64,000 bases of DNA. It comes from Oxalobacteraceae bacterium GrIS 1.11. Lineage in GTDB: Bacteria; Pseudomonadota; Gammaproteobacteria; Burkholderiales; Burkholderiaceae_D. Below are positions 1 through 64,000 of the stretch, piece after piece (positions within the stretch are counted from its first letter, which is position 1; each line of letters begins with the position of its first letter). Location: assembly GCA_040544385.1 (NCBI GenBank), contig JBEONR010000025.1, positions 30,883 to 94,882 of the forward strand, in the 5' to 3' direction. A program made the translations under genes and the position numbers. The notes beneath the pieces were generated by a model. The model was not told where the DNA came from and did not search any database. It was given only the letters and a program-made list of their open reading frames with translations.

Positions 1-113
1 CGTTCCGAAGCATCCAAGCGCTTAATTCCTGAACCAAAGTGAAAAATCAGTGGACAATTTTTCAGCTAAAGTAATGGAATCGACGCCCCCTTTCAGAAGC
101 GGCATTGTAACTA

Positions 114-554
114 TTTAGCTGAGGTCGAAGGCGATGGCGGTGACCGCCTGGCCGGCCACGATGCGCGGCAGCGCGGCCAGTATCCGCACTTGCTGGCGCC
201 ACAGCGTCAAGCTGACGCCGAATTTGGCCTGGAACAGGCGCGTCGGCGTACGCGTCGACGCGCCGGCTACCATGGCCCACTTGTCGAGTCCGCGCGCGTG
301 GCCGGGAGCGGCCAGGATGGCGTCGCGCCGCTGGCGGCGTAAATGAACTGGCCGCGCCGGTGCCGGTGCATGCCGACCCGGAAGCCGTCCGGATAATTCT
401 TCGGCATCATGCCCAGCGGTCGCGGGGCCTCGTCATAATCGTTGCGCTCGGTACTCTTGCCAGGAATATGAGAGGCGTATTTCAAAAAAAAGTGATGAGG
501 AACCGCTGCCAACTCCGCTGGCAATCTTGCATATAATATTATAAGCTGTGCCAT
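114..554 (-). pseudogene. Probable AraC-family regulator remnant. The cupin-like N-terminal segment (frame of ORF 267..656) and the AraC-type HTH signature lie in different frames, and the reading frame stops early.
   Basis: The minus-strand translation ~380-470 gives PRPLGMMPKNYPDGFRVGMHRHRRGQFIYAASG (AraC N-terminal cupin-like). A different minus frame ~117-270 gives TRLFQAKFGVSLTLWRQQVRILAALPRIVAGQAVTAIAFDLS* (AraC/XylS HTH consensus). That frame is truncated at 'FDLS*' before the usual GYxSxSxF segment. Confidence 0.3.
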
Positions 555-681
555 GCACGAGCCCGGATAGCGGCTCGGCGCATGCACCAGATTGATGCGA
601 TATCGCCGAGGCGCGAGGGCGGCGCCCCCTGTGGCGCGACTATCTTGAGTTGGCATACATCATGCTAGGAATAACGAGTCA

Positions 682-1560
682 ATGACACGATTGCCCTTCA
701 TGCCCAATTGCATCAAGCACCACAACGCCGCCGAGGGCGCCTGCCAGGCGCGCCTGACTTTGGTCTTTGCCGACGACACCGGCACTACGCGCCTGGTCGA
801 GCGTGCCCATTGCGGCCCCTTGCGGGTGCAAAAAGCGCTTTACCCGGAAGGCGGCGCCGTTTGCCACGCGATTATCGTGCATCCGCCCGGCGGCGTGCTG
901 GGCGGCGACCAATTGTCGATCACGGCGCACGTCGGCGCATCGGGGCACGCTTTCCTGACCTCGCCCGGCGCCGCCAAATGGTATAAGGCGAATGGCCACC
1001 TCTCGCGCCAGCAAGTGCAACTGCATGCGGGCGCCGGCGCCAGCATCGAGTGGCTGCCGCAGGAAAGCATTTTCTTCGACCAGGCCCAGGTCGCGCTCGA
1101 ACATAGCGTCACGCTGGCGGCCGACGCCGTTTATTTCGGGTGCGAGATTATCTGCCTGGGCCGGCGCGCCTCGGGCGAGTGCTTCGACAACGGCAAGATC
1201 ACGCAGCACACCCGTATCAGCCGCGCCGGCAAGTTGCTGTGGTGGGAGCAGGGCGCCTTGCTCGGCGGCGGCGACATGCTGGCCAGTCCGCTCGGCTTGC
1301 ACGGCCACAGCGTCTGCGCCACCATGATCGCGGTCGGCGCAGCCTTGCCGGCCGCCGCGCTGGCCGGCCTGCGCCAAAGCGTGGCCGACGCCGGCCTGGG
1401 CGCCGGCTTCGGCGTCACGCACATGAAGGGCCTGGTGGTGGCGCGCCACCTGGGCGATGACAGCGAGCGGGCGCGGCGCGCGATGCTGATGGTGTGGCAA
1501 GGCTTGCGCCCCTTTTTGCTGGGGCGCGCGGGCCAGGTGCCGCGCATCTGGAATACATGA
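682..1560 (+). CDS. ureD: Urease accessory protein UreD
   Basis: 292-aa ORF that is first in a ureDABCEFG arrangement. UreD-like sequence (…[12 protein letters not shown]…). Confidence 0.85.
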
Positions 1561-1579
1561 AACCCACGGGAGATGCGCG

Positions 1580-1882
1580 ATGGATTTGACGCCTAGAGAA
1601 AAAGACAAGCTGTTGATCTTCACGGCCGGTTTAGTGGCCGAGCGGCGCCTGGCGCGCGGCTTGAAGTTGAATTATCCGGAAGCGGTGGCCTTGATCAGCG
1701 CTGCCATCATGGAAGGCGCGCGCGATGGCCGCACGGTGGCCGAGCTGATGGCGGACGGCGCCAGGATATTATGCCGGGCCGATGTCATGGACGGCATCGC
1801 CGAGATGATCCCCGACATCCAGGTGGAAGCGACGTTCCCCGATGGCAGTAAACTCGTCACCGTACACAACCCGATTCCATGA
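1580..1882 (+). CDS. ureA: Urease gamma subunit
   Basis: 100 aa. [40 protein letters not shown]… is the canonical UreA sequence. Confidence 0.95.
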
Positions 1883-1892
1883 GGGACACAGC

Positions 1893-2222
1893 ATGATACC
1901 CGGCGAATACCTGTTGGAAGCAGGCGACATTAGCCTGAACGCGGGCCGTGCCACGGTCACCGTGGTGGTGGCCAATCGCGGCGACCGGCCGATCCAGGTC
2001 GGCTCGCATTTTCATTTTTTCGAAGTCAACCCGGCGCTGTCGTTCGAGCGTTCGCAAGCCTATGGCATGCGCCTCGATATCGCGGCCGGCACGGCCGTGC
2101 GTTTCGAGCCGGGCCAGCAGCGCAGCGTGGAATTGGTGGCGCTGGCAGGGGAGCGCAAGGTGTACGGTTTCAACGGCGCCGTGATGGGCCCATTGCGCGC
2201 CGCAGCGCCAGGAGACCCATGA
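1893..2222 (+). CDS. ureB: Urease beta subunit. The start is trimmed to MIPGEYLL, and the ORF-track start at 1842 is likely an upstream extension.
   Basis: [46 protein letters not shown]… is the canonical UreB. The start at 1893 follows the ureA stop. Confidence 0.9.
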
Positions 2223-2223
2223 T

Positions 2224-3924
<1,701 letters not shown>

Positions 3925-3933
3925 AAGGATGGC

Positions 3934-4437
3934 ATGATGTTGACCCTGCATACCAGGATAGAGAGGGCCGAGGCGGTCGCCGCGACGCTGGAATTGCCGT
4001 ATGACTTGCGCGAAAAATGCCGTTTGCGCGCCACCCTGTCGAACGGCGAGGAAGTGGCGCTGTTGACGGCGCGCGGCACGGTGCTGCGCGACGGCGACTT
4101 GCTGAGCGGGGCAGACGGCCGGGTGGTGCGCATCGTCGCCGCCAGGGAGCCGAGCTATCTGGTGCGCTGCGTCGACGCGCACACCCTGCTGCGCTGCGCT
4201 TTCCACCTCGGCAACCGGCACACCCAGGCCCAGGTCGGCGACGGCTTCCTGCGCATCCGGCGCGACACTGTGCTCAAGGAGATGCTGGAAGGCTTGGGCG
4301 CCAGCGTCGTTGAGGAAGACGCGGCCTTCGAGCCGGAGGCGGGCGCCTATGGTGGTGGCCACGGGCATGGCGACTCCCATCTGTTGGCGCCGGTGCCTCT
4401 GCGCCAAAAGATCCACCGCCCGCGCGATCCGGCCTGA
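3934..4437 (+). CDS. ureE: Urease accessory protein UreE (nickel chaperone)
   Basis: 167 aa with a His-rich C-terminus (GGGHGHGDSH). It lies between ureC and ureF. Confidence 0.9.
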   Translation: MMLTLHTRIERAEAVAATLELPYDLREKCRLRATLSNGEEVALLTARGTVLRDGDLLSGADGRVVRIVAAREPSYLVRCVDAHTLLRCAFHLGNRHTQAQVGDGFLRIRRDTVLKEMLEGLGASVVEEDAAFEPEAGAYGGGHGHGDSHLLAPVPLRQKIHRPRDPA

Positions 4438-4439
4438 CG

Positions 4440-5120
4440 GTGCAGGCGCGCGCCTTGCTGCATTTGCTGCAATTGGCCAGTCCGGGCTTGCCGATCGGCG
4501 CCTACAGTTATTCGCAAGGCCTGGAGGCGGCGCTGGAGTGCGGCATGGTGTGCGACGCGGCCACGGCGCGCGACTGGATCGTGCGCTATGTGCATCAAGT
4601 GATGGCGCGCTGGGAAGCGCCGCTTTGCTGGCGCCTGATGCGCGCCTTCGCCGCGCGCGACACGGCCGCCGCGCACCAATGGGGTGAGCGTTTCATCGCC
4701 TCGCGCGAGAGCGCCGAATTGCGCGCCGAAACCATCCAGATGGGTTATTCGCTGACCCAATTGCTGATGGAGCTGGACGTGGCCGACGGCGCCTTGCTCG
4801 CCATGCTGCAAACGCAGGGGGAAGTGGCGCTGCCGAGCGCCTACGCCTGCGCGGTGGCGGCGCTGGCGATCCCGCATGAGGCCGCGTTGCTGGCGCTGCT
4901 GTTCGCGTGGGCGGAAAACCAGGTGCTGGTGTGCGTCAAGTCGGTGCCGCTGGGGCAGGTGGCCGGGCAGCGCCTGCTGCTGTCGCTGGGCGCCGAACTG
5001 GAGGCGGCAGCCGACTTCGCGCGCCAGGTGCCGGACGAGGAAATGTGCAATTGGGCGCCGGGCCTGGCGCTGCTGTCGATGCAGCACGAGGCGCAGTACA
5101 GCCGGCTTTATCGCTCTTAA
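4440..5120 (+). CDS. ureF: Urease accessory protein UreF (GTG start)
   Basis: 226 aa, UreF-like ([24 protein letters not shown]…). The GTG start lies immediately after the ureE stop. Confidence 0.85.
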
Positions 5121-5142
5121 CTTACTCAGGAAAGCAGGGACA

Positions 5143-5775
5143 ATGACTACTTCCAATCCACTGCGGGTCGGCATCGGCGGGCCGGTCGGCTCGGGCAAGA
5201 CGGCCCTGTGCGAAATGCTGTGCAAGGGCATGCGCGGGCAATACGACATGGCCGTCATCACCAATGATATCTATACCAAGGAAGACATGGAAATCTTGCT
5301 GCGGGCCGAAGCCTTGCCGGCCGAGCGCCTGATGGGGGTGGAAACGGGCGGCTGTCCGCATACGGCAATCCGCGAAGACGCCTCGATCAACCTGGAGGCG
5401 ATCGCGCGCATGCAAGCCGATTTCCCTGACCTGGACTTGATCTTGATCGAATCGGGCGGCGATAACCTGGCCGCCACTTTCAGCCCGGAATTGTCGGACT
5501 TGACGCTGTATGTGATCGACGTGGCCGGCGGCGAAAAAATCCCCCGCAAGGGCGGCCCCGGCATCACCCGCTCCGACCTCCTGATCATCAATAAGACCGA
5601 TCTGGCGCCCTATGTCGGCGCCAACCTCGACGTGATGGCGTGCGACGCCGCCCGCATGCGCGGCAAGCGGCCTTTCGTGTTCACCAATTTGCGCAGCGGC
5701 GAGGGGGTGGCGCAAGTGATCGCCTTCATCCGCGAACAAGGCTTGCTCGATCATCGCTTCGGCGCGCCCCGTTGA
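5143..5775 (+). CDS. ureG: Urease accessory GTPase UreG. The ORF-track entry 4876..5775 is an upstream extension.
   Basis: [28 protein letters not shown]… contains the P-loop GSGKT and the full UreG signature. Confidence 0.95.
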
Positions 5776-5826
5776 GCACCTCACTGGCGCGCCGCACAAC
5801 CGCTTGATCTTGCCCCCGCGTTCGGC

Positions 5827-6885
5827 TTATGCCAGCGCCGGATAGTCCGTGTAGCCTTCGGCGCCGGCCTGGTAGAAGGTGGCCGGGTTGGGCGCGTTCA
5901 AAGGGGCGTCTGTCGCCAGGCGATGCGGCAAGTCCGGATTGGCGATGAATAACTGGCCGAAGGCGATTGCGTCCGCTTCACCGGCCGCCAGCACGCGCGC
6001 CGCCGTCGCCTTGTCCATTTTTTCATTGGCGATATACACCCCGCCAAATTCTTTCTTCAACAGGGGACCGAGGCGGTTCTCGCCAACGGCTTCGCGTGCG
6101 CAGATGAAGGCGATGCCGCGCTTGCCCAGCTCGCGCGCCACATAGCTGAAGGTGGCCAGCGGGTCGGAGTCGCCCATGTCGTGCGCGTCGCGGCGCGGCG
6201 CCAGATGCATGCCGACCCGGTCCGCGCCCCACACCTCGATACAGGCGTCGGTCACTTCGAGCATCAGGCGGGCCCGGTTTTCAATCGAGCCGCCGTAATT
6301 GTCGGTGCGCGTGTTGCTGCCGTCTTGCAGGAATTGGTCGAGCAGATAGCCGTTGGCGCCGTGAATTTCGACGCCATCGAAGCCGGCTTTCTTGGCGTTT
6401 TCCGCGCCCTTGCGGTAAGCGGCCACGATGCCGGGCAATTCCGCCGCGTCAAGCGCGCGCGGGGTCACATAATTGCGTTGCGGGCGCACCAGGCTGACGT
6501 GGCCGCGCGCGCCGATCGCGCTGGGCGCCACCGGCAGGGCGCCGTCCAGGAAGATCGGATCGGAAATGCGGCCCACATGCCACAGTTGCAGGAAAATGCG
6601 GCCGGCCGCCGCGTGCACCGCGGCCGTCACCGCTTTCCAGCCTTCGACTTGCTCGTCGGACCAGATGCCAGGGGTGTCCGCGTAACCGACGCCCTGGGGC
6701 GTGACGGCCGTCGCTTCGCTCAGGATCAGGCCGGCCGTGGCGCGCTGGCGATAGTATTGCGCCATCAGCGCGTTCGGCACGCGGCCGCCGCCGGTGGCGC
6801 GCGAGCGTGTCAGGGGCGCCATGATGATGCGGTTTTTCAGTTGCAGGTCGCCAATGGTGATCGGATCGAATAAGTTTGTCATCAT
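5827..6885 (-). CDS. Old Yellow Enzyme family NADH:flavin oxidoreductase (N-ethylmaleimide reductase-like)
   Basis: The motifs …IIMAPLTRSRA… and …GFDGVEIHGANGYLLDQFL… are typical of OYE/NemA. The start is taken at MMTNLFDPI. Confidence 0.85.
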   Translation of the reverse strand: MMTNLFDPITIGDLQLKNRIIMAPLTRSRATGGGRVPNALMAQYYRQRATAGLILSEATAVTPQGVGYADTPGIWSDEQVEGWKAVTAAVHAAAGRIFLQLWHVGRISDPIFLDGALPVAPSAIGARGHVSLVRPQRNYVTPRALDAAELPGIVAAYRKGAENAKKAGFDGVEIHGANGYLLDQFLQDGSNTRTDNYGGSIENRARLMLEVTDACIEVWGADRVGMHLAPRRDAHDMGDSDPLATFSYVARELGKRGIAFICAREAVGENRLGPLLKKEFGGVYIANEKMDKATAARVLAAGEADAIAFGQLFIANPDLPHRLATDAPLNAPNPATFYQAGAEGYTDYPALA

Positions 6886-6933
6886 GATTCCTTTAAAAAA
6901 TGCGCGCACCGGAAGCGGCGCGACGCAGTGGGC

Positions 6934-7230
6934 TTACAAGTCTTGTTGCATGTGGTCCAGAAAAGCCTGGATGGTCGCTTCGTCGCGCTTGAAAAAACTC
7001 CATTGCCCAACCCGGTGCGCCGTTACCAGGCCGGCTTTTTGCAGCGTCGCCAGATGCGCCGACACCGTCGACTGCGACAGGCCGACGCGCTGGTCGATCA
7101 AGCCGGCGCACACGCCGACGTGCAAGGGGTAGTCTTGTTCGGCGAAATAACGCTCTGGCTCCTTGAGCCATTGCAAGATTTGGCGCCGCACGGGATTGGC
7201 CAGGGCCTTGTGGATTGCATCGATGTCCAT
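6934..7230 (-). CDS. ArsR/SmtB-family HTH transcriptional regulator
   Basis: 98 aa. NPVRRQILQWL…LSQSTVSAHLATLQKAGLV is the ArsR-type HTH. It is divergent from the gdx gene. Confidence 0.8.
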   Translation of the reverse strand: MDIDAIHKALANPVRRQILQWLKEPERYFAEQDYPLHVGVCAGLIDQRVGLSQSTVSAHLATLQKAGLVTAHRVGQWSFFKRDEATIQAFLDHMQQDL

Positions 7231-7360
7231 AGGGTGTATTTCGTTTTATGACGATGTGTATATCGTGTTTTACAAATTTCAATATCGCTATATTACGATA
7301 TAAATGAAAAGCCTGCTGGCCAGGGCATTTTGCAGCCTATGCTATACTTTTTGCCTGCTC

Positions 7361-7410
7361 CAGCAGGGACGACCCTGCGGCGTCGGAGCCGGGCAGGGAC
7401 GACCCCGCCA
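7361..7410 (+). ncRNA. Guanidine-II riboswitch (mini-ykkC motif): two hairpins with ACGA loops
   Basis: Two near-identical hairpins are separated by ~14 nt: GCAGGG-ACGA-CCCTGC (7363-7378) and GCAGGG-ACGA-CCCCGC (7393-7408). A GGGAGA Shine-Dalgarno follows at 7414-7419, then the gdx ATG at 7426. Confidence 0.75.
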
Positions 7411-7425
7411 CAACGGGAGAATTCT

Positions 7426-7746
7426 ATGAACTGGCTCATCCTCATCATGGCGGGCTTGCTGGAAATCGGCTGGGCCATTGGCTTGAAATATAGCGCCGGC
7501 TTTACGCGGCTGTGGCCATCGTTGTTGACGGCAGCGGCCATGCTGGGTAGCGTGACGTTACTGGGACTGGCGTTGCGCAGCTTGCCGCTGGGTACGGCGT
7601 ATGCGATCTGGACCGGCATCGGCACGGTCGGCACTGCCATTTTCGGCATCATGGTGCTGGGCGAGCCGGCCGGCGCCGCGCGCCTCGCTTGCATCGCCTT
7701 GATCACGGCCGGCATTCTCGGCCTGAAACTGCTCTCGCCGCAATAA
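7426..7746 (+). CDS. gdx: SMR-family guanidinium exporter (Gdx/SugE)
   Basis: 106 aa from [22 protein letters not shown]…, with four TM segments and the SugE/Gdx signature. The ORF-track entry 7330..7746 includes an untranslated leader that contains the riboswitch. Confidence 0.85.
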
Positions 7747-7949
7747 AATGCAAAGCCCCGAGCCATGCGACAGCGCCCCGCCTGACGGACTATCCCTCAA
7801 TTGAGGCGCATCAAATCCGACTATTTTTACCGATAGACAATGGCATGCTGCGATGGATAAACAATTCCTCGCAGCGTCTCATCCGCGCGCCAAGCCCACA
7901 GCGCGTGGTCAACGATTTGGGGTAAGCAATTTTAATTGAGGATATATTT

Positions 7950-8594
7950 ATGTCATTGACTGAAACTACTCTTACGACTCCTGGACATGATCAGGTGATT
8001 TTCTATGAAGGTCGCGATTTCCAGGGCAAGGCTTACCTGTCTACGCTGGGTGCGAAAGTTGATATTTATAAAGACTATCGCTCGCTGAACGATCGGCTGA
8101 ATTCGGTAAAAGTAGGTTCTTCGTGCAAGGTCACTGTATTTCGTACCGATAATTTCGGTGGCCCTTCAAAAGAGCTGTCCGTCGATACGCCCAATATCAA
8201 TATCGATGGAATGAGCGCTTTTATTGTTCTGGAAAAAGTGGGGCAGCATGCGCTGTTATTTGCCTTTGACGATAGCACGGGCCAGAATCGCAGCATGACG
8301 CTGCAAAGTGCCGGTTTTGGCTCTGTCACACAACCCAATCCCCAACCGGAGCAGGGGACCGATCCCCATAATCCACGAGCCTTTGTCACGCTCAAGGAAA
8401 CCGATATTGAAACCAAGCCCGTGGTGACGGCAATTTTTGTCAGAAAAACCAATGGCGAATATGAGTCTCCGAATGGCTCGATTCACTTCTATTGGAAAGA
8501 CGGAAAGGCTCACGCCAAAAACATCCCTGAATATGAGTCGGCAAGCCTGACTTATAATCAGGAAGGAAATGTATTTTATTTTTCCTGGAAATAA
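7950..8594 (+). CDS. Hypothetical protein with an N-terminal beta/gamma-crystallin-like (double Greek key) domain. The gene is low-GC.
   Basis: VIFYEGRDFQGKAYLSTLG…YRSLNDRLNSVKVGSSCKVTVFRTDNFGG fits two Greek-key motifs (Y/FxxxxFxG … NDxxSS[VI]). Local GC is clearly lower than the flanks. No signal peptide. Confidence 0.55.
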   Translation: MSLTETTLTTPGHDQVIFYEGRDFQGKAYLSTLGAKVDIYKDYRSLNDRLNSVKVGSSCKVTVFRTDNFGGPSKELSVDTPNINIDGMSAFIVLEKVGQHALLFAFDDSTGQNRSMTLQSAGFGSVTQPNPQPEQGTDPHNPRAFVTLKETDIETKPVVTAIFVRKTNGEYESPNGSIHFYWKDGKAHAKNIPEYESASLTYNQEGNVFYFSWK

Positions 8595-8602
8595 GCCATT
8601 TG

Positions 8603-8624
8603 GCGGGATCGTTTCAGATCCCGC
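8603..8624 (+). terminator. Stem-loop downstream of the crystallin-like gene (possible terminator, no clear U-tract)
   Basis: GCGGGATC-gtttca-GATCCCGC is a perfect 8-bp stem, 9 nt after the stop codon. Confidence 0.3.
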
Positions 8625-8708
8625 GTGGCTAGCTTGACGCGGGCGCCGGCGCCGATGACATTGACGGTCGCGGCGGCGGCGCTTGCCATTGGGCGCCCGC
8701 TATCGGCC

Positions 8709-9659
8709 TTAAAACCCCCTATTTTCCCGTGCCAGGTAATACCATTCCTTGCCGGCGGCGGCCACGCTGTCGGGAAACAAGATCACGCCTTCGCATTCGG
8801 CATGCACGGGCGTGTCGTCGGCGCGCGTGCCGATCAACTCGCCCAGCCTGATCCGGTCGAAGCTGGCCCAAGGGCGGCTGAACGCATCGTCCGCGTCGCG
8901 CTTGTCATGCGCGGCCACCATGGTCCATGCTTCCATGTCAGCCACCGCCGGCGGCGGTGCCATCACCATTTCGAGGTGGGCCAGGGTGTTGAGGATCGCG
9001 CGGTAGGCCACTTCCGGCGCGGCCGGATCGTCGTGGCGGCCGCATTCCAGCGTCACACCATAGCCGCCCATGCTGCGCATGAATTCGGTGCTGCCGATGC
9101 CGTAAGCGAGTTCGGCTTCCAGCGCGCCCGCGTGGGTGGCGCGGCGCCGCACGCCGTCGGCGTAGGTCTGGAGCCAGCCGTCGACACAGCGGCCCACGCC
9201 CAGGCTACGCGCCAGCGCGCGTTCCTGTCCGGCGCGCGCGAACGGTTCCAACTGGCCATCATTATTGTGCGGGCCGACCATCACGAAGGGCGCGCCATCG
9301 CCGCTAAAGGAATGCAAGTCGAGCAGGACATCGTGACGGGCCAATAGCGGACAGAGCCAGTTGGCGGCCCTGTCCTCAAAATCTTGCGGCGCGTCGCTGG
9401 GGTAGAGATTGCGGTTCAAATTGCGCTGGCCGATGCGCTCGCCCTTGGCAAAGGCAAGCGCATTGGCGACCGGCACAAAGCTCACGGCGCCGGCCGTCAA
9501 GGCCAGCGCGCCGCTGTCGAGCAAGGCCATCACGCGCGTGATGGCGAGCGTGCCGCAGCGTTCGTTGCCATGCACGGCGCCCAGCACGATCAGACGCGGG
9601 CCGTCGTGCTGGCCGCAGTAGTGGATGGCTTTAAAATGCAGTTGGCCGCCTGTGTTCAT
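8709..9659 (-). CDS. Succinylglutamate desuccinylase/aspartoacylase (AstE/AspA) family zinc hydrolase
   Basis: The GAVHGNERCG motif and overall AstE_AspA-like pattern. The start is trimmed to MNTGGQLHF. Confidence 0.7.
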   Translation of the reverse strand: MNTGGQLHFKAIHYCGQHDGPRLIVLGAVHGNERCGTLAITRVMALLDSGALALTAGAVSFVPVANALAFAKGERIGQRNLNRNLYPSDAPQDFEDRAANWLCPLLARHDVLLDLHSFSGDGAPFVMVGPHNNDGQLEPFARAGQERALARSLGVGRCVDGWLQTYADGVRRRATHAGALEAELAYGIGSTEFMRSMGGYGVTLECGRHDDPAAPEVAYRAILNTLAHLEMVMAPPPAVADMEAWTMVAAHDKRDADDAFSRPWASFDRIRLGELIGTRADDTPVHAECEGVILFPDSVAAAGKEWYYLARENRGF

Positions 9660-9718
9660 GCCGGCTCCGGGTCGATTGCGATCAGCTCTCAATTCTATCC
9701 GGAAACCCCGCAGCCCGC

Positions 9719-10204
9719 TCAGCGCGGCACGTCAAACAAGGCCGTGCCGGCGTCGATCACATCGAATGGCGACGGCATGTGTGCCAGAAAGGCCAGCAAG
9801 CTGCGCACGCGTTCGCTGTCATCGTCATATTTGCCAGCCTCGATGGCGGCGCGCAAGCCCGGCATCGCTTCCTGGACGTGCGGGCTGCGGTAGGCGGCAA
9901 TGAGCAACAGCACCAGTTCGGCGGCATTGCCCTTGCGCCGCACGCGTTCATCGAGCACGCCGAACAGGGCGCGCTGCATGCGCACGGTGGGATTGGTGAT
10001 ATAGGCGAACACCGTTGGCGTATTGGCGATCGCCGCGCACAGGCGGCGCTCGATTTGCTCCGGCTTGACGTCGGAGGCGATGTCGAAATACGCGCCATTC
10101 CAGCGCGTGCGCGCGTGCGGATGGCCGGGCGGGAAAGAATCGGCGGTGTCGAAACCGCAGATCCGGCTCAGATGCCTGAGCCATGTCATCAAGGTGGGAG
10201 TCAT
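9719..10204 (-). CDS. Hypothetical protein
   Basis: 161-aa ORF with consistent GC3 codon bias. No recognisable motif. Confidence 0.45.
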   Translation of the reverse strand: MTPTLMTWLRHLSRICGFDTADSFPPGHPHARTRWNGAYFDIASDVKPEQIERRLCAAIANTPTVFAYITNPTVRMQRALFGVLDERVRRKGNAAELVLLLIAAYRSPHVQEAMPGLRAAIEAGKYDDDSERVRSLLAFLAHMPSPFDVIDAGTALFDVPR

Positions 10205-10256
10205 GTTGCGATTCTAGCAGTAGCCGTATCGGGCCGCTTGCGCTTGCGCGGCCCGC

Positions 10257-11150
10257 TTATTCGCCCAGCTTGCCTTCGCGAAAATCTTGCACCGCCTGGA
10301 TCAGCTCGGCCTGGGTATTCATGACGAAGGGACCGTGTTGTGCGATCGGCTCCTTGAGCGGGCGGCCGGCGATCAAGATCACGCGGCTCGCTTCGAGCGC
10401 CTGCAACTCAACCCCGTCGAAAACTTCGCCCTCGTCGCCATTCCCGGGATTGGCCAGGATCGCCATGCGGGTGGCCGCCACGGTCTTGCCGGCCACGCTG
10501 ACGGCGCCCCGAAAAGTGTAAAAGAAGGCATTGTGGCCCGGCGGCAGCGCCTGGCTGAAGCTGGCGCCGGCCGGCAAGTCGATATCGATATAGAGCGGCT
10601 CCGTCACTTCACGCTGCACCGCGCCGGCCACGCCGTGGCTGGCGCCGGCGATCACTTGCACCGTCACGCCCTGGGTCGTCGTGAAACGGGGAATTTGTTC
10701 CTTGCTGAAGTCGCGATACCAGGGTTGGCGCATCTTGTCGCGCGCGGGCAGGTTCAGCCATAGCTGGAAGCCTTCCATCATGCCGGCTTCCTGTTCCGGC
10801 ATTTCGGAATGGATCACGCCGCGCCCGGCCGTCATCCATTGCACGCCGCCGCCGGACAGCAAGCCTTCATGGCCGGCGCTATCCTTGTGGCGCATGCGCC
10901 CGGCGATCATGTAAGAGACCGTCTCGAAGCCACGGTGCGGATGCTCGGGGAAGCCGGCCAGGTAATCGTTCGGCTTGTCGCTGGCGAAGGCGTCAAGCAT
11001 CAGGAAAGGGTCCAGGCGGCGCTGCAAGGTTTGCGTCAAGACCCGGTTGATTTTCACGCCGGCGCCATCCATCACGGCTTGGCCGGCATGGATGCGCTCG
11101 ATGCCGCGTCCATGTCGCACTTGATCGGAAATGATTGGCATTGATGTCAT
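10257..11150 (-). CDS. Pirin-family protein (bicupin)
   Basis: …GFPEHPHRGFETVSYMIAG… is the pirin N-terminal metal-binding motif. 297 aa. Confidence 0.9.
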   Translation of the reverse strand: MTSMPIISDQVRHGRGIERIHAGQAVMDGAGVKINRVLTQTLQRRLDPFLMLDAFASDKPNDYLAGFPEHPHRGFETVSYMIAGRMRHKDSAGHEGLLSGGGVQWMTAGRGVIHSEMPEQEAGMMEGFQLWLNLPARDKMRQPWYRDFSKEQIPRFTTTQGVTVQVIAGASHGVAGAVQREVTEPLYIDIDLPAGASFSQALPPGHNAFFYTFRGAVSVAGKTVAATRMAILANPGNGDEGEVFDGVELQALEASRVILIAGRPLKEPIAQHGPFVMNTQAELIQAVQDFREGKLGE

Positions 11151-11200
11151 GTTGCTCTCCTGTGGGTTGAAACACGCCGCCCGGCGCGGGTCGTCTGGCG

Positions 11201-11800
11201 TTACACCAGTACCGCGTTGATTTCCGCGTCGGCCTGGGCCTGGGCCCGTGCCACTGCTTCCGGACCCATGCCCATGCCTTCGGCGTAGACATATTGCACG
11301 TCGGTCATGCCGAGGAAGGCGAGGAAGGTTTTCAGGTGCGGCAACTGGGTGTCGCTGGCGCCATCGCGGTGCATGCCACCGCGGGCCAGCGCGACGATCA
11401 CTTTTTTGCCGGTCAGCAGGCCGACCGGGCCGGTTTCCGTGTATTTGAAGGTGACTTGGGCGCGCGCGATCGCGTCGAACCAGCTTTTCAATTGCACGGT
11501 GATGCCGAAGTTATACATCGGCGCGCCGATCACGATCACGTCGGCCGCCAAGGCTTGGGCGATCAAGACATCGTCCAGCGCCACGCGGGCCGCTTGCTCG
11601 GCGTTGCGTTGCGCCGCTGGCGTGAACAGCGCTTGCAGCGTCGCTTCGTCGATGATCGGGTGCGGTTCGGCGGCCAGGTCGCGCCGGGTCAAAGTGGCGT
11701 CCGGCGCCGTGGCACGGATGCGGGCCACGATGGCGTCGGCCAGGCGGGTCGACTCGGAACCGGTGCTACGGGCGCTGGAATTGATTTGCAGGATGTTCAT
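11201..11800 (-). CDS. azoR: FMN-dependent NADH-azoreductase
   Basis: [21 protein letters not shown]… is a flavodoxin-like AzoR sequence. The start is trimmed from ORF 11201..11884. Confidence 0.8.
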
Positions 11801-11907
11801 GGTGGGTTTTCCATCTGTTGGTTGACGATGGAAGCACTTTATCAGTTCCAAAACCATTCCAGAAGACGTTAAAATGGATAACATTAAACCGTCAGTGGAA
11901 CAATTCC

Positions 11908-12816
11908 ATGGATCTGGACCCGAGTGACCTCTTGCTTTTTGCCCGCATCGTCGAATGCGGCAGCTTCAGCCGCGCCGCCGAACGGGTCGGCTTGCCGAAA
12001 TCGACCGTGTCGCGCCGCGTCGCGCAACTCGAAACGACGCTCGGCGAGCGCCTCTTGCAGCGCACCACGCGCAAGCTGGTATTGACCGAATTTGGCGCCA
12101 GCCTGCTCGAGCATGCGCGCAAGGTTGCCGATGAAACCGAGGCGGCCGGCGCGCTGGCGCAACACCGTCAGTTGGCGCCCGGCGGCCGGCTGCGCATCTC
12201 GATGCCGGCCGATTTCGCCAATCTCTGGATGGGGCAGGTACTGGCCGCGTTCATCAGGCGCTATCCGCAGATTTCGCTGGAACTCGATTTGTCGCCGCGC
12301 CGGGTCGACTTGCTGGCGGAAAATTTTGATCTGGCAATACGAATGGGGGTCTTGCCCGACGATGCCAGCCTGGTCGCGCGGCGTGTCGCCAGCAGCACCT
12401 TGAGTCTGTACGCGGCGCCAGCCTACACCAGCTTGCGCGGCTTGCCCGAGCATCCCGACGATTTGTTCCGGCACGACTTGCTCAGCCTGCCACCGGCCAG
12501 CCATGGCTTGTCGCGCTGGATACTTCTGCGCGGCAAAACGCGCTGGGAACGCGATGTGCCGATCCGATTGCTGGCCAATTCGCCCGAATTATTGGTGCGC
12601 ATGGCGGGCACCGGGGTCGGCATTGCCGCCAGCACCGACCGTTTTGCCGAATCCTATCTGCACAGCGGGGAATTGGTGCGGGTCCTGCCGGAGTGGCGTT
12701 TTCCGACCGTCAATGGCTGGGTCGTGTTTCCCGGCCGGCGCCTGATGCCTGCCAAGACCCGGGTTTTTCTCGATATGCTGGAAGAAATGTCGGAGCAAGG
12801 CTGCGCCTCCGTCTGA
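11908..12816 (+). CDS. LysR-family transcriptional regulator
   Basis: [42 protein letters not shown] is the LysR HTH, followed by a LysR substrate domain. It is divergent from azoR. Confidence 0.85.
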
Positions 12817-12820
12817 GGCC

Positions 12821-13666
12821 TTACTTCAGCGCGGCCATGGCTTCGCCCAGGCGCACCGCGCCGGCCGGTTGCCACTGCGGGTTAAATTGCAGCGTATCTT
12901 TTGGAAATAACATGACGACGGTGGAGCCGAGCAGGAAGCGGCCCATCTCCTCGCCTTTTTTCAGGCGGATATCCTGGTCGGCATAGCGCCAGTTACGGAT
13001 CGCGGGCGTGCGCGGCGGATTGACGACGCCGTGCCAGACGGTAGCCATGCTGCCGACGATGGTGGCGCCAACCAGTGTCATCACGAAGGGGCCATGGGCC
13101 GTGTCGAAGACGCAGACGACGCGCTCGTTGCGGGCGAATAAGCCGGGAATGCCGCGCGCCGTGGTCGGGTTGACGGAAAACAGTTCGCCCGGGATATAGA
13201 TCATTTGCGTCAGCCGGCCGTCGCAAGGCATGTGGATGCGGTGGTAATCTTTCGGGCTCAGGTAGAGATTGGCAAAGCTGCCGTGACGGAACTTGGCCGC
13301 CAATTCACGGTCGCCGCCGACCAGGGCGGTGGTCGTGAATTGGTGGCCCTTGGCCTGGAAGATTTGCTCGTCGTCGATCGCGCCGCACTGGCTGATGCGA
13401 CCGTCAACCGGGCAGATGTAGTCGGCTGCCGCCAGCGGGCGGGCGTCCGGGCGCAGGGCGCGCGTAAAGAAATCGTTGAAGCTGGTGTAATTGCCGATGT
13501 CCGGATCGAGGGCTTCGTCCATATTCACCTGGTAACGGCCGACGAACCACTGAATCAGCCGGGTCGTCATGGCGCCGCCCTTGGCGCCGGCGACGCGTCC
13601 GGCGAAATTGGTCAACGCTCCCTTGGGGAGCAAATACTGGGGCAAAACAGCGAGACGATCGGACAC
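12821..13666 (-). CDS. psd: Phosphatidylserine decarboxylase proenzyme
   Basis: 281 aa. …FNDFFTR…, …YHRIHMPCDG… and the LGST cleavage-site motif (…FLLGSTVV…) are characteristic. Confidence 0.9.
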   Translation of the reverse strand: MSDRLAVLPQYLLPKGALTNFAGRVAGAKGGAMTTRLIQWFVGRYQVNMDEALDPDIGNYTSFNDFFTRALRPDARPLAAADYICPVDGRISQCGAIDDEQIFQAKGHQFTTTALVGGDRELAAKFRHGSFANLYLSPKDYHRIHMPCDGRLTQMIYIPGELFSVNPTTARGIPGLFARNERVVCVFDTAHGPFVMTLVGATIVGSMATVWHGVVNPPRTPAIRNWRYADQDIRLKKGEEMGRFLLGSTVVMLFPKDTLQFNPQWQPAGAVRLGEAMAALK

Positions 13667-13812
13667 GATAGGAGCCTGTGGTAAAGACGAAGGCGAATTA
13701 TAACGGGGGCAAGGCGCGGCGGGGCTGAAAAGGGGATAGTCCGAGTCTGAGCATGGCTGCCGCCGGCGAGTTCAAGCATGGCCATGCCCGTTCGCGTGAT
13801 GTCGCCGCTTCT

Positions 13813-14286
13813 TTAATATGGGCGGCCATCCTTGTGCGTGAATTGCCACTGGCCGTCCGGTTCCAGCACGGCTTGCAAGTCGTCGGCCGGGTAGCTGCCC
13901 AGGTCGCCGCCAGTACGGTCGCCGATTTCCAGCAAGACGACGTTGGCGCCGGAGCGGTTTTCCAGCTTGTGGGCGCGCCCGCCGGCCGCGAAGCCGGCAC
14001 ACATGCCCGCCTGCAAGACGGCCTCACCTTCGTCGGTGACGAGCACCGCTTCGCCTTCGAGGATGTAAATCATTTCATCTTGCCGGCTGTGGCGGTGCAG
14101 CAGCGCGGAGGCGGCGCCCGGCGCCAGCGTGGTGCGGTTCACGCCGACATTGTGCAGGCCGAACAGTTCGCCCAGCGGCTGCTTGACGCGGCCTGCCATT
14201 TGGCTGGCGAATGGTTCCGGATAATTCGACGGTTTGGCGCGCACGGGGGCGTCGGCGGCATGGATCGCAAGCGGGACAATGGGCAT
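13813..14286 (-). CDS. Cupin-domain protein
   Basis: LHRHSRQDEMIYILEGEAVL fits the cupin motif 1. Confidence 0.7.
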   Translation of the reverse strand: MPIVPLAIHAADAPVRAKPSNYPEPFASQMAGRVKQPLGELFGLHNVGVNRTTLAPGAASALLHRHSRQDEMIYILEGEAVLVTDEGEAVLQAGMCAGFAAGGRAHKLENRSGANVVLLEIGDRTGGDLGSYPADDLQAVLEPDGQWQFTHKDGRPY

Positions 14287-14355
14287 GTTTTTTTTCGCAT
14301 GGTGATAGGGATGTTCTAGTGTAGCGCAACTGATAATATTGTGCAGCCTGCGGAC

Positions 14356-15477
14356 TCAGCTTTGAGGCCGCCAGCTGAAGCGCTTGAAGGCAAGTAACAG
14401 CGATAGCGTGCCTATCAGCAAGAGAATGAACAGGGTATAGAGCAGTTTTGCGGCGTTGATCTGGCCGGACAGTAAGTCGCGCATGCTGCCCACCAGCGCA
14501 TTGAGCGGCAGTAACTCCATGGCGTCGCGCAGTGTTTTCGGCAAGCTGATCAGTGGCACCATGACGTTGCCGGTGAACAGCAAGGGGAAATAGAGGGAAT
14601 TGGCGGCCAGGGTGGCCACCGTGGTCGAGCTTGAAAACGCGGCGATCAAGATGCCGATGGCGAGGAAGGACGCGGCTCCAAGCGTCAACAGCAGGAAGGC
14701 GGCAGCCACTTGTGGGACGCCGGCGTCGAATCTGAGGCCATACAGCAAGCTCGCCAGCACGAACATCAAGCCACTGGCGCCCAGGCACAATAACAGCCGC
14801 GATACGCACCACACCAGCAGTAGCAGGCTGGGCTTGATCGGGAATAACTGGTAGAGCTTGAACATGCCACCCTCGCGCGCCGCCACCAACGTCAAGCCAA
14901 AGTCCATTAAGCTGGTGGAAAGAACGATCATGCCGGCCAAGCCCGTGACCAGATACAAGAGGTAGTTGCCGCCGGCGGGGCTGGGCGCGGCGCTGGCAAA
15001 GACCAGCCCGAGCATGCGCGGCTTGCCGGAAGACTCGATATTGTAGGCGTCGGTGATGGCGGCCACGATGCCGCGTGTTGCGGTGAGCAAAATATTGTCG
15101 CGCAGCTTGCCGTCCAGGAGCAGCTCGCTCGGCTGGCCCGTGCGCGTGCGCGCGCCAAAACCGGACGGTATCGTCAGTGCCAGGTCGCAAGTGTTGGTGG
15201 CGGCACCGACAGCATGGAGTTTGACCTTCAGCGAGCTTTGGCGGGCCAACTGGCGCGCCAGATAATCGCCGTAGGCAGCGCTTGCGGGACTGCCATCGAG
15301 ATTGACGACGCACAAATCGACGGGGCCGAGGGCGCTGCCGCCGCCAAATAATGTCATTTGCAAGATCAGCATCAAGGCTGGGAAAAACAAGGTCCAGAAC
15401 ATGCCGATTTTGCCGCGCAAGGCTAAAACGAGGTCGATGCGCAGAAATTCCAGGAAGATTTTGATCATCTTAGGCAC
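14356..15477 (-). CDS. ABC-2 type transporter permease (export component of the RiPP cluster)
   Basis: 373 aa with six predicted TM helices and an ABC-2 topology. Its start overlaps the stop of the upstream ABC ATPase fusion gene by 8 nt. Confidence 0.8.
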   Translation of the reverse strand: MPKMIKIFLEFLRIDLVLALRGKIGMFWTLFFPALMLILQMTLFGGGSALGPVDLCVVNLDGSPASAAYGDYLARQLARQSSLKVKLHAVGAATNTCDLALTIPSGFGARTRTGQPSELLLDGKLRDNILLTATRGIVAAITDAYNIESSGKPRMLGLVFASAAPSPAGGNYLLYLVTGLAGMIVLSTSLMDFGLTLVAAREGGMFKLYQLFPIKPSLLLLVWCVSRLLLCLGASGLMFVLASLLYGLRFDAGVPQVAAAFLLLTLGAASFLAIGILIAAFSSSTTVATLAANSLYFPLLFTGNVMVPLISLPKTLRDAMELLPLNALVGSMRDLLSGQINAAKLLYTLFILLLIGTLSLLLAFKRFSWRPQS

Positions 15478-17791
15478 CTGTCAGCTTGGCGAGGAAATCC
15501 TCGGTGCCCGTATGCTCGATACTGAATGCATTCAAGCCCTGCCGTTGAGCGAAGCTCTTGAATTGGGCCGCGAATTGCTGGCTCCCGTAAGTCAGGCATT
15601 GTTGATCTTGCGGACCGGATACGATGCCCGGCAATTGCCGCAATTGGGCCAGGGCCGGCGCGGACAAAGGCTCGAAAATGCGCACCTTGTTTTCACCCAC
15701 ATATTTTTTCACCAAGTCGGCAAGCTTGCCCTGGTCGACTATGCGACCGCCATCCAGGCAAATGACGCGGTCCATTCTTTCGATATCGGCGGCAAGGTGA
15801 GAAATGACGACCAGACTCATCTCCCGCTGATCCCATAGCTTGCGTAAGGCCTGGGCAAACCATTCATCGAGGCCCAGCGACGGTTCGTCGAGCAAGACAA
15901 TGTCGGGGTGGTGGGCCAGGGCGAGGAACAGGTGGACCCTTTGCATTTGCCCGCGCGACAGCGTCCTGTATTGGGCGGCCAGCAATTCATCGATGCCGAG
16001 CGCGCCGGTCAGTTGCTCGTCGCCGCAGCCATAGACGACCCGATGCATGCGTACCAGTTCGCGCACATACATCGCGCCAAACAAACCCACGTCTTGCAGC
16101 AAACCGCCCATCCGGCGTTTGCGCTCCATTGCGCCGGCTTGCCCGGCACCCCCGAAGCGCAATTGCATCGAACCGGCGTGCGGCTGGCGCAGGCCCATCA
16201 GGGTTTCCAGCAGCACCGTCTTGCCGCTGCCATTGCGCCCCACCAGGGCGACGCGCTCGTTGCGGTGGACCATCAAATTGTCTACGCACAAGGTGAATTG
16301 ATCCGATACCGCCAGCCTTAAACCGTTCACCGTGATCGCCGCTTCGGCGCCGATGACGCGCGCCTTGCGTGCGGGCAGGGGGGCATCATCGCTTGCTACT
16401 GCCTGGCCCAGGTAGCGCAACAGGTCGATAGCGCGCTGGCCATACAGGGTGTCGTGTATCAGGTCGCGCAACATGCCCAAGCCGCGCGCGCGGTCGCCGC
16501 CATATTGCATCGGCGTATTGATGTACAGCTGGGCTCGGCCAATGCGCAAATCGGGATCGTCCGGCGTCAGGCGCAGCGCGCGTTCATACGCAGTGGCAGC
16601 TTTTTCGCCATAGATCGCCAGCTTGGCGATATTGTTTCCCGCTAGGCGCAGCGCCAGCACGGCGCGGTGGCCGCGCAGGGTCCAGCGCCGCGCCTCGGGC
16701 AAGAGCGCGCCTTCGACCATGAGTATGTCGATACGGGCCAGGTCGGCATCGCCGACATCTTGCCCGGTATTGAGTTGCAGCGCGGCCCGATGCAGGCGGG
16801 CGCCGATGAGCAAGTCGAGCGCGGCGGGCGATTGCGCGCGCGCTTCCAGGGCCGCTATCGTGGCATCGAGTTGTTCCGGTGCTTGCCTGTGACAGGCGCG
16901 CAAGATCGCGACGCCCGCCGCATGCAGGAAATCGTGGTCGGCCTGCGGTTGCGGCGCGACGCAGTGGAAATCTTCCAGGCGCTGTCCCAGCCGCTGTTCG
17001 AGCATGGCGGCAATCTCGCCGTCGTTGCCCGCTTGCGCGAGGGCATGGAACAATTCCGCCACGCCGGCGCCGCCATGGCGCTGATGTAGGCGCGCAATGA
17101 TGCGGGCGCCTATGCGCCGGAGGCCATCGGCTTGCTCGAACGATGCGCCCACGCCTTCAAAGAACAGGCCGTCATTGGCGGCCGGGCTCAATAAGGTGCG
17201 CAGGCTGAACGAGGGCGGCGCGCCGTCGGCTTCGAGCGCGACGCCACTAAATTGCTCGGCAATCAGGCAAGCGAGTCCCTCGTCGAGCAGCCTGACGCCG
17301 CATGTGAGGAAGGCATGCCCCGTTTCATGGAAAATCTCGGCACGCAAATGCTCGCCATACTGGCCGCCTGATAATTGAATCACGGCAAAGCCCGGGAAAT
17401 TGTCTATGGTGAGATGCAGGCCTTCCCGCTCGGGCTTGTATTCCAGCAAGATGGTGGGCGCCGGTAGCGCCAGAAAATCGGCGCAAGCGGCGATCGCGTC
17501 GGCGAAGTCGCGCAGCGCGGCCGGCGGCAAGTGCGATCCGGCAAAAGTATACAGCGGCCCCTTGCGTTCGATTTTTCTTTTTCCATCGGCAATCGCGCGC
17601 AAGCTCGGCAGCGAATGAAAACGGCCGCGGAAGGCGAACAGGCGCGCCAGGATATCGCCGGCCGCCGCGCAATCGCCGGCCGCCGCCAGCGCCATGAATT
17701 GGGCAATCAATTGCCTTAACTCCCGGTCGACATCGGGGTGCGCGTCGCGCCGCCGCGCCGGAACCATGCGTGGATGCAAGCCCGGATTCAT
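15470..17791 (-). CDS. Tripartite protein: N-terminal HExxH (putative Zn-metallopeptidase-like) domain, TPR-like middle region, C-terminal ABC transporter ATP-binding domain
   Basis: The N-terminal region contains FHETGHAF. The C-terminal part has Walker A GRNGSGKT, the ABC signature LSRGQMQRV and Walker B IVLLDEPSLGLD. The ATG overlaps the stop of the SagB-type dehydrogenase gene (ATGA). Confidence 0.8.
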   Translation of the reverse strand: MNPGLHPRMVPARRRDAHPDVDRELRQLIAQFMALAAAGDCAAAGDILARLFAFRGRFHSLPSLRAIADGKRKIERKGPLYTFAGSHLPPAALRDFADAIAACADFLALPAPTILLEYKPEREGLHLTIDNFPGFAVIQLSGGQYGEHLRAEIFHETGHAFLTCGVRLLDEGLACLIAEQFSGVALEADGAPPSFSLRTLLSPAANDGLFFEGVGASFEQADGLRRIGARIIARLHQRHGGAGVAELFHALAQAGNDGEIAAMLEQRLGQRLEDFHCVAPQPQADHDFLHAAGVAILRACHRQAPEQLDATIAALEARAQSPAALDLLIGARLHRAALQLNTGQDVGDADLARIDILMVEGALLPEARRWTLRGHRAVLALRLAGNNIAKLAIYGEKAATAYERALRLTPDDPDLRIGRAQLYINTPMQYGGDRARGLGMLRDLIHDTLYGQRAIDLLRYLGQAVASDDAPLPARKARVIGAEAAITVNGLRLAVSDQFTLCVDNLMVHRNERVALVGRNGSGKTVLLETLMGLRQPHAGSMQLRFGGAGQAGAMERKRRMGGLLQDVGLFGAMYVRELVRMHRVVYGCGDEQLTGALGIDELLAAQYRTLSRGQMQRVHLFLALAHHPDIVLLDEPSLGLDEWFAQALRKLWDQREMSLVVISHLAADIERMDRVICLDGGRIVDQGKLADLVKKYVGENKVRIFEPLSAPALAQLRQLPGIVSGPQDQQCLTYGSQQFAAQFKSFAQRQGLNAFSIEHTGTEDFLAKLTGA

Positions 17792-18627
17792 GTGCTTTTC
17801 CTGCCGACTAATAGGACGGCGGCGACGGCTTCCGTCACCCCGTCAAGATGCAATTCCGCTTCGATTTCATTGTCAAAATATGAGCCATAGGGCAGGGCCT
17901 TCAAGCCCATGCCTTGGGCCACCAGGCAAACATTTTGACTCGCATGTCCCGCTTCCAGCAATCCCATGCGATAGCCGCGCGCGCCATATTTCGCGGTGAC
18001 CCGTTGCGGGACCGTCGTCAAGACGATGGCCAGCGGCGCGCGGGCGCTTTTTTCGTCGGATCGCAAACCCGTGCGGGGCCGTTGCCCGACATCATAATGG
18101 GACAGGATGCGCAAGGCGTGCGCTCGTGCATCGTAGTGCGCGATGCAAGGCGCGACCCCTTGCACCTTGTTCAAGAAGAGGTAAATTTCGGTCGGATACA
18201 GCGCGCCCGGCGATGGGTAGGGGCGCAGATAAAGTGTGGCGTGCGGTAATTCGTCTATCGATTTTTGCGCGCTCACGCCAAGGGCATGGTGCAGCAGGGT
18301 CGACACCTTGGCCAGCGTCAATTCGCCGGCCGGGCTGGTGACGCTACGCCGCTCCGCCAGGGTACGGCCGAGACGCGCCGTCAGCGCAGATGGCGGCGGT
18401 AAATCGAGCAAGGCATAATTGGGGAATGCATGATGGCCGGATGCACCCACTGAAATGAATTCAGGATTGTGCAAGTAGCGCGCGATGCTGCGCACTTGTC
18501 CGCTGCACGTTGCGCGGTAATATTTTGTTTGCTCATGGAATATTTCTACCGGGTTGTCAATGTCAAAATTGACGTAGAAAATTCGTGGCGGCAGTAGGTC
18601 CTGCAAAAATTTATTCATGTCTTCCAC
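17788..18627 (-). CDS. SagB-type (McbC-like, nitroreductase-fold) dehydrogenase for azoline-to-azole oxidation
   Basis: The PSPGALYPTEIYLF and LEAGHASQNVCLVAQGMGLKALPYG motifs match the SagB/ThcOx dehydrogenase family. It lies directly downstream of the YcaO gene. Confidence 0.8.
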   Translation of the reverse strand: MEDMNKFLQDLLPPRIFYVNFDIDNPVEIFHEQTKYYRATCSGQVRSIARYLHNPEFISVGASGHHAFPNYALLDLPPPSALTARLGRTLAERRSVTSPAGELTLAKVSTLLHHALGVSAQKSIDELPHATLYLRPYPSPGALYPTEIYLFLNKVQGVAPCIAHYDARAHALRILSHYDVGQRPRTGLRSDEKSARAPLAIVLTTVPQRVTAKYGARGYRMGLLEAGHASQNVCLVAQGMGLKALPYGSYFDNEIEAELHLDGVTEAVAAVLLVGRKST

Positions 18628-18703
18628 GCTGGAATAGTTGGGTGGCCGGCGATGCCAAATTGGATGAAAGTGCTTCCCATTGGCTCCCCATGCGCCGGAA
18701 AAA

Positions 18704-20014
18704 TCATGGAAATGGGTGCGGCGCGTTATTCAGAACGGGGAAGGGCGCGATACCCCACACATCGGCGATCTTGCGCAGCCGCCGTTCATCTTCGCTCATT
18801 AAACCCAGGCCGAAATTCAAAGGCTGCAAACCCGGCACCACGACTTTTGCGACCACGATGCCGAGACTGGCGATGTCGGCCGGGGTCACGTCAAGCGCCA
18901 GCGTGCGATAGCCGATATGGCGCAAATGTGCGATCATTTTTGGTAAATCAGGCTCCTGCTCCTGCTCCCGCTTCAGGTCGGCGCTCGAAACCGTACCGGT
19001 ATTGTCAAACAGGAAGTCGAGATTGGCGCGCCGCGCCGGATCGAGGTAATAGCTAAAGTGGTCGGTGGGATTGTCAATTTCTTCCAAGGTTGGAATCGGC
19101 TTCCCAAAATCCTTGATGCGCCGGCTCCACACGGCGCCATGCAAGGATTCGATGACGGCCTTGTTGATGGCGCGTTCGAGATGGGGATGGGCGCTGGCGC
19201 CGCAAGCCATCAAGCCTTCGCGGGGATTGTCGGCCATCGCCATGATTACGGGAATGCCCGTGTCGGTGGCGATACACCACAGGTGAAGCTGGACATTCGG
19301 GTTTTCCAGCGCCGCCCGCACACCGGGCAATAGCCTGGTGTCGTCGGCGATGAGCAGCCTTGGCGGCGAATATTTCAGTTGCCACATCGCGGCAAAGGCA
19401 TCCCTTTCAAGGACTTCGCATAAGCCGCCTAGCACGGCGCTTTGAAAATCGTCGGCGCAACTGAAACCGGTCGACACGCCTTGCATCAATTCTTCCCTGG
19501 GGGTGGCAATTTGCGTCCCCAGGAAGACCGTGCTGGCGGGAACCAGGCGTTCCCGGCCGCCATCCGACAAGTCCCGCGCGGCAATCCAATGCATGGGCAA
19601 TGAGCGGTTCGGCCGCGCAAAGGGGAAATCCGGCAAAGCGTATTGGGCGTCGCCAAACAGGATATAGCTGTCCAGGGGGATCGCCGTATCGCCCAACTCA
19701 TCGGCGCTGGCCAGGCGCAATTGCGCGTCATCGTAGATGCAGGCGGCATAACGTTCCATCGCCTCGCCAAAAGTTGCCCACATGGCCGTCGCGCGGTCAA
19801 ATGCGGCGCCGGAACCATTTAATGGATCGGGGCGCCTGGTGCGGCAATTCTGGCGAAAATAAGCGGCGTCGACCGTCAGCGCATTAAAGACAAACAATCC
19901 GGGCGCGATCGTGCTGCCGGCTTCTTCCATCAAGGACTTGATGATGCCGTGACGTTGATGTACCAAGGCGCCATGGATCTCCGCCAGGCGCGCGCTAGCC
20001 GAAAAATCTTCCAT
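18704..20014 (-). CDS. YcaO-domain cyclodehydratase (TOMM 'D' protein)
   Basis: N-terminal …FGEAMERYAA…, central STGFSCADDFQSAVLGGLCEVLERDAF (the YcaO ATP-binding region) and a proline-rich C-terminus …PHPFP (the PxPxP motif of azoline-forming YcaOs). Confidence 0.85.
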   Translation of the reverse strand: MEDFSASARLAEIHGALVHQRHGIIKSLMEEAGSTIAPGLFVFNALTVDAAYFRQNCRTRRPDPLNGSGAAFDRATAMWATFGEAMERYAACIYDDAQLRLASADELGDTAIPLDSYILFGDAQYALPDFPFARPNRSLPMHWIAARDLSDGGRERLVPASTVFLGTQIATPREELMQGVSTGFSCADDFQSAVLGGLCEVLERDAFAAMWQLKYSPPRLLIADDTRLLPGVRAALENPNVQLHLWCIATDTGIPVIMAMADNPREGLMACGASAHPHLERAINKAVIESLHGAVWSRRIKDFGKPIPTLEEIDNPTDHFSYYLDPARRANLDFLFDNTGTVSSADLKREQEQEPDLPKMIAHLRHIGYRTLALDVTPADIASLGIVVAKVVVPGLQPLNFGLGLMSEDERRLRKIADVWGIAPFPVLNNAPHPFP

Positions 20015-20015
20015 T

Positions 20016-20987
20016 TCATGCCTTCATTTCATGCAGTTTAGGGGCGGCAATGGCATTGCCGGGACGGCGCGCATTGCCGGAGCCGCATACGGGGCAACGT
20101 GGCAGTTTGAGCAAGTGGCTGGAGAATACTTCGCCCTTCAAGGCATCGACTTCGCGTATCGGGCTCAGATGCAGATCCGGGGCAATGCCTGACAAATACG
20201 AGAGAATCTGGCTCATCGACACGGCAATCGCCCAATGAATGCTCAGTTTGCTCGGCACCGGTCGATACAGGATATTGTCGACCTTGCCATGGGCGGAAAA
20301 TTCTTCCGCGTGGAGGCGGGTGGCACTCACACGGTGGAAATAGCATTCATAGCAGGCATTGGCTTGAGGAATGACCAGGGGTCCGCAGCGAACGATGTGC
20401 CAGTCCAGCGCCACATACAGGGTCGGCAGCTTCGCTTCGATGGCTTGCTGATTGAGCGAACGGAAAAACGCATGGTTTTCCTCGTCGGCACAAGCGACCA
20501 CGAGAGTGGGCACATTGTCAATAATGGGTATGTCGGACATGTCTGCACGCCTCAGCAATTCGATGCCGTGCGCGCTAATGGTGGCTGCTAGTTGCTCGGC
20601 CAACATACCGGTGCCGACCACCGCTGCACGCCAACGCTCCGCACTGGCCCAATGATCGCTGTCGGCGCCCGTGTGCGCCTTCATCGCGGCGACATAACTG
20701 AGAAAGGCGCGGGTGGAATCGGCCATCGAACGGCTATCGACATCGAGCAATATTTTCGAATTGAGCAGGAATTGTACGGTGGCGGAAATGGCGTCGGGAG
20801 AATAGCGCTGGAAGCGCTGTTCCGGTAAGGCATGGATATCGAGTCCCCTGGCAGCGGAGTCAATCAAGGAGCGCAGCAATCCAGCCCTATCCTGTACCGT
20901 CATGCGTTTTCCATAGAGGGTCAGGGAAAGTCGCTCCGCATCAATGATGGCAACATCCAAGCCTGGCGATAAATAATATTTTTTCAT
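20016..20987 (-). CDS. E1/ThiF-like cyclodehydratase partner ('C' protein) with a probable N-terminal leader-binding region and a Zn-tetrathiolate
   Basis: ThiF-like Rossmann segment AAVVGTGMLAEQLAATISAHGI. Paired CxxC motifs (CYECY … CPVCG). The stop lies 1 nt from the YcaO start. Confidence 0.7.
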   Translation of the reverse strand: MKKYYLSPGLDVAIIDAERLSLTLYGKRMTVQDRAGLLRSLIDSAARGLDIHALPEQRFQRYSPDAISATVQFLLNSKILLDVDSRSMADSTRAFLSYVAAMKAHTGADSDHWASAERWRAAVVGTGMLAEQLAATISAHGIELLRRADMSDIPIIDNVPTLVVACADEENHAFFRSLNQQAIEAKLPTLYVALDWHIVRCGPLVIPQANACYECYFHRVSATRLHAEEFSAHGKVDNILYRPVPSKLSIHWAIAVSMSQILSYLSGIAPDLHLSPIREVDALKGEVFSSHLLKLPRCPVCGSGNARRPGNAIAAPKLHEMKA

Positions 20988-21160
20988 GGCTGAAATGTCT
21001 CCGGGAGTAAAGACTTGACCTGGCCACTACTAGCTTGTGCAGGATCGAAAGACTTAAGAATTTTAATAGAATAATTAAACCAATGGATAGAAAGTTATAA
21101 TAATGTTGCATTAATTAAGATCAGGAAATATTTCTTCGGCCCGATAGTTTTTCCTTGCCG

Positions 21161-21192
21161 GCAAGCGGTGGCCGGCGCCAGCCACCGCTTGC
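21161..21192 (-). promoter_or_regulatory. Perfect 12-bp stem-loop between the precursor gene and the maturase genes (putative partial terminator/attenuator)
   Basis: GCAAGCGGTGGC-cggcgcca-GCCACCGCTTGC. On the transcribed (minus) strand it lies 10 nt after the precursor stop codon. No strong U-tract. Confidence 0.5.
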
Positions 21193-21201
21193 CCTTATTG
21201 C

Positions 21202-21357
21202 TTATTGCGTCTTGCTGGAACAACTGGTGCAACTACAACTACCGCCCACGGGGGCGATTGCGGAGGCGCCCACCAGTTCGTCACCATACAGGTCGGAGTA
21301 CTCGACTTCCGTCGTGTCGGTGATGGAAATGTCTTCCGTCAAAATAAACTTATCCAT
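21202..21357 (-). CDS. RiPP precursor peptide (51 aa) with a Cys/Ser/Thr-rich core. It is absent from the supplied ORF track.
   Basis: The minus-strand reading TTTATAGGAGATTCAT-ATG (SD + 5 nt spacer) gives MDKFILTEDISITDTTEVEYSDLYGDELVGASAIAPVGG-SCSCTSCSSKTQ*. An acidic leader ends in Gly-Gly, followed by a 12-residue core with 3 Cys, 5 Ser and 2 Thr. It sits immediately upstream of the E1-like/YcaO/dehydrogenase genes. Confidence 0.75.
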   Translation of the reverse strand: MDKFILTEDISITDTTEVEYSDLYGDELVGASAIAPVGGSCSCTSCSSKTQ

Positions 21358-30796: not shown

Positions 30797-32512
30797 TTAA
30801 CGGTCGGCCGCGAACAGCTTGTCGTAGGCGGCCAGCAAGGTTTGATGCATCGCGCTGCCTTGCATGTCCGCGCCCAGCGTTTCCAAGCCGAAGAAGCGTT
30901 CGCTGCGGTCCAGCAAGGCTTCGGCCTGGCGCACGCTTTCCGTGCCGTACAGCATGAGCAAGGAGCGGCGATATTGTTCGACATCGCCGACATTGAGGAT
31001 GCTGTCGATGCAACGGTAGACCAGGCGACGTGCCGGCGCCAGATCCTTGAAGTGGTGAATCCAGTCGCACCCTTCGCGGATCGCGTCTTCGTCGCCCACG
31101 GCCAGGGCCAGCAGGGTTTTCAATTCGCCCACGCGCAATTGCTTCCACGGCGTGCCGAGCGGAATCGCCAGGCCCAGCACTTCCCACAATGGCCGCTCGT
31201 CGTTCAAGTTCATGGTTTGCAAGTCGGCCAGCAAGTCTTGCGCTTCCTGCTCGCTCAAATCGTGCAGGCGCAGCAATTGCGGGCGGATCGCGTTGCCGAT
31301 GCTATTGTTTTCCCATTCCAAGTCTTCGACCGGATAAATTTCAGACATGCCCGGCACCAGGATGCGGCAGCTATACGCGCCTTGTTCGCTGAAGTCGGAC
31401 ACATAAATGTCCTTGCCTTCGCCATGGATGCAATCGACCAGCCACTGGTAATCTTCGGCCGTGGTATTGCTGAAGTTCCAGTTGACAAAGGGGAAGTCGG
31501 GCTTGTCGCCCATGAAATTCCAGCTGATTACGCCGCTGGAATCGACGAAATGGATTTCCAGGTTGGCCACGGCATTGATTTCGCTCATGTCGAAGCCCGG
31601 TTCCGGGAAGCCTTCCAGCGAATCGAGGGCGCGCCCTTGCAGCAATTCCGTCATGGCCCGTTCCAGCGCGATTTCAAAGCGCGGGTGCGCGCCATAGCTG
31701 GAAAAGACGCCCTGGTCTTTCGGATGCACCAGCGTCACGTTCATGACGGGATATTTCCCGCCCAGGGAAGCGTCCTTGACCAGGATGCCGAAGCCAGCCT
31801 TGCGCAGTCCGGCGATCCCGGCCTGGATGTTGGGGAAGCGGGCAATCACCTCGTCCGGCACTTCCGGCAGGCACAAGCCTTCGGCAATGATGCGGTACTT
31901 GATGCTGCGCTCAAATATTTCCGACAAGGCTTGGGTGCGCGCTTCCATCAGGGTATTGCCGGCCGCCATGCCATTGCTGACATACAAATTGCCGATGATA
32001 TTGACGGGGATATACGCCACGCTCTCGTCGCGCAGGCAGGTGTAGGGCAGGGTGCAAATGCCGCGCTCGACATTGCCGGAATTCAAGTCGACCAGCACTT
32101 CGCCGTCGATCTCGCTGTCCGGATTGTAAAAGGCATGCAATTCGGGGTTCAGCATCTCGGCCGGCCACTGGCCGTCTTCGGTGGGCGCGAACCAGCGTTC
32201 TTGCGGGTAATGCACGAAAGGACGCTTGGCGCGCGTTTCGCCGAGGTAAAAATGGGTCCAGAAATAATGCGTGCCGAGGCGCTCGAAAAACTCGCCGTAG
32301 GCGCTGGCGCGGGCCGCCAATTCGGTCGCGCCCTTGCCGTTCGAGAACAGCATCGGGCAGTCATTGTCTTTCATATGGGTCGACCAGATGCCGTCCACTT
32401 CATGCAGCAGCGACGATTCATTCAAGGTGAAACCGCGCGCGGCGAGCTTCTTTTGCATGGTCTCGATGGTAGCTTCGAGGGCGGCGTCTTTGCCGATGAT
32501 AAAAGTTTGCAT
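30797..32512 (-). CDS. ycaO: E. coli-type housekeeping YcaO protein (YcaO domain plus a C-terminal TPR-like domain)
   Basis: SNGMAAGNTLMEARTQALSEIFER is the classical YcaO signature. The 571-aa length and C-terminal helical-repeat domain match E. coli YcaO. Confidence 0.85.
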   Translation of the reverse strand: MQTFIIGKDAALEATIETMQKKLAARGFTLNESSLLHEVDGIWSTHMKDNDCPMLFSNGKGATELAARASAYGEFFERLGTHYFWTHFYLGETRAKRPFVHYPQERWFAPTEDGQWPAEMLNPELHAFYNPDSEIDGEVLVDLNSGNVERGICTLPYTCLRDESVAYIPVNIIGNLYVSNGMAAGNTLMEARTQALSEIFERSIKYRIIAEGLCLPEVPDEVIARFPNIQAGIAGLRKAGFGILVKDASLGGKYPVMNVTLVHPKDQGVFSSYGAHPRFEIALERAMTELLQGRALDSLEGFPEPGFDMSEINAVANLEIHFVDSSGVISWNFMGDKPDFPFVNWNFSNTTAEDYQWLVDCIHGEGKDIYVSDFSEQGAYSCRILVPGMSEIYPVEDLEWENNSIGNAIRPQLLRLHDLSEQEAQDLLADLQTMNLNDERPLWEVLGLAIPLGTPWKQLRVGELKTLLALAVGDEDAIREGCDWIHHFKDLAPARRLVYRCIDSILNVGDVEQYRRSLLMLYGTESVRQAEALLDRSERFFGLETLGADMQGSAMHQTLLAAYDKLFAADR

Positions 32513-32624
32513 GGGGGTTTCTCAGTGTAGGGGGCTGCCGGCGGCGGCCTGGTCGGGCGCAACGCGGCTTGGCGGAACCGGGTATTTTACCCGAGTCGGC
32601 CAAGGCGCACAGGATGTTTACAAG

Positions 32625-33647
<1,023 letters not shown>

Positions 33648-33875
33648 CGAGGTTCCTGTTGAGCCGCCTGATACTGATTGCGCCAAAACGCCACCGAATC
33701 GAGGCGGCGTGGTTAAAAAATCACATCACTGTGCCATGCCCGCGCCTTGTGAACGGGGCCTCCAGCGCGCGCGATGTGATTCGATCAATTTCATGACGGT
33801 ATGGTTGCAGTTTGGCGCCGCCCTGTCAAGGTGCCGCGCGCGATTCTGGTTTCGTACGATGCGTGGCAATGCGGT

Positions 33876-34718
33876 TCAGGCAAAGCGCATCGCGGCTGCG
33901 CCGCCGGCGATCAAGCCGATGGCGGCATAGCGCTGCAAGCTGATCTTTTCGCGCAGCAGCACGGCGGCGATGCCGATCGCGAACAGGATCGAGGTTTCGC
34001 GCAGTGCCGCGACGGCGGCGACCGGCGCCTGGGTCATGGCCCACAAGGCCAGGCCGTAAGAAGCCAGGGTGCCACCGCCGCCGAGCGCGCCCAGGCGCCA
34101 CTGGCTGGCGGCGTAGGCTGGCAAGTCGGCGCGCCGCCGCCAGCAGGTCCAGCCCAGCAGGGCGCTGCCGGTCAACAGGAAAATCCACATCGTATAGGCG
34201 GCAGGGGCGCCCGATTTGCGTACGCCGATGCCGTCGATCAAGGTGTAACTGGCAATCACGCCCGCATTGAGCAGGGCGTACAGGGTGCTGCGGCGTGCCA
34301 GTTTGCCCTTCGCGCGGGAAGCGAAATACAGGCCGAAGATGCCGGCGCAAATGCAGGCCACGGCCAGGCCTTGCTGCGTTGACAGGCGTTCGCCCAGCAA
34401 CGGGCCGCTGGCCAGGGCCACCAGCAAAGGCGCGCTGCCGCGCATCAAGGGATAGGCATGGCTCATGTCGCCGCTGCGGTAAGCCGCCGCCAGCAGCGAA
34501 TAATATGCCAGTTGCATCAAGGCGGAGGCAAGCAGGAAGGGCCAGCTGGGCGGCGCTGGCGGCGCCACCAATGGCAACAGGCATGCCGACAGGAAGGCCG
34601 CGCCGGAAGCCACCAGGACCGTGCTCAGGAAGGTGTCCTTGCCCGCCTTGACGACGGCATTCCAGGCGGCGTGCAACAAGGCGGCAAACAAGACGATGGC
34701 AACGATATGGGTGGGCAT
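33876..34718 (-). CDS. EamA/DMT-family transporter
   Basis: 280 aa, ten TM helices, two EamA-like halves. Confidence 0.8.
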   Translation of the reverse strand: MPTHIVAIVLFAALLHAAWNAVVKAGKDTFLSTVLVASGAAFLSACLLPLVAPPAPPSWPFLLASALMQLAYYSLLAAAYRSGDMSHAYPLMRGSAPLLVALASGPLLGERLSTQQGLAVACICAGIFGLYFASRAKGKLARRSTLYALLNAGVIASYTLIDGIGVRKSGAPAAYTMWIFLLTGSALLGWTCWRRRADLPAYAASQWRLGALGGGGTLASYGLALWAMTQAPVAAVAALRETSILFAIGIAAVLLREKISLQRYAAIGLIAGGAAAMRFA

Positions 34719-34756
34719 GGATGAAAAAAAGTGAAATGTTGATCGACGCAGCGGCC

Positions 34757-35569
34757 TCAGCGCGGCCGCACGCTGGTGGCGAGTAATTCGGGCGGGTAAT
34801 AGCGCTGGAAGTTATCCATCAGGGCGCCCGATTTGACGGCCCGTTCCAGCAAGTCGCGCAACTGGGCCTGGTCTTCCGGCGTCAGCGATTTCCTGGAAAT
34901 ATACGCACCGCTCAAGATCCACGGCAATTCCGGCAGCGGCTCCAGGCGCAGCCTGTCGGCCAGGCCCTGCACCCGTTTATTATCCCGGATGGTGCCGGCA
35001 AAGATGGTCGGCGCCATGATGGTGGCGTCGGCCATGCCCGCTTGCAGCAGCCGCGCCACGGCCAGGGTATCGACTTCCAGGAACAGGCGATGCTGTTTTT
35101 CCAGCTCCTGGATCAGGCCTTGATAGGCTGGGCCGTAGTCGAAGCCGCGCACCAGCGCCACCCGGACCTCGCGCCGCTCCAGCAAGTCCCGCATGTTCAA
35201 GATGGGCGCGCGTGCGCTGACGATGGAAATAAGCACGGGGCGGATGCCCAGCATCGGCACGAAACTGCCGTGGGGATCGCGGCGCGGGGTGCCGCTGGCG
35301 GGGATCAGGAGGTCGGCCTTGCCGGCCTCGAACATGGCTTCCAGGCGCGCCCGTGGCACGGCCGAAAAAATGAAGTTGCAACCGGCCTTGGCGCCCATGC
35401 TGCGCAAGAGATCGGGATAGATGCCGCTGATCGTGGTCTCGCCAATGATGACGCTCTGGCCGATTGCCGCCACCGGCACCAAGATATCGCGCGAGCAATC
35501 GGCCCGGGCGCAGTCCGGCGCGCTCAGCGTCAGCGCCAGCAAGAGCTGGAAATATGTCCTGGCAATCAT
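34757..35569 (-). CDS. Periplasmic solute-binding protein (family 3-like, orphan)
   Basis: Signal peptide plus an SBP_bac_3-like pattern. No adjacent permease. Confidence 0.6.
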   Translation of the reverse strand: MIARTYFQLLLALTLSAPDCARADCSRDILVPVAAIGQSVIIGETTISGIYPDLLRSMGAKAGCNFIFSAVPRARLEAMFEAGKADLLIPASGTPRRDPHGSFVPMLGIRPVLISIVSARAPILNMRDLLERREVRVALVRGFDYGPAYQGLIQELEKQHRLFLEVDTLAVARLLQAGMADATIMAPTIFAGTIRDNKRVQGLADRLRLEPLPELPWILSGAYISRKSLTPEDQAQLRDLLERAVKSGALMDNFQRYYPPELLATSVRPR

Positions 35570-35678
35570 GGGCTGGCGTCGCTCCCGGTATCCCTGCGCG
35601 GATTGCGCGTATTCCCCATTCTCACTGATTTATTGCCAAATTCCTAGTCTGGGCGCCCCCCGCTTGCGGCCCCCGCCA

Positions 35679-36938
35679 TCAAGGCGGCGTGGCGACACCG
35701 GTCCGGTGCGATTTGAAGTAACGAGCAGCTACGACGATGGCCACCACTTGCATCGCGGCGCAGACGAAAAAACTGCTGCCGACGCGCCAGTCGCCGCCAG
35801 GCAAATGACTGACCTGTCCCAGGATCGCGCTGCCGACCAGAGGCATGATGATGATGCCCAGGCTGCTGATCGATTGCAGCGCGCCCATCAGCTCGCCCTG
35901 TTCGTTGGCCGGCGAAGACTTGGAAATGATGCCTTGCAGGGCGGGGCCGGCCGCAAACGACAGCAAATTGCACAGGATGAAGACATACATCATCCAGCCT
36001 TCGGTCGCCAGGCCGTACAGCAGGTAAGTAATGCCGCCCGATACCATGCCCAGCAGGGTCAATCGCCGTTCGCCGAAGCGCTTGATCAGCATGCCCAGCA
36101 GCGCCGCCTGCACCACGGCGGCGCACAGGCCAACGCAAAACAGCGCGATGCCGTTTTCGCGCGGGCTCCAGTTGAAACGGTAATTGGTGTACAGCACCCA
36201 GGTCGATTGCAACATCATCTGGGCGAAAGTCATCACGCCGAAGGCCACGATCAAGCCGCGGATCTCGGTACGGCGCGCCAGCTTGGTCAGCGCCGCCAGC
36301 GGATTGACCTTGGTCAGCTTGAACGGCGAACGTTGGGCCTGGGGCAGCGATTCCGGCACATACAGATAGCCGTACACCAGGTTGGCCGCCGACAAGCCGG
36401 CCGCGACGAAAAACGGCAAATGCAGATTGATTGAGCCGAGCAGGCCGCCCAGCATGGGCCCGCAAATGAAGCCCAGGCCGAAGGCGGCACCCACCTTGCC
36501 GAAACTCTTGGCGCGGTTTTCATGGGTCGAGATGTCGGAGGCGTATGCCGAGGCGACCGACATGCTGGCCGAGGAAATGCCGCCCAGCACGCGACCGATG
36601 AACAGGCAAGCCAGGTTCGGGGCCCAGCCCGTGGCCAGGAAGTTCAAGCACATGCCGGCCATCGAATACATCAGCACGGGACGGCGCCCGACCCGGTCGC
36701 TGATCGCGCCCAGCATCGGCATGAAAATGAATTGCAGCAAGCCGAACACGGCCGCCAATATGCCATACCACAGTGCCTGGGCGTCGCGTCCGGCAACGAA
36801 ATCGCCGACCAGGATGGGCAGCACTGGCACCACCAGTCCGATGCCGAGCATGTCGATGAAGACGCAAACGAGGATGAAATTGAGGTTGCCGGCGGGAGCG
36901 GATTTTGCCGCGATAGCGCTATTGCTGTCTATGGTCAT
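35679..36938 (-). CDS. MFS transporter (TetA/drug-efflux-like, 12 TM)
   Basis: MFS motif A region (…GAISDRVGRRPVL…) and 12 predicted helices. Confidence 0.85.
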   Translation of the reverse strand: MTIDSNSAIAAKSAPAGNLNFILVCVFIDMLGIGLVVPVLPILVGDFVAGRDAQALWYGILAAVFGLLQFIFMPMLGAISDRVGRRPVLMYSMAGMCLNFLATGWAPNLACLFIGRVLGGISSASMSVASAYASDISTHENRAKSFGKVGAAFGLGFICGPMLGGLLGSINLHLPFFVAAGLSAANLVYGYLYVPESLPQAQRSPFKLTKVNPLAALTKLARRTEIRGLIVAFGVMTFAQMMLQSTWVLYTNYRFNWSPRENGIALFCVGLCAAVVQAALLGMLIKRFGERRLTLLGMVSGGITYLLYGLATEGWMMYVFILCNLLSFAAGPALQGIISKSSPANEQGELMGALQSISSLGIIIMPLVGSAILGQVSHLPGGDWRVGSSFFVCAAMQVVAIVVAARYFKSHRTGVATPP

Positions 36939-37196
36939 GGGAACTTTCGGCTAGGCTGTCATTGTGGCATGAAACAGACGGTTTTCGCGATCGGCCGTGC
37001 AGTTTTTATGGATGCCCCGCGGGGGACTGGCCCTCGGCAGCCATCGGGCGCGAAATCGCACGCAAGCATCAGGTATTTCTGCAAGATATTCTTATCTGGG
37101 TTAATATTGCCGTACTGCAATTTAATCCATGCACTGCATGAAGCGACACCCGCCAGCGGACGCCGCCGCGCCCGGAAAACCCGCATTTTCTAAGGA

Positions 37197-37721
37197 TTGA
37201 ACATGAATATCGTCAGCAACGACGCGCACGGCAGCCGTGACGCCGCCCATTCCGAGGGCGCGCCGGCCAAGGCCGCCGAATACCTTGCCTTCACCCTGGG
37301 CCAGGAAGAATACGGTATCGACATCCAGAAAGTGAGCGAAATCCGTAGCTATGACGCCCCGACGCGGATTGCCAGCGCGCCGGAATTCATGAAAGGCGTC
37401 GTCAATTTGCGCGGCATCATCGTGCCGATCATCGACATGCGCATCAAGTTCAATCTGGGCACGCCCAGCTACGATCAATTCACCGTCGTGATCGTCCTCA
37501 ATATCGGCAACCGCGTAGTCGGCATGGTGGTCGACAGCGTGTCCGACGTGACTACCTTGCTGCCCGAGCAAATCAAGGCGGCGCCCGACATGGGCCGCGC
37601 GCTCGCGACCGATTACGTGATCGGCCTGGGCACGCTGGACGAGCGCATGCTGATCCTGATCGATATCGAGCAATTGATGTCGAGCCCGGACATGGGTTTG
37701 ATTGAGCGCCTGGCCGCTTAA
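37197..37721 (+). CDS. cheW: Chemotaxis coupling protein CheW (orphan)
   Basis: EYLAFTLGQEEYGIDIQKVSEIR…GVVNLRGIIVPIIDMR is the CheW domain. Confidence 0.9.
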   Translation: MNMNIVSNDAHGSRDAAHSEGAPAKAAEYLAFTLGQEEYGIDIQKVSEIRSYDAPTRIASAPEFMKGVVNLRGIIVPIIDMRIKFNLGTPSYDQFTVVIVLNIGNRVVGMVVDSVSDVTTLLPEQIKAAPDMGRALATDYVIGLGTLDERMLILIDIEQLMSSPDMGLIERLAA

Positions 37722-38171
37722 GCCCGCCCTTGCAAGGTCATCAACACGTCGGATCGTGTTCCGAATCTGATCGTTGGCAATGTGTCGGCGCGCCTCGGCG
37801 CCTTCGGGCCACGTTTTTGTTTGTGCAGCCTGAGTCGATCGGCGTGCAACAGCAGTTCCGCCAACGGCTGTATGTCCAGGCTGTCATAGCGACGCCAGTT
37901 GCTGCTGGGCAGGGCGATCATCTGCCTTCGTAGCCAGGATCAGATTGGTGCCGGGTACGTCTTGAAAGGGGGCATAAAACCCCATGGCGACCATGGCCTG
38001 GCTTGACGACACGGCGGCGCTGGCGCAGGATGAAATCGCCGGAAAAATCGATTTCGTTCGTTGAGAAAGTGACGAACGGCACCCCGCCAATCCGCATGAA
38101 TCCACACTCTAATGATTATCATCAGTCATCCGTAGAAGGGTGAAAATTCCGATTTTGAAAAGTGCTACGAT

Positions 38172-38222
38172 CAAATGAAAAACAGAGGGCACTGCAAACA
38201 GTGGCGCCCTCTGTCTTTTTTC
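38172..38222. terminator. Bidirectional Rho-independent terminator
   Basis: CAGAGGGCACTG-caaa-CAGTGGCGCCCTCTG stem is flanked by an A-run on the 5' side and a T-run (TCTTTTTTT) on the 3' side. Confidence 0.5.
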
Positions 38223-38520
38223 TCCAGCGGGCGGCCGGACGACACCCAGTGGATTGTCGTTGGAATGTGCCGCATTAAGTACCAATTTAAAATAAATTGT
38301 GGATCTCTGCGGCCTTGGTCGGCGCGCTGCAAGGGCGCCGCCGAGGCTTGCCCGCCCCTTGCAGTGCTCGCACTGCGGCGGACCGGGCGCCTTGCATCGG
38401 AAGGATCACCATGCAGCGATGCGTTCCGCAGGCACGGGGCAAGCCCCACGAAACCCCTACTACACTCCGCCCAGGACCACATCCATCTCACAATTTATTC
38501 CGACTGGGTACTTAGTCCGA

Positions 38521-39482
38521 TTAAGGTGGACATGCAAAACTTTGGCGTTCGCTTTGAGCCGGGCCAGATAAAGCAAGGTCTTTACCGTTGCTATCAACCT
38601 CGGAATGATAGTCAAAAGTATTCCAGCTAAAGCCCGCGACGATGCCATATTTCTTGCCTGTGCTTCGCAAAGCGCACCACTGATTTTTCAAATCCTCTTC
38701 CAAAATCATATAGTCCGCAATTGCCGTGCGTGGACTGGCAGCGAGAATAGTATCCAGTTCAGCGGGGGAGCCTATGTTCTTCAGCAATAGCTTTATTGGA
38801 TTATTGGCAGCCTTACCGCTATTGAAGCGGACAATGAAATCGGATAACGGCGTAGCCCCATCGCCATATCCGGCGCGGTATAAATTGTCTACTTCCACTG
38901 ATACCACGCCCAAGGGCTGTAGATCGCTCAATTGTTGTTGCAACTGTTTAAAAAAGCCCGTTTGATTCCATTCCTTCATCCAATCGGCATTGTCGTCTTG
39001 GCAGTGATCACCGACCGGGATCGATTTTGCGACATAGATTTTAGCTGCATTTTGCACGCGCACACATTCATCTGGCGCCCAGCTATTGCCGGTCGGCCCG
39101 CCTGGCCCCTCCAAGTACACGTGCAAGCGCCAACCCTGAGCACGCATTTTCTGCACGCGGCTCAAAAAATCAGGCGAAGAGGTATTGCCGCCGACATCTA
39201 TCCCAGCAATCACATCCGAATATTTTGCCAATGCAGCCTTCGCCTGTGGTGTAGTCAAGACATCAAGCGCTTCGTGACCAGAACTAAAATAGAAATACGT
39301 TAGCGCGCCGGGTGTTGGTGTTGGCGTTGGTGTTGGCGTTGGTGTTGGTGTTGGCGTTGGTGTTGGCGTTGGCGTTGGTGTCGGACTCGGGCCAGGCGTA
39401 CTGCCGCCACCGCAAGCGAGCAACAGGCTGCATAAAGCCAAAGTTGGAAATTTACGATTGCCGATAATTTTTTGGATGTTCA
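38521..39482 (-). CDS. Lipoprotein with a (PT)11 linker and a C-terminal putative glycoside-hydrolase-like domain. Low GC, GTG start.
   Basis: Lipobox LLLACGG. Linker PSPTPTPTPTPTPTPTPTPTPTPTPTPG. Local GC is below the window average. The start is taken at the GTG (MNIQKIIGNRKF…) that gives a proper signal peptide. Confidence 0.6.
39311..39388 (-). repeat. Hexanucleotide (GGYGTT)n tandem repeat encoding the (PT)n linker
   Basis: ggtgttggtgttggcgttggtgttggcgtt… spans ~78 nt. Confidence 0.8.
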
Positions 39483-40207
39483 CAGTGCTGACCTTACTTG
39501 AAAAATAGATTGAGACTGCACCAGGATCGGCGGCAAGCAGCACAGAGGCCGAGTTCTAGTAAACAGTTGATGCCCCGGGTATTTGTAGGATACCTATCAA
39601 GTCCCTATTTCAACCTCATGGAGCAATTTCGCACCAAACCCGCAGACCGCGATCAACCCTATCTACTGACACGCGCGTAACCTCAGTTTGAGCGGCCGGA
39701 TTTCTGTCTTTTCGAGCCATTCATTTGCTGACACGAGCGCTTTGTCAATTCCATTAGATTGAGAACTGCCAAGCGTAGATGAGCGAAAATCTCGAAATGC
39801 GATCATGTGCAACTTCCGTTTCGTTGTTTTATTTTAAAAACAATTCATGGGAGAGTAGCGTGGAGAAAATGGTCTCAATTCGCGTCAGATGGCCACGATC
39901 CGCTATTGGGCGGTAACTGACAATGCCAGTAGACGGATTGTATCGTGCCGGTAGCCATGCAGGGTACTGCCATTGAGACAAATTTCGCGAGTCGAAAACG
40001 GCGTCGAACGCATGCACGCCCGTTTTCACACGCGGGCCGCTACATGCGGGGCATTCAGGAAGAGGTCTTGACGCAGACTCCTTATGTCCGCTAACCGGGG
40101 GCGATGGGAGGCAAGTTTGCGGCTCGCCTTATCCATAAGCATGACAGATAAGTCAGAATCAGACTGGTGCCGGGTATACCTTGAAAGAGCTGCCGCTTGG
40201 AATCTAG

Positions 40208-40927
40208 TTATTCCGGCTCGCCGATTGGTGCGGCGGCATCCCATGCGCAGTCGCCGTCATCGGCCAGTTCGATGGCGCCTTGTGATAAGGCATCGGCGGC
40301 GCTGTTTTGCTGGCGCGGTATCCATTGCAGTGTCACTTGCGGCAATCGGGCCAGCAGCGCGCTAGCCCTGGCCCGCTGCGCCTCCAAGCCCTTTGCGCCG
40401 GCCCGGCCCGCTTGCCGGGCATCGTCGATAACGACCCGGCTGTCGCCATATACGATCAGCTCGGCCGGCTGCAAGGCCACCGCCGCTTCCAGCAGCGCGA
40501 TCAGGGCGCTGTATTCCGCCATGCCGCTATTGCCGTGGCCGGCGCGCCGGCTGATGGCATGACGCTGGCCGTCGGGGCCGGTGAGCAGGGCGCCGATGCC
40601 GATCTTGCCCGGATTGGGGTGGGCCGAGCCGTCGAACCAGGCCAGCCACGCCGTCGGCGGCGGCCGCTTGCGCGCCGCTTTCAAGGCCAGTTTGCCCGCT
40701 TGCGCGCCAGCCTTGGCGGCGCGCCGCCCGGCTTCGACCAGGCGCTCGCTTGCGCGCACGGCCAGTAAATGGGGCAAGCCCGACGCGCCGGCGGCCAATT
40801 CCAGCGTTTGCCGCAGCGCTTGCCGCTCGCTCAGTCCGGCGCGCCTGGCAAGGCGGCGCCCGAGCACGCGTTCGCTCTGGTAGGCGGCGGCGATCAGGTC
40901 TTCGAATTCTGGCATGGGGCGCGGCAT
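40208..40927 (-). CDS. RNase H-like domain protein
   Basis: WFDGSAHPNPGKIGIGALL … AEYSALIALLE … IVYGDSRVVID is an RNase HI-like catalytic pattern (D, E, D). It has an extra N-terminal ~80 aa. Confidence 0.65.
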   Translation of the reverse strand: MPRPMPEFEDLIAAAYQSERVLGRRLARRAGLSERQALRQTLELAAGASGLPHLLAVRASERLVEAGRRAAKAGAQAGKLALKAARKRPPPTAWLAWFDGSAHPNPGKIGIGALLTGPDGQRHAISRRAGHGNSGMAEYSALIALLEAAVALQPAELIVYGDSRVVIDDARQAGRAGAKGLEAQRARASALLARLPQVTLQWIPRQQNSAADALSQGAIELADDGDCAWDAAAPIGEPE

Positions 40928-40970
40928 TGGTGACGGGCCGTCAGCTTACCCGATTTGCGGGCCGGAGCGC

Positions 40971-41750
40971 TCAATTGGTGCCATAAAATTCGCGCTCCTG
41001 GCGTTGATATGCCGCCGATGCGCGTATCTGCGCCACCAGGGACCAGATGTGCTCGGCGAAGCGCGGCTCTTCCTTGACGAGCTTGAACGATAACATCAAG
41101 TAGTATGGTCGCGCTTCCAGCAACACGGGCAAGCGCTCGATGCTGCGACCCAGCTCGGGATGTTGTTGCAGCAAGCGCTCGGCGCGCGGAGTTTGCAAGG
41201 CGGCGCCCTGCAAGCGGCCAATTGCGACCTTGCGCAAGGTATCTTCCGGACTCTTGGAGCCGTCGTCGACGCCGGCGCCGCGTTGCTTCAGGAAATCGGC
41301 GATCGAAAAACCGCTCAGGGTGCCGATCGGCCCGCGCAAATTGCGAAAACGCTGGCCATCCCAGTCCAGGTCGTCGCCCTTGGCGCGGTACAGCGAATAA
41401 TCGGACTGATGCAATTTTTTCGAGGCGTCGGGCATGCCATCCTTATCCAGCGGATAGCGGCCCATGGCCATACGGTCGGCCTTGAAACTCGATGCGAATG
41501 CACCGTCGACTTGATTCGCCGCCAGTTCGGCCAGGCAGCGTTTCCACGGCAAGGGGCGCAGCCGGATCGGCATGCCCAGCGCGCTTTCGAGCTGCATGAT
41601 GAGCATGATATTCAAGCCGGGCCGGTCTTTCAGCACCCAGGGGTAGGAATCCTGATTTTCGTGACAGAACAGCAAAGCGCTTGGACGCGCGCCGGCGCCA
41701 GGCGCCAGGAAGGTCAATATTACTGCCAGCAAGAGCGATGCGCGTGCCAT
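40971..41750 (-). CDS. Periplasmic solute-binding protein (family 3-like, orphan)
   Basis: Signal peptide plus an SBP_bac_3-like pattern. Confidence 0.6.
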   Translation of the reverse strand: MARASLLLAVILTFLAPGAGARPSALLFCHENQDSYPWVLKDRPGLNIMLIMQLESALGMPIRLRPLPWKRCLAELAANQVDGAFASSFKADRMAMGRYPLDKDGMPDASKKLHQSDYSLYRAKGDDLDWDGQRFRNLRGPIGTLSGFSIADFLKQRGAGVDDGSKSPEDTLRKVAIGRLQGAALQTPRAERLLQQHPELGRSIERLPVLLEARPYYLMLSFKLVKEEPRFAEHIWSLVAQIRASAAYQRQEREFYGTN

Positions 41751-42077
41751 GGATGGCCCCGGAGTATGGGTGGCTGCGCCGGATGGGATATACCTTGACC
41801 AGTCCGCGCGCCGGGAAATTGATTAATTGTAAGGCGATAATTAATTTTAGGCAATTTGTGTTGTTGGTATATATATTTCATGTTCCCGATAGCCCGGCGT
41901 GGATGCCATAGCCCGCACCGTCGCGCAGTAATATATCGCCGATATGCGGTTGTGTATGGCATCGCACAGACCCTGCACAGTCGCTCGGGCAATCTGAAAG
42001 CTTTTCGACATTGCAATGGCGAGAAAACAGCCCTCCGCTGGAGGCTATGGATACTCAATGTATTTTAAGAGGAACTA

Positions 42078-43442
42078 ATGGCATATCAAACTATCAATCC
42101 CTACAACGGAAAAGCCGGTGAAACGTTTGCGGAGTGCACAGCCGAACAACTTGAAGCCAAGCTCGACCTTGCCGCAAATTGCTACCGGAATTGGCGCGCG
42201 ACCGGCTTTGCGGAGCGCAAAACCGTCCTGACGCGGGCCGCTTCCCTGATGCGCGAACGCAGCGAGCAGTTAGCCGGCTTGATTACGCTGGAAATGGGCA
42301 AGCGCATCGCCGAGAGCCGTGGCGAAGTCGCGCTGAGCGCGGCGATCCTCGAGTATTACGCCGAGCATGCCGAGCGCTTCCTGGCGCCTGAAATGCTGCC
42401 GACCAAGAAAGGCGAGGCAATGCTGGAAAGCAGCCCGATCGGCGTGCTGTTTGGCGTCGAGCCGTGGAATTATCCTTACTATCAGATTGCCCGCTTCGCT
42501 GCGCCCAATCTGATGGCCGGCAATGTGGTGATGGTCAAGCATGCATCGAACGTGCCGCAATGCGCGCGCGCGTTCGAGCAACTGATGGCGGATGCCGGCG
42601 CGCCCGTGGGGGCCTATACGAATCTGTTCATTTCCAAGGACCAGGTGGCGCAGGTGATTGACGATGCGCGCATCCGCGGCGTGGCGCTGACGGGCAGCGA
42701 AGCGGCGGGCGCCGTTGTCGCGGCCAGGGCGGGACACAATTTGAAGAAAACCACGATGGAACTGGGCGGCAGCGACGCCTTCATCGTGCTCGAGGACGCC
42801 GATCTGGACCTGGCGCTCAAGCATGCCGTCAGCGGGCGCATGTCCAATAGCGGACAGGCTTGCACGGCATCGAAGCGCTTCATCGTCGTCGACGCCATGG
42901 CGGAGCAATTCATGAGCCGCTTCAAGGCCGCGCTGGCGGACTTCAAGGCCGGCGACCCGATGGATGAAACCACCACGATGGCGCCCTTGTCATCCGAATC
43001 GGCGCTGACCAAGCTGCTCGATCAAGTCAAGCGGGCGCGCAGCAACGGCGCCAGCGTGATCATGGGCGGTGAACGCCTGGACCGTTCCGGCTTCTTCATG
43101 CAACCAACCATACTTGCCGATATTGACGCCAGCAATCCAACTTACAAGGAAGAGTTTTTTGGTCCGGTCGCGATGTTTTTCCGGGTTGCGGACGAAGATG
43201 CGGCAATTCGCCTTGCCAATGATTCCCCGTTCGGCCTCGGTGGTGCAGTCTTCACCAAGGATATTGAACGGGGCAAGCGCGTCGCCTCTCAAATCGAGAC
43301 GGGCATGGTGTTCATTAACGCGGCCTTGTCGTCGTCGCCGGATTTGCCCTTTGGCGGCATCAAGAATTCCGGCTACGGCCGCGAGTTGTCGGCCGCCGGC
43401 ATTCAGGAATTCGTCAACAAGAAGCTGATCCGGGTAGCGTGA
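42078..43442 (+). CDS. NAD(P)-dependent succinate-semialdehyde/aldehyde dehydrogenase
   Basis: The ALDH glutamate active site ELGGSDAF and cysteine site GQACTASKR. 454 aa. Confidence 0.9.
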   Translation: MAYQTINPYNGKAGETFAECTAEQLEAKLDLAANCYRNWRATGFAERKTVLTRAASLMRERSEQLAGLITLEMGKRIAESRGEVALSAAILEYYAEHAERFLAPEMLPTKKGEAMLESSPIGVLFGVEPWNYPYYQIARFAAPNLMAGNVVMVKHASNVPQCARAFEQLMADAGAPVGAYTNLFISKDQVAQVIDDARIRGVALTGSEAAGAVVAARAGHNLKKTTMELGGSDAFIVLEDADLDLALKHAVSGRMSNSGQACTASKRFIVVDAMAEQFMSRFKAALADFKAGDPMDETTTMAPLSSESALTKLLDQVKRARSNGASVIMGGERLDRSGFFMQPTILADIDASNPTYKEEFFGPVAMFFRVADEDAAIRLANDSPFGLGGAVFTKDIERGKRVASQIETGMVFINAALSSSPDLPFGGIKNSGYGRELSAAGIQEFVNKKLIRVA

Positions 43443-43537
43443 TCCAAGCTTGCGCCGGCTTCGGCACGGCGCAAGCAGCATTGCCATTGCGTGCCATTGC
43501 GCGGCGGCCGGGCGCCCATCGGCGCCCGTCCGTTTTT

Positions 43538-44218
43538 TTAAGCTGCGAGCAGCTTGAGCAGCGCTTCGGCCGCCGCTTCCGACGAGGCCGGGTTCTGTCC
43601 GGTGATCAAGATGCCATCGGTCAGGACATACGATGCCCAGTCGGCCGCCTTGGAATAGATGCCGCCGTTTTCCTTGAGCATGTCTTCCACCAGGAAGGGC
43701 ACGATCTGGCGCAAGCCAACTGCGTCTTCTTCCGTATTGGTGAAGCCTGTCACTTTTTTGCCCTTGACCAGCGGCGCGCCGTCGACCCCCTTCACGTGGC
43801 GCAACACGCCAGGCGCGTGGCATACCGCCGCCACCGGCTTGCCGGCCGCCTGCATGGTTTCGATCAAGGCGATCGAGGCCGGATCTTCGGCCAAGTCCCA
43901 CAGGGGGCCGTGGCCGCCCGGATAAAACACGGCGTCGAAATCGGCGCCGGACAGCTCGGCCAGCTTCACCGTGGCGCCCAGCGTCGCTTGCGCGGCCAGG
44001 TCGCCCTTGAAGCGGCGCGTGGCTGCCGTCTGCGATTCCGGGGCATCGCTTTTCGGGTCCAGCGGCGGCTGCCCGCCCAGCGGCGAGGCTAGCGTGACGG
44101 TGGCGCCCGCGTCTTTCAAGACATAATAAGGGGCGGCGAATTCTTCCAGCCAGAAACCGGTTTTATGGCCGGTGTTGCCGAGTTGGTCGTGCGAGGTCAA
44201 AACCATTAATACGTTCAT
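43538..44218 (-). CDS. DJ-1/PfpI-family protein (class I glutamine amidotransferase-like)
   Basis: MNVLMVLTSHDQLG… with a nucleophile-elbow AVCHAPGVL. The ORF-track upstream extension is discarded. Confidence 0.85.
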   Translation of the reverse strand: MNVLMVLTSHDQLGNTGHKTGFWLEEFAAPYYVLKDAGATVTLASPLGGQPPLDPKSDAPESQTAATRRFKGDLAAQATLGATVKLAELSGADFDAVFYPGGHGPLWDLAEDPASIALIETMQAAGKPVAAVCHAPGVLRHVKGVDGAPLVKGKKVTGFTNTEEDAVGLRQIVPFLVEDMLKENGGIYSKAADWASYVLTDGILITGQNPASSEAAAEALLKLLAA

Positions 44219-44244
44219 GTGGATTCCTTTAGACGGTGCGGGAT

Positions 44245-45270
44245 TTATTGGGCGACGCGGATGACGAGCTTGCCGAAGTTCTTGCCTTCGAGCAGGCCGA
44301 TGAAGGCTTGCGGCGCATGTTCCAGGCCATCCACGATATCTTCGCGGAACTTGATCTTGCCTTCCTTGAGCCAGGTGCTCATCTGGCTGAAGAATTCGCC
44401 GTAGCGCTGGCCATAATCGTCGAAGATGATGAAGCCTTGCATTTTGATGCGCTTGGTGAGGATGGTGCGCGTCAGCAAGCCCAAGCGGTCCGGCCCGGCC
44501 GGCAATTCGGTCATATTGTAATTGGCGATCAAGCCGCATACCGGCACGCGCGCGCCGACATTGAGCAGCGGCAGCACGGCGTCAAATACCGCGCCGCCGA
44601 CGTTTTCAAAATACACATCGATGCCTTTGGCGCAGGCAGCGCCCAGTTGCGCGGCGAAATCGGCGGCGCGGTGGTCGATGCAAGCGTCAAAGCCCAGTTC
44701 CTCGACCACATAGCGGCATTTGTCGGCGCCGCCGGCAATGCCGACCACGCGGCAACCCTTGATCTTGGCGACCTGGCCCACCACGGAGCCGACCGCGCCG
44801 CTGGCGGCGGCCACCACCACGGTCTCACCGCTTTTCGGCTGGCCGATGTCGAGTAAACCCATGTAGGCGGTGAAGCCGGTCATGCCCAGCACGCCCAGCG
44901 CGCTCGACGGTTGCGCCATGTCGGCGGCCAGCTTGCTCAAGCCGCTGCCGTCGGACAAGGCATAGTCCTGCCAGCCGCTATAGCCGAGCACCAGGTCGCC
45001 GGGCCGGTAGTCCGGGTGTTGCGACGCTTCCACGCGCGACACGGTGGCGCCCACCATCACGGCGCCCAATTCGACCGGCGCCGCGTAAGACGGCGCGTCG
45101 CTCATGCGTCCGCGCATATACGGGTCGAGCGACAGGTACAGGGTGCGCAGCAGAACCTGGCCCGCTTGCGGCGCTGCCAGGGTGCTTTCCTTCAAGGCGA
45201 AATTGGCCGCCGTCGGTGCGCCGTGGGGGCGGCTGTTCAAGACGATGCTGCGATTATTGGTGTGGGACAT
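44245..45270 (-). CDS. NADP-dependent oxidoreductase, MDR superfamily (YncB/CurA/LTB4DH-like)
   Basis: Rossmann motif AAASGAVGSVVGQVAKIKG plus an enoyl-reductase-like layout. Confidence 0.9.
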   Translation of the reverse strand: MSHTNNRSIVLNSRPHGAPTAANFALKESTLAAPQAGQVLLRTLYLSLDPYMRGRMSDAPSYAAPVELGAVMVGATVSRVEASQHPDYRPGDLVLGYSGWQDYALSDGSGLSKLAADMAQPSSALGVLGMTGFTAYMGLLDIGQPKSGETVVVAAASGAVGSVVGQVAKIKGCRVVGIAGGADKCRYVVEELGFDACIDHRAADFAAQLGAACAKGIDVYFENVGGAVFDAVLPLLNVGARVPVCGLIANYNMTELPAGPDRLGLLTRTILTKRIKMQGFIIFDDYGQRYGEFFSQMSTWLKEGKIKFREDIVDGLEHAPQAFIGLLEGKNFGKLVIRVAQ

Positions 45271-45313
45271 GGTGTTATTCCTATCGAAGAGAACGGTTTT
45301 AATGACAAACAGA

Positions 45314-46228
45314 TCAATCCCGGCTGGTCTGGACGACGTAGCCGAGGCGGGGAAAATGGACGTGGATCAAACCGGCTTGCGGCGAATCGTGGGCCAGCAT
45401 GACGCTTTGTTCGTCGAGCCGTACCATGCGCCCGCGCACGGCTTCGCGCGGATAGCCTTCCGGCATCACGGTAATCGTGGCCCCCGGCGCAGGGGCCCCC
45501 GGCGTGGACACGTCCGGCGTGGACCGTGCCGGTTCGCTGGCCAGGGCCACTGCGATCGCCTCTTCTGGCGACATCGTCAGCGGCCGGCCCTTGCCAAAGG
45601 CGGCCATGCGTGCCATCCAATCCCGCAAGCGGCTCGCCTGCGGCGCCAGCGCGCTCAAGCCGTCGACGTTTTGCAAGAACCACAGCGGGTGGTAGAGGCC
45701 GAAATCGCCGAAGGCCGGCAGTGTGCCGCCAAAGAACCCGTCTTCGCCAAGCGCCGCGTCGAGCATCTGCAGCACGGGCCGCAATTGCTCGGCGACTGCG
45801 GGCAGGTCGGCGGCCAGCCTGGCGCGTTCGAATTGCATCTGTGGATGCATGGCGGCCCGGTCTTCCAGCATGACTTGCGGAATCTGTTCGGCGCGCAAAC
45901 CCATCACGTAGCGCACGGCGCGCCAAAACAAGTCGACGTCGACCAGGTGGCTGAGCAAGTCGGCGCTCGCCTTGCTTGCCAGCGCAGGGGCGGGGAAACG
46001 GCGCGCGATTTCAGCCCCGATCAAGGCCGAATCGCAATAGATGTCGGCGCCGATTTGCAGCACCGGCGCGCGCCGGTAGCCATTGCTCAGGGCCATCAAG
46101 TCCGGCTTGGGCAGCATTGGCGAAATCGTCACGGAACGCCAATCGAGTTGCTTGTAGCCCAGCAAGAGACGGATCTTTTCCGAATAGGGCGAACCGTCGT
46201 AGTGATGCAATATCAATTCATCAGTCAT
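45314..46228 (-). CDS. Glutathione S-transferase family protein
   Basis: The N-terminal thioredoxin-like GST_N pattern (…HHYDGSPYSEKIRLLLGYKQLDW…). Confidence 0.7.
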   Translation of the reverse strand: MTDELILHHYDGSPYSEKIRLLLGYKQLDWRSVTISPMLPKPDLMALSNGYRRAPVLQIGADIYCDSALIGAEIARRFPAPALASKASADLLSHLVDVDLFWRAVRYVMGLRAEQIPQVMLEDRAAMHPQMQFERARLAADLPAVAEQLRPVLQMLDAALGEDGFFGGTLPAFGDFGLYHPLWFLQNVDGLSALAPQASRLRDWMARMAAFGKGRPLTMSPEEAIAVALASEPARSTPDVSTPGAPAPGATITVMPEGYPREAVRGRMVRLDEQSVMLAHDSPQAGLIHVHFPRLGYVVQTSRD

Positions 46229-46246
46229 GGCGTAATCCTTTGCTGT

Positions 46247-47404
46247 TTACAGTGCCGCTTCGAGGATGCGGCGGCTCACTGTCAAATCAATGTCGCGCCG
46301 TTCGCCGAGCGCGGTCATGCCGTGCGCCTCGAGCTGGGCGACGACGGCCTCGACCGCATCGCGCCCCAGATCGTAGCCGGACAGCCGGGTCGGAATGCCG
46401 AGCGACTCGAAAAACTGGCGCGTGCGCGCGATCGCTTCGTCAATGCGTTGCTCTTCGCTACCGCTGTCGATGCCCCAGACCCGCTTGCCGTATTGAAGCA
46501 GCTTGTCGCGTTTGTTGGCGCGCTGTACGTTCAACAGCGACGGCAAGACGATGGCCAGGGTGCGCGCATGGTCGATGTTGTAGAGCGCCGTCAATTCATG
46601 ACCGATCATGTGGGTGCCCCAGTCTTGCGGCACGCCGGCGCCGATCAAGCCGTTCAGGGCCAGCGAGGCAACCCACATCAGGTTGCTGCGGGTATCGTAG
46701 TCGTCGGTGCCGGCCAGCGCTTGCGGCGCGATTTCAATCAAGGTTTGCAGCAAGCCTTCGGCGAAGCGGTCCTGCGCCTTGGCATTGACCGGATACGTCA
46801 GGTATTGCTCGACAATGTGGACGAAGGCGTCCGCCACGCCATTGGCGATTTGCTGCGGCGGCAGGGTGTACGTCTTGGTCGGGTCGAGTATCGAGAACAG
46901 GGGAAATGCGTGCTTGCTGCGGAAGGGCAGCTTGGTATGGCTGGCCTTGAGCGTGACCACGCCGCCATTATTCATTTCCGAACCGGTCGCCGGCAGGGTC
47001 AGCACGGCGCCGAACGGCAGCGCGCCAGCGATCTTGGCGCCGGAACTGAGCATGATGTCCCACGCTTCGCCTTCATAGACGGCTGCCGCGGCGACAAACT
47101 TGGTGCCGTCAATCACCGAGCCGCCGCCCACGGCCAGCAAGAAATCGAGCTTTTCGCGCCGCACTTGCTCGACCGCCCGCATCAACGTTTCATAGCTGGG
47201 ATTGGGCTCGATACCGCCGAATTCCTGGACTGTGCGCTCGCCCAGCGCGGCCCGTACTTCGGCCAGGGTGCCGGTCTTTTCGGCGCTGGCGCCGCCGTAC
47301 AGTATCAGTACCCGGGCCGTTTTCGGCACCAGGGTGGACAGGGAAGCAACGGTGTTGGCGCCAAAGACGATCTTGGTCGGATTATAAAATTCAAAATTCA
47401 GCAT
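46247..47404 (-). CDS. Iron-containing alcohol dehydrogenase (YqhD-like NADPH aldehyde reductase)
   Basis: Fe-ADH motifs GGGSVIDGTK and metal-binding His-rich region …HMIGHELTALYNIDHARTLA…. Confidence 0.9.
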   Translation of the reverse strand: MLNFEFYNPTKIVFGANTVASLSTLVPKTARVLILYGGASAEKTGTLAEVRAALGERTVQEFGGIEPNPSYETLMRAVEQVRREKLDFLLAVGGGSVIDGTKFVAAAAVYEGEAWDIMLSSGAKIAGALPFGAVLTLPATGSEMNNGGVVTLKASHTKLPFRSKHAFPLFSILDPTKTYTLPPQQIANGVADAFVHIVEQYLTYPVNAKAQDRFAEGLLQTLIEIAPQALAGTDDYDTRSNLMWVASLALNGLIGAGVPQDWGTHMIGHELTALYNIDHARTLAIVLPSLLNVQRANKRDKLLQYGKRVWGIDSGSEEQRIDEAIARTRQFFESLGIPTRLSGYDLGRDAVEAVVAQLEAHGMTALGERRDIDLTVSRRILEAAL

Positions 47405-47410
47405 GTTTGC

Positions 47411-47432
47411 TCCTAAATTAGACTGGTCGTCT
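47411..47432. promoter_or_regulatory. Candidate TetR operator (AAATTAGAC-N5-GTCTAG palindrome) upstream of the Fe-ADH gene
   Basis: cctAAATTAGACtggtcGTCTAGgg. A near-identical copy lies upstream of tetR at 48098-48122. Confidence 0.45.
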
Positions 47433-47489
47433 AGGGTGTCGGTGAAAAAAATCCGCCACCAGCCTCTGTGCTGGCGGCGGCAAGTCCAT

Positions 47490-48083
47490 TCAATGAGGCA
47501 GATTCAACAGTTTGCGGGTGGCGGCCATCGCGCTCATGAACGCGCTCGGTTCGCGCCGCAACTTGGTCAAGAGGGCCGCGCCCAACCACATTTGGTACAG
47601 GGTCAGGGCGGTATGGTTGGCGTCGAAGTCGCCTTGCAACGAGGTGTCGGCCACGGCTTCCCGGATGCAGGCGGCGAGCCGCTCGACGATCAGGTTGGTG
47701 CCCCTGAGCAAAGCGAGGCGCATGGGGTCGGACATGTCGGACACTTCGCCGCTCAGTTTCACGACCAGGCATTTGCAATCGAGGTTCTCGCTGCACTGGG
47801 TATCGATCCAGCTATTCCAGTAAGCCATCAGGCGTTGCGCGGCCGGCACGCCCGCCTCGCCGAGCAGGGCGTCAAGCTTGGTGAGGTAATCGGCCACATA
47901 ACTTTCCAGCAGGGCTGCGCCAAACAATTCCTTGGACTTGAAGTAATGATAAAAGGAACCTTTTGGCACACCCGCAGCCGACAATATTTCATTCAAACCA
48001 ACGGCGGAAAAGCCCTTGCCGATGATGATGGTCCTGCCGGTGTCGAGAATATGCTGGCGCACGTCGTGGTGTTCAATGTTCAT
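47490..48083 (-). CDS. TetR-family transcriptional regulator
   Basis: The N-terminal TetR HTH (…RQHILDTGRTIIIGKGFSAVGLNEILSAAGVPKGSFYHYF…). Confidence 0.85.
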   Translation of the reverse strand: MNIEHHDVRQHILDTGRTIIIGKGFSAVGLNEILSAAGVPKGSFYHYFKSKELFGAALLESYVADYLTKLDALLGEAGVPAAQRLMAYWNSWIDTQCSENLDCKCLVVKLSGEVSDMSDPMRLALLRGTNLIVERLAACIREAVADTSLQGDFDANHTALTLYQMWLGAALLTKLRREPSAFMSAMAATRKLLNLPH

Positions 48084-48097
48084 GTGTGACATCTTAC

Positions 48098-48122
48098 ATC
48101 AAATTAGACCAGTCGTCTAGTT
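48098..48122. promoter_or_regulatory. Second copy of the TAGAC-N5-GTCTA palindrome, upstream of tetR (autoregulatory operator candidate)
   Basis: AAATTAGACcagtcGTCTAGttc. Confidence 0.45.
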
Positions 48123-48199
48123 CGCTTGAAATCGTCTTTTGCGGGGCATGGAATGCTTGTGGCCAGCGGCGCCGATTGATTTTCGCTGGCGCCAATCGA

Positions 48200-48769
48200 T
48201 CAAGTCGTGCTCGTCAACGTCGTATTGAAAAGCTGGCGCACCCGCGCCGGGTCGACGTCCGGCACCAGCGGCAGGAAATAGCGAAGTTGCCACTGCTGCG
48301 TCTTGATCGCATCCTTGGCCACCGGATTGCTCCAGGGCGGGTAGACGCGCATGGCGCGCTTGCCGCCCTTGCCGTCGCGCGACATCACGCCATGTTTGAG
48401 CAGCGCTTCCTGGCTGAATACAAATTGGCCCAGCTGCGCCGCGTCGTCCACGCTCACCACCACGAAGTCCACCCCATCGCCGCTGTCGAGCGGCGCAATG
48501 TCGTCGTCGGGCATGGGCCGCTTCCAGATGGTCACAAACTGTCCCAGCTTGGTCGGGGTCGTTTTTGCTACCCGGAAGACAATGGCATGACCCTCAAGGC
48601 CGAGGCGGCAGGCGCCATATTCGGCGCTCTCCGCTTCACGCCGGACGGCCTGCGTCACACGCATTCCGGCCGGCGTATATGCCTGGGAAATGGCCGCCAG
48701 CAAGTCAGGCGGCAGATGGCCCGAGGCCGCCACATCAGCCAAGCGTTCATTTTTATATTCTGTGTTCAT
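48200..48769 (-). CDS. MepB-family protein
   Basis: MNTEYKNERLADVAASG… is a 189-aa MepB-like sequence. The Arg-rich N-terminal extension in ORF 48200..49426 is a frame artefact that overlaps the next gene. Confidence 0.65.
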   Translation of the reverse strand: MNTEYKNERLADVAASGHLPPDLLAAISQAYTPAGMRVTQAVRREAESAEYGACRLGLEGHAIVFRVAKTTPTKLGQFVTIWKRPMPDDDIAPLDSGDGVDFVVVSVDDAAQLGQFVFSQEALLKHGVMSRDGKGGKRAMRVYPPWSNPVAKDAIKTQQWQLRYFLPLVPDVDPARVRQLFNTTLTSTT

Positions 48770-48935
48770 TGCCGATACTCGATAAATTTGGCCGCTTGGC
48801 GGCATGGTCGGCGGGAATTGTACCGTACCCGGCGGCGTGCTCTGTTGCCGGTCCCGCTGGCAGCGCCGTGACTTGTTCATTCGAAAAAAAGCCACCCCAT
48901 ATCGGCGTGGCCTTATGTACACCCGCGTAGCGGCA

Positions 48936-49718
48936 TCAATCGCGGCGCGGATTGTCCGGGTGGCGGTCCAGGCGGTTCGGCACGCCGTCGCCGTCGCGGT
49001 CGTGATCCATGCGGTTCGGCACGCCATCGCCATCGCGGTCGTGCTCGCGGCGGTTCGGTACGCCATCACCGTCGCGGTCATGGCGGTTCGGTACGCCATC
49101 ACCGTCGCGGTCATGGTCGCGGCGGTTCGGGATGCCGTCATGGTCCTGGTCGCGGCGGCCGTCGCGCGGCGACCAGCGGCTCGGTTCCATATACCAGCGG
49201 CCATCGCGCTGGGCCCAACTGCTGTGGCTGTACACATAACCGGGACGCTCGGCGATCCACACGCCCGGCACCCAATCGTGACCCTGGCCGCGCCATTCCC
49301 AATGCCCGCCTTCCCAGATGTAACCGGCGCGCGGACTCGGCATGCGCTCATGGCGCGGCGGCGGCGGGGCCACCTGGACGTACTCCTGGCGCGGCGCCTG
49401 CGGCTCGGCGACAATCCAGCCGCCACGGTTCAAGCGCCACTGATCATGGTCGCGCACCCATTCGGCGGGCTGGTAACGGGCATCGCTGCGCTCCGTCTCC
49501 CAGCGGCCGGCGGCCCAGACGTGGCGCCCGCCCTCCCAATTCCAGTATCCTGGTGCCCAGACATAGCCGCGCCGCGCTTGTGGCACGCTTTCAAATCTTG
49601 GCGGGGGTGGGGCGTTGCCGATGACAATATTCAGGCCGACTTGGGCCACCGCGAAGGTCGGCATGAAAGCGGCCGAGCTGAGGGCGATCAGTGTTGCTGC
49701 GTAGAAGTTCGGTTTCAT
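48936..49718 (-). CDS. Secreted repeat protein: signal peptide, WxxGxW (YxWxxGxW) repeats and C-terminal Asp-rich calcium-binding (thrombospondin type-3-like) repeats
   Basis: MKPNFYAATLIALSSAAFMPTFAVAQ is the signal peptide. GYVWAPGYWNWEGGRHVWAAGRW-type repeats occur three times. There are five copies of DHDRDGDGVPNRxD. Confidence 0.7.
   Translation of the reverse strand: MKPNFYAATLIALSSAAFMPTFAVAQVGLNIVIGNAPPPPRFESVPQARRGYVWAPGYWNWEGGRHVWAAGRWETERSDARYQPAEWVRDHDQWRLNRGGWIVAEPQAPRQEYVQVAPPPPRHERMPSPRAGYIWEGGHWEWRGQGHDWVPGVWIAERPGYVYSHSSWAQRDGRWYMEPSRWSPRDGRRDQDHDGIPNRRDHDRDGDGVPNRHDRDGDGVPNRREHDRDGDGVPNRMDHDRDGDGVPNRLDRHPDNPRRD
48950..49140 (-). repeat. ~45-bp tandem DNA repeats encoding the DxDxDGxxxN calcium-binding units
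   Basis: ggcggttcggcacgccgtcgccgtcgcggtcgtgatccatgc-like units are repeated about four times. Confidence 0.7.
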
Positions 49719-49862
49719 TTTGTGTCTCCATTTCGCTATTGCGTGAAATGGACTATAACGGGGTGTCGGCAAGTTTTATTTAATTGATGCAACTCTTTAC
49801 AATTGACACACTATTCGCACAGCTGGGCGTGCGCTGGCGCACCGACGACGCGCCGGGCCCGC

Positions 49863-50099
49863 TCAAAACTTGCTGCCGGAGGCACCCAACAACGCTTGCT
49901 GGTGTTCCTGGCGTTCCTGGGCCAGCGACTGGGCTTTTTCTTGCTCCGTCATGCGTTTCGCGCTGGTCACCACGACTTGCATTGCTGGCGCGTCGGCGGT
50001 GGCGGGATCAGGCGTGCGGGCCAGGCTGACATAGGCGACCGAGCAAGCCAGGGCCACGGCTACGGTGAAAATGATTTCCATGTTTTTTAGCGCTTGCAT
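49863..50099 (-). CDS. Small hypothetical membrane-anchored protein (78 aa)
   Basis: MQALKNMEIIFTVAVALACSVAYVSLA… has one TM helix. The upstream extension of ORF 49863..50636 is discarded. Confidence 0.35.
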   Translation of the reverse strand: MQALKNMEIIFTVAVALACSVAYVSLARTPDPATADAPAMQVVVTSAKRMTEQEKAQSLAQERQEHQQALLGASGSKF

Positions 50100-50294
50100 G
50101 ATATTTCCTTGGTGGGTTGGTATGACTCCACTGTAAGGGCGCGCCGTTCGCGCCGCCAGGCGATTGCGACAAGGGGCCGTTTGGGCGGGATAAAGCGCAT
50201 AAATCGGCACCCAAGCGGGACCCGCCTTGGCGCCGCCCTCCGCTAAGCCTGGGCAGGGCGCCGACGCGCGCCCACCCATGCTAGCGAGGGGCCG

Positions 50295-53200
50295 ATGGCA
50301 AGCCGTATCCAGATCATGTTGCAAGCGTTGGCGCGGGGTTGGCGCCAGCGTCGCCGGGCCGCCAATGTGCGCGCCGGCGCGCCGCGCCGCGCCGCGATTG
50401 CGCGCGGCCCCGCATCCAGGCTGGCGCTGGCCGGCGTGCTGGCCGGCATCGGCGGCGCCGCGCTCATCGGCGGTCACGCACGCCACCTGGGCGCGCAAAC
50501 CATGGGTGCCGACCTGCGCATCCTGAGCGCTTATCAGGCGCTCTTGCCGGGACTGGCCTTCGAGGTGCCGTCGCACAGCGGATTGACGCTGACGCCGCAC
50601 GCCGGCGCGGCGCTGCTGATCGCGGCCGGCATGCAAGCTGCCAGGCCGGTACTGCTCGACTTATGCAGCCAGTTGGCGCAGCCGTCCCAGCCGCGCCTGT
50701 CGTCTTTGCGGCTCGGCTACCGCTTTGACGACGTGCGGCGCTGGGTCGCGCGGGCCCAGGCCGGCACCACGCCACTGGCCTTGCGCAATGTCCTATTGCT
50801 GCGCGAAGACGACGCCGCCATGCCCGAAGTGCAGATCAGCGGCATGGCGCGGGCCGATTTCAATGATCCCGACAGCGCGCCCCTGCAACTGGAATGGCAT
50901 GCGGCGCAAGGCACGGCGCGCTGGGTCAGCGACGCCAGCCTGGGCCAGATCGTCGAAGCGTCCAGCGCGCAAGTGAACTTGCGCCGGCAAGGCTGGTTGT
51001 TGTGGGGCGCCGGCGCCGCGCTGCGCATCGAGCGCCGCACCAGCGCCGCCTGTGCGCAAGCGGGCGAATTGGTGCTGCAAATGTATCGCCTGGCGCCGGC
51101 GCCAGCGCTGGCCGCCAGGGCCCTGGTGACGGTCTTCCCCGCGCACGGCAATCCGCTCGGCGCCTATCTGGCTGCCGGCGCATACCAGGTGCCGGCCGCG
51201 CCGCGCGCCGTCCTGGAAGACCAGGCCTTGTTTCGCGACTTGCAAGCGCGCCGCTTGCTGCGCCTTGGCGCCGACGGCCGCATCGAGACGGCGCCGCGCG
51301 ATTTGGCGCAGTGGCTGGCGGCAGACGCCGGCGCACGGGCGGTCGAACTGTCTGGCTGGAAGGATGTGCGGCTTGACGCCGGCGCCGTGAAATTGCTCAA
51401 GCGCCTCTACCACCAGGCCGACGGCGCCTATGTGCGCCAGCAAATCGACATCTTCAACGACGAATTGCGCTTGCTTGCGTGGCGCGTCAAAGCGGCCGCG
51501 CCGCAGCACTGGCAGGCCAGCGCCGGCGAGGCAGGGATGCCGCTGGCGCTGGGCGAGCAGATGCCGCCGGCCGCCGCGCGCCTGTTCGCCGACTTGGCGC
51601 AAGGCTGGGCGCCGTGGCAGCGCCTGGTCGGCCGGGCCGGGGCGGGCGCGCCAACGCGCCTGCGTCTGGACCTGGCGCGGCCGGCGGCCGGCGGCGAGCG
51701 CTATGAATTGATGTTGATCGGCCGCCCGGGCGGCGTGGTCGGCGCCCGCTTGAACGCGCAAGCGGCCTGCAGCGGGCGCGCCTGTCCGGCCCCGGACGCG
51801 GTCCAAACCCTGCTCTTGACGGCGCTGCCGGGCGCGCGCGCCGTGACCATCGACGTGCAAGCGCTCGACATGGCCAGCCTGGCCGGGCGCAACGATCAGC
51901 AATACCGCCATCTGCGCCTGCGCGACGGCCAATTGGTCTGGCAAGCTATCGATGGCGGCGCCGCGCCGCTCAAGGGTCGGGCGGGGCCGCCGTCGCCGGT
52001 GCTGCTGCGCGACCGCAACGGCGCGCTATTATGGGCTGACGGCCAGCCGAGCCAAGCCGCCCGGGACGCGGGTCTGGCGCCGCTTTTGGGCCTGGGGCCG
52101 CAGCATGCCAATAGCGTGGCCGGCATGCTGGCGCGCTTGCCGCGCCCGGCCGAAGGGCGCCTCACGCTCGACCTGGCGCTGCAAACGCTGAGCCAGCGCG
52201 TGCTCGATTGCATCGGCATGCGGCGCGGCCGCTGGGATGGCAAGGTTTGCATTGGCGGGCGCGCTGGCCCGGATGGACGGCATGCCGGCCTGGTATTTCT
52301 GGACGCGGAAAACGGCGACGTGCTGGCTGCCGCCGGCGCTGGCATGGGCCTGGTCGATGGCGCCAACTGGAACGAAGTGCGCGACTTCGACCAGAGCAAT
52401 CCGGCCCGCAGCCCCCTGCGCCTGCCGGCCTTCCAGCACGATGGCGGCATCCACCAAAGCCCCGGCTCGACTTTCAAGATCATCAGCGCGCTGGGCCTGG
52501 AAATGGCGGCCAGGAGCGACCCCCGCATCGACGCGCTGCTCGATGGCATGCCGCTGGCGGCGATCAATACCATGGCGCGTCAGCGTGGCTTCGCCTTCCA
52601 GACCGAATCGGCCACTTATCCCAGCGACAGCGGCCTGGCCCACATCACCAATTATAAGGAGCAAAGCCTGGACCGGCGCGCGCTGGACGGCCGCCTGGGA
52701 CTAGCGCAAGCGCTCAGCTACAGCCTCAATACCTGGTTCGCGTGGAGCGCCGAATTAAGCGACGCCAGCCTGTTCGGTCGTCCCGCCGGCGGCGCGCCGG
52801 ACTTGCAGGAACTCGAACCCGGCGCGCTCGACGCGGTGCGCCCCATCGTCGCGGCCGCGCACTTGCTCGGCTTCGAGCGCGCGCTGCGCCTGGACGGCGG
52901 CTTGCTGCCGGCCGATTTCAGCTGGTCCGCGTGGGACGCGCTGCAAACGACGCCGGCCCACATCGACACCATCCATACGCGCCACGAGTTGCGCCAGATG
53001 GCAATCGGCTTGCGCATGCAAGCCACGCCGCTGCAAATGGCGCTGGCCGCCGCCAGCATCGGCCAGGGCAAGGTGGTGACGCCGCGCCTGTTGCTGGCCC
53101 TGGATGGCGTCAACGGCGCGGCGCCCTCCATGCCCGCGCTCGACATCCGGCTCGACCGCATCCGCTCCGGCATGAAGGGCGTGATCGAGGTCGGCACCGG

Positions 53201-53492
53201 CGCGACGGCTTTTGCCGGCCCGGCGCTGGTCGGCGTGCGGCGCGGCTTGTACGGCAAGACCGGCACCGCGCCGAGCGGCGTGGCGCTGGCCGATGGCGCG
53301 CGGCGCGAACTGGCCACGGTCTGGTTCACCGGCTGGCTCGAGCCGGGCACGCTGCCGGGCCAACAGCACCGGATCGCGGTGGCGGTCTTTGTCAGCCATT
53401 CGGATGCGAGCGGCGGCGAACACGCGGCGCCCGTAGTGGCGGCAGTGCTGACCCAATTGGCCGGCCGGAACGTGGAACAGAGGCTGAAATAG
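50295..53492 (+). CDS. Membrane-anchored protein with a large unknown periplasmic region and a C-terminal penicillin-binding-protein-type transpeptidase domain
   Basis: N-terminal TM helix LALAGVLAGIGGAALIGG. The C-terminal third has the SxxK (STFK), SxN (YSLNT) and KTG (YGKTGTA) motifs in canonical order. An SD (GAGGGG) precedes the ATG. Confidence 0.7.
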   Translation: MASRIQIMLQALARGWRQRRRAANVRAGAPRRAAIARGPASRLALAGVLAGIGGAALIGGHARHLGAQTMGADLRILSAYQALLPGLAFEVPSHSGLTLTPHAGAALLIAAGMQAARPVLLDLCSQLAQPSQPRLSSLRLGYRFDDVRRWVARAQAGTTPLALRNVLLLREDDAAMPEVQISGMARADFNDPDSAPLQLEWHAAQGTARWVSDASLGQIVEASSAQVNLRRQGWLLWGAGAALRIERRTSAACAQAGELVLQMYRLAPAPALAARALVTVFPAHGNPLGAYLAAGAYQVPAAPRAVLEDQALFRDLQARRLLRLGADGRIETAPRDLAQWLAADAGARAVELSGWKDVRLDAGAVKLLKRLYHQADGAYVRQQIDIFNDELRLLAWRVKAAAPQHWQASAGEAGMPLALGEQMPPAAARLFADLAQGWAPWQRLVGRAGAGAPTRLRLDLARPAAGGERYELMLIGRPGGVVGARLNAQAACSGRACPAPDAVQTLLLTALPGARAVTIDVQALDMASLAGRNDQQYRHLRLRDGQLVWQAIDGGAAPLKGRAGPPSPVLLRDRNGALLWADGQPSQAARDAGLAPLLGLGPQHANSVAGMLARLPRPAEGRLTLDLALQTLSQRVLDCIGMRRGRWDGKVCIGGRAGPDGRHAGLVFLDAENGDVLAAAGAGMGLVDGANWNEVRDFDQSNPARSPLRLPAFQHDGGIHQSPGSTFKIISALGLEMAARSDPRIDALLDGMPLAAINTMARQRGFAFQTESATYPSDSGLAHITNYKEQSLDRRALDGRLGLAQALSYSLNTWFAWSAELSDASLFGRPAGGAPDLQELEPGALDAVRPIVAAAHLLGFERALRLDGGLLPADFSWSAWDALQTTPAHIDTIHTRHELRQMAIGLRMQATPLQMALAAASIGQGKVVTPRLLLALDGVNGAAPSMPALDIRLDRIRSGMKGVIEVGTGATAFAGPALVGVRRGLYGKTGTAPSGVALADGARRELATVWFTGWLEPGTLPGQQHRIAVAVFVSHSDASGGEHAAPVVAAVLTQLAGRNVEQRLK

Positions 53493-53530
53493 CCTTCTCC
53501 AGCGGGCTATGGCCGGCGCCCGTCCGTGGC

Positions 53531-54910
53531 ATGATTTTCACGCGTCCGCCGCCGTTCCCGCATCCGCGCGCGGCCAGGCGGACGCGTTGTCATGGATGGG
53601 AATGTATGCGCTTGCCGGGAACCAGGTATCAGGAGCCGGGCTGGGAGCAGGTGCGCAAGCTGCTGGGCCAGTGCTCGCTGCTGGCATTCAAGGGCTGCCA
53701 GATGCCAGCCTTGCCGGCGGCGGCGCTGCTCGACTGGTATTGCGACGCGCTGGCGCCAGCCTTGCTGGATGCGGCCGCGACGGCGCGCGGCGCGGCCGCC
53801 GGCAACAGCTATGGCGAAAGCGTGGCCGAATTGGCGCTGGGCCTGGTGTACGAATTGCGCGCTCAGCCCGGATATTGGGATGGCTTCGTGGCGGCGCTGC
53901 AGAAGCCGGGCGGGGCGCCTTGGCGCGGCGCCGATGCCATCTTGCGCAAGCAAGTCAACGATCTGTACGCCGGCTTGCGCGACAAGGTCGACTCCGACAA
54001 TTACCAGGTTGCGCTAGGCCGGGCTTGTTCGCCCAACAAGATGTACACTTACCGCATGCTCGACACGGCTTACCGCGAAATCGCGGCACTATTTTTGAAC
54101 TGGCGCCAGCATGCGGCGCAGGTAGCGGCGATACTGGGTCGGGCGTCGGCCGGCACCCCCATCGAGGCCCGGCAATTGCGCTCGGTGGCCCACTGCAAGC
54201 CGGAATGGGTGATACGCTGGAGCGCCACGCAAGAACAATTCACCGGTTCGCCCGGTCCGCTGCACACCAAGTCGAAGCGTTTCGCCAGTCTGAAAAACAA
54301 TGCGGCCACGATTGCCGCGATGATGGCCGAGATTGGCGACTATGAGGAACTGTCGTCCAATCTCGACCAGGCCGACGCGTGGCAGGGCGAGGCCGGGGCG
54401 GCCGCGCTGTGGCTGGAAGACTATTGGCGCGTGATGGGCGAGCCGGAAGATGAAACGGACGTGGACGACCGCATCTTGGCGGCGCCGGCCGAGCAATTCG
54501 ACACCGACGCGCAGACCGGGGATGAGGACCAGGCGGAGGACGGCGACCCGGTTGCGTTGACGTTTTCTGCTTCGCAAATTGCCCGCGACGAGGCGGCCGC
54601 CAGCGGCGTTTGCCTGTCCCCCCGCTATATTGAATTGGCAACGGCGGCGCAAGACGGCGCCAGTTGGGCACTGCAATTGCTCAAGGATGACACGCTGGCG
54701 ATCCGCTTGTCGGTCTACCAGAAAATCCTTGGTGGCGCCGACGACAGTTATCCCGAGGCCTGGCGCGACCCGGCCACGGGCGCGTTGCCGACGCTGCAGC
54801 AACTGGCGGCGCTGGACGGGATTTCGCTGCCGACCTTGCGCAAGCGGCGCGAGCTGGCCATCGCCAGGCTGCAGGCGGCGAATGGGACCCAATCAAGGAG
54901 AATACTGTGA
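53531..54910 (+). CDS. Hypothetical acidic protein with a C-terminal sigma-70 region-4-like HTH. The start is uncertain: 53531 or 53606.
   Basis: Strong GC3 bias in the frame of ORF 52742..54910 downstream of the previous stop. The C-terminus LPTLQQLAALDGISLPTLRKRRELAIARLQAA resembles sigma-70 region 4.2. It has an acidic stretch EDETDVDD…DEDQAEDGD. Confidence 0.5.
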   Translation: MIFTRPPPFPHPRAARRTRCHGWECMRLPGTRYQEPGWEQVRKLLGQCSLLAFKGCQMPALPAAALLDWYCDALAPALLDAAATARGAAAGNSYGESVAELALGLVYELRAQPGYWDGFVAALQKPGGAPWRGADAILRKQVNDLYAGLRDKVDSDNYQVALGRACSPNKMYTYRMLDTAYREIAALFLNWRQHAAQVAAILGRASAGTPIEARQLRSVAHCKPEWVIRWSATQEQFTGSPGPLHTKSKRFASLKNNAATIAAMMAEIGDYEELSSNLDQADAWQGEAGAAALWLEDYWRVMGEPEDETDVDDRILAAPAEQFDTDAQTGDEDQAEDGDPVALTFSASQIARDEAAASGVCLSPRYIELATAAQDGASWALQLLKDDTLAIRLSVYQKILGGADDSYPEAWRDPATGALPTLQQLAALDGISLPTLRKRRELAIARLQAANGTQSRRIL

Positions 54911-55488
54911 ACATACAGAGCGACCCGCAAGAACTCGATCGCAAGCTGCGCGAGCGCCTGTTGCTGGGCCGCGCCGTGGTGGGCGACCGCCTGATGCTGG
55001 CCGACGCCACGCTGCTGGCCGCCCTCGACGGCGCGCGCGCGCTGACGGCCAACGAGCGGGGCGCGCTGGAACGCTCGCCTTTGACCTTGCGGCGCTTTCG
55101 CCACCTGTCGGCGCAGCGGCGCCGCGCGGCAAGCAGCCCAAGCAGCCCGACCGCCTGGAGCGGCAGCGTCGGCATGCTGCGGGCCGCCGCCGACGGCGCC
55201 GCGCTGGCCGAACTGCGCACCGACGACGGCTGCTGGAGTCTGCATTTCGTGGAACAGGGAACGGCTTGGCGCGTCATCCTGGCGCTGGCGGCCGGGGCGC
55301 CGTTCGCGCCGCGCCTGATGCGCGAACAGCCGATGCTGCGTGTGCTCGATGGCGGCGGCGCCGTCCTCTTGCAGGGTCGGCTGGACGCGGACGGCGAATG
55401 CGAATGCGCCTGGCCCTTCGAGAGTGCGCCGGGGCCGCACTTGCAGTCGCGCGGCGCCCGTTTCGCGGTCGAAGCGCTGGCGCCTTGA
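54907..55488 (+). CDS. Hypothetical protein (GTG start overlapping the previous stop; SD AAGGAGA)
   Basis: 193 aa. Translationally coupled, with consistent codon bias. Confidence 0.5.
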   Translation: MNIQSDPQELDRKLRERLLLGRAVVGDRLMLADATLLAALDGARALTANERGALERSPLTLRRFRHLSAQRRRAASSPSSPTAWSGSVGMLRAAADGAALAELRTDDGCWSLHFVEQGTAWRVILALAAGAPFAPRLMREQPMLRVLDGGGAVLLQGRLDADGECECAWPFESAPGPHLQSRGARFAVEALAP

Positions 55489-55490
55489 GC

Positions 55491-56540
55491 ATGGGCCTGT
55501 TCAAGAGGCGTGCGCGGCGCACGGCGCCCGACTGCGCGGCGCTCGGCGTCAGCCTGATCGCGCTGCGGCTCGATAATGGCGACGCGGCGCCGGCCGGCGC
55601 CACGCTGGTCTTGTTCGACGCAGCTGGGCGCGCGCGCCGCAGCGCGGCCGGCCGCGTCAAGCTGGCCGACGGCGAGGCCGCCCATTGCTTCCATCCGGGT
55701 CCCTATGGCATCGACCTGGTCCCGTTCGCGGCCGCTCCCGAATTGGGCTTGCGCCTGCGCTTTGCCGTCGACGCGGCCGATCCGCGCGTGAGCCAGCAGC
55801 GTTTCGACTTGTATCTGCTGAGCGAAGCGGGCGCGCGTCTGCGCCTGGACGATTTTGGCACGGCCATGCAGGCGGCGCTGCAACTGGAACTGGCGCAGGG
55901 AAATATGGAACTGCCGCCTTGCACCACGAGCGCGGAATGGGATGTCTTTCGCGCCGGCTTGAACCGCTTGCTGTACATGCGCTTCGGCGTCACGGTCGAC
56001 GATTGCGTGCCCATTGAGCTGGTCGGCGTCGATTTCGCGCGCATGCTGGAAGCGCGCGCGCAAGCGGTTGCGGCGGCGCCAGCGCCAGGCGCGCTGCCCA
56101 TGCTGGAGGCGCAGCCACCCCCAGCAGACGACGCCAGGTCGCTGCGGCGCCTGTTCCTGGAATTGCCGGCCGCCACAGGCGCGCTGCGCCTGATCGCGCT
56201 GCCGCCAGGCCAGGAATGGTTCCAGGCCCGGCAGCGCCTGTTGCGCCGGCTTGAGCTGGCCAGCCTTGGCGTATGTACCATGCCGGCGCTGGAATGGGTC
56301 GCGCCCGGGCAGCGTCTGGATGCCTGCCAGCAGGCGCGCCGCGCGGGCGCCAGCGCGGGCGCCGTGCGTGCGCTGGACGAAGCCTGGGCCTTGCTGGCGC
56401 GTTTCCAGTGCGCCGTGCCGCAGCCCTTGCCGCTGTTGGACGAAGCCGAGCGCATCTGCGCCAACCTTGAACACAGTCTGGCCCAGCGCCGCGCGCCGTT
56501 CGCGCCGTTGCGGCAGGACGAGCGCGGGGAGTCGTCATGA
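55491..56540 (+). CDS. Hypothetical protein
   Basis: 349 aa in the frame of ORF 54579..56540, starting at MGLFKRRARR 2 nt after the previous stop. Confidence 0.5.
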   Translation: MGLFKRRARRTAPDCAALGVSLIALRLDNGDAAPAGATLVLFDAAGRARRSAAGRVKLADGEAAHCFHPGPYGIDLVPFAAAPELGLRLRFAVDAADPRVSQQRFDLYLLSEAGARLRLDDFGTAMQAALQLELAQGNMELPPCTTSAEWDVFRAGLNRLLYMRFGVTVDDCVPIELVGVDFARMLEARAQAVAAAPAPGALPMLEAQPPPADDARSLRRLFLELPAATGALRLIALPPGQEWFQARQRLLRRLELASLGVCTMPALEWVAPGQRLDACQQARRAGASAGAVRALDEAWALLARFQCAVPQPLPLLDEAERICANLEHSLAQRRAPFAPLRQDERGESS

Positions 56541-57589
56541 GCAATCTGCCCGATAGCGCGCAGTGCCGCTGCATCCTGGCCGATGGCCGGCTGCTGACCG
56601 TGACGGCGACGCGGCGCCCGCGCGCCAACCGGGCCGACGTCAAATGCGTGCTGCCCGGCGCGCCGGCCTTGTGCGAACGGATGCAGGAAGTGGTACGCCT
56701 GGCGCGCCACACCGAGGCGCGCCTGGACAGCCGCGAGCAGGTGGTGCTGAGCATGGATATCGCGCCGCAGCCGGGAGAGCGTAACTGGGAACTGGCGGCC
56801 GTGCTGGCCGACCGCATGGTGCGCGGTCTATACCGGGCCGCGCACGGCGTCGTGTATGCGCGCGGCTGGTCCGACGCCTGGCACCTGGGCCAGGTCTGCG
56901 GCCAGCCGTTGGCGCCCGGCGTGCGCGTGGCGTCTTTGGCCGCTTGTTTCATCCAGGGCGGGGCTGATGCTGGCGAAGGGGGTAATTGCCTGTACCTGAC
57001 GCACCTGGGCAGCTTGCATGGGCACACCGACCCGGCGGCGGCCGTGTCGAGCGCGCGCGCCTGGTTTCCGCTGCATAGCGGCGGCATCCACGACAGCCTG
57101 GCCTGGGTCGAGGTGAGCGTGCATCCGCTGGCCGCCGGCGCGCCAGAGGACGATGAGGAAAACACCATCGCCGCGCCTGGCCTCGACTTGACGGCGCAAC
57201 TGGCGCTGCGCCAGGCGCTGGTCGGCGCGCGCCACTTCGACGGCCGCGCGCTGGGGCGCTGGCGCACGGTGGTGCGCTTCGGCCAGCCGCGCTTCCAGGG
57301 CACCTCCTACGAGTTGGCCTTGGTGCTGGCCGACCGTCTGGCGCGCGGGCGCGAGTACCTGCCGCGCGGGCGCGTGATCGCCAGCGGCTGCTCCGGCGCC
57401 TGGCATGCGGGCCGGGTCGACGCGGTTGACGGGCGCGGGCCGAAGCTGGACTTGATACTGGCCCAGGTCGGTCCTGGCGACCGGGTCTTGCTGCCGACGG
57501 CGTGGCAAGACGGCCAGGGCGCTTTCGCCGATGGCGTCAAGGCGCGCGGCGCCTCGCTGGCGTGGATCGGGCAGATCGGCCTGCCTTGA
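56537..57589 (+). CDS. Hypothetical protein with an internal duplication
   Basis: ATGA overlap with the previous gene. The two halves share …WELAAVLADRMVRGLY… and …YELALVLADRLARGREY…. Confidence 0.5.
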   Translation: MSNLPDSAQCRCILADGRLLTVTATRRPRANRADVKCVLPGAPALCERMQEVVRLARHTEARLDSREQVVLSMDIAPQPGERNWELAAVLADRMVRGLYRAAHGVVYARGWSDAWHLGQVCGQPLAPGVRVASLAACFIQGGADAGEGGNCLYLTHLGSLHGHTDPAAAVSSARAWFPLHSGGIHDSLAWVEVSVHPLAAGAPEDDEENTIAAPGLDLTAQLALRQALVGARHFDGRALGRWRTVVRFGQPRFQGTSYELALVLADRLARGREYLPRGRVIASGCSGAWHAGRVDAVDGRGPKLDLILAQVGPGDRVLLPTAWQDGQGAFADGVKARGASLAWIGQIGLP

Positions 57590-57748
57590 GGCGGGCGCAG
57601 GCTTGGACAAGTCGAGCGCGGCTCACGTGCGCATTGCTGTATCGGCGGCGGCCCTGCCGGCAGCCTGAAGGATTCGTAGCCGATTTCCTTTAAGTCCGGC
57701 AGGCTGCTAGAATCGGCGGGGCGCACAAGAATTGATGAGGAGTCGGAT

Positions 57749-60055
57749 ATGTTCCAGATGTTTGGTTTTGGCGGCGTCAAATGTCCCCGTTGCGAGCATA
57801 AGAACGCGGCCGCGTCGGGCTATTGCGCCCAGTGCGGCGTGATCTTGGGCGCGCCGCGCAACGAGCCGGTGCTGCGCGAGAACCGCTGGCAGCCGGCGGC
57901 CGACGAGCTGGCCGTGTTTTTCGGCGTGCGTGAATTGTCCGGCATCTTCACCAAGACCTTGCGGGTGCCGGTTGCCAGCCGCGCCTATATCCTGCAGGGC
58001 CAGCAAGCCACCGAAGTGCCGCAGGGCGAATATGAAATCGAAGGCTTTTTTAGCCGCCTGAATCACTTGCTGCGCGACGGCCACGCCGAAATCCTGATCA
58101 CGCGCATGGCGGCGCTGCCGGTCGAATTCGAGTTCGCCGACCTGGCCAGCGCCGAGCATTTGCAGATATCGGCCCGCTTCACGGTCAGCGTCAAGATCGA
58201 GCAGGTGAGCGCGTTCGCGCAGCACTTCATGACGGCGCCGGGCAGCGTGACGAGCGCTCAGGTGCGCGACTTGCTGGCGCCATCGGTGCGCCAGATTGCC
58301 GCCGAATTCGTCGGCGCTCGCTCGCTGCGCGACATGGCTGGCAACCCTGATCTGCGTGTGCAACTCGACGAGCGCCTGCAGGCGGCGTTGAGAATGCGCC
58401 TGGCCCAGTATGGCTTGGCGGTGGTGCAAGTGGACACGCTGGCGCTGCGGCACGATAAATTCGACGCCAACCGCGCCCGCCTCGGCACCCTGTGGCTGGT
58501 GGTCGACGAGCGCCACGCGCAACTGGAGCACGTCAAGCAGCTCGACCAATTGTACGACGAGCAGGAATGGCAAGCCATCTGGCGCGAAGAGCAAGCCATG
58601 CAGCTCGCTTCCCGGCGCGCCCAGTTGCGCCAGGACGCCACCATTGACAAGGCCGAGCTGGCGCAGCAGGAGGGCGAGCGGGCGCAGGCGATCCGCGCGC
58701 GCCGGGTCGATCTGTATGGCCGCATCATGGAATCGCAGTCGCGCCAGCAAGCCCTCGAGCGCGGCGCCGGTGCCACCCTGGCCGAGCTGGAGCACGAACT
58801 GGAACATGATTTGGCCAGGCGCGACGCGCAGCGTGCCGACGCCGCCGGCGAATGGCAGCATGTGCGGGCGCTGGCCAGCATCAAGATGCGCACCGAGCTG
58901 GAATTGTCGCAACAGGCCGGGCGCGAGCAAATGCAATTGGCGCAACAGCGTTTTTCCCACCAATTGCACTTGCAACAGATCGACAACCAGATCGCCCAGG
59001 CGGTGGCGATCGAGGATGAAGCGGCGCGCCGCGCGCAATTGACGCGGCTGCGCCAAAGCCAGGCCGAGTCGGCCCAGCGCGAGGCGCAGATGGAGCGCGA
59101 GCAGCATCAGGCGCGCTGGCAGGGCGCCGCCATCGAGAACGCGGCCCGCAAGCGCGAAGCCGAGCGGGTGCAGGAATGGCAGGACCAGTTGCAACTGAAC
59201 CAGCAGCGCGATCTGCTGCGCGCCGATAAGGTCAAGGAAGGCGCGGCGCAAACCGAGGCGGCCCAGGTGCGCGAAAACATCGCGGCGCTGCAGCGGGCCG
59301 GGGCGCAGTCGGATGCCATCGCCCAGCATGAAAAACTGCTGCGCACGATCGAGGCCGACGCCATCCAGGCGCGCCAGATCCAGAAAAACCTGCATCAGGC
59401 CGGTCTCGACCAGCTCGATCTCGACGAACAGCGCCAGATCCTCACCCAGCAAGAGCAGGAAAGCCAGTGGCAGCGCCAGTTGCAGGCGCTGGCGCACGCG
59501 CGCGAGCAGGATTACGCGCGCTGGAAGGGCGAATACGATATGCTGACGGCGCGCCAGGCGCACGGCGCCGCACTGGCGCGCATCGAGATCGAGCGCATCG
59601 CCACCATCGGCCAATTGAGCGACACCGGCAAGGTGGCGCTGGCCGAGGCACCCAACGCGCTGGCGCTGGCGCAGATTATGCGCACCCAGGTACAGGCCGG
59701 CATGAGCGCCGAGCAAATCCACGCGCTGGCGGCGGTGGCGGCGGCCGAAAACAGCATCGCGCCGCTGGACGCGATCCGCATGGCGCACGAGCGCGTGCTG
59801 GAAGAGCGGGCCCACATGGAAGCGCAGGCCGACAAGGACCGGCGCCACCAGCTCGACTTGATCGCGCTGCAAAACCAGGCCCATAGTCACGCCCTGTCGG
59901 CGCAGGCGCAATTGGGCGTGGGCGTGGCGCAGGCCGGCGCGACTGTACACCACCACCACGGGGCGGCCTGCTGCGCCAACGGCCATGCGGCGCGCCCCGG
60001 CCACGCGAACGACAAATTTTGCGCTGAATGCGGCGCGCCGATGCCAGGCCGATGA
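57749..60055 (+). CDS. Zinc-ribbon / SPFH(flotillin)-like / long coiled-coil / zinc-ribbon protein
   Basis: N-terminal CPRCEHKN…CAQCG. A ~200-aa globular region is followed by a ~450-aa Ala/Glu/Gln/Arg-rich coiled coil, as in flotillins. C-terminal HHHHGAACCANGH…CAECGAP. Confidence 0.6.
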   Translation: MFQMFGFGGVKCPRCEHKNAAASGYCAQCGVILGAPRNEPVLRENRWQPAADELAVFFGVRELSGIFTKTLRVPVASRAYILQGQQATEVPQGEYEIEGFFSRLNHLLRDGHAEILITRMAALPVEFEFADLASAEHLQISARFTVSVKIEQVSAFAQHFMTAPGSVTSAQVRDLLAPSVRQIAAEFVGARSLRDMAGNPDLRVQLDERLQAALRMRLAQYGLAVVQVDTLALRHDKFDANRARLGTLWLVVDERHAQLEHVKQLDQLYDEQEWQAIWREEQAMQLASRRAQLRQDATIDKAELAQQEGERAQAIRARRVDLYGRIMESQSRQQALERGAGATLAELEHELEHDLARRDAQRADAAGEWQHVRALASIKMRTELELSQQAGREQMQLAQQRFSHQLHLQQIDNQIAQAVAIEDEAARRAQLTRLRQSQAESAQREAQMEREQHQARWQGAAIENAARKREAERVQEWQDQLQLNQQRDLLRADKVKEGAAQTEAAQVRENIAALQRAGAQSDAIAQHEKLLRTIEADAIQARQIQKNLHQAGLDQLDLDEQRQILTQQEQESQWQRQLQALAHAREQDYARWKGEYDMLTARQAHGAALARIEIERIATIGQLSDTGKVALAEAPNALALAQIMRTQVQAGMSAEQIHALAAVAAAENSIAPLDAIRMAHERVLEERAHMEAQADKDRRHQLDLIALQNQAHSHALSAQAQLGVGVAQAGATVHHHHGAACCANGHAARPGHANDKFCAECGAPMPGR

Positions 60056-60074
60056 AAGCGCCAACTAGCCTCAG

Positions 60075-62336
60075 ATGATGCAAACCGCACGAGATAAAAT
60101 CCGCGAATTGCGCGCCCTGCACGACGATGGCTTGCTCAGCTTGCAGGAATTCGACCACCGCAAGAACGCCATCCTCGACGCCGCGTATGCGCCACCCCTT
60201 GCGCCCCTTGCGCGCCAGGGCACCGAACTGGGGTTGATGGCCGGCCAGGAAATCGGCCCGCAAAACCGGCGCTACCGGCTCGAACGCCTGATTGCGCTGG
60301 GCGGCATGGGCCAGGTGTGGCAAGCCACCGACCTGGCCACCCACGCGGAACTGGGCAGCAGCGAGATGGTGGCGCTGAAAATCCTGCCGCCGCAATTGAC
60401 CCAGAGCGCGACCCACGCCAAGCTGCTGATCGAGGAGGCGACCCAGGCCCGCAAGCTGGCGCACGAACATATCGTGCGGGTCTACGAATGGGCGCAAGAC
60501 CCGGCCACGTCCAGTTATTTCATCATCATGGAATGCCTGGAAGGCGAGGATCTCGACCATTACCTGAGCGCGCACGGGCCGCTGGCGCCGGACACCGTGC
60601 AGCAATTGCTGCGGCCGGTGGCCGACGCGCTGCAATACGCCTGGGACAAGCACAAGCTGGTACACCGCGACATCAAGCCGGGCAATGTCTTCCTGACGGC
60701 CAAGGGCGAGATCAAGCTGCTCGATTTCGGCATTGCTTCGCGCGTGCGCAACGCCGGCAGCAGCCTGGGCCTGCAGACGCCGAATGCCGGCACCACCGGT
60801 TACCGGGCGCCGGAAGCGGGCACCCATCAGCGCCAACCGAGTCCGCGCCTGGACGTCTACGCGCTTGCCGTGATGATTTACCAGATGTTGGAAGGCAAAA
60901 TGCCGTTTGACGATAGCCGCGTCGCCGGCCAGTTGCCGCCGGCACCGGCCGCGCTGAACGCGGCCCAGTGGCAGGCGCTGCAAAACGGCTTTTCGATGGC
61001 GCCGGAATTGCGCCCGCCGTCCGCGCTGGCGCTGCTGGACGGTTTGCTGCGCGCGGCCGGACCGTCCGAGCAAGAACTGGCCGAATTGGCGCAACAGGGG
61101 CGTGCGCGCGAAGAGCAGCGGCGCCGCGAATTGGCGGCCGGGGCCGAGCAAGCGCGCCTGCTCGAGCAGCAGCGCCAGGAACGGCAGGCGGCCCAGCGCA
61201 AGGCCGAGGCGCAGGCGGCGGCGCTCGAAAAACAACGCCTCGACGTCATCCGCAAGCAGCAGGAAGCCGTGCTGCACGCCGAAGCCGAGACGGCCCGCAA
61301 GGCGCGCAAGGAAACGCTGCGCGAACAATTGCGGATGCGGCGCGAAGCCGACGCCACCAAGGCCATGCAGGAGCAGCAAGAGCAGCAGCGCAAGGCCTTG
61401 CAACTGAAGGCCGAGGCGGCCTATCGGCACGAGCAGGAACGGGCCCGCAAGGACTTGGCCAGCCGCGCCGCCGCCGAACTGGCGCAGCAATTACCGACTG
61501 CGGGCAGTCCGGTGGCCGACGCCGACGGCGTGCTGCGCGACCGCTTCCTCGACGGCAGCGGGCGCGGGCCGGAACTGGTCTTGATTCCGACCGGGCGCTT
61601 TCAGATGGGTTCCCCCGAGCATGAGCGCAAGATCGCGATGGCGGCCGGCTCGCAGCAAACCTGGCTGGAGCGTGAAACGCCGCAGCACTGGGTCGGCATC
61701 GAGTCTTCCTTCGCGCTGGGGCGGCACCCGGTCAGCGTCGGCCAATGGCGCCAGTTCGCGCGTGCCACCGGCTGGCAATCGCATGCCGAGACAGACTGGG
61801 AGCAGCCCGGTTTCAGTCAGGACGACGAGCATCCGGTGGTCGGCGTGAGCTGGAACGACGTCCAATTGTACCTGCGCTGGCTGATCGCGCAGACCGGCCA
61901 ACGGTATCGCCTGCCCAGCGAGGCGGAGTGGGAATATGCCTGCCGCGCCGGCACCAAGACCGCCTTCAGCTTCGGCGACCGGATTAGCACCGATCACGCC
62001 AATTACGACGGCCATTACACTTACCATGGCAGCGCGCGCGGCTTGTACCGGGGCGGCACCAGCCGGGCCGGCACCTTCCAGCCCAATCCCTGGGGCTTGT
62101 ACGATATGCACGGCAATGTGTGGGAATGGGTGCAAGACGTGGTGCACGACAATTACGCGGGCGCGCCGACCGACGGTAGCGCGTGGGAAGAGGGCGGCGA
62201 CGCCAGCCGCCGCATCTTGCGCGGCGGCTCCTGGTTATACAATCCGCGTTATCTGCGCGCGGCCCTGCGCAACGGCTTTTCTGCGGTGCTCAGCAACGAC
62301 ATCGTCGGCTTCCGCGTGGCGCGCAATCTGGCATGA
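60075..62336 (+). CDS. Ser/Thr protein kinase fused to a C-terminal FGE-sulfatase (SUMF1/formylglycine-generating-enzyme-like) domain via a coiled-coil linker
   Basis: Kinase motifs VALKIL, HRDIKPGNVFL, DFGIA and GTTGYRAPE. C-terminal FGE-domain motifs …RLPSEAEWEYACRAG…, …HGNVWEWV…, RGGSW and GFRVAR. Confidence 0.85.
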   Translation: MMQTARDKIRELRALHDDGLLSLQEFDHRKNAILDAAYAPPLAPLARQGTELGLMAGQEIGPQNRRYRLERLIALGGMGQVWQATDLATHAELGSSEMVALKILPPQLTQSATHAKLLIEEATQARKLAHEHIVRVYEWAQDPATSSYFIIMECLEGEDLDHYLSAHGPLAPDTVQQLLRPVADALQYAWDKHKLVHRDIKPGNVFLTAKGEIKLLDFGIASRVRNAGSSLGLQTPNAGTTGYRAPEAGTHQRQPSPRLDVYALAVMIYQMLEGKMPFDDSRVAGQLPPAPAALNAAQWQALQNGFSMAPELRPPSALALLDGLLRAAGPSEQELAELAQQGRAREEQRRRELAAGAEQARLLEQQRQERQAAQRKAEAQAAALEKQRLDVIRKQQEAVLHAEAETARKARKETLREQLRMRREADATKAMQEQQEQQRKALQLKAEAAYRHEQERARKDLASRAAAELAQQLPTAGSPVADADGVLRDRFLDGSGRGPELVLIPTGRFQMGSPEHERKIAMAAGSQQTWLERETPQHWVGIESSFALGRHPVSVGQWRQFARATGWQSHAETDWEQPGFSQDDEHPVVGVSWNDVQLYLRWLIAQTGQRYRLPSEAEWEYACRAGTKTAFSFGDRISTDHANYDGHYTYHGSARGLYRGGTSRAGTFQPNPWGLYDMHGNVWEWVQDVVHDNYAGAPTDGSAWEEGGDASRRILRGGSWLYNPRYLRAALRNGFSAVLSNDIVGFRVARNLA

Positions 62337-62364
62337 TGGTCGCGCCGCCGGCAAACTCCCACCC

Positions 62365-63246
62365 TCACGCCATCACGGCGCAATGCTGGCCCAGCCAATC
62401 GCCGACCAGCGGCCACAGGATGGTTTCCTGGTTGGCCTTGAAAAAGCCGAAGTGGCCGATGCGCGGCAAATCGAATTGGCGCGGGTCGAGCACCCGGTAA
62501 TCGACTTGCGCGTTGCTGTAGGCTTCATGCAGCAGGCGCGAGCCCGATTCGAGCAGCAATTCGTCATCGCTGACAGTCACGCCCAGCACGGGGCAACTGA
62601 CGCGCGCATACGCTTCGCGCGCGCCCGGCTCGCCCGACAGCAGATAATCGGGCGTCAGGCACCAGCGTCGCCATTGCTGCATGGCGCGGCGCGGAATATC
62701 GCCGACGATCCCGATCCGCCGGCCTGGAAAATAGCCGAACAAGGCGCACAGCAGCGGTGTCAGCACATACCACAGCAGCGGCGTCGAGCGGCGCACCTTG
62801 GGCTGGTTGTGGCGCACCGCGCCGCTGCCGACAGCGATATTGATCAAGCCGGCGACCCGCGCTATCGACGGCAGCAGCGGCGCGGTCTGGCCGCCCAGGC
62901 TGTGACCGAGCACGAACAGCGGCAAGTCATCCGCTGCCGCATCCGCGCGCCGCAGCACCGCCTCGAAGTCGCGCGTGATCCAGTCTGAAATGTCGGCCTT
63001 GCAGTCTCGCATGGGGCCGCTTGCCGATTCGCCCATGCCGCGATAATCGAAAGTCCATACGCGGTAGCCCTGGCGCGCCAAAAAGGCGGCGAAATTGGCA
63101 TAAAACGTTTGCGGCACCGCCATCGCCGGGCCGATCACCAGATTGGCGCGGGCGGCCCGCTGCGGTTCGTGGCAATAGGCGGTCAAGGCGTGGCCGTCGT
63201 CGGATGTCAGGCTGTGGCGTGTGCGTGTCATGCGAATACCTATCAA
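62365..63246 (-). CDS. Alpha/beta-hydrolase-fold protein
   Basis: Nucleophile elbow GHSLGG. The start could instead be the internal Met at 63231. Confidence 0.8.
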   Translation of the reverse strand: MIGIRMTRTRHSLTSDDGHALTAYCHEPQRAARANLVIGPAMAVPQTFYANFAAFLARQGYRVWTFDYRGMGESASGPMRDCKADISDWITRDFEAVLRRADAAADDLPLFVLGHSLGGQTAPLLPSIARVAGLINIAVGSGAVRHNQPKVRRSTPLLWYVLTPLLCALFGYFPGRRIGIVGDIPRRAMQQWRRWCLTPDYLLSGEPGAREAYARVSCPVLGVTVSDDELLLESGSRLLHEAYSNAQVDYRVLDPRQFDLPRIGHFGFFKANQETILWPLVGDWLGQHCAVMA

Positions 63247-63875
63247 GAAGGAGAGCCGGAACGGCTCGGGTCGGTCGCCAGGCTGTGCCAGGCGGCGCGG
63301 CTCAATTCATCGACGGCGGCGCGCGGATCGAGGCTGATGCGCCCGCCCAGCCAGTGGCGCGATAATTCTTGCGCCGGTCCCATCATCAAGGGGCCGTACA
63401 GTTCAAATGGCAGGCGGCGCAGTATGCCTTGCTTGAACCAGGGCTTGAACAACTCGAACAAGGCCTTGAAATGGTCGGCGGTGCGTTGCCGGATGGCTTC
63501 CTCGTGGGCCGGGCTGACCGCTTGCCGCCGCGAAAACAGAAAGCGCGCCAATTCCGGCTTGGCCACGACCCAGCCGATATGGGTCTCGAGCAAGATGTGG
63601 ATGGCGCGCTCGGCGCTGGGCGCGGCCCTGGTGCGGGTAATCAGTTGCGTCCAATAATCGTCCAGCCCCTGGCAAAACAACGTCGCCGCGATATTTTCCT
63701 TGGTGCCGAAATGGTGGTAAATGCTACCCACCGAGGCCAGACTGCGCTGGCGGATATCGTCGATGGTGGTGGCCTCGATACCCTTTTCGGAAAACACCGC
63801 GAAGGCGGCGCTCAGGATGGCCGACTTGCGGTCGGCAAGCGGGGCGGTGTCGGGAGGGGTGTCGATTGTGTTCAT
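63243..63875 (-). CDS. TetR-family transcriptional regulator (its stop overlaps the hydrolase start by 4 nt)
   Basis: The N-terminal HTH …ILSAAFAVFSEKGIEATTIDDIRQRSLASVGSIYHHFGTKE…. Confidence 0.85.
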   Translation of the reverse strand: MNTIDTPPDTAPLADRKSAILSAAFAVFSEKGIEATTIDDIRQRSLASVGSIYHHFGTKENIAATLFCQGLDDYWTQLITRTRAAPSAERAIHILLETHIGWVVAKPELARFLFSRRQAVSPAHEEAIRQRTADHFKALFELFKPWFKQGILRRLPFELYGPLMMGPAQELSRHWLGGRISLDPRAAVDELSRAAWHSLATDPSRSGSPS

Positions 63876-64000
63876 GGGTGGAATGATGTTCTAGAATTTT
63901 TTTCTAGGGCGTTCTCAAAGACCAAGTGCAACACCTTCTCCTGTAAGGTGCCGCCATGGCGAAAATTTACAAACATTTGACTACTCAGGAGCGCGCCGTC

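What the first reader, a model, noticed from the sequence alone, without database searches (positions are those of the whole stretch)
15470..17791. Exporter ATPase fused to an N-terminal HExxH domain and TPR region, a possible leader peptidase that replaces the usual C39 domain
The precursor has a Gly-Gly leader boundary, which is normally processed by the C39 cysteine-peptidase domain of a bacteriocin ABC transporter. Here the ABC ATPase (Walker A GRNGSGKT, signature LSRGQMQRV) has no C39 domain. Instead it carries ~450 N-terminal residues containing FHETGHAF (an HExxH zinc-binding-like motif) followed by TPR-like helical repeats. The gene starts inside the stop codon of the dehydrogenase gene. 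A metallopeptidase-TPR-ABC fusion dedicated to a RiPP would be an unusual solution to leader removal coupled to export.
Basis: partly seen in the sequence, partly recalled or inferred. Interest (0 to 1): 0.6.

Follow-up and report, generated by a model that had tools for sequence, protein, structure and literature searches.

The report
Zinc-peptidase domain fused to exporter ATPase
In a thiazole/oxazole peptide gene cluster, the ATPase of the export pump carries an N-terminal domain from an undescribed family of thermolysin-like zinc peptidases plus a helical repeat domain, most likely a dedicated enzyme that removes the leader peptide at the exporter.

Summary
Window 15470-17791 (minus strand) encodes a 773-aa protein with four parts: an HExxH domain (res 17-285), a TPR-like solenoid (286-462), a linker, and an ABC ATPase with all catalytic motifs (485-773). 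It has no membrane segment and no C39 domain. It sits in a TOMM/LAP operon: precursor, SagC-like, YcaO, SagB, fusion, ABC-2 permease.

Homologues lie directly after the SagB gene in every cluster examined. They occur as stand-alone 440-500 aa proteins (81 of 118 representatives), sometimes followed by a separate ABC ATPase gene, or fused to it (37 of 118).

Most likely this is a cluster-dedicated cytoplasmic processing (leader) metallopeptidase tethered to an McbEF-type exporter. It resembles C39 peptidase-transporters in function but shares none of their parts.

The Gly-Gly premise is weak, because related precursors lack it. Peptidase activity, cleavage site and coupling to export are inferred. 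Novelty: a new variant of a known kind.

The parts
21202..21357 (-). Precursor peptide gene, 51 aa: MDKFILTEDISITDTTEVEYSDLYGDELVGASAIAPVGG-SCSCTSCSSKTQ
   Evidence: ORF preceded by AGGAG. The leader motif I(S/T)..(D/E)(S/T)TE.EY is shared with precursors of 28 related loci.
21160..21193 (-). 13-bp GC-rich hairpin directly after the precursor stop codon. Possibly a partial terminator or mRNA stabiliser between the precursor and the enzyme genes.
   Evidence: There is no U-tract on the transcribed strand, so its function is inferred only.
20016..20987 (-). SagC/E1-like TOMM leader-binding protein (C protein), 323 aa
   Evidence: NCBIfam TIGR03882 at 42 bits (cut-off 36.9); TIGR03603 partial.
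18704..20014 (-). YcaO cyclodehydratase (D protein), 436 aa
   Evidence: Pfam YcaO E 1.9e-59; TIGR03604 at 255.6 bits (cut-off 219).
17788..18627 (-). SagB-type FMN dehydrogenase (B protein), 279 aa
   Evidence: TIGR03605 at 117.5 bits (cut-off 78.4); Pfam Nitroreductase.
15470..17791 (-). The fusion gene, 773 aa: gluzincin-like domain, TPR-like domain, linker, ABC ATPase
   Evidence: The product is 100% identical to a protein of Oxalobacteraceae bacterium GrIS 1.11.
16937..17743 (-). Residues 17-285: N-terminal helical hairpin plus thermolysin-like (gluzincin) catalytic domain
17315..17329 (-). HExxH (H155 E156 T G H159), on the predicted active-site helix
   Evidence: Invariant in alignments A1-A4 and present in all 119 representatives that cover the region.
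17270..17290 (-). LLDEGLA (168-174). E171 is the predicted third zinc ligand on the following helix. The motif resembles the M1 family's WLNEGFA.
   Evidence: E171 and A174 are invariant and D170 is >90% conserved among sequences 15-25% identical. The spacing HExxH-x11-E is fixed. The resemblance to the M1 motif is from my own knowledge.
16406..16936 (-). Residues 286-462: all-helical TPR-like solenoid
16340..16405 (-). Residues 463-484: variable Ala/Pro/Asp-rich linker
   Evidence: Length-variable, unconserved columns in A1.
15473..16339 (-). Residues 485-773: ABC nucleotide-binding domain plus the ~70-aa C-terminal extension typical of ABC-2 ATPases. Motifs present: Walker A 518-525, Q-loop, LSRGQ 611-615, Walker B 632-638, H665.
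   Evidence: Pfam ABC_tran. Partial NCBIfam matches include DrrA, NodI and GldA. Motifs located and invariant in A1.
14356..15468 (-). ABC-2 type permease (about 370 aa, about 6 hydrophobic segments). The likely start is ATG 15468, 1 nt after the fusion gene's stop.
   Evidence: Pfam ABC2_membrane_3 E 1.3e-23; junction sequence; hydropathy.

Best explanation
The gene encodes the cytoplasmic subunit of an McbEF/DrrAB-type (ABC-2) exporter that belongs to a thiazole/oxazole peptide (TOMM/LAP) pathway.

Its N-terminal 460 residues form a two-domain module. The first domain is a divergent gluzincin zinc peptidase with ligands H155, H159 and E171 and catalytic base E156. The second is a TPR-like solenoid that probably holds the peptide.

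The proposed sequence of events is as follows. The SagC-like/YcaO/SagB enzymes convert the Cys/Ser/Thr-rich core into azoles. The tethered peptidase then removes the leader at the small-residue junction just before the core (...APVGG|SCSC... in this cluster). The product is released next to the ATPase/permease complex, which exports it. The active compound therefore appears only at the pump.

Shown:
- domain architecture
- fold
- invariant metal-site residues
- intact ATPase motifs
- constant position of the module in such clusters
- occurrence of the same module as a separate gene next to a separate ABC ATPase gene

Inferred:
- zinc binding and hydrolysis
- the precursor as substrate
- the cleavage site
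- endo- versus aminopeptidase action
- mechanistic coupling to transport

For: 2. Conservation. In 55 sequences 14-50% identical to the query, the only invariant positions are H, E, H, E and A of HExxH-x11-E-xx-A. The spacing is fixed in all 119 representatives that cover the region. The commonest weak Pfam hits across members are Peptidase_MA_2, SprT-like, eCIS_core and Peptidase_M1.

3. Context. In every context examined, the module's gene directly follows the SagB gene of a C-D-B cluster. The examined set is 22 genome loci plus 11 other loci.

4. Gene fusion. L029 and L030 carry a stand-alone module followed by a separate ABC ATPase gene. Of 118 representatives, 37 are fused, and a few fused ones nest among unfused clades in a rough NJ tree.

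5. The window cluster (A-C-D-B-fusion-permease) encodes no other peptidase.

6. The same genome keeps a second paralogous cluster with its own 40%-identical fusion and a different core. This argues for a substrate-specific role.

7. There is no signal peptide or TM segment, and the module is fused to an NBD, so it is cytoplasmic.
Against: - There is no biochemical evidence, and no coordinates were available to measure the predicted metal-site geometry.
- Similarity to known peptidases is remote: 9-14% identity, Foldseek E about 1e-3, TM 0.4.
- The HExxH-to-Glu spacing (11 residues) is shorter than in M1 (18) or thermolysin (19).
- The M1 GxMEN motif is absent.
- Most homologues (81 of 118) are not fused. 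One cluster (L031) has an MFS transporter instead of an ABC transporter. Coupling to an ABC pump is therefore not obligatory.
- The housekeeping TldD/E protease processes the best-studied LAP leaders (PMC10885120) and may exist elsewhere in this genome.
- HExxH proteins in RiPP clusters can be non-hydrolytic Fe/alpha-KG enzymes (PMC12636437).
- The nearest structural relatives are mostly aminopeptidases, so the enzyme may trim rather than make the primary cut.
Confidence: 0.55

Rival explanations
1. The module is a real peptidase of the pathway but not the primary leader endopeptidase. It would trim residues left by another protease such as TldD/E, as M1-type AplP trims lanthipeptide leaders. 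Alternatively it would remove C-terminal follower residues or cut between cassettes.
For: The closest folds are M1 and M61 aminopeptidases. Several related precursors have C-terminal tails after the Cys/Ser/Thr run (KTQ here; FSVSA, GYEF). L031 encodes a multi-cassette precursor that needs cuts on both sides. Two-step and endo-plus-amino processing is documented in RiPPs (PMC10885120).
Against: The M1 exopeptidase motif GxMEN is absent. The largest clade's core ends at the stop codon (SCCTCSCSCCC*), so follower removal cannot be the conserved role. No second protease gene is encoded in the clusters.
Confidence: 0.17
2. The HExxH domain is a non-hydrolytic metalloenzyme that tailors the peptide, for example by oxidation or hydroxylation like the alpha-KG-dependent HExxH enzymes of other RiPP pathways. 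It would not be a peptidase.
For: Such enzymes were long mis-annotated as metallopeptidases and occur in RiPP clusters, some of which contain nitroreductase-type genes (PMC12636437).
Against: There is no match to any NCBIfam model, including the mod_HExxH family, even at E<=1. The structural neighbours are hydrolytic gluzincins, and the invariant third residue is a Glu on the next helix, as in gluzincins. Only one known non-hydrolytic HExxH-type structure appeared among the hits (SjiH-Ni, 22ob; Foldseek rank 32, E 2, prob 0.10).
Confidence: 0.1
3. The module is a substrate-recognition or gating adaptor that binds the leader or the polyazole product and delivers it to the pump. The HExxH site would be structural or vestigial.
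Against: A vestigial site would not remain the only invariant positions across about 118 sequences at 15-25% identity.
Confidence: 0.08
4. The fusion is a self-immunity device. The peptidase would destroy toxin that stays in or re-enters the cytoplasm while the pump expels it.
For: ABC-2 pumps of LAP clusters such as McbEF double as immunity determinants (my own knowledge; review PMC6722960 was listed but not read).
Against: Polyazole cores are poor protease substrates (my own knowledge). Stand-alone homologues occur in clusters without the ABC-2 pump. The gene always sits among the biosynthetic genes, directly after B.
Confidence: 0.05

Closest known systems
Peptidase-containing ABC transporters (PCATs: C39 peptidase-TMD-NBD, e.g. 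PCAT1, LahT, CvaB)
   Same: A cytoplasmic leader peptidase domain sits N-terminal on an ABC exporter polypeptide of a ribosomal peptide pathway. The presumed logic is the same: cut the leader at the pump.
   Different: This protein has a zinc gluzincin fold plus TPR instead of a papain-like C39 cysteine peptidase. The peptidase is fused to a soluble NBD of a split ABC-2 system rather than to a TMD-NBD half-transporter. There is no conserved double-glycine leader.
McbE/McbF of microcin B17 and DrrAB-type ABC-2 exporters
   Same: A separate NBD and an ABC-2 permease are encoded at the end of a linear azole peptide cluster and presumably export the product. Partial NCBIfam matches to DrrA/DrrB, NodI and GldA support the class.
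   Different: Known members have plain NBD subunits of about 250-320 aa. Here 484 extra N-terminal residues are attached. In microcin B17 the leader is removed by the unlinked TldD/E (M103) protease (PMC10885120).
M1-family RiPP peptidases (AplP-like) and M61 MfuP
   Same: These are zinc gluzincins with HExxH...E that process RiPP precursors. M1 enzymes also combine a thermolysin-like catalytic domain with a C-terminal helical repeat domain. M1 and M61 structures, including M. fulvus MfuP (7xyo), are among the best structural matches.
   Different: There is no significant sequence similarity: Pfam Peptidase_M1 or Peptidase_MA_2 hits appear only as sub-threshold matches in a few members. GxMEN is absent. 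The HExxH-Glu spacing is 11 rather than 18. The N-terminal beta-domain of M1 is missing. This module is fused to or adjacent to a transporter ATPase.
BepA-type peptidases (M48 zinc peptidase + TPR domain)
   Same: Both have an HExxH peptidase domain followed by a TPR domain in one polypeptide (my own knowledge).
   Different: BepA is periplasmic, belongs to M48 and acts in outer-membrane protein quality control. It did not appear among the top 60 structural matches.

Membership tests
Gluzincin (clan MA(E)) zinc metallopeptidases | HExxH on the active-site helix | tested here: met
   H155-E-T-G-H159 lies within a predicted helix (domain residues 131-145). It is invariant in all homologues.
Gluzincin (clan MA(E)) zinc metallopeptidases | Third zinc ligand is a Glu on the next helix downstream of HExxH | tested here: met
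   E171 is invariant and located in the following helix (151-165 in domain numbering). Spacing is 11 residues, shorter than in described families. Ligand geometry could not be measured.
Gluzincin (clan MA(E)) zinc metallopeptidases | Thermolysin-like two-lobed fold (beta-sheet plus active-site helix; helical lower lobe) | tested here: met
   [not shown]
Gluzincin (clan MA(E)) zinc metallopeptidases | Zinc binding and peptide-bond hydrolysis | not testable with these tools
   Requires purified protein, metal analysis and a cleavage assay.
Peptidase family M1 | GxMEN exopeptidase motif, HExxH-x18-E, and a match to the Peptidase_M1 profile | tested here: not met
   No GxMEN upstream of HExxH. Spacing is 11. 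Peptidase_M1 matched only 2 of 55 members, best E 0.037.
PCAT (peptidase-containing ABC transporter) | N-terminal C39 cysteine peptidase domain | tested here: not met
   No Peptidase_C39 hit. The N-terminal domain has a zincin fold.
PCAT (peptidase-containing ABC transporter) | Transmembrane domain and NBD on the same polypeptide (ABC_membrane type) | tested here: not met
   No TM segment. A separate ABC-2 permease gene lies downstream.
PCAT (peptidase-containing ABC transporter) | Substrate with a conserved double-glycine leader | tested here: not met
   GG is present only in the window precursor. It is absent from the precursors of the closest and paralogous clusters.
TOMM / linear azole peptide biosynthetic cluster | YcaO cyclodehydratase (SagD family) | tested here: met
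   TIGR03604 at 255.6 bits, cut-off 219.25.
TOMM / linear azole peptide biosynthetic cluster | SagB-type FMN dehydrogenase | tested here: met
   TIGR03605 at 117.5 bits, cut-off 78.4.
TOMM / linear azole peptide biosynthetic cluster | E1-like/SagC leader-binding partner and a precursor with a Cys/Ser/Thr-rich core | tested here: met
   TIGR03882 at 42 bits, cut-off 36.9. The precursor core is SCSCTSCSSKTQ.
ABC-2 (DrrAB/McbEF-like) exporter | Soluble NBD with intact Walker A/B, signature and H-loop, next to an ABC-2 permease gene | tested here: met
   Motifs. ABC2_membrane_3 E 1.3e-23. All NCBIfam equivalog matches fall below their cut-offs, so no named subfamily is assigned.
alpha-KG-dependent HExxH hydroxylases (mod_HExxH, IPR026337) | Match to the family profile | tested here: not met
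   No NCBIfam hit of that kind at E<=1 for the N-terminal module or for four stand-alone homologues.
TldD/TldE (M103) LAP leader protease | PmbA_TldD fold/profile | tested here: not met
   No such Pfam or NCBIfam hit. Whether the genome encodes TldD/E elsewhere could not be tested from the window.

The most novel reading that the evidence does not exclude
The module founds a previously undescribed family of gluzincin peptidases (HExxH-x11-E plus a TPR-like domain) that is the long-missing cluster-encoded leader peptidase of a widespread group of proteobacterial linear azole peptide pathways. Repeated fusion to the NBD of a type-V (ABC-2) exporter would have created a metal-dependent counterpart of PCATs, in which leader cleavage is mechanically coupled to the ATPase cycle and the toxic polyazole is released only into the transporter.
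Probability: 0.3. Interest if true: 0.72.

Novelty: new variant of a known kind. Interest (0 to 1): 0.6.

Why it matters
Leader removal is the least understood step for linear azole peptides. The textbook case, microcin B17, depends on an unlinked housekeeping protease, and many clusters show no protease at all. A conserved, cluster-encoded metallopeptidase family would have several uses:
- It would give genome miners a new marker gene. About 160 representative clusters were found here, and none is covered by Pfam or NCBIfam.
- It would give chemists a cognate protease for releasing mature products in heterologous hosts.
- It would give transporter biologists a second, independently evolved solution to 'cut at the pump', built on a different ABC fold.

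It also points to uncharacterised products. One core, SCCTCSCSCCC, is invariant across six genera and every residue in it can become an azole.

Tried and rejected
- Sequence search of the N-terminal 463 aa, and of the family profile, against PDB sequences gave only noise: E >= 0.01, Psb27 and NELF-B.
- Pfam and NCBIfam on the module and on stand-alone homologues gave no family above threshold.
- The search for related loci with the diverse alignment A3 failed because no stretch was conserved enough. A2 was used instead.
- The afdb50 fold library was not available.
- Literature searches for YcaO/cyclodehydratase with Duganella or Oxalobacteraceae, and for SagB/YcaO/TPR/metallopeptidase, found nothing describing this module.
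- I rejected the idea that the Gly-Gly marks a C39-type leader.
- I rejected membership of M1, of TldD/E and of the alpha-KG HExxH family (see the membership tests).
- I considered the AstE/AspA-like deacylase at 8709..9692 as an alternative cluster peptidase. I rejected it because unrelated genes separate it from the operon and the related clusters checked in full carry DUF2141/MacB-type genes, not an AstE-like gene, downstream of the permease.
Full report
**1. The observation**

The finding's coordinates delimit a 773-codon ORF on the minus strand, 15470..17791. It lies in a co-directional, tightly packed operon:
- a 51-aa precursor gene (21202..21357) with an AGGAG ribosome-binding site, followed by a 13-bp GC hairpin
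- a SagC/E1-like leader-binding protein (20016..20987)
- a YcaO cyclodehydratase (18704..20014)
- a SagB-type dehydrogenase (17788..18627)
- the 773-aa protein
- an ABC-2 permease (14356..15468)

The curated NCBIfam TOMM models for the C, D and B proteins are passed above their cut-offs (Pfam).

The fusion gene's ATG overlaps the dehydrogenase stop as ATGA. Its TAA stop is 1 nt from an in-frame ATG of the permease.

Walker B, the D-loop and the H-loop are also present.

There is no C39 domain, no ABC_membrane domain and no hydrophobic segment. The protein is 100% identical to one from Oxalobacteraceae bacterium GrIS 1.11 that is annotated only as an ABC-type multidrug transport ATPase.

**2. 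The N-terminal 460 residues**

No Pfam, NCBIfam or PDB sequence match covers them. The only hits are a weak TPR match and a sub-threshold PqqD-like hit.

An AlphaFold2 model of residues 1-462, built on 14 homologues, is confident (pLDDT 86.6). It shows an alpha/beta region followed by an all-helical solenoid.

To isolate the HExxH part, I modelled residues 17-290 on a 55-sequence alignment of diverse homologues. The model has pLDDT 93.9 and pTM 0.91.

- M30 lugdulysin and ACE
- lower in the list: M61, thermolysin, M60 and M32

Foldseek, an independent method, also ranks M1, M9 and M61 structures first, with marginal E-values of about 1e-3 and TM about 0.4.

HExxH sits in one helix and the next helix carries the motif LLDEGLA. 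From my own knowledge this resembles the WLNEGFA 'glutamate helix' motif of family M1.

**3. Conservation**

A word-indexed search found 14 close relatives, all about 770-790 aa with the same fusion.

An exhaustive profile search of 1.84 billion representatives found 160 proteins. Of the 118 that cover the module, 37 carry a C-terminal ABC domain and 81 are stand-alone proteins of 440-500 aa.

Among sequences only 15-25% identical, the only invariant columns are H155, E156, H159, E171 and A174. D170 is conserved in more than 90%.

The pattern HExxH-x11-E has fixed spacing in every representative that spans the region. The members that lack it are fragments or TPR-only hits.

When all 55 aligned members are scanned individually, the most recurrent sub-threshold Pfam matches are Peptidase_MA_2, SprT-like, eCIS_core and Peptidase_M1.

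I conclude that this is an undescribed, divergent family of clan-MA gluzincin-like enzymes with an intact metal site. It is not a member of M1: it lacks GxMEN, has a spacing of 11 rather than 18, and gives no profile match.

**4. Genomic context**

In every locus I could inspect, the module's gene follows the SagB gene of a C-D-B azole cluster:
- Fused form: the paralogous cluster of the same genome (L001), Pseudoduganella (L002), metagenomic contigs (L003/L004, L032, L033, L034), and 22 genome loci from Duganella, Rugamonas, Pseudoduganella, Massilia, Undibacterium and Parachitinimonas.
- Stand-alone, followed by DUF2141 and a MacB-type pump (L005/L006).
- Stand-alone, followed by a separate ABC ATPase gene (L029), or by a separate ATPase plus an ABC-2 permease (L030).
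- Stand-alone, followed by a Rieske oxygenase and an MFS transporter (L031).

The split arrangement 'module gene, then ABC ATPase gene' is the obvious precursor of the fusion.

A rough neighbour-joining tree places most fused proteins in one clade. Four fused proteins fall among unfused ones, which hints at more than one fusion event. This is weak evidence.

The window's cluster is a minimal version. It lacks the block DUF2141, MacB ATPase, MacB permease, TP_0789-like and unknown gene that follows most relatives, and it contains no other peptidase gene.

**5. The precursor and the Gly-Gly argument**

Related precursors share the leader motif I(S/T)x(D/E)(S/T)TExEY/DLY and a Cys/Ser/Thr core. 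The junction before the core varies:
- ...APVGG|SCSCTSCSSKTQ here
- ...ALADVSV|SCCTCSCSCCC in the same genome's paralogue and in all 22 genome loci
- ...ANALSEVIA|CCCCCCC and ...SRDWWEA|CCCCSCC for the closest homologue
- ...MAAG|SCCCCCCFSVSA and ...ALGA|TCTSTSTCTSGYEF in distant clusters

The common feature is small residues before the core, as in other LAPs. It is not a double-glycine leader.

The transporter is also of the split ABC-2 type, not the PCAT type.

The framing 'replaces the usual C39 domain' is therefore inaccurate. The functional analogy, a peptidase tethered to the exporter, remains attractive.

**6. The most likely mechanism**

The protein is cytoplasmic: it is fused to an NBD and has no signal peptide or TM segment. 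I propose the following steps:
1. The precursor is heterocyclised by the C/D/B enzymes.
2. The gluzincin domain cuts off the leader. The TPR-like solenoid contributes to binding the peptide or the flat polyazole. Its best structural match to a haemophore is suggestive only.
3. The product is handed to the NBD/permease pump.

The fold, the invariant site, the synteny and the fusion are shown. Catalysis, substrate, cleavage site and coupling are inferred.

I put 0.85 on 'intact gluzincin-type metal site', about 0.55 on 'leader peptidase at the pump', and about 0.3-0.4 on true mechanical coupling.

The main rivals are:
- a trimming or secondary processing peptidase acting after TldD/E (the closest folds are aminopeptidases; PMC10885120 documents such two-step schemes)
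- a non-hydrolytic HExxH tailoring enzyme, for which a precedent exists in RiPPs (PMC12636437), although there is no profile match here
- a binding adaptor
- an immunity device

**7. Comparison with known systems and novelty**

Peptidase-exporter fusions are known in RiPP biology only as C39 PCATs. Known RiPP metallopeptidases belong to M1, M16, M61, M103 and M50, and none is described as fused to an ABC ATPase (review PMC10885120).

Full-text searches found no description of this module or of azole clusters in Oxalobacteraceae.

I classify the finding as a new variant of a known kind. The concept is familiar (leader peptidase tethered to the exporter; zincin plus helical repeat domain). The peptidase family is uncharacterised and the fusion partner, an ABC-2 NBD, is new.

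Interest is 0.6. The result is well supported structurally and by comparative genomics and is directly testable, but the function is still inferred.

Noticed in passing
L001 1089-8001 (same organism, Oxalobacteraceae bacterium GrIS 1.11); L007-L028: The same genome carries a second, paralogous azole cluster with its own fusion protein (P0007, 40% identical). Its 11-residue core SCCTCSCSCCC, in which every residue can be heterocyclised, is invariant in 22 genome loci from six genera (Duganella, Rugamonas, Pseudoduganella, Massilia, Undibacterium, Parachitinimonas). The product appears uncharacterised.
   Followed up: partly
L002 13490-17656; L003 13608-18064; L005 5533-9831; L033 8796-13169: A conserved five-gene block (DUF2141, MacB-type ATPase, MacB_PCD/FtsX permease, TP_0789/LolA-like protein, unknown ~400-aa protein) accompanies most of these azole clusters, including clusters whose peptidase module is stand-alone. 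It is absent from the 64-kb window. It may be a second, periplasm-to-outside export stage.
   Followed up: partly
L031 2-307: This ORF runs into the contig end and encodes three repeated cassettes (...TTLTAGACSSSCCGSVE... / ...STISVGACSTCTCSSSCGSVE). It looks like a multi-core precursor that would need cleavage on both sides of each core.
   Followed up: no
L033 998-1150 (+) and 1538-1714 (-): The cluster of the closest homologue (P0002) has two candidate precursor genes on opposite strands, with cores CCCCSCC and CCCCCCC and similar leaders.
   Followed up: no
window 21160-21193 and 20500-22000: A 13-bp GC-rich hairpin lies 9 nt after the precursor stop codon. The precursor and promoter region is AT-rich (GC 0.50, against about 0.62 in the flanks). 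This may be a processing or attenuation element that sets the precursor-to-enzyme ratio.
   Followed up: partly
[not shown]
   Followed up: no
window 16967-17113 (residues 227-275): There is a sub-threshold match to a PqqD-family peptide chaperone model (TIGR04353, E 0.012, 16.6 bits against a cut-off of 35). It may be chance. If real, it hints at a leader-recognition element inside the lower lobe of the peptidase domain.
   Followed up: no
window 15465-15477: The mechanical ORF call starts the permease at GTG 15477, which overlaps the fusion gene. An in-frame ATG at 15468, 1 nt after the fusion's TAA, is the more plausible start (MIKIFLEFL...).
   Followed up: yes
L002 5605-6468 and the corresponding positions in L007-L027: An LCM-type (leucine carboxyl) methyltransferase gene lies just upstream of the precursor in the SCCTCSCSCCC clade. 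It is absent from the window cluster. TonB-dependent receptor genes also recur near several clusters (L002, L003, L030).
   Followed up: no
window 7950-8594 (+): This ORF matches the beta/gamma-crystallin and peptidase-inhibitor I36 domains. It lies about 6 kb beyond the operon and is probably unrelated.
   Followed up: no

Follow-up and report, generated by a model that had tools for sequence, protein, structure and literature searches.

The question raised by this locus is whether a run of seven closely spaced genes, four of whose products had been described as unassignable, forms a genuine unit and what such a unit might do. The window, a 64,000-nt stretch of DNA from Oxalobacteraceae bacterium GrIS 1.11 (GCA_040544385.1, contig JBEONR010000025.1, positions 30,883-94,882 of the forward strand), carries the genes, here termed g1 to g7, at positions 50295-62336 of the window, all co-directional on the plus strand. 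The features considered, with coordinates in the window, are as follows.

49089..49718, minus: u2, 210 aa, secreted protein with WXXGXW repeats, conserved beside the cassette and divergent from it
49863..50099, minus: u1, small membrane protein, 78 aa, one N-terminal hydrophobic segment, divergent from g1
50100..50294, no strand: spacer between the divergent u1 and g1, containing conserved non-coding blocks, e.g. CCCTCCGCTAAG at 50236
50295..53492, plus: g1, bitopic membrane protein, 1065 aa, Pfam Transpeptidase, one TM segment
53606..54910, plus: g2, 434 aa, helical N-domain, linker and HTH
54907..55488, plus: g3, orphan, 193 aa, helical N-half and beta-rich C-half, start overlapping the g2 stop codon
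55491..56540, plus: g4, orphan, 349 aa, partner of g5
56537..57589, plus: g5, tandem Lon-protease-fold protein, 350 aa
57705..57713, plus: TGCTAGAAT, conserved extended -10-like element, 36 nt before the start codon of g6
57749..60055, plus: g6, 768 aa, zinc ribbon, SPFH/Band-7, coiled coil of ~480 aa and C-terminal zinc ribbon, no TM segment
60075..62336, plus: g7, SHOCT (7-34), Hanks Ser/Thr kinase (68-283), charged coiled region (~331-495) and FGE-sulfatase fold (498-750) by Pfam, no TM segment

Organisation and conservation of the cassette

A check of the window sequence placed all seven ORFs at these coordinates on the plus strand, and genes called independently on a Logan contig were the same seven. 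The near-zero spacings given in a preliminary description were recovered for g2-g3 (-4, GTGA), g3-g4 (+2), g4-g5 (-4, ATGA), g5-g6 (+159) and g6-g7 (+19), but not for g1-g2. An in-frame ATG at 53531, which would yield a 459-aa product and the +38 nt gap first reported, is ruled out by the orthologue N-termini; every orthologue opens with MRLPGTRYQ, so that g2 starts at the ATG at 53606 and the gap is +113 nt. Across loci the median gaps from g1-g2 to g6-g7 are 98, -4, +3, -4, 91 and 10 nt, and the spacing splits the cassette into three blocks, namely g1, g2 to g5, and g6 with g7. Genes g2, g3, g4 and g5 are translationally coupled, the 4-nt overlap of the g4 stop with the g5 start being present in 113 of 161 loci. 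Of 84 Oxalobacteraceae genome loci, 77-84 preserve the order and orientation of the genes, with every spanning locus co-linear, at protein identities of 50-85%, and the syntenic cassette occurs in Janthinobacterium, Duganella, Massilia, Rugamonas and Pseudoduganella; a collection with one genome per species yielded 216 matching stretches. A set of 80 metagenome loci gave the same picture, order being kept in all 36 that carry the seven genes and those genes present being contiguous and ordered in 77. This conservation is far beyond chance, and g1-g7 is a real cassette, strictly conserved as one unit in soil Oxalobacteraceae, in line with the co-location that had been proposed as a test.

Two conserved divergent genes that the preliminary description did not note, u1 and u2, lie upstream and usually accompany the seven. 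In 71/84 genome loci u2 lies on the minus strand upstream of g1, and u1 is present in 62/84; of the 36 complete metagenome loci, 28 have both on the minus strand. The u2 product matches Pfam WXXGXW (E 2.9e-12) and has an N-terminal hydrophobic segment at residues 7-25; that of u1, also called on the Logan contig, has one at residues 3-28 and no family match. Alignment of 61 orthologous u1-g1 spacers revealed several blocks at least 90% identical. Only g1, u1 and u2 face the envelope, no hydrophobic segment having been detected in g2-g7. The envelope-linked signalling suggested earlier is plausible. The window flanks carry housekeeping genes (CorA, RidA, pirin, OsmC), and relatives of the cassette were not found on plasmids, on phages or in 2.9 million viral contigs. 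No PADLOC model matched g1-g6, no match at all was found for g2-g5 in Pfam, NCBIfam, PADLOC or PHROGs, and the literature searched held no named system corresponding to the cassette, which agrees with the initial view that it is not one.

The products of the individual genes

The g1 product begins with a short Arg-rich cytoplasmic tail and a single hydrophobic segment (40-61); some 580 periplasmic residues without assignment come next, and a divergent PBP transpeptidase region (~660-1065), already recognised in the preliminary description, ends the protein. It matches Pfam Transpeptidase over residues 901-1052 (E 7.6e-16, 58.6 bits against a cutoff of 22.1), whereas its score against NCBIfam pbp2_mrdA (58.5 bits) falls well under the cutoff of 455, and no PDB sequence match was found. 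The triad STFK (S725), SLN (S810) and KTG (K988) is kept in 71/71 orthologues, and within the protein conservation is highest in the transpeptidase domain (0.72) and poor in the cytoplasmic tail (0.29). The sequence of g1 is that of a strongly diverged PBP in which the triad is intact.

The N-domain of g2 (1-255) is all-helical in the model, and comparison with solved structures gave no convincing match, which marks it as a predicted new all-helical domain. In the model an acidic disordered linker (~285-319) follows, and the C-terminal domain (~364-433) is helical and contains an HTH that has weak similarity to sigma region 4 and no Pfam sigma-factor match; the HTH noted previously thus has weak structural support. 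For g3 no family or PDB match was found save a weak Ig-domain match (E 0.08), and g3 homologues are present at every distant locus that reaches its position. The g4 product likewise has no family or PDB match and is an obligate partner of g5, natural g4-g5 fusions occurring in other lineages (P0196, and P0182 as judged by architecture). Of the four products held to be unassignable, g5 is the exception: it is a tandem Lon-like serine protease by fold and Ser-Lys pair, in which the first domain has no catalytic serine and the second keeps Ser257 and Lys303, both nearly invariant, and its protease activity is presumed. The Lon-like domains of RadA, ComM and BrxL are not proteases, and the Lon fold alone is therefore no proof of catalysis by g5, whose structural neighbours include BrxL and CalpL.

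The g5-g6 spacer is conserved in length (~90-100 nt) and contains TGnTAnAAT in 82 of 83 orthologous cases, the window copy being TGCTAGAAT. A generic promoter scan did not report this element, because it has no -35 match, and it is regarded as a candidate promoter for g6. The window copy of g6 gave only weak Zn-ribbon matches in Pfam, and orthologues exceed the thresholds for Band_7 (35.2 bits at locus L002, 39.1 bits at L147) and Band_7_1 (33.1 bits at L173). Cysteines C12, C15, C26, C29, C742, C758 and C761 are conserved, with CxxC pairs at both ends. The earlier reading holds, and g6 is a soluble SPFH/coiled-coil protein with a zinc ribbon at each end. The kinase-FGE organisation of g7 was also correctly described, but the N-terminal SHOCT domain was missed; at 0.91, no segment of the cassette is better conserved. 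The kinase motifs GxGxxG, VALK, HRD, DFG and APE are kept in ~74 orthologues, and the domain matches the PADLOC PD-T4-6 and MADS6 kinase models, which are generic kinase matches; the kinase lacks PASTA domains, and neither an FHA nor a PP2C partner accompanies it. The FGE domain, at 0.76, is also conserved and not diversifying. The last ~110 residues of g7 contain no Cys, and thus the FGE catalytic Cys pair is missing; the Hanks kinase is intact and the FGE-fold domain non-catalytic.

A five-gene core and its variable partners

What evolves as a unit is a g2-g6 core, hitherto undescribed, rather than the full set of seven; this core recurs in distant lineages at GC contents of 0.41-0.62 and at locus L092 stands alone without a variable partner. 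No g1 orthologues were found at loci outside the Oxalobacteraceae, and g1 is a lineage-specific addition to the core. The variable neighbour carries SHOCT each time, joined to a kinase, an FGE domain or both: SHOCT-kinase-FGE in the window and at L090, SHOCT-kinase at L096, L097 and L090, and SHOCT-FGE at L151, the partner at L085 being a stand-alone protein that matches the SHOCT-bearing N-terminus of g7. The kinase-FGE protein is thus one among several SHOCT-tagged variable partners. FtsH-like AAA-M41 protease genes adjoin the core at L085 and L090; nearby are an FtsW/RodA-like protein at L085 and a PBP, an M23 peptidase and an SLT lytic transglycosylase at L090. Comparison of the L090 PBP with g1 led to its rejection as an orthologue. 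At L092, L173 and L147 the core lies near no wall enzyme. Other neighbours of distant cores are Peptidase_C14 (caspase) genes, a caspase-FGE fusion, a NACHT/FtsK-like ATPase, AAA ATPases and a HipA toxin-antitoxin pair, and L092 adjoins a Tse2/Tsi2 toxin-immunity pair.

Possible functions of the module

SPFH proteins scaffold proteases, HflK/C with FtsH and stomatin with the Ser-Lys protease NfeD/STOPP (stomatin PH1511 with protease PH1510), and in the cassette an SPFH/Band-7 protein is likewise encoded with a protease; the Ser-Lys pair is common to NfeD and g5, and distant core loci also add an FtsH-like gene. This logic, in which scaffold controls protease, is the basis of the best explanation. 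However, NfeD is membrane-bound with a ClpP fold whereas g5 is soluble with a Lon fold, g6, which lacks a TM segment, carries a zinc ribbon at either end and a coiled coil of unusual length, and the cassette has three further obligate orphan proteins. CalpL is a Lon-fold protease that cuts its anti-sigma partner, so releasing a sigma factor. Compared with CalpL-CalpT-CalpS (Lon-fold protease, anti-sigma and ECF sigma; type III CRISPR), the cassette lacks a SAVED/CARF sensor and nearby cas genes, g5 comprises two Lon-like domains and nothing else, and g2 is not recognisable as an ECF sigma factor and has a 255-aa helical domain, while Calp systems lack the SPFH, kinase and PBP partners. BlaR1/BlaI and MecR1/MecI similarly have a penicillin-binding domain outside, a protease inside and an HTH protein as proposed proteolytic target, but BlaR1 unites sensor and zinc protease in one polypeptide, whereas here they are separate proteins of other folds (class-B-like PBP, Lon-like Ser-Lys) whose contact is only proposed. 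The actinobacterial FhaA/B-PstP-RodA-PbpA-PknA/B cluster also combines a Hanks kinase with a class-B-type PBP in one operon, but the cassette has no FHA, PP2C, SEDS or PASTA and its kinase is cytoplasmic. Like g6, the YdjI/YdjL-type Band_7_1 proteins of B. subtilis (PspA operon ydjFGHI) have a C-terminal zinc ribbon with SPFH (PMC11237479), although PspA, TPM and YdjG-like genes are absent here. The most frequent fusion partners of SHOCT are Band-7 proteins (PMC3581485), an association the cassette shares, but with SHOCT on the neighbouring kinase and not on the SPFH protein. Hanks kinases that end in an FGE-sulfatase domain, such as Chlamydia Pkn1 and proteins of the SHOCT-kinase-PG_binding-FGE architecture (PMC3581485), have the domain order of g7; they have been described singly, whereas g7 sits in a cassette and carries a charged coiled stretch instead of the peptidoglycan-binding domain.

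That the genes are neighbours by chance or history, with no joint function, is exceedingly improbable; nothing positive speaks for it and it is contradicted by the synteny across genera and in the complete metagenome loci, the conserved overlapping start and stop codons, the g4-g5 fusions and the recurrence of the core between differing flanks in lineages at GC contents of 0.41-0.74. The main rival, which must be taken seriously even if it is somewhat doubtful, is an immune or conflict system of the abortive-infection type, in which the FGE fold would sense an invader molecule and SHOCT would bring varying effectors (a kinase, caspase-like peptidases, ATPases) onto the SPFH/Lon-like core; once activated, the system would arrest or kill the cell by phosphorylation or proteolysis. 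The caspase, ATPase and toxin neighbours of distant cores, including the Tse2/Tsi2 pair, have this flavour, as do the Lon-fold neighbours of g5, BrxL of BREX and CalpL of type III CRISPR signalling, and the kinase matches to PADLOC models. NTP-dependent conflict systems likewise have a fixed core with an exchangeable adaptor-tagged partner (PMC7159879), and FGE-sulfatase domains, as in g7, are sensors in defence-associated STAND proteins (PMC13581612). Against this, g1-g6 are without PADLOC match and g7 matches only as a generic kinase, the presumed sensor is among the best conserved parts and not hypervariable, the flanks are housekeeping genes, and no relatives were found on plasmids, phages or viral contigs. 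Defence islands are, moreover, usually patchy, unlike the perfect synteny over five genera.

It is unlikely that the cassette is instead a machine for peptidoglycan synthesis or remodelling, with g1 an active transpeptidase in a particular growth state, positioned, phosphorylated and turned over by cytoplasmic scaffold, kinase and quality-control protease, and with no transcriptional output. The invariant g1 triad and well conserved transpeptidase domain, the wall enzymes at L085 and L090, the kinase beside a PBP recalling the actinobacterial cluster, and the secreted u2 and membrane protein u1 would all suit such a role, but it leaves the HTH-bearing core gene g2 unexplained, three core loci lie near no wall enzyme, the L090 PBP is not a g1 orthologue, no SEDS partner occurs in or beside the Oxalobacteraceae cassette, and the kinase has neither PASTA domains nor a TM segment.

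The reading tentatively preferred, held at somewhat less than even confidence, is that of an SPFH-scaffolded, Lon-like proteolytic signalling module, cytoplasmic and built on the g2-g6 core. It draws on the strict co-linearity, the spacing blocks and the element before g6; on the g5 fold and Ser-Lys pair, the g4-g5 fusions and the SPFH domain and zinc ribbons of g6; on the recurrence of the core, SHOCT on every variable partner and its conservation; on the FtsH-like genes at L085 and L090, which repeat the SPFH-protease theme; and on the g2 linker and HTH model, the intact kinase and PBP motifs, the conserved FGE domain and the lack of plasmid, phage or viral copies. Against it, no fold is assigned to g3 or g4, the core of other lineages lacks g1, the caspase-like, NACHT/FtsK-like and HipA neighbours suggest conflict rather than housekeeping signalling, and communication from g1 to the cytoplasm is left unexplained by a g7 without TM segment, FHA or PP2C and a g1 tail so poorly conserved. 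For this proteolytic module we infer protease activity, its substrate, the targets of phosphorylation and binding to DNA or RNAP. In the Oxalobacteraceae the core would have gained the periplasmic PBP g1 and the SHOCT-tagged kinase g7. Oligomerisation of g6 would form a scaffold or cage, like the SPFH proteins around FtsH and NfeD, on which g7 may dock through its SHOCT tag, a docking suggested by the usual fusion of SHOCT to Band-7 proteins. Binding of a ligand by the FGE-fold domain would control the kinase, and phosphorylation or rearrangement of the scaffold would switch on the g4/g5 protease, which might cut g3 or the g2 linker. Cleavage would free the sigma-region-4-like HTH of g2 and so change transcription, possibly at the divergent control region between u1 and g1. 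It may well be that g1, u1 and u2 tie the module to the status of the peptidoglycan or envelope, either as input or as regulated output.

Conservation of the cassette and its surroundings

The preliminary description placed seven coupled open reading frames on the plus strand at 50295-62336, and all seven are present there; an independent gene call on a Logan contig returned the identical set. For g2 and g5, NCBI proteins of the source strain, Oxalobacteraceae bacterium GrIS 1.11, show 100% identity. Spurious long ORFs are plentiful on both strands of this high-GC DNA, so it is on the basis of conservation that the seven are taken to be genes, designated here g1 (a divergent PBP), g2 (an HTH-bearing protein), g3 and g4 (orphan proteins), g5 (a tandem Lon-fold protein), g6 (an SPFH protein) and g7 (a kinase-FGE protein). 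The spacings of -4, +2, -4, +159 and +19 nt originally given for the later gene pairs were upheld, but that for the first pair was not: g2 (434 aa) starts at the ATG at 53606, with MRLPGTRYQ opening all orthologues, which makes the g1-g2 gap 113 nt and not 38.

A sample of 84 genome loci, fetched via the g5 protein, spans Janthinobacterium, Duganella, Massilia, Rugamonas, Pseudoduganella, Telluria and Burkholderiales MAGs, and there were 216 matching stretches in a collection holding one genome per species. When the window proteins were compared with the 84 loci by tblastn, g1 was found in 77, g2 in 78, g3 in 79, g4 in 83, g5 and g6 in all 84 and g7 in 81, at approximately 50-85% identity and with order and strand the same wherever the contig reaches. 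An independent metagenome scan yielded 80 further loci, 36 of which carry all seven genes, without exception in the order of the window, and in 77 of the 80 those genes that are present are contiguous and ordered. The gene-neighbourhood check put forward in the preliminary description thus found the seven genes co-located, with their order kept, across both sets of loci, and this synteny excludes chance adjacency. The cassette falls into three spacing blocks (g1 alone, g2 to g5, and g6 with g7), with median gaps from g1 to g7 of 98, -4, +3, -4, 91 and 10 nt (116-161 loci), and the g4 stop and g5 start overlap in 113/161 loci. The GC content of the cassette exceeded that of its flanks in 68/68 loci (0.686 compared with 0.651 on average), so the GC step in the window belongs to the gene family as such and does not indicate recent transfer. 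No homologues of the cassette were found in plasmids, phages or viral contigs and, the high GC being family-wide, an origin from a mobile element was rejected.

Two minus-strand genes lie upstream of g1 and diverge from the cassette, namely u1 (78 aa with one hydrophobic segment; 62/84 loci) and u2, which encodes a secreted WXXGXW-repeat protein (71/84 loci); both accompany the cassette in 28 of the 36 complete metagenome loci. Conservation stops beyond u1, u2 and the cassette, and neighbours farther away vary. A 327-aa plus-strand ORF at 48804-49787, with a weak ThrE_2 match, overlaps u2 (49089-49718) and is probably spurious, since it is the minus-strand reading that is conserved (WXXGXW E 2.9e-12, 71 loci). 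Just upstream of u2, at 45104-48871 on the plus strand, are three ORFs of 770, 228 and 261 aa coupled by start/stop overlaps, for which Pfam and PADLOC give no match; the first two recur ahead of the cassette at one other locus only, that of Janthinobacterium fluminis.

The spacer between u1 and g1 contains blocks of at least 90% identity. In the g5-g6 spacer, the length of which is conserved, an extended -10-like element, TGnTAnAAT, occurs in 82 of 83 cases, with a conserved GGAG-type ribosome-binding site downstream of it. The copy in the window is:

57705-57713, g5-g6 spacer: TGCTAGAAT, matching TGnTAnAAT

A generic scan for sigma-70 promoters and terminators gave a number of sites not above that in shuffled sequence, and no Rfam match at gathering thresholds was obtained for the 159-nt g5-g6 spacer or the rest of the cassette. 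Outside the cassette there is a 5_ureB_sRNA at 2374-2659 on the minus strand (128.9 bits, above the Rfam gathering score) and a Guanidine-II (mini-ykkC) riboswitch at 7361-7407 on the plus strand (32.2 bits, just at threshold). GC content falls to 0.51-0.56 at 20001-22000, 26001-28000 and 38001-40000, where the background is about 0.62, and these stretches may be islands of foreign DNA.

The predicted products

The assignment of g1 as a membrane protein with a PBP transpeptidase domain was borne out by one transmembrane segment (40-61) and a Pfam Transpeptidase match of 58.6 bits (cutoff 22.1). The SxxK/SxN/KTG triad takes the form STFK, SLN and KTG and is kept in 71/71 orthologues. Neither Pfam nor NCBIfam matched the PBP dimerisation domain (the N-terminal pedestal), and the score against NCBIfam pbp2_mrdA was 58.5 bits, where an equivalog-level assignment to PBP2/PBP3 has a cutoff of 455. 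No PBP of known structure in the PDB was matched by the family profile or by phmmer, because the transpeptidase domain is very divergent, and approximately 580 periplasmic residues match no family. A SEDS partner (RodA/FtsW) is absent from the window and from the Oxalobacteraceae loci, an FtsW/RodA-like protein being present only at the distant locus L085. A PBP encoded at another distant locus, L090, was considered as an orthologue of g1 and rejected, the g1 HMM not picking it up.

The second to fifth products had been listed as lacking an assignable motif, apart from an HTH at the end of the second. This no longer holds for g5, which proves to have a Lon fold, but g3 and g4 are still orphans. 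The model of g2 (pLDDT 81) has a confident, all-helical N-domain (residues 1-255), a disordered acidic linker (approximately 285-319) and a small helical C-domain with an HTH. Foldseek returned nothing significant for it, and 13 of the top 50 chains belong to the sigma-70 family, of which 12 are the full-length chain as present in an RNA polymerase holoenzyme; the C-terminal alignment gave only sub-threshold matches to assorted HTH families in Pfam. The sigma region 4-like HTH previously proposed for the end of g2 is thus weakly supported, and a wider sigma-like nature of the protein is only a lead. The single match for g3 was a weak Ig domain (E 0.08) in its beta-rich C-terminal half. For g4 no relatives were detected beyond its own family, its alignment and every individual member giving sub-threshold noise alone in Pfam, and the idea that it is an SPFH paralogue of g6, which came from a motif pattern seen by eye, was dropped when a profile-profile comparison gave a probability below 1%. 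Profiles of g1, g2, g3, g4 and g6 gave no usable matches to PDB sequences. No described family accommodates the g2 N-domain, g3 or g4, and for the first of these the solved structures offer no convincing match either.

The alignment of g5 showed that the protein is internally duplicated and has a motif similar to the active site of Lon. Archaeal Lon protease domains were the only PDB sequences matched by its profile, weakly, and the AlphaFold model, which is confident (pLDDT 92.6), has the fold of the Lon (MEROPS S16) proteolytic domain. Ser257 is kept in 360/361 homologues and Lys303 in 358/361, the most distant included, and in the model both lie at helix N-termini. The conserved Lys aligns with that of the archaeal Lon GGV.QK motif, in a segment that scores just 2.4 bits. 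Domain 1 is without the Ser, the corresponding position being variable. No AAA+ module of the LonA or LonB type was found in Pfam or NCBIfam, and the two Lon-like domains fill the 350 residues; g5 is therefore not a canonical Lon and resembles the ATPase-less Lon-fold proteins. It thus consists of a pseudo-protease domain and, after it, a probably active Ser-Lys protease domain. RadA, ComM and BrxL illustrate that a Lon-like fold can be non-catalytic. The family is a small one, with 119 related clusters in a search of 1.84 billion representative proteins, and in other lineages natural fusions of g4 to g5 occur, in the protein P0196 (736 aa) and, by architecture, in P0182 (700 aa).

The description of g6 as an SPFH-like domain and long coiled coil between zinc ribbons agrees with its four N-terminal and three C-terminal conserved Cys and its long coiled coil. 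The window copy has no Pfam SPFH match, but orthologues exceed the thresholds (L002, Band_7, 35.2 bits, cutoff 23.6; L147, 39.1 bits; L173, Band_7_1, 33.1 bits, cutoff 24), and these and the window copy form one family by HMM. There is no 19-residue window with a hydropathy of 1.6 or more that could represent a membrane anchor, and any membrane association must therefore be peripheral.

Both domains claimed for g7 were matched (Pkinase E 3.6e-41; PF03781 E 4.8e-57, full length 2-255/255). A short SHOCT domain (7-34) and a Hanks kinase come first, then a charged coiled region, with the full-length FGE-sulfatase fold at the C-terminus. The kinase motifs GGMGQV, VALK, HRDIKPGN, DFG and GYRAPE are kept in at least 70/74 orthologues. 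The label SUMF1-like is correct as to fold but not as to the catalytic Cys pair: the last ~110 residues contain no cysteine, so this is not a genuine FGE. The best NCBIfam relative of the C-terminus is PvdO, far below cutoff. That leaves a binding module, or an enzyme of some other kind. Among the 74 orthologues, SHOCT is the most conserved stretch of the cassette (0.91 identity to the window copy), and the FGE domain, at 0.76, is conserved rather than diversifying. Two assemblies of J. agaricidamnosum differ in their g7 orthologue: in L003 (13547-15826) there is a single 759-aa gene, whereas in L002 (13547-15825) the kinase (451 aa) and the FGE part (308 aa) are encoded by separate genes, which reflects either a sequencing frameshift or strain variation.

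The conserved core and its variable partners

Loci more distant than those of the Oxalobacteraceae have different contexts, as listed below.

Gene content of distant loci

L092 (GC 0.51): g2-g3-g4-g5-g6 only, flanked by Mla genes, prfB and lysS
L173 (GC 0.41): core order as in L092, contig-limited
L147 (GC 0.56): core order as in L092, contig-limited
L094 (GC 0.56): core order as in L092, contig-limited
L088 (GC 0.61): 646-aa protein, g3, g4-g5 fusion, shorter SPFH protein; nearby caspase-like peptidase, SH3 protein and AAA ATPase
L086 (GC 0.61): core with SH3, AAA, two caspase-like peptidases and OmpA
L085/L090 (GC 0.58/0.62): core with SHOCT-kinase-FGE, SHOCT-kinase and a stand-alone protein matching the SHOCT-bearing N-terminus of g7; also FtsK/NACHT-like ATPase, separate FGE protein and caspase-FGE fusion; on the opposite strand, FtsH-like AAA-M41 protease, FtsW/RodA-like protein, PBP, M23 peptidase and SLT transglycosylase
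L096/L097 (GC 0.57/0.55): SHOCT-kinase directly after g5
L151 (GC 0.61): SHOCT-FGE directly after g5

From these contexts it follows that the conserved evolutionary unit is the core g2-g6, that g1, u1 and u2 are an Oxalobacteraceae addition to it, and that what the variable partners have in common is SHOCT rather than a kinase or FGE domain. Band-7 (PF13421) proteins are reported to be the most frequent fusion partners of SHOCT, and a SHOCT-kinase-PG_binding-FGE architecture has already been noted (PMC3581485). Such fusions, and the fact that g6 and g7 are neighbours, suggest a docking role for SHOCT, by which partners would be brought to the SPFH protein.

Other features of the two richest loci may be recorded here. 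In L090 an inserted HTH-HipA toxin-antitoxin pair (14351-15951) separates g5 from the SHOCT-kinase gene. The ATPase (L085, 10711-13278; L090, 17340-19926) is of FtsK/SpoIIIE type, weakly NACHT-like, and is followed by two ~100-aa proteins without a family match; the arrangement resembles the ATPase-substrate pairs of type VII secretion and is absent from the window. The FtsH-like AAA-Peptidase_M41 protein (L085, 2181-5024; L090, 2625-5480; both minus strand) is divergent from the core and, at ~950 aa, unusually long, and its gene is flanked at each locus by conserved orphans of 177-185 aa and 212 aa.

The view that the cassette corresponds to no named system still holds. Searches of the literature for this combination of domains turned up no description, every homologue carries only the name "hypothetical protein", and PADLOC-DB 2.0 has no match for g1-g6, u1 or u2; the kinase domain of g7 hits the PD-T4-6 and mad6 models, which are generic for kinases. 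The cassette differs from Calp (CalpL/CalpT/CalpS) in having no SAVED/CARF cyclic-nucleotide sensor on the protease, none being found on g5 in Pfam or PADLOC and the model containing just the two Lon-like domains, and no type III CRISPR-Cas neighbourhood, with no cas families among the called genes of the inspected loci. At least one defining feature is missing for each of the others also, namely the SPFH-protease pairs, BlaR1/BlaI, the actinobacterial PknB-PBP cluster, the YdjI-type SPFH-zinc-ribbon proteins and the Pkn1-type kinase-FGE proteins. Each recognisable part lies in a known superfamily, and the systems and protein types compared are partial analogues.

A possible signalling machine and its significance

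SPFH proteins form oligomeric scaffolds by which proteases are controlled, as in the pairing of FtsH with HflK/C or of the Ser-Lys protease NfeD/STOPP with stomatin, and CalpL is a Lon-fold protease without an ATPase that cuts an anti-sigma partner and so frees a sigma factor. By analogy with these, the folds, the conservation of catalytic residues, the coupling of the genes, the fusions and the pattern of partners can be joined by functional links that we infer. In such a scheme g6 would act as scaffold for both the g4/g5 protease and the kinase g7, the latter docking through SHOCT and binding a ligand with its FGE-fold domain. Kinase activity or rearrangement of the scaffold would switch on the protease, which would then cut g3 or the acidic linker of g2, freeing the HTH module and eliciting a transcriptional response. 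In the Oxalobacteraceae, g1, u1 and u2 would tie the module to the cell wall, either as input or as regulated output. Taken as a whole, this SPFH-scaffolded, Lon-like protease signalling is the best supported of the readings but a tentative one, with somewhat less than an even chance of being right.

A bolder and rather doubtful extension is that g2-g6 constitutes a machine for bacterial signalling or immunity of a kind not recognised before. It would be a soluble SPFH/coiled-coil cage for which SHOCT serves as a universal docking adaptor, accepting interchangeable sensor and effector modules such as the kinase, the FGE-fold binder and possibly caspase-like peptidases and ATPases. Under the control of the cage, g4/g5 would work as a tandem Lon-like protease independent of ATP, and its substrate would be g2, taken as a sigma-like transcription factor of extreme divergence that g3 restrains. 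In that case SHOCT would gain its first defined function, and protease-gated sigma-type regulation would acquire a new branch outside CRISPR.

It is important to ask whether the cassette might rather be an immune or conflict system. The distant cores lie near caspase-like peptidases, a NACHT/FtsK-like ATPase and toxin-antitoxin and toxin-immunity genes, a core with swappable partners is a design described for NTP-dependent conflict systems (PMC7159879), and FGE domains act as sensors in defence STANDs (PMC13581612). However, inheritance is stably vertical with perfect synteny, the flanks are housekeeping, g1-g6 have no PADLOC match, plasmids, phages and viral contigs lack the cassette and the FGE domain is not diversifying, all of which makes an immune role unlikely. 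A dedicated machine for wall synthesis or remodelling, with g1 as its working enzyme, would accord with the intact PBP motifs and with the wall enzymes near L085 and L090, but the core occurs without any wall enzyme and the HTH protein g2 would be left without a role, so that this explanation appears improbable.

Should the scaffolded protease signalling prove to be true, there would be a testable role for SHOCT, a widespread domain, in the docking of partners onto SPFH scaffolds. SPFH-gated proteases and the Lon-fold release of sigma-type regulators would be extended to a setting with a PBP and a Hanks kinase. The cassette is fixed across a clade of bacteria abundant in soil and rhizosphere (Massilia, Duganella, Janthinobacterium, Rugamonas and Pseudoduganella), and it is therefore likely that it controls something important for them.
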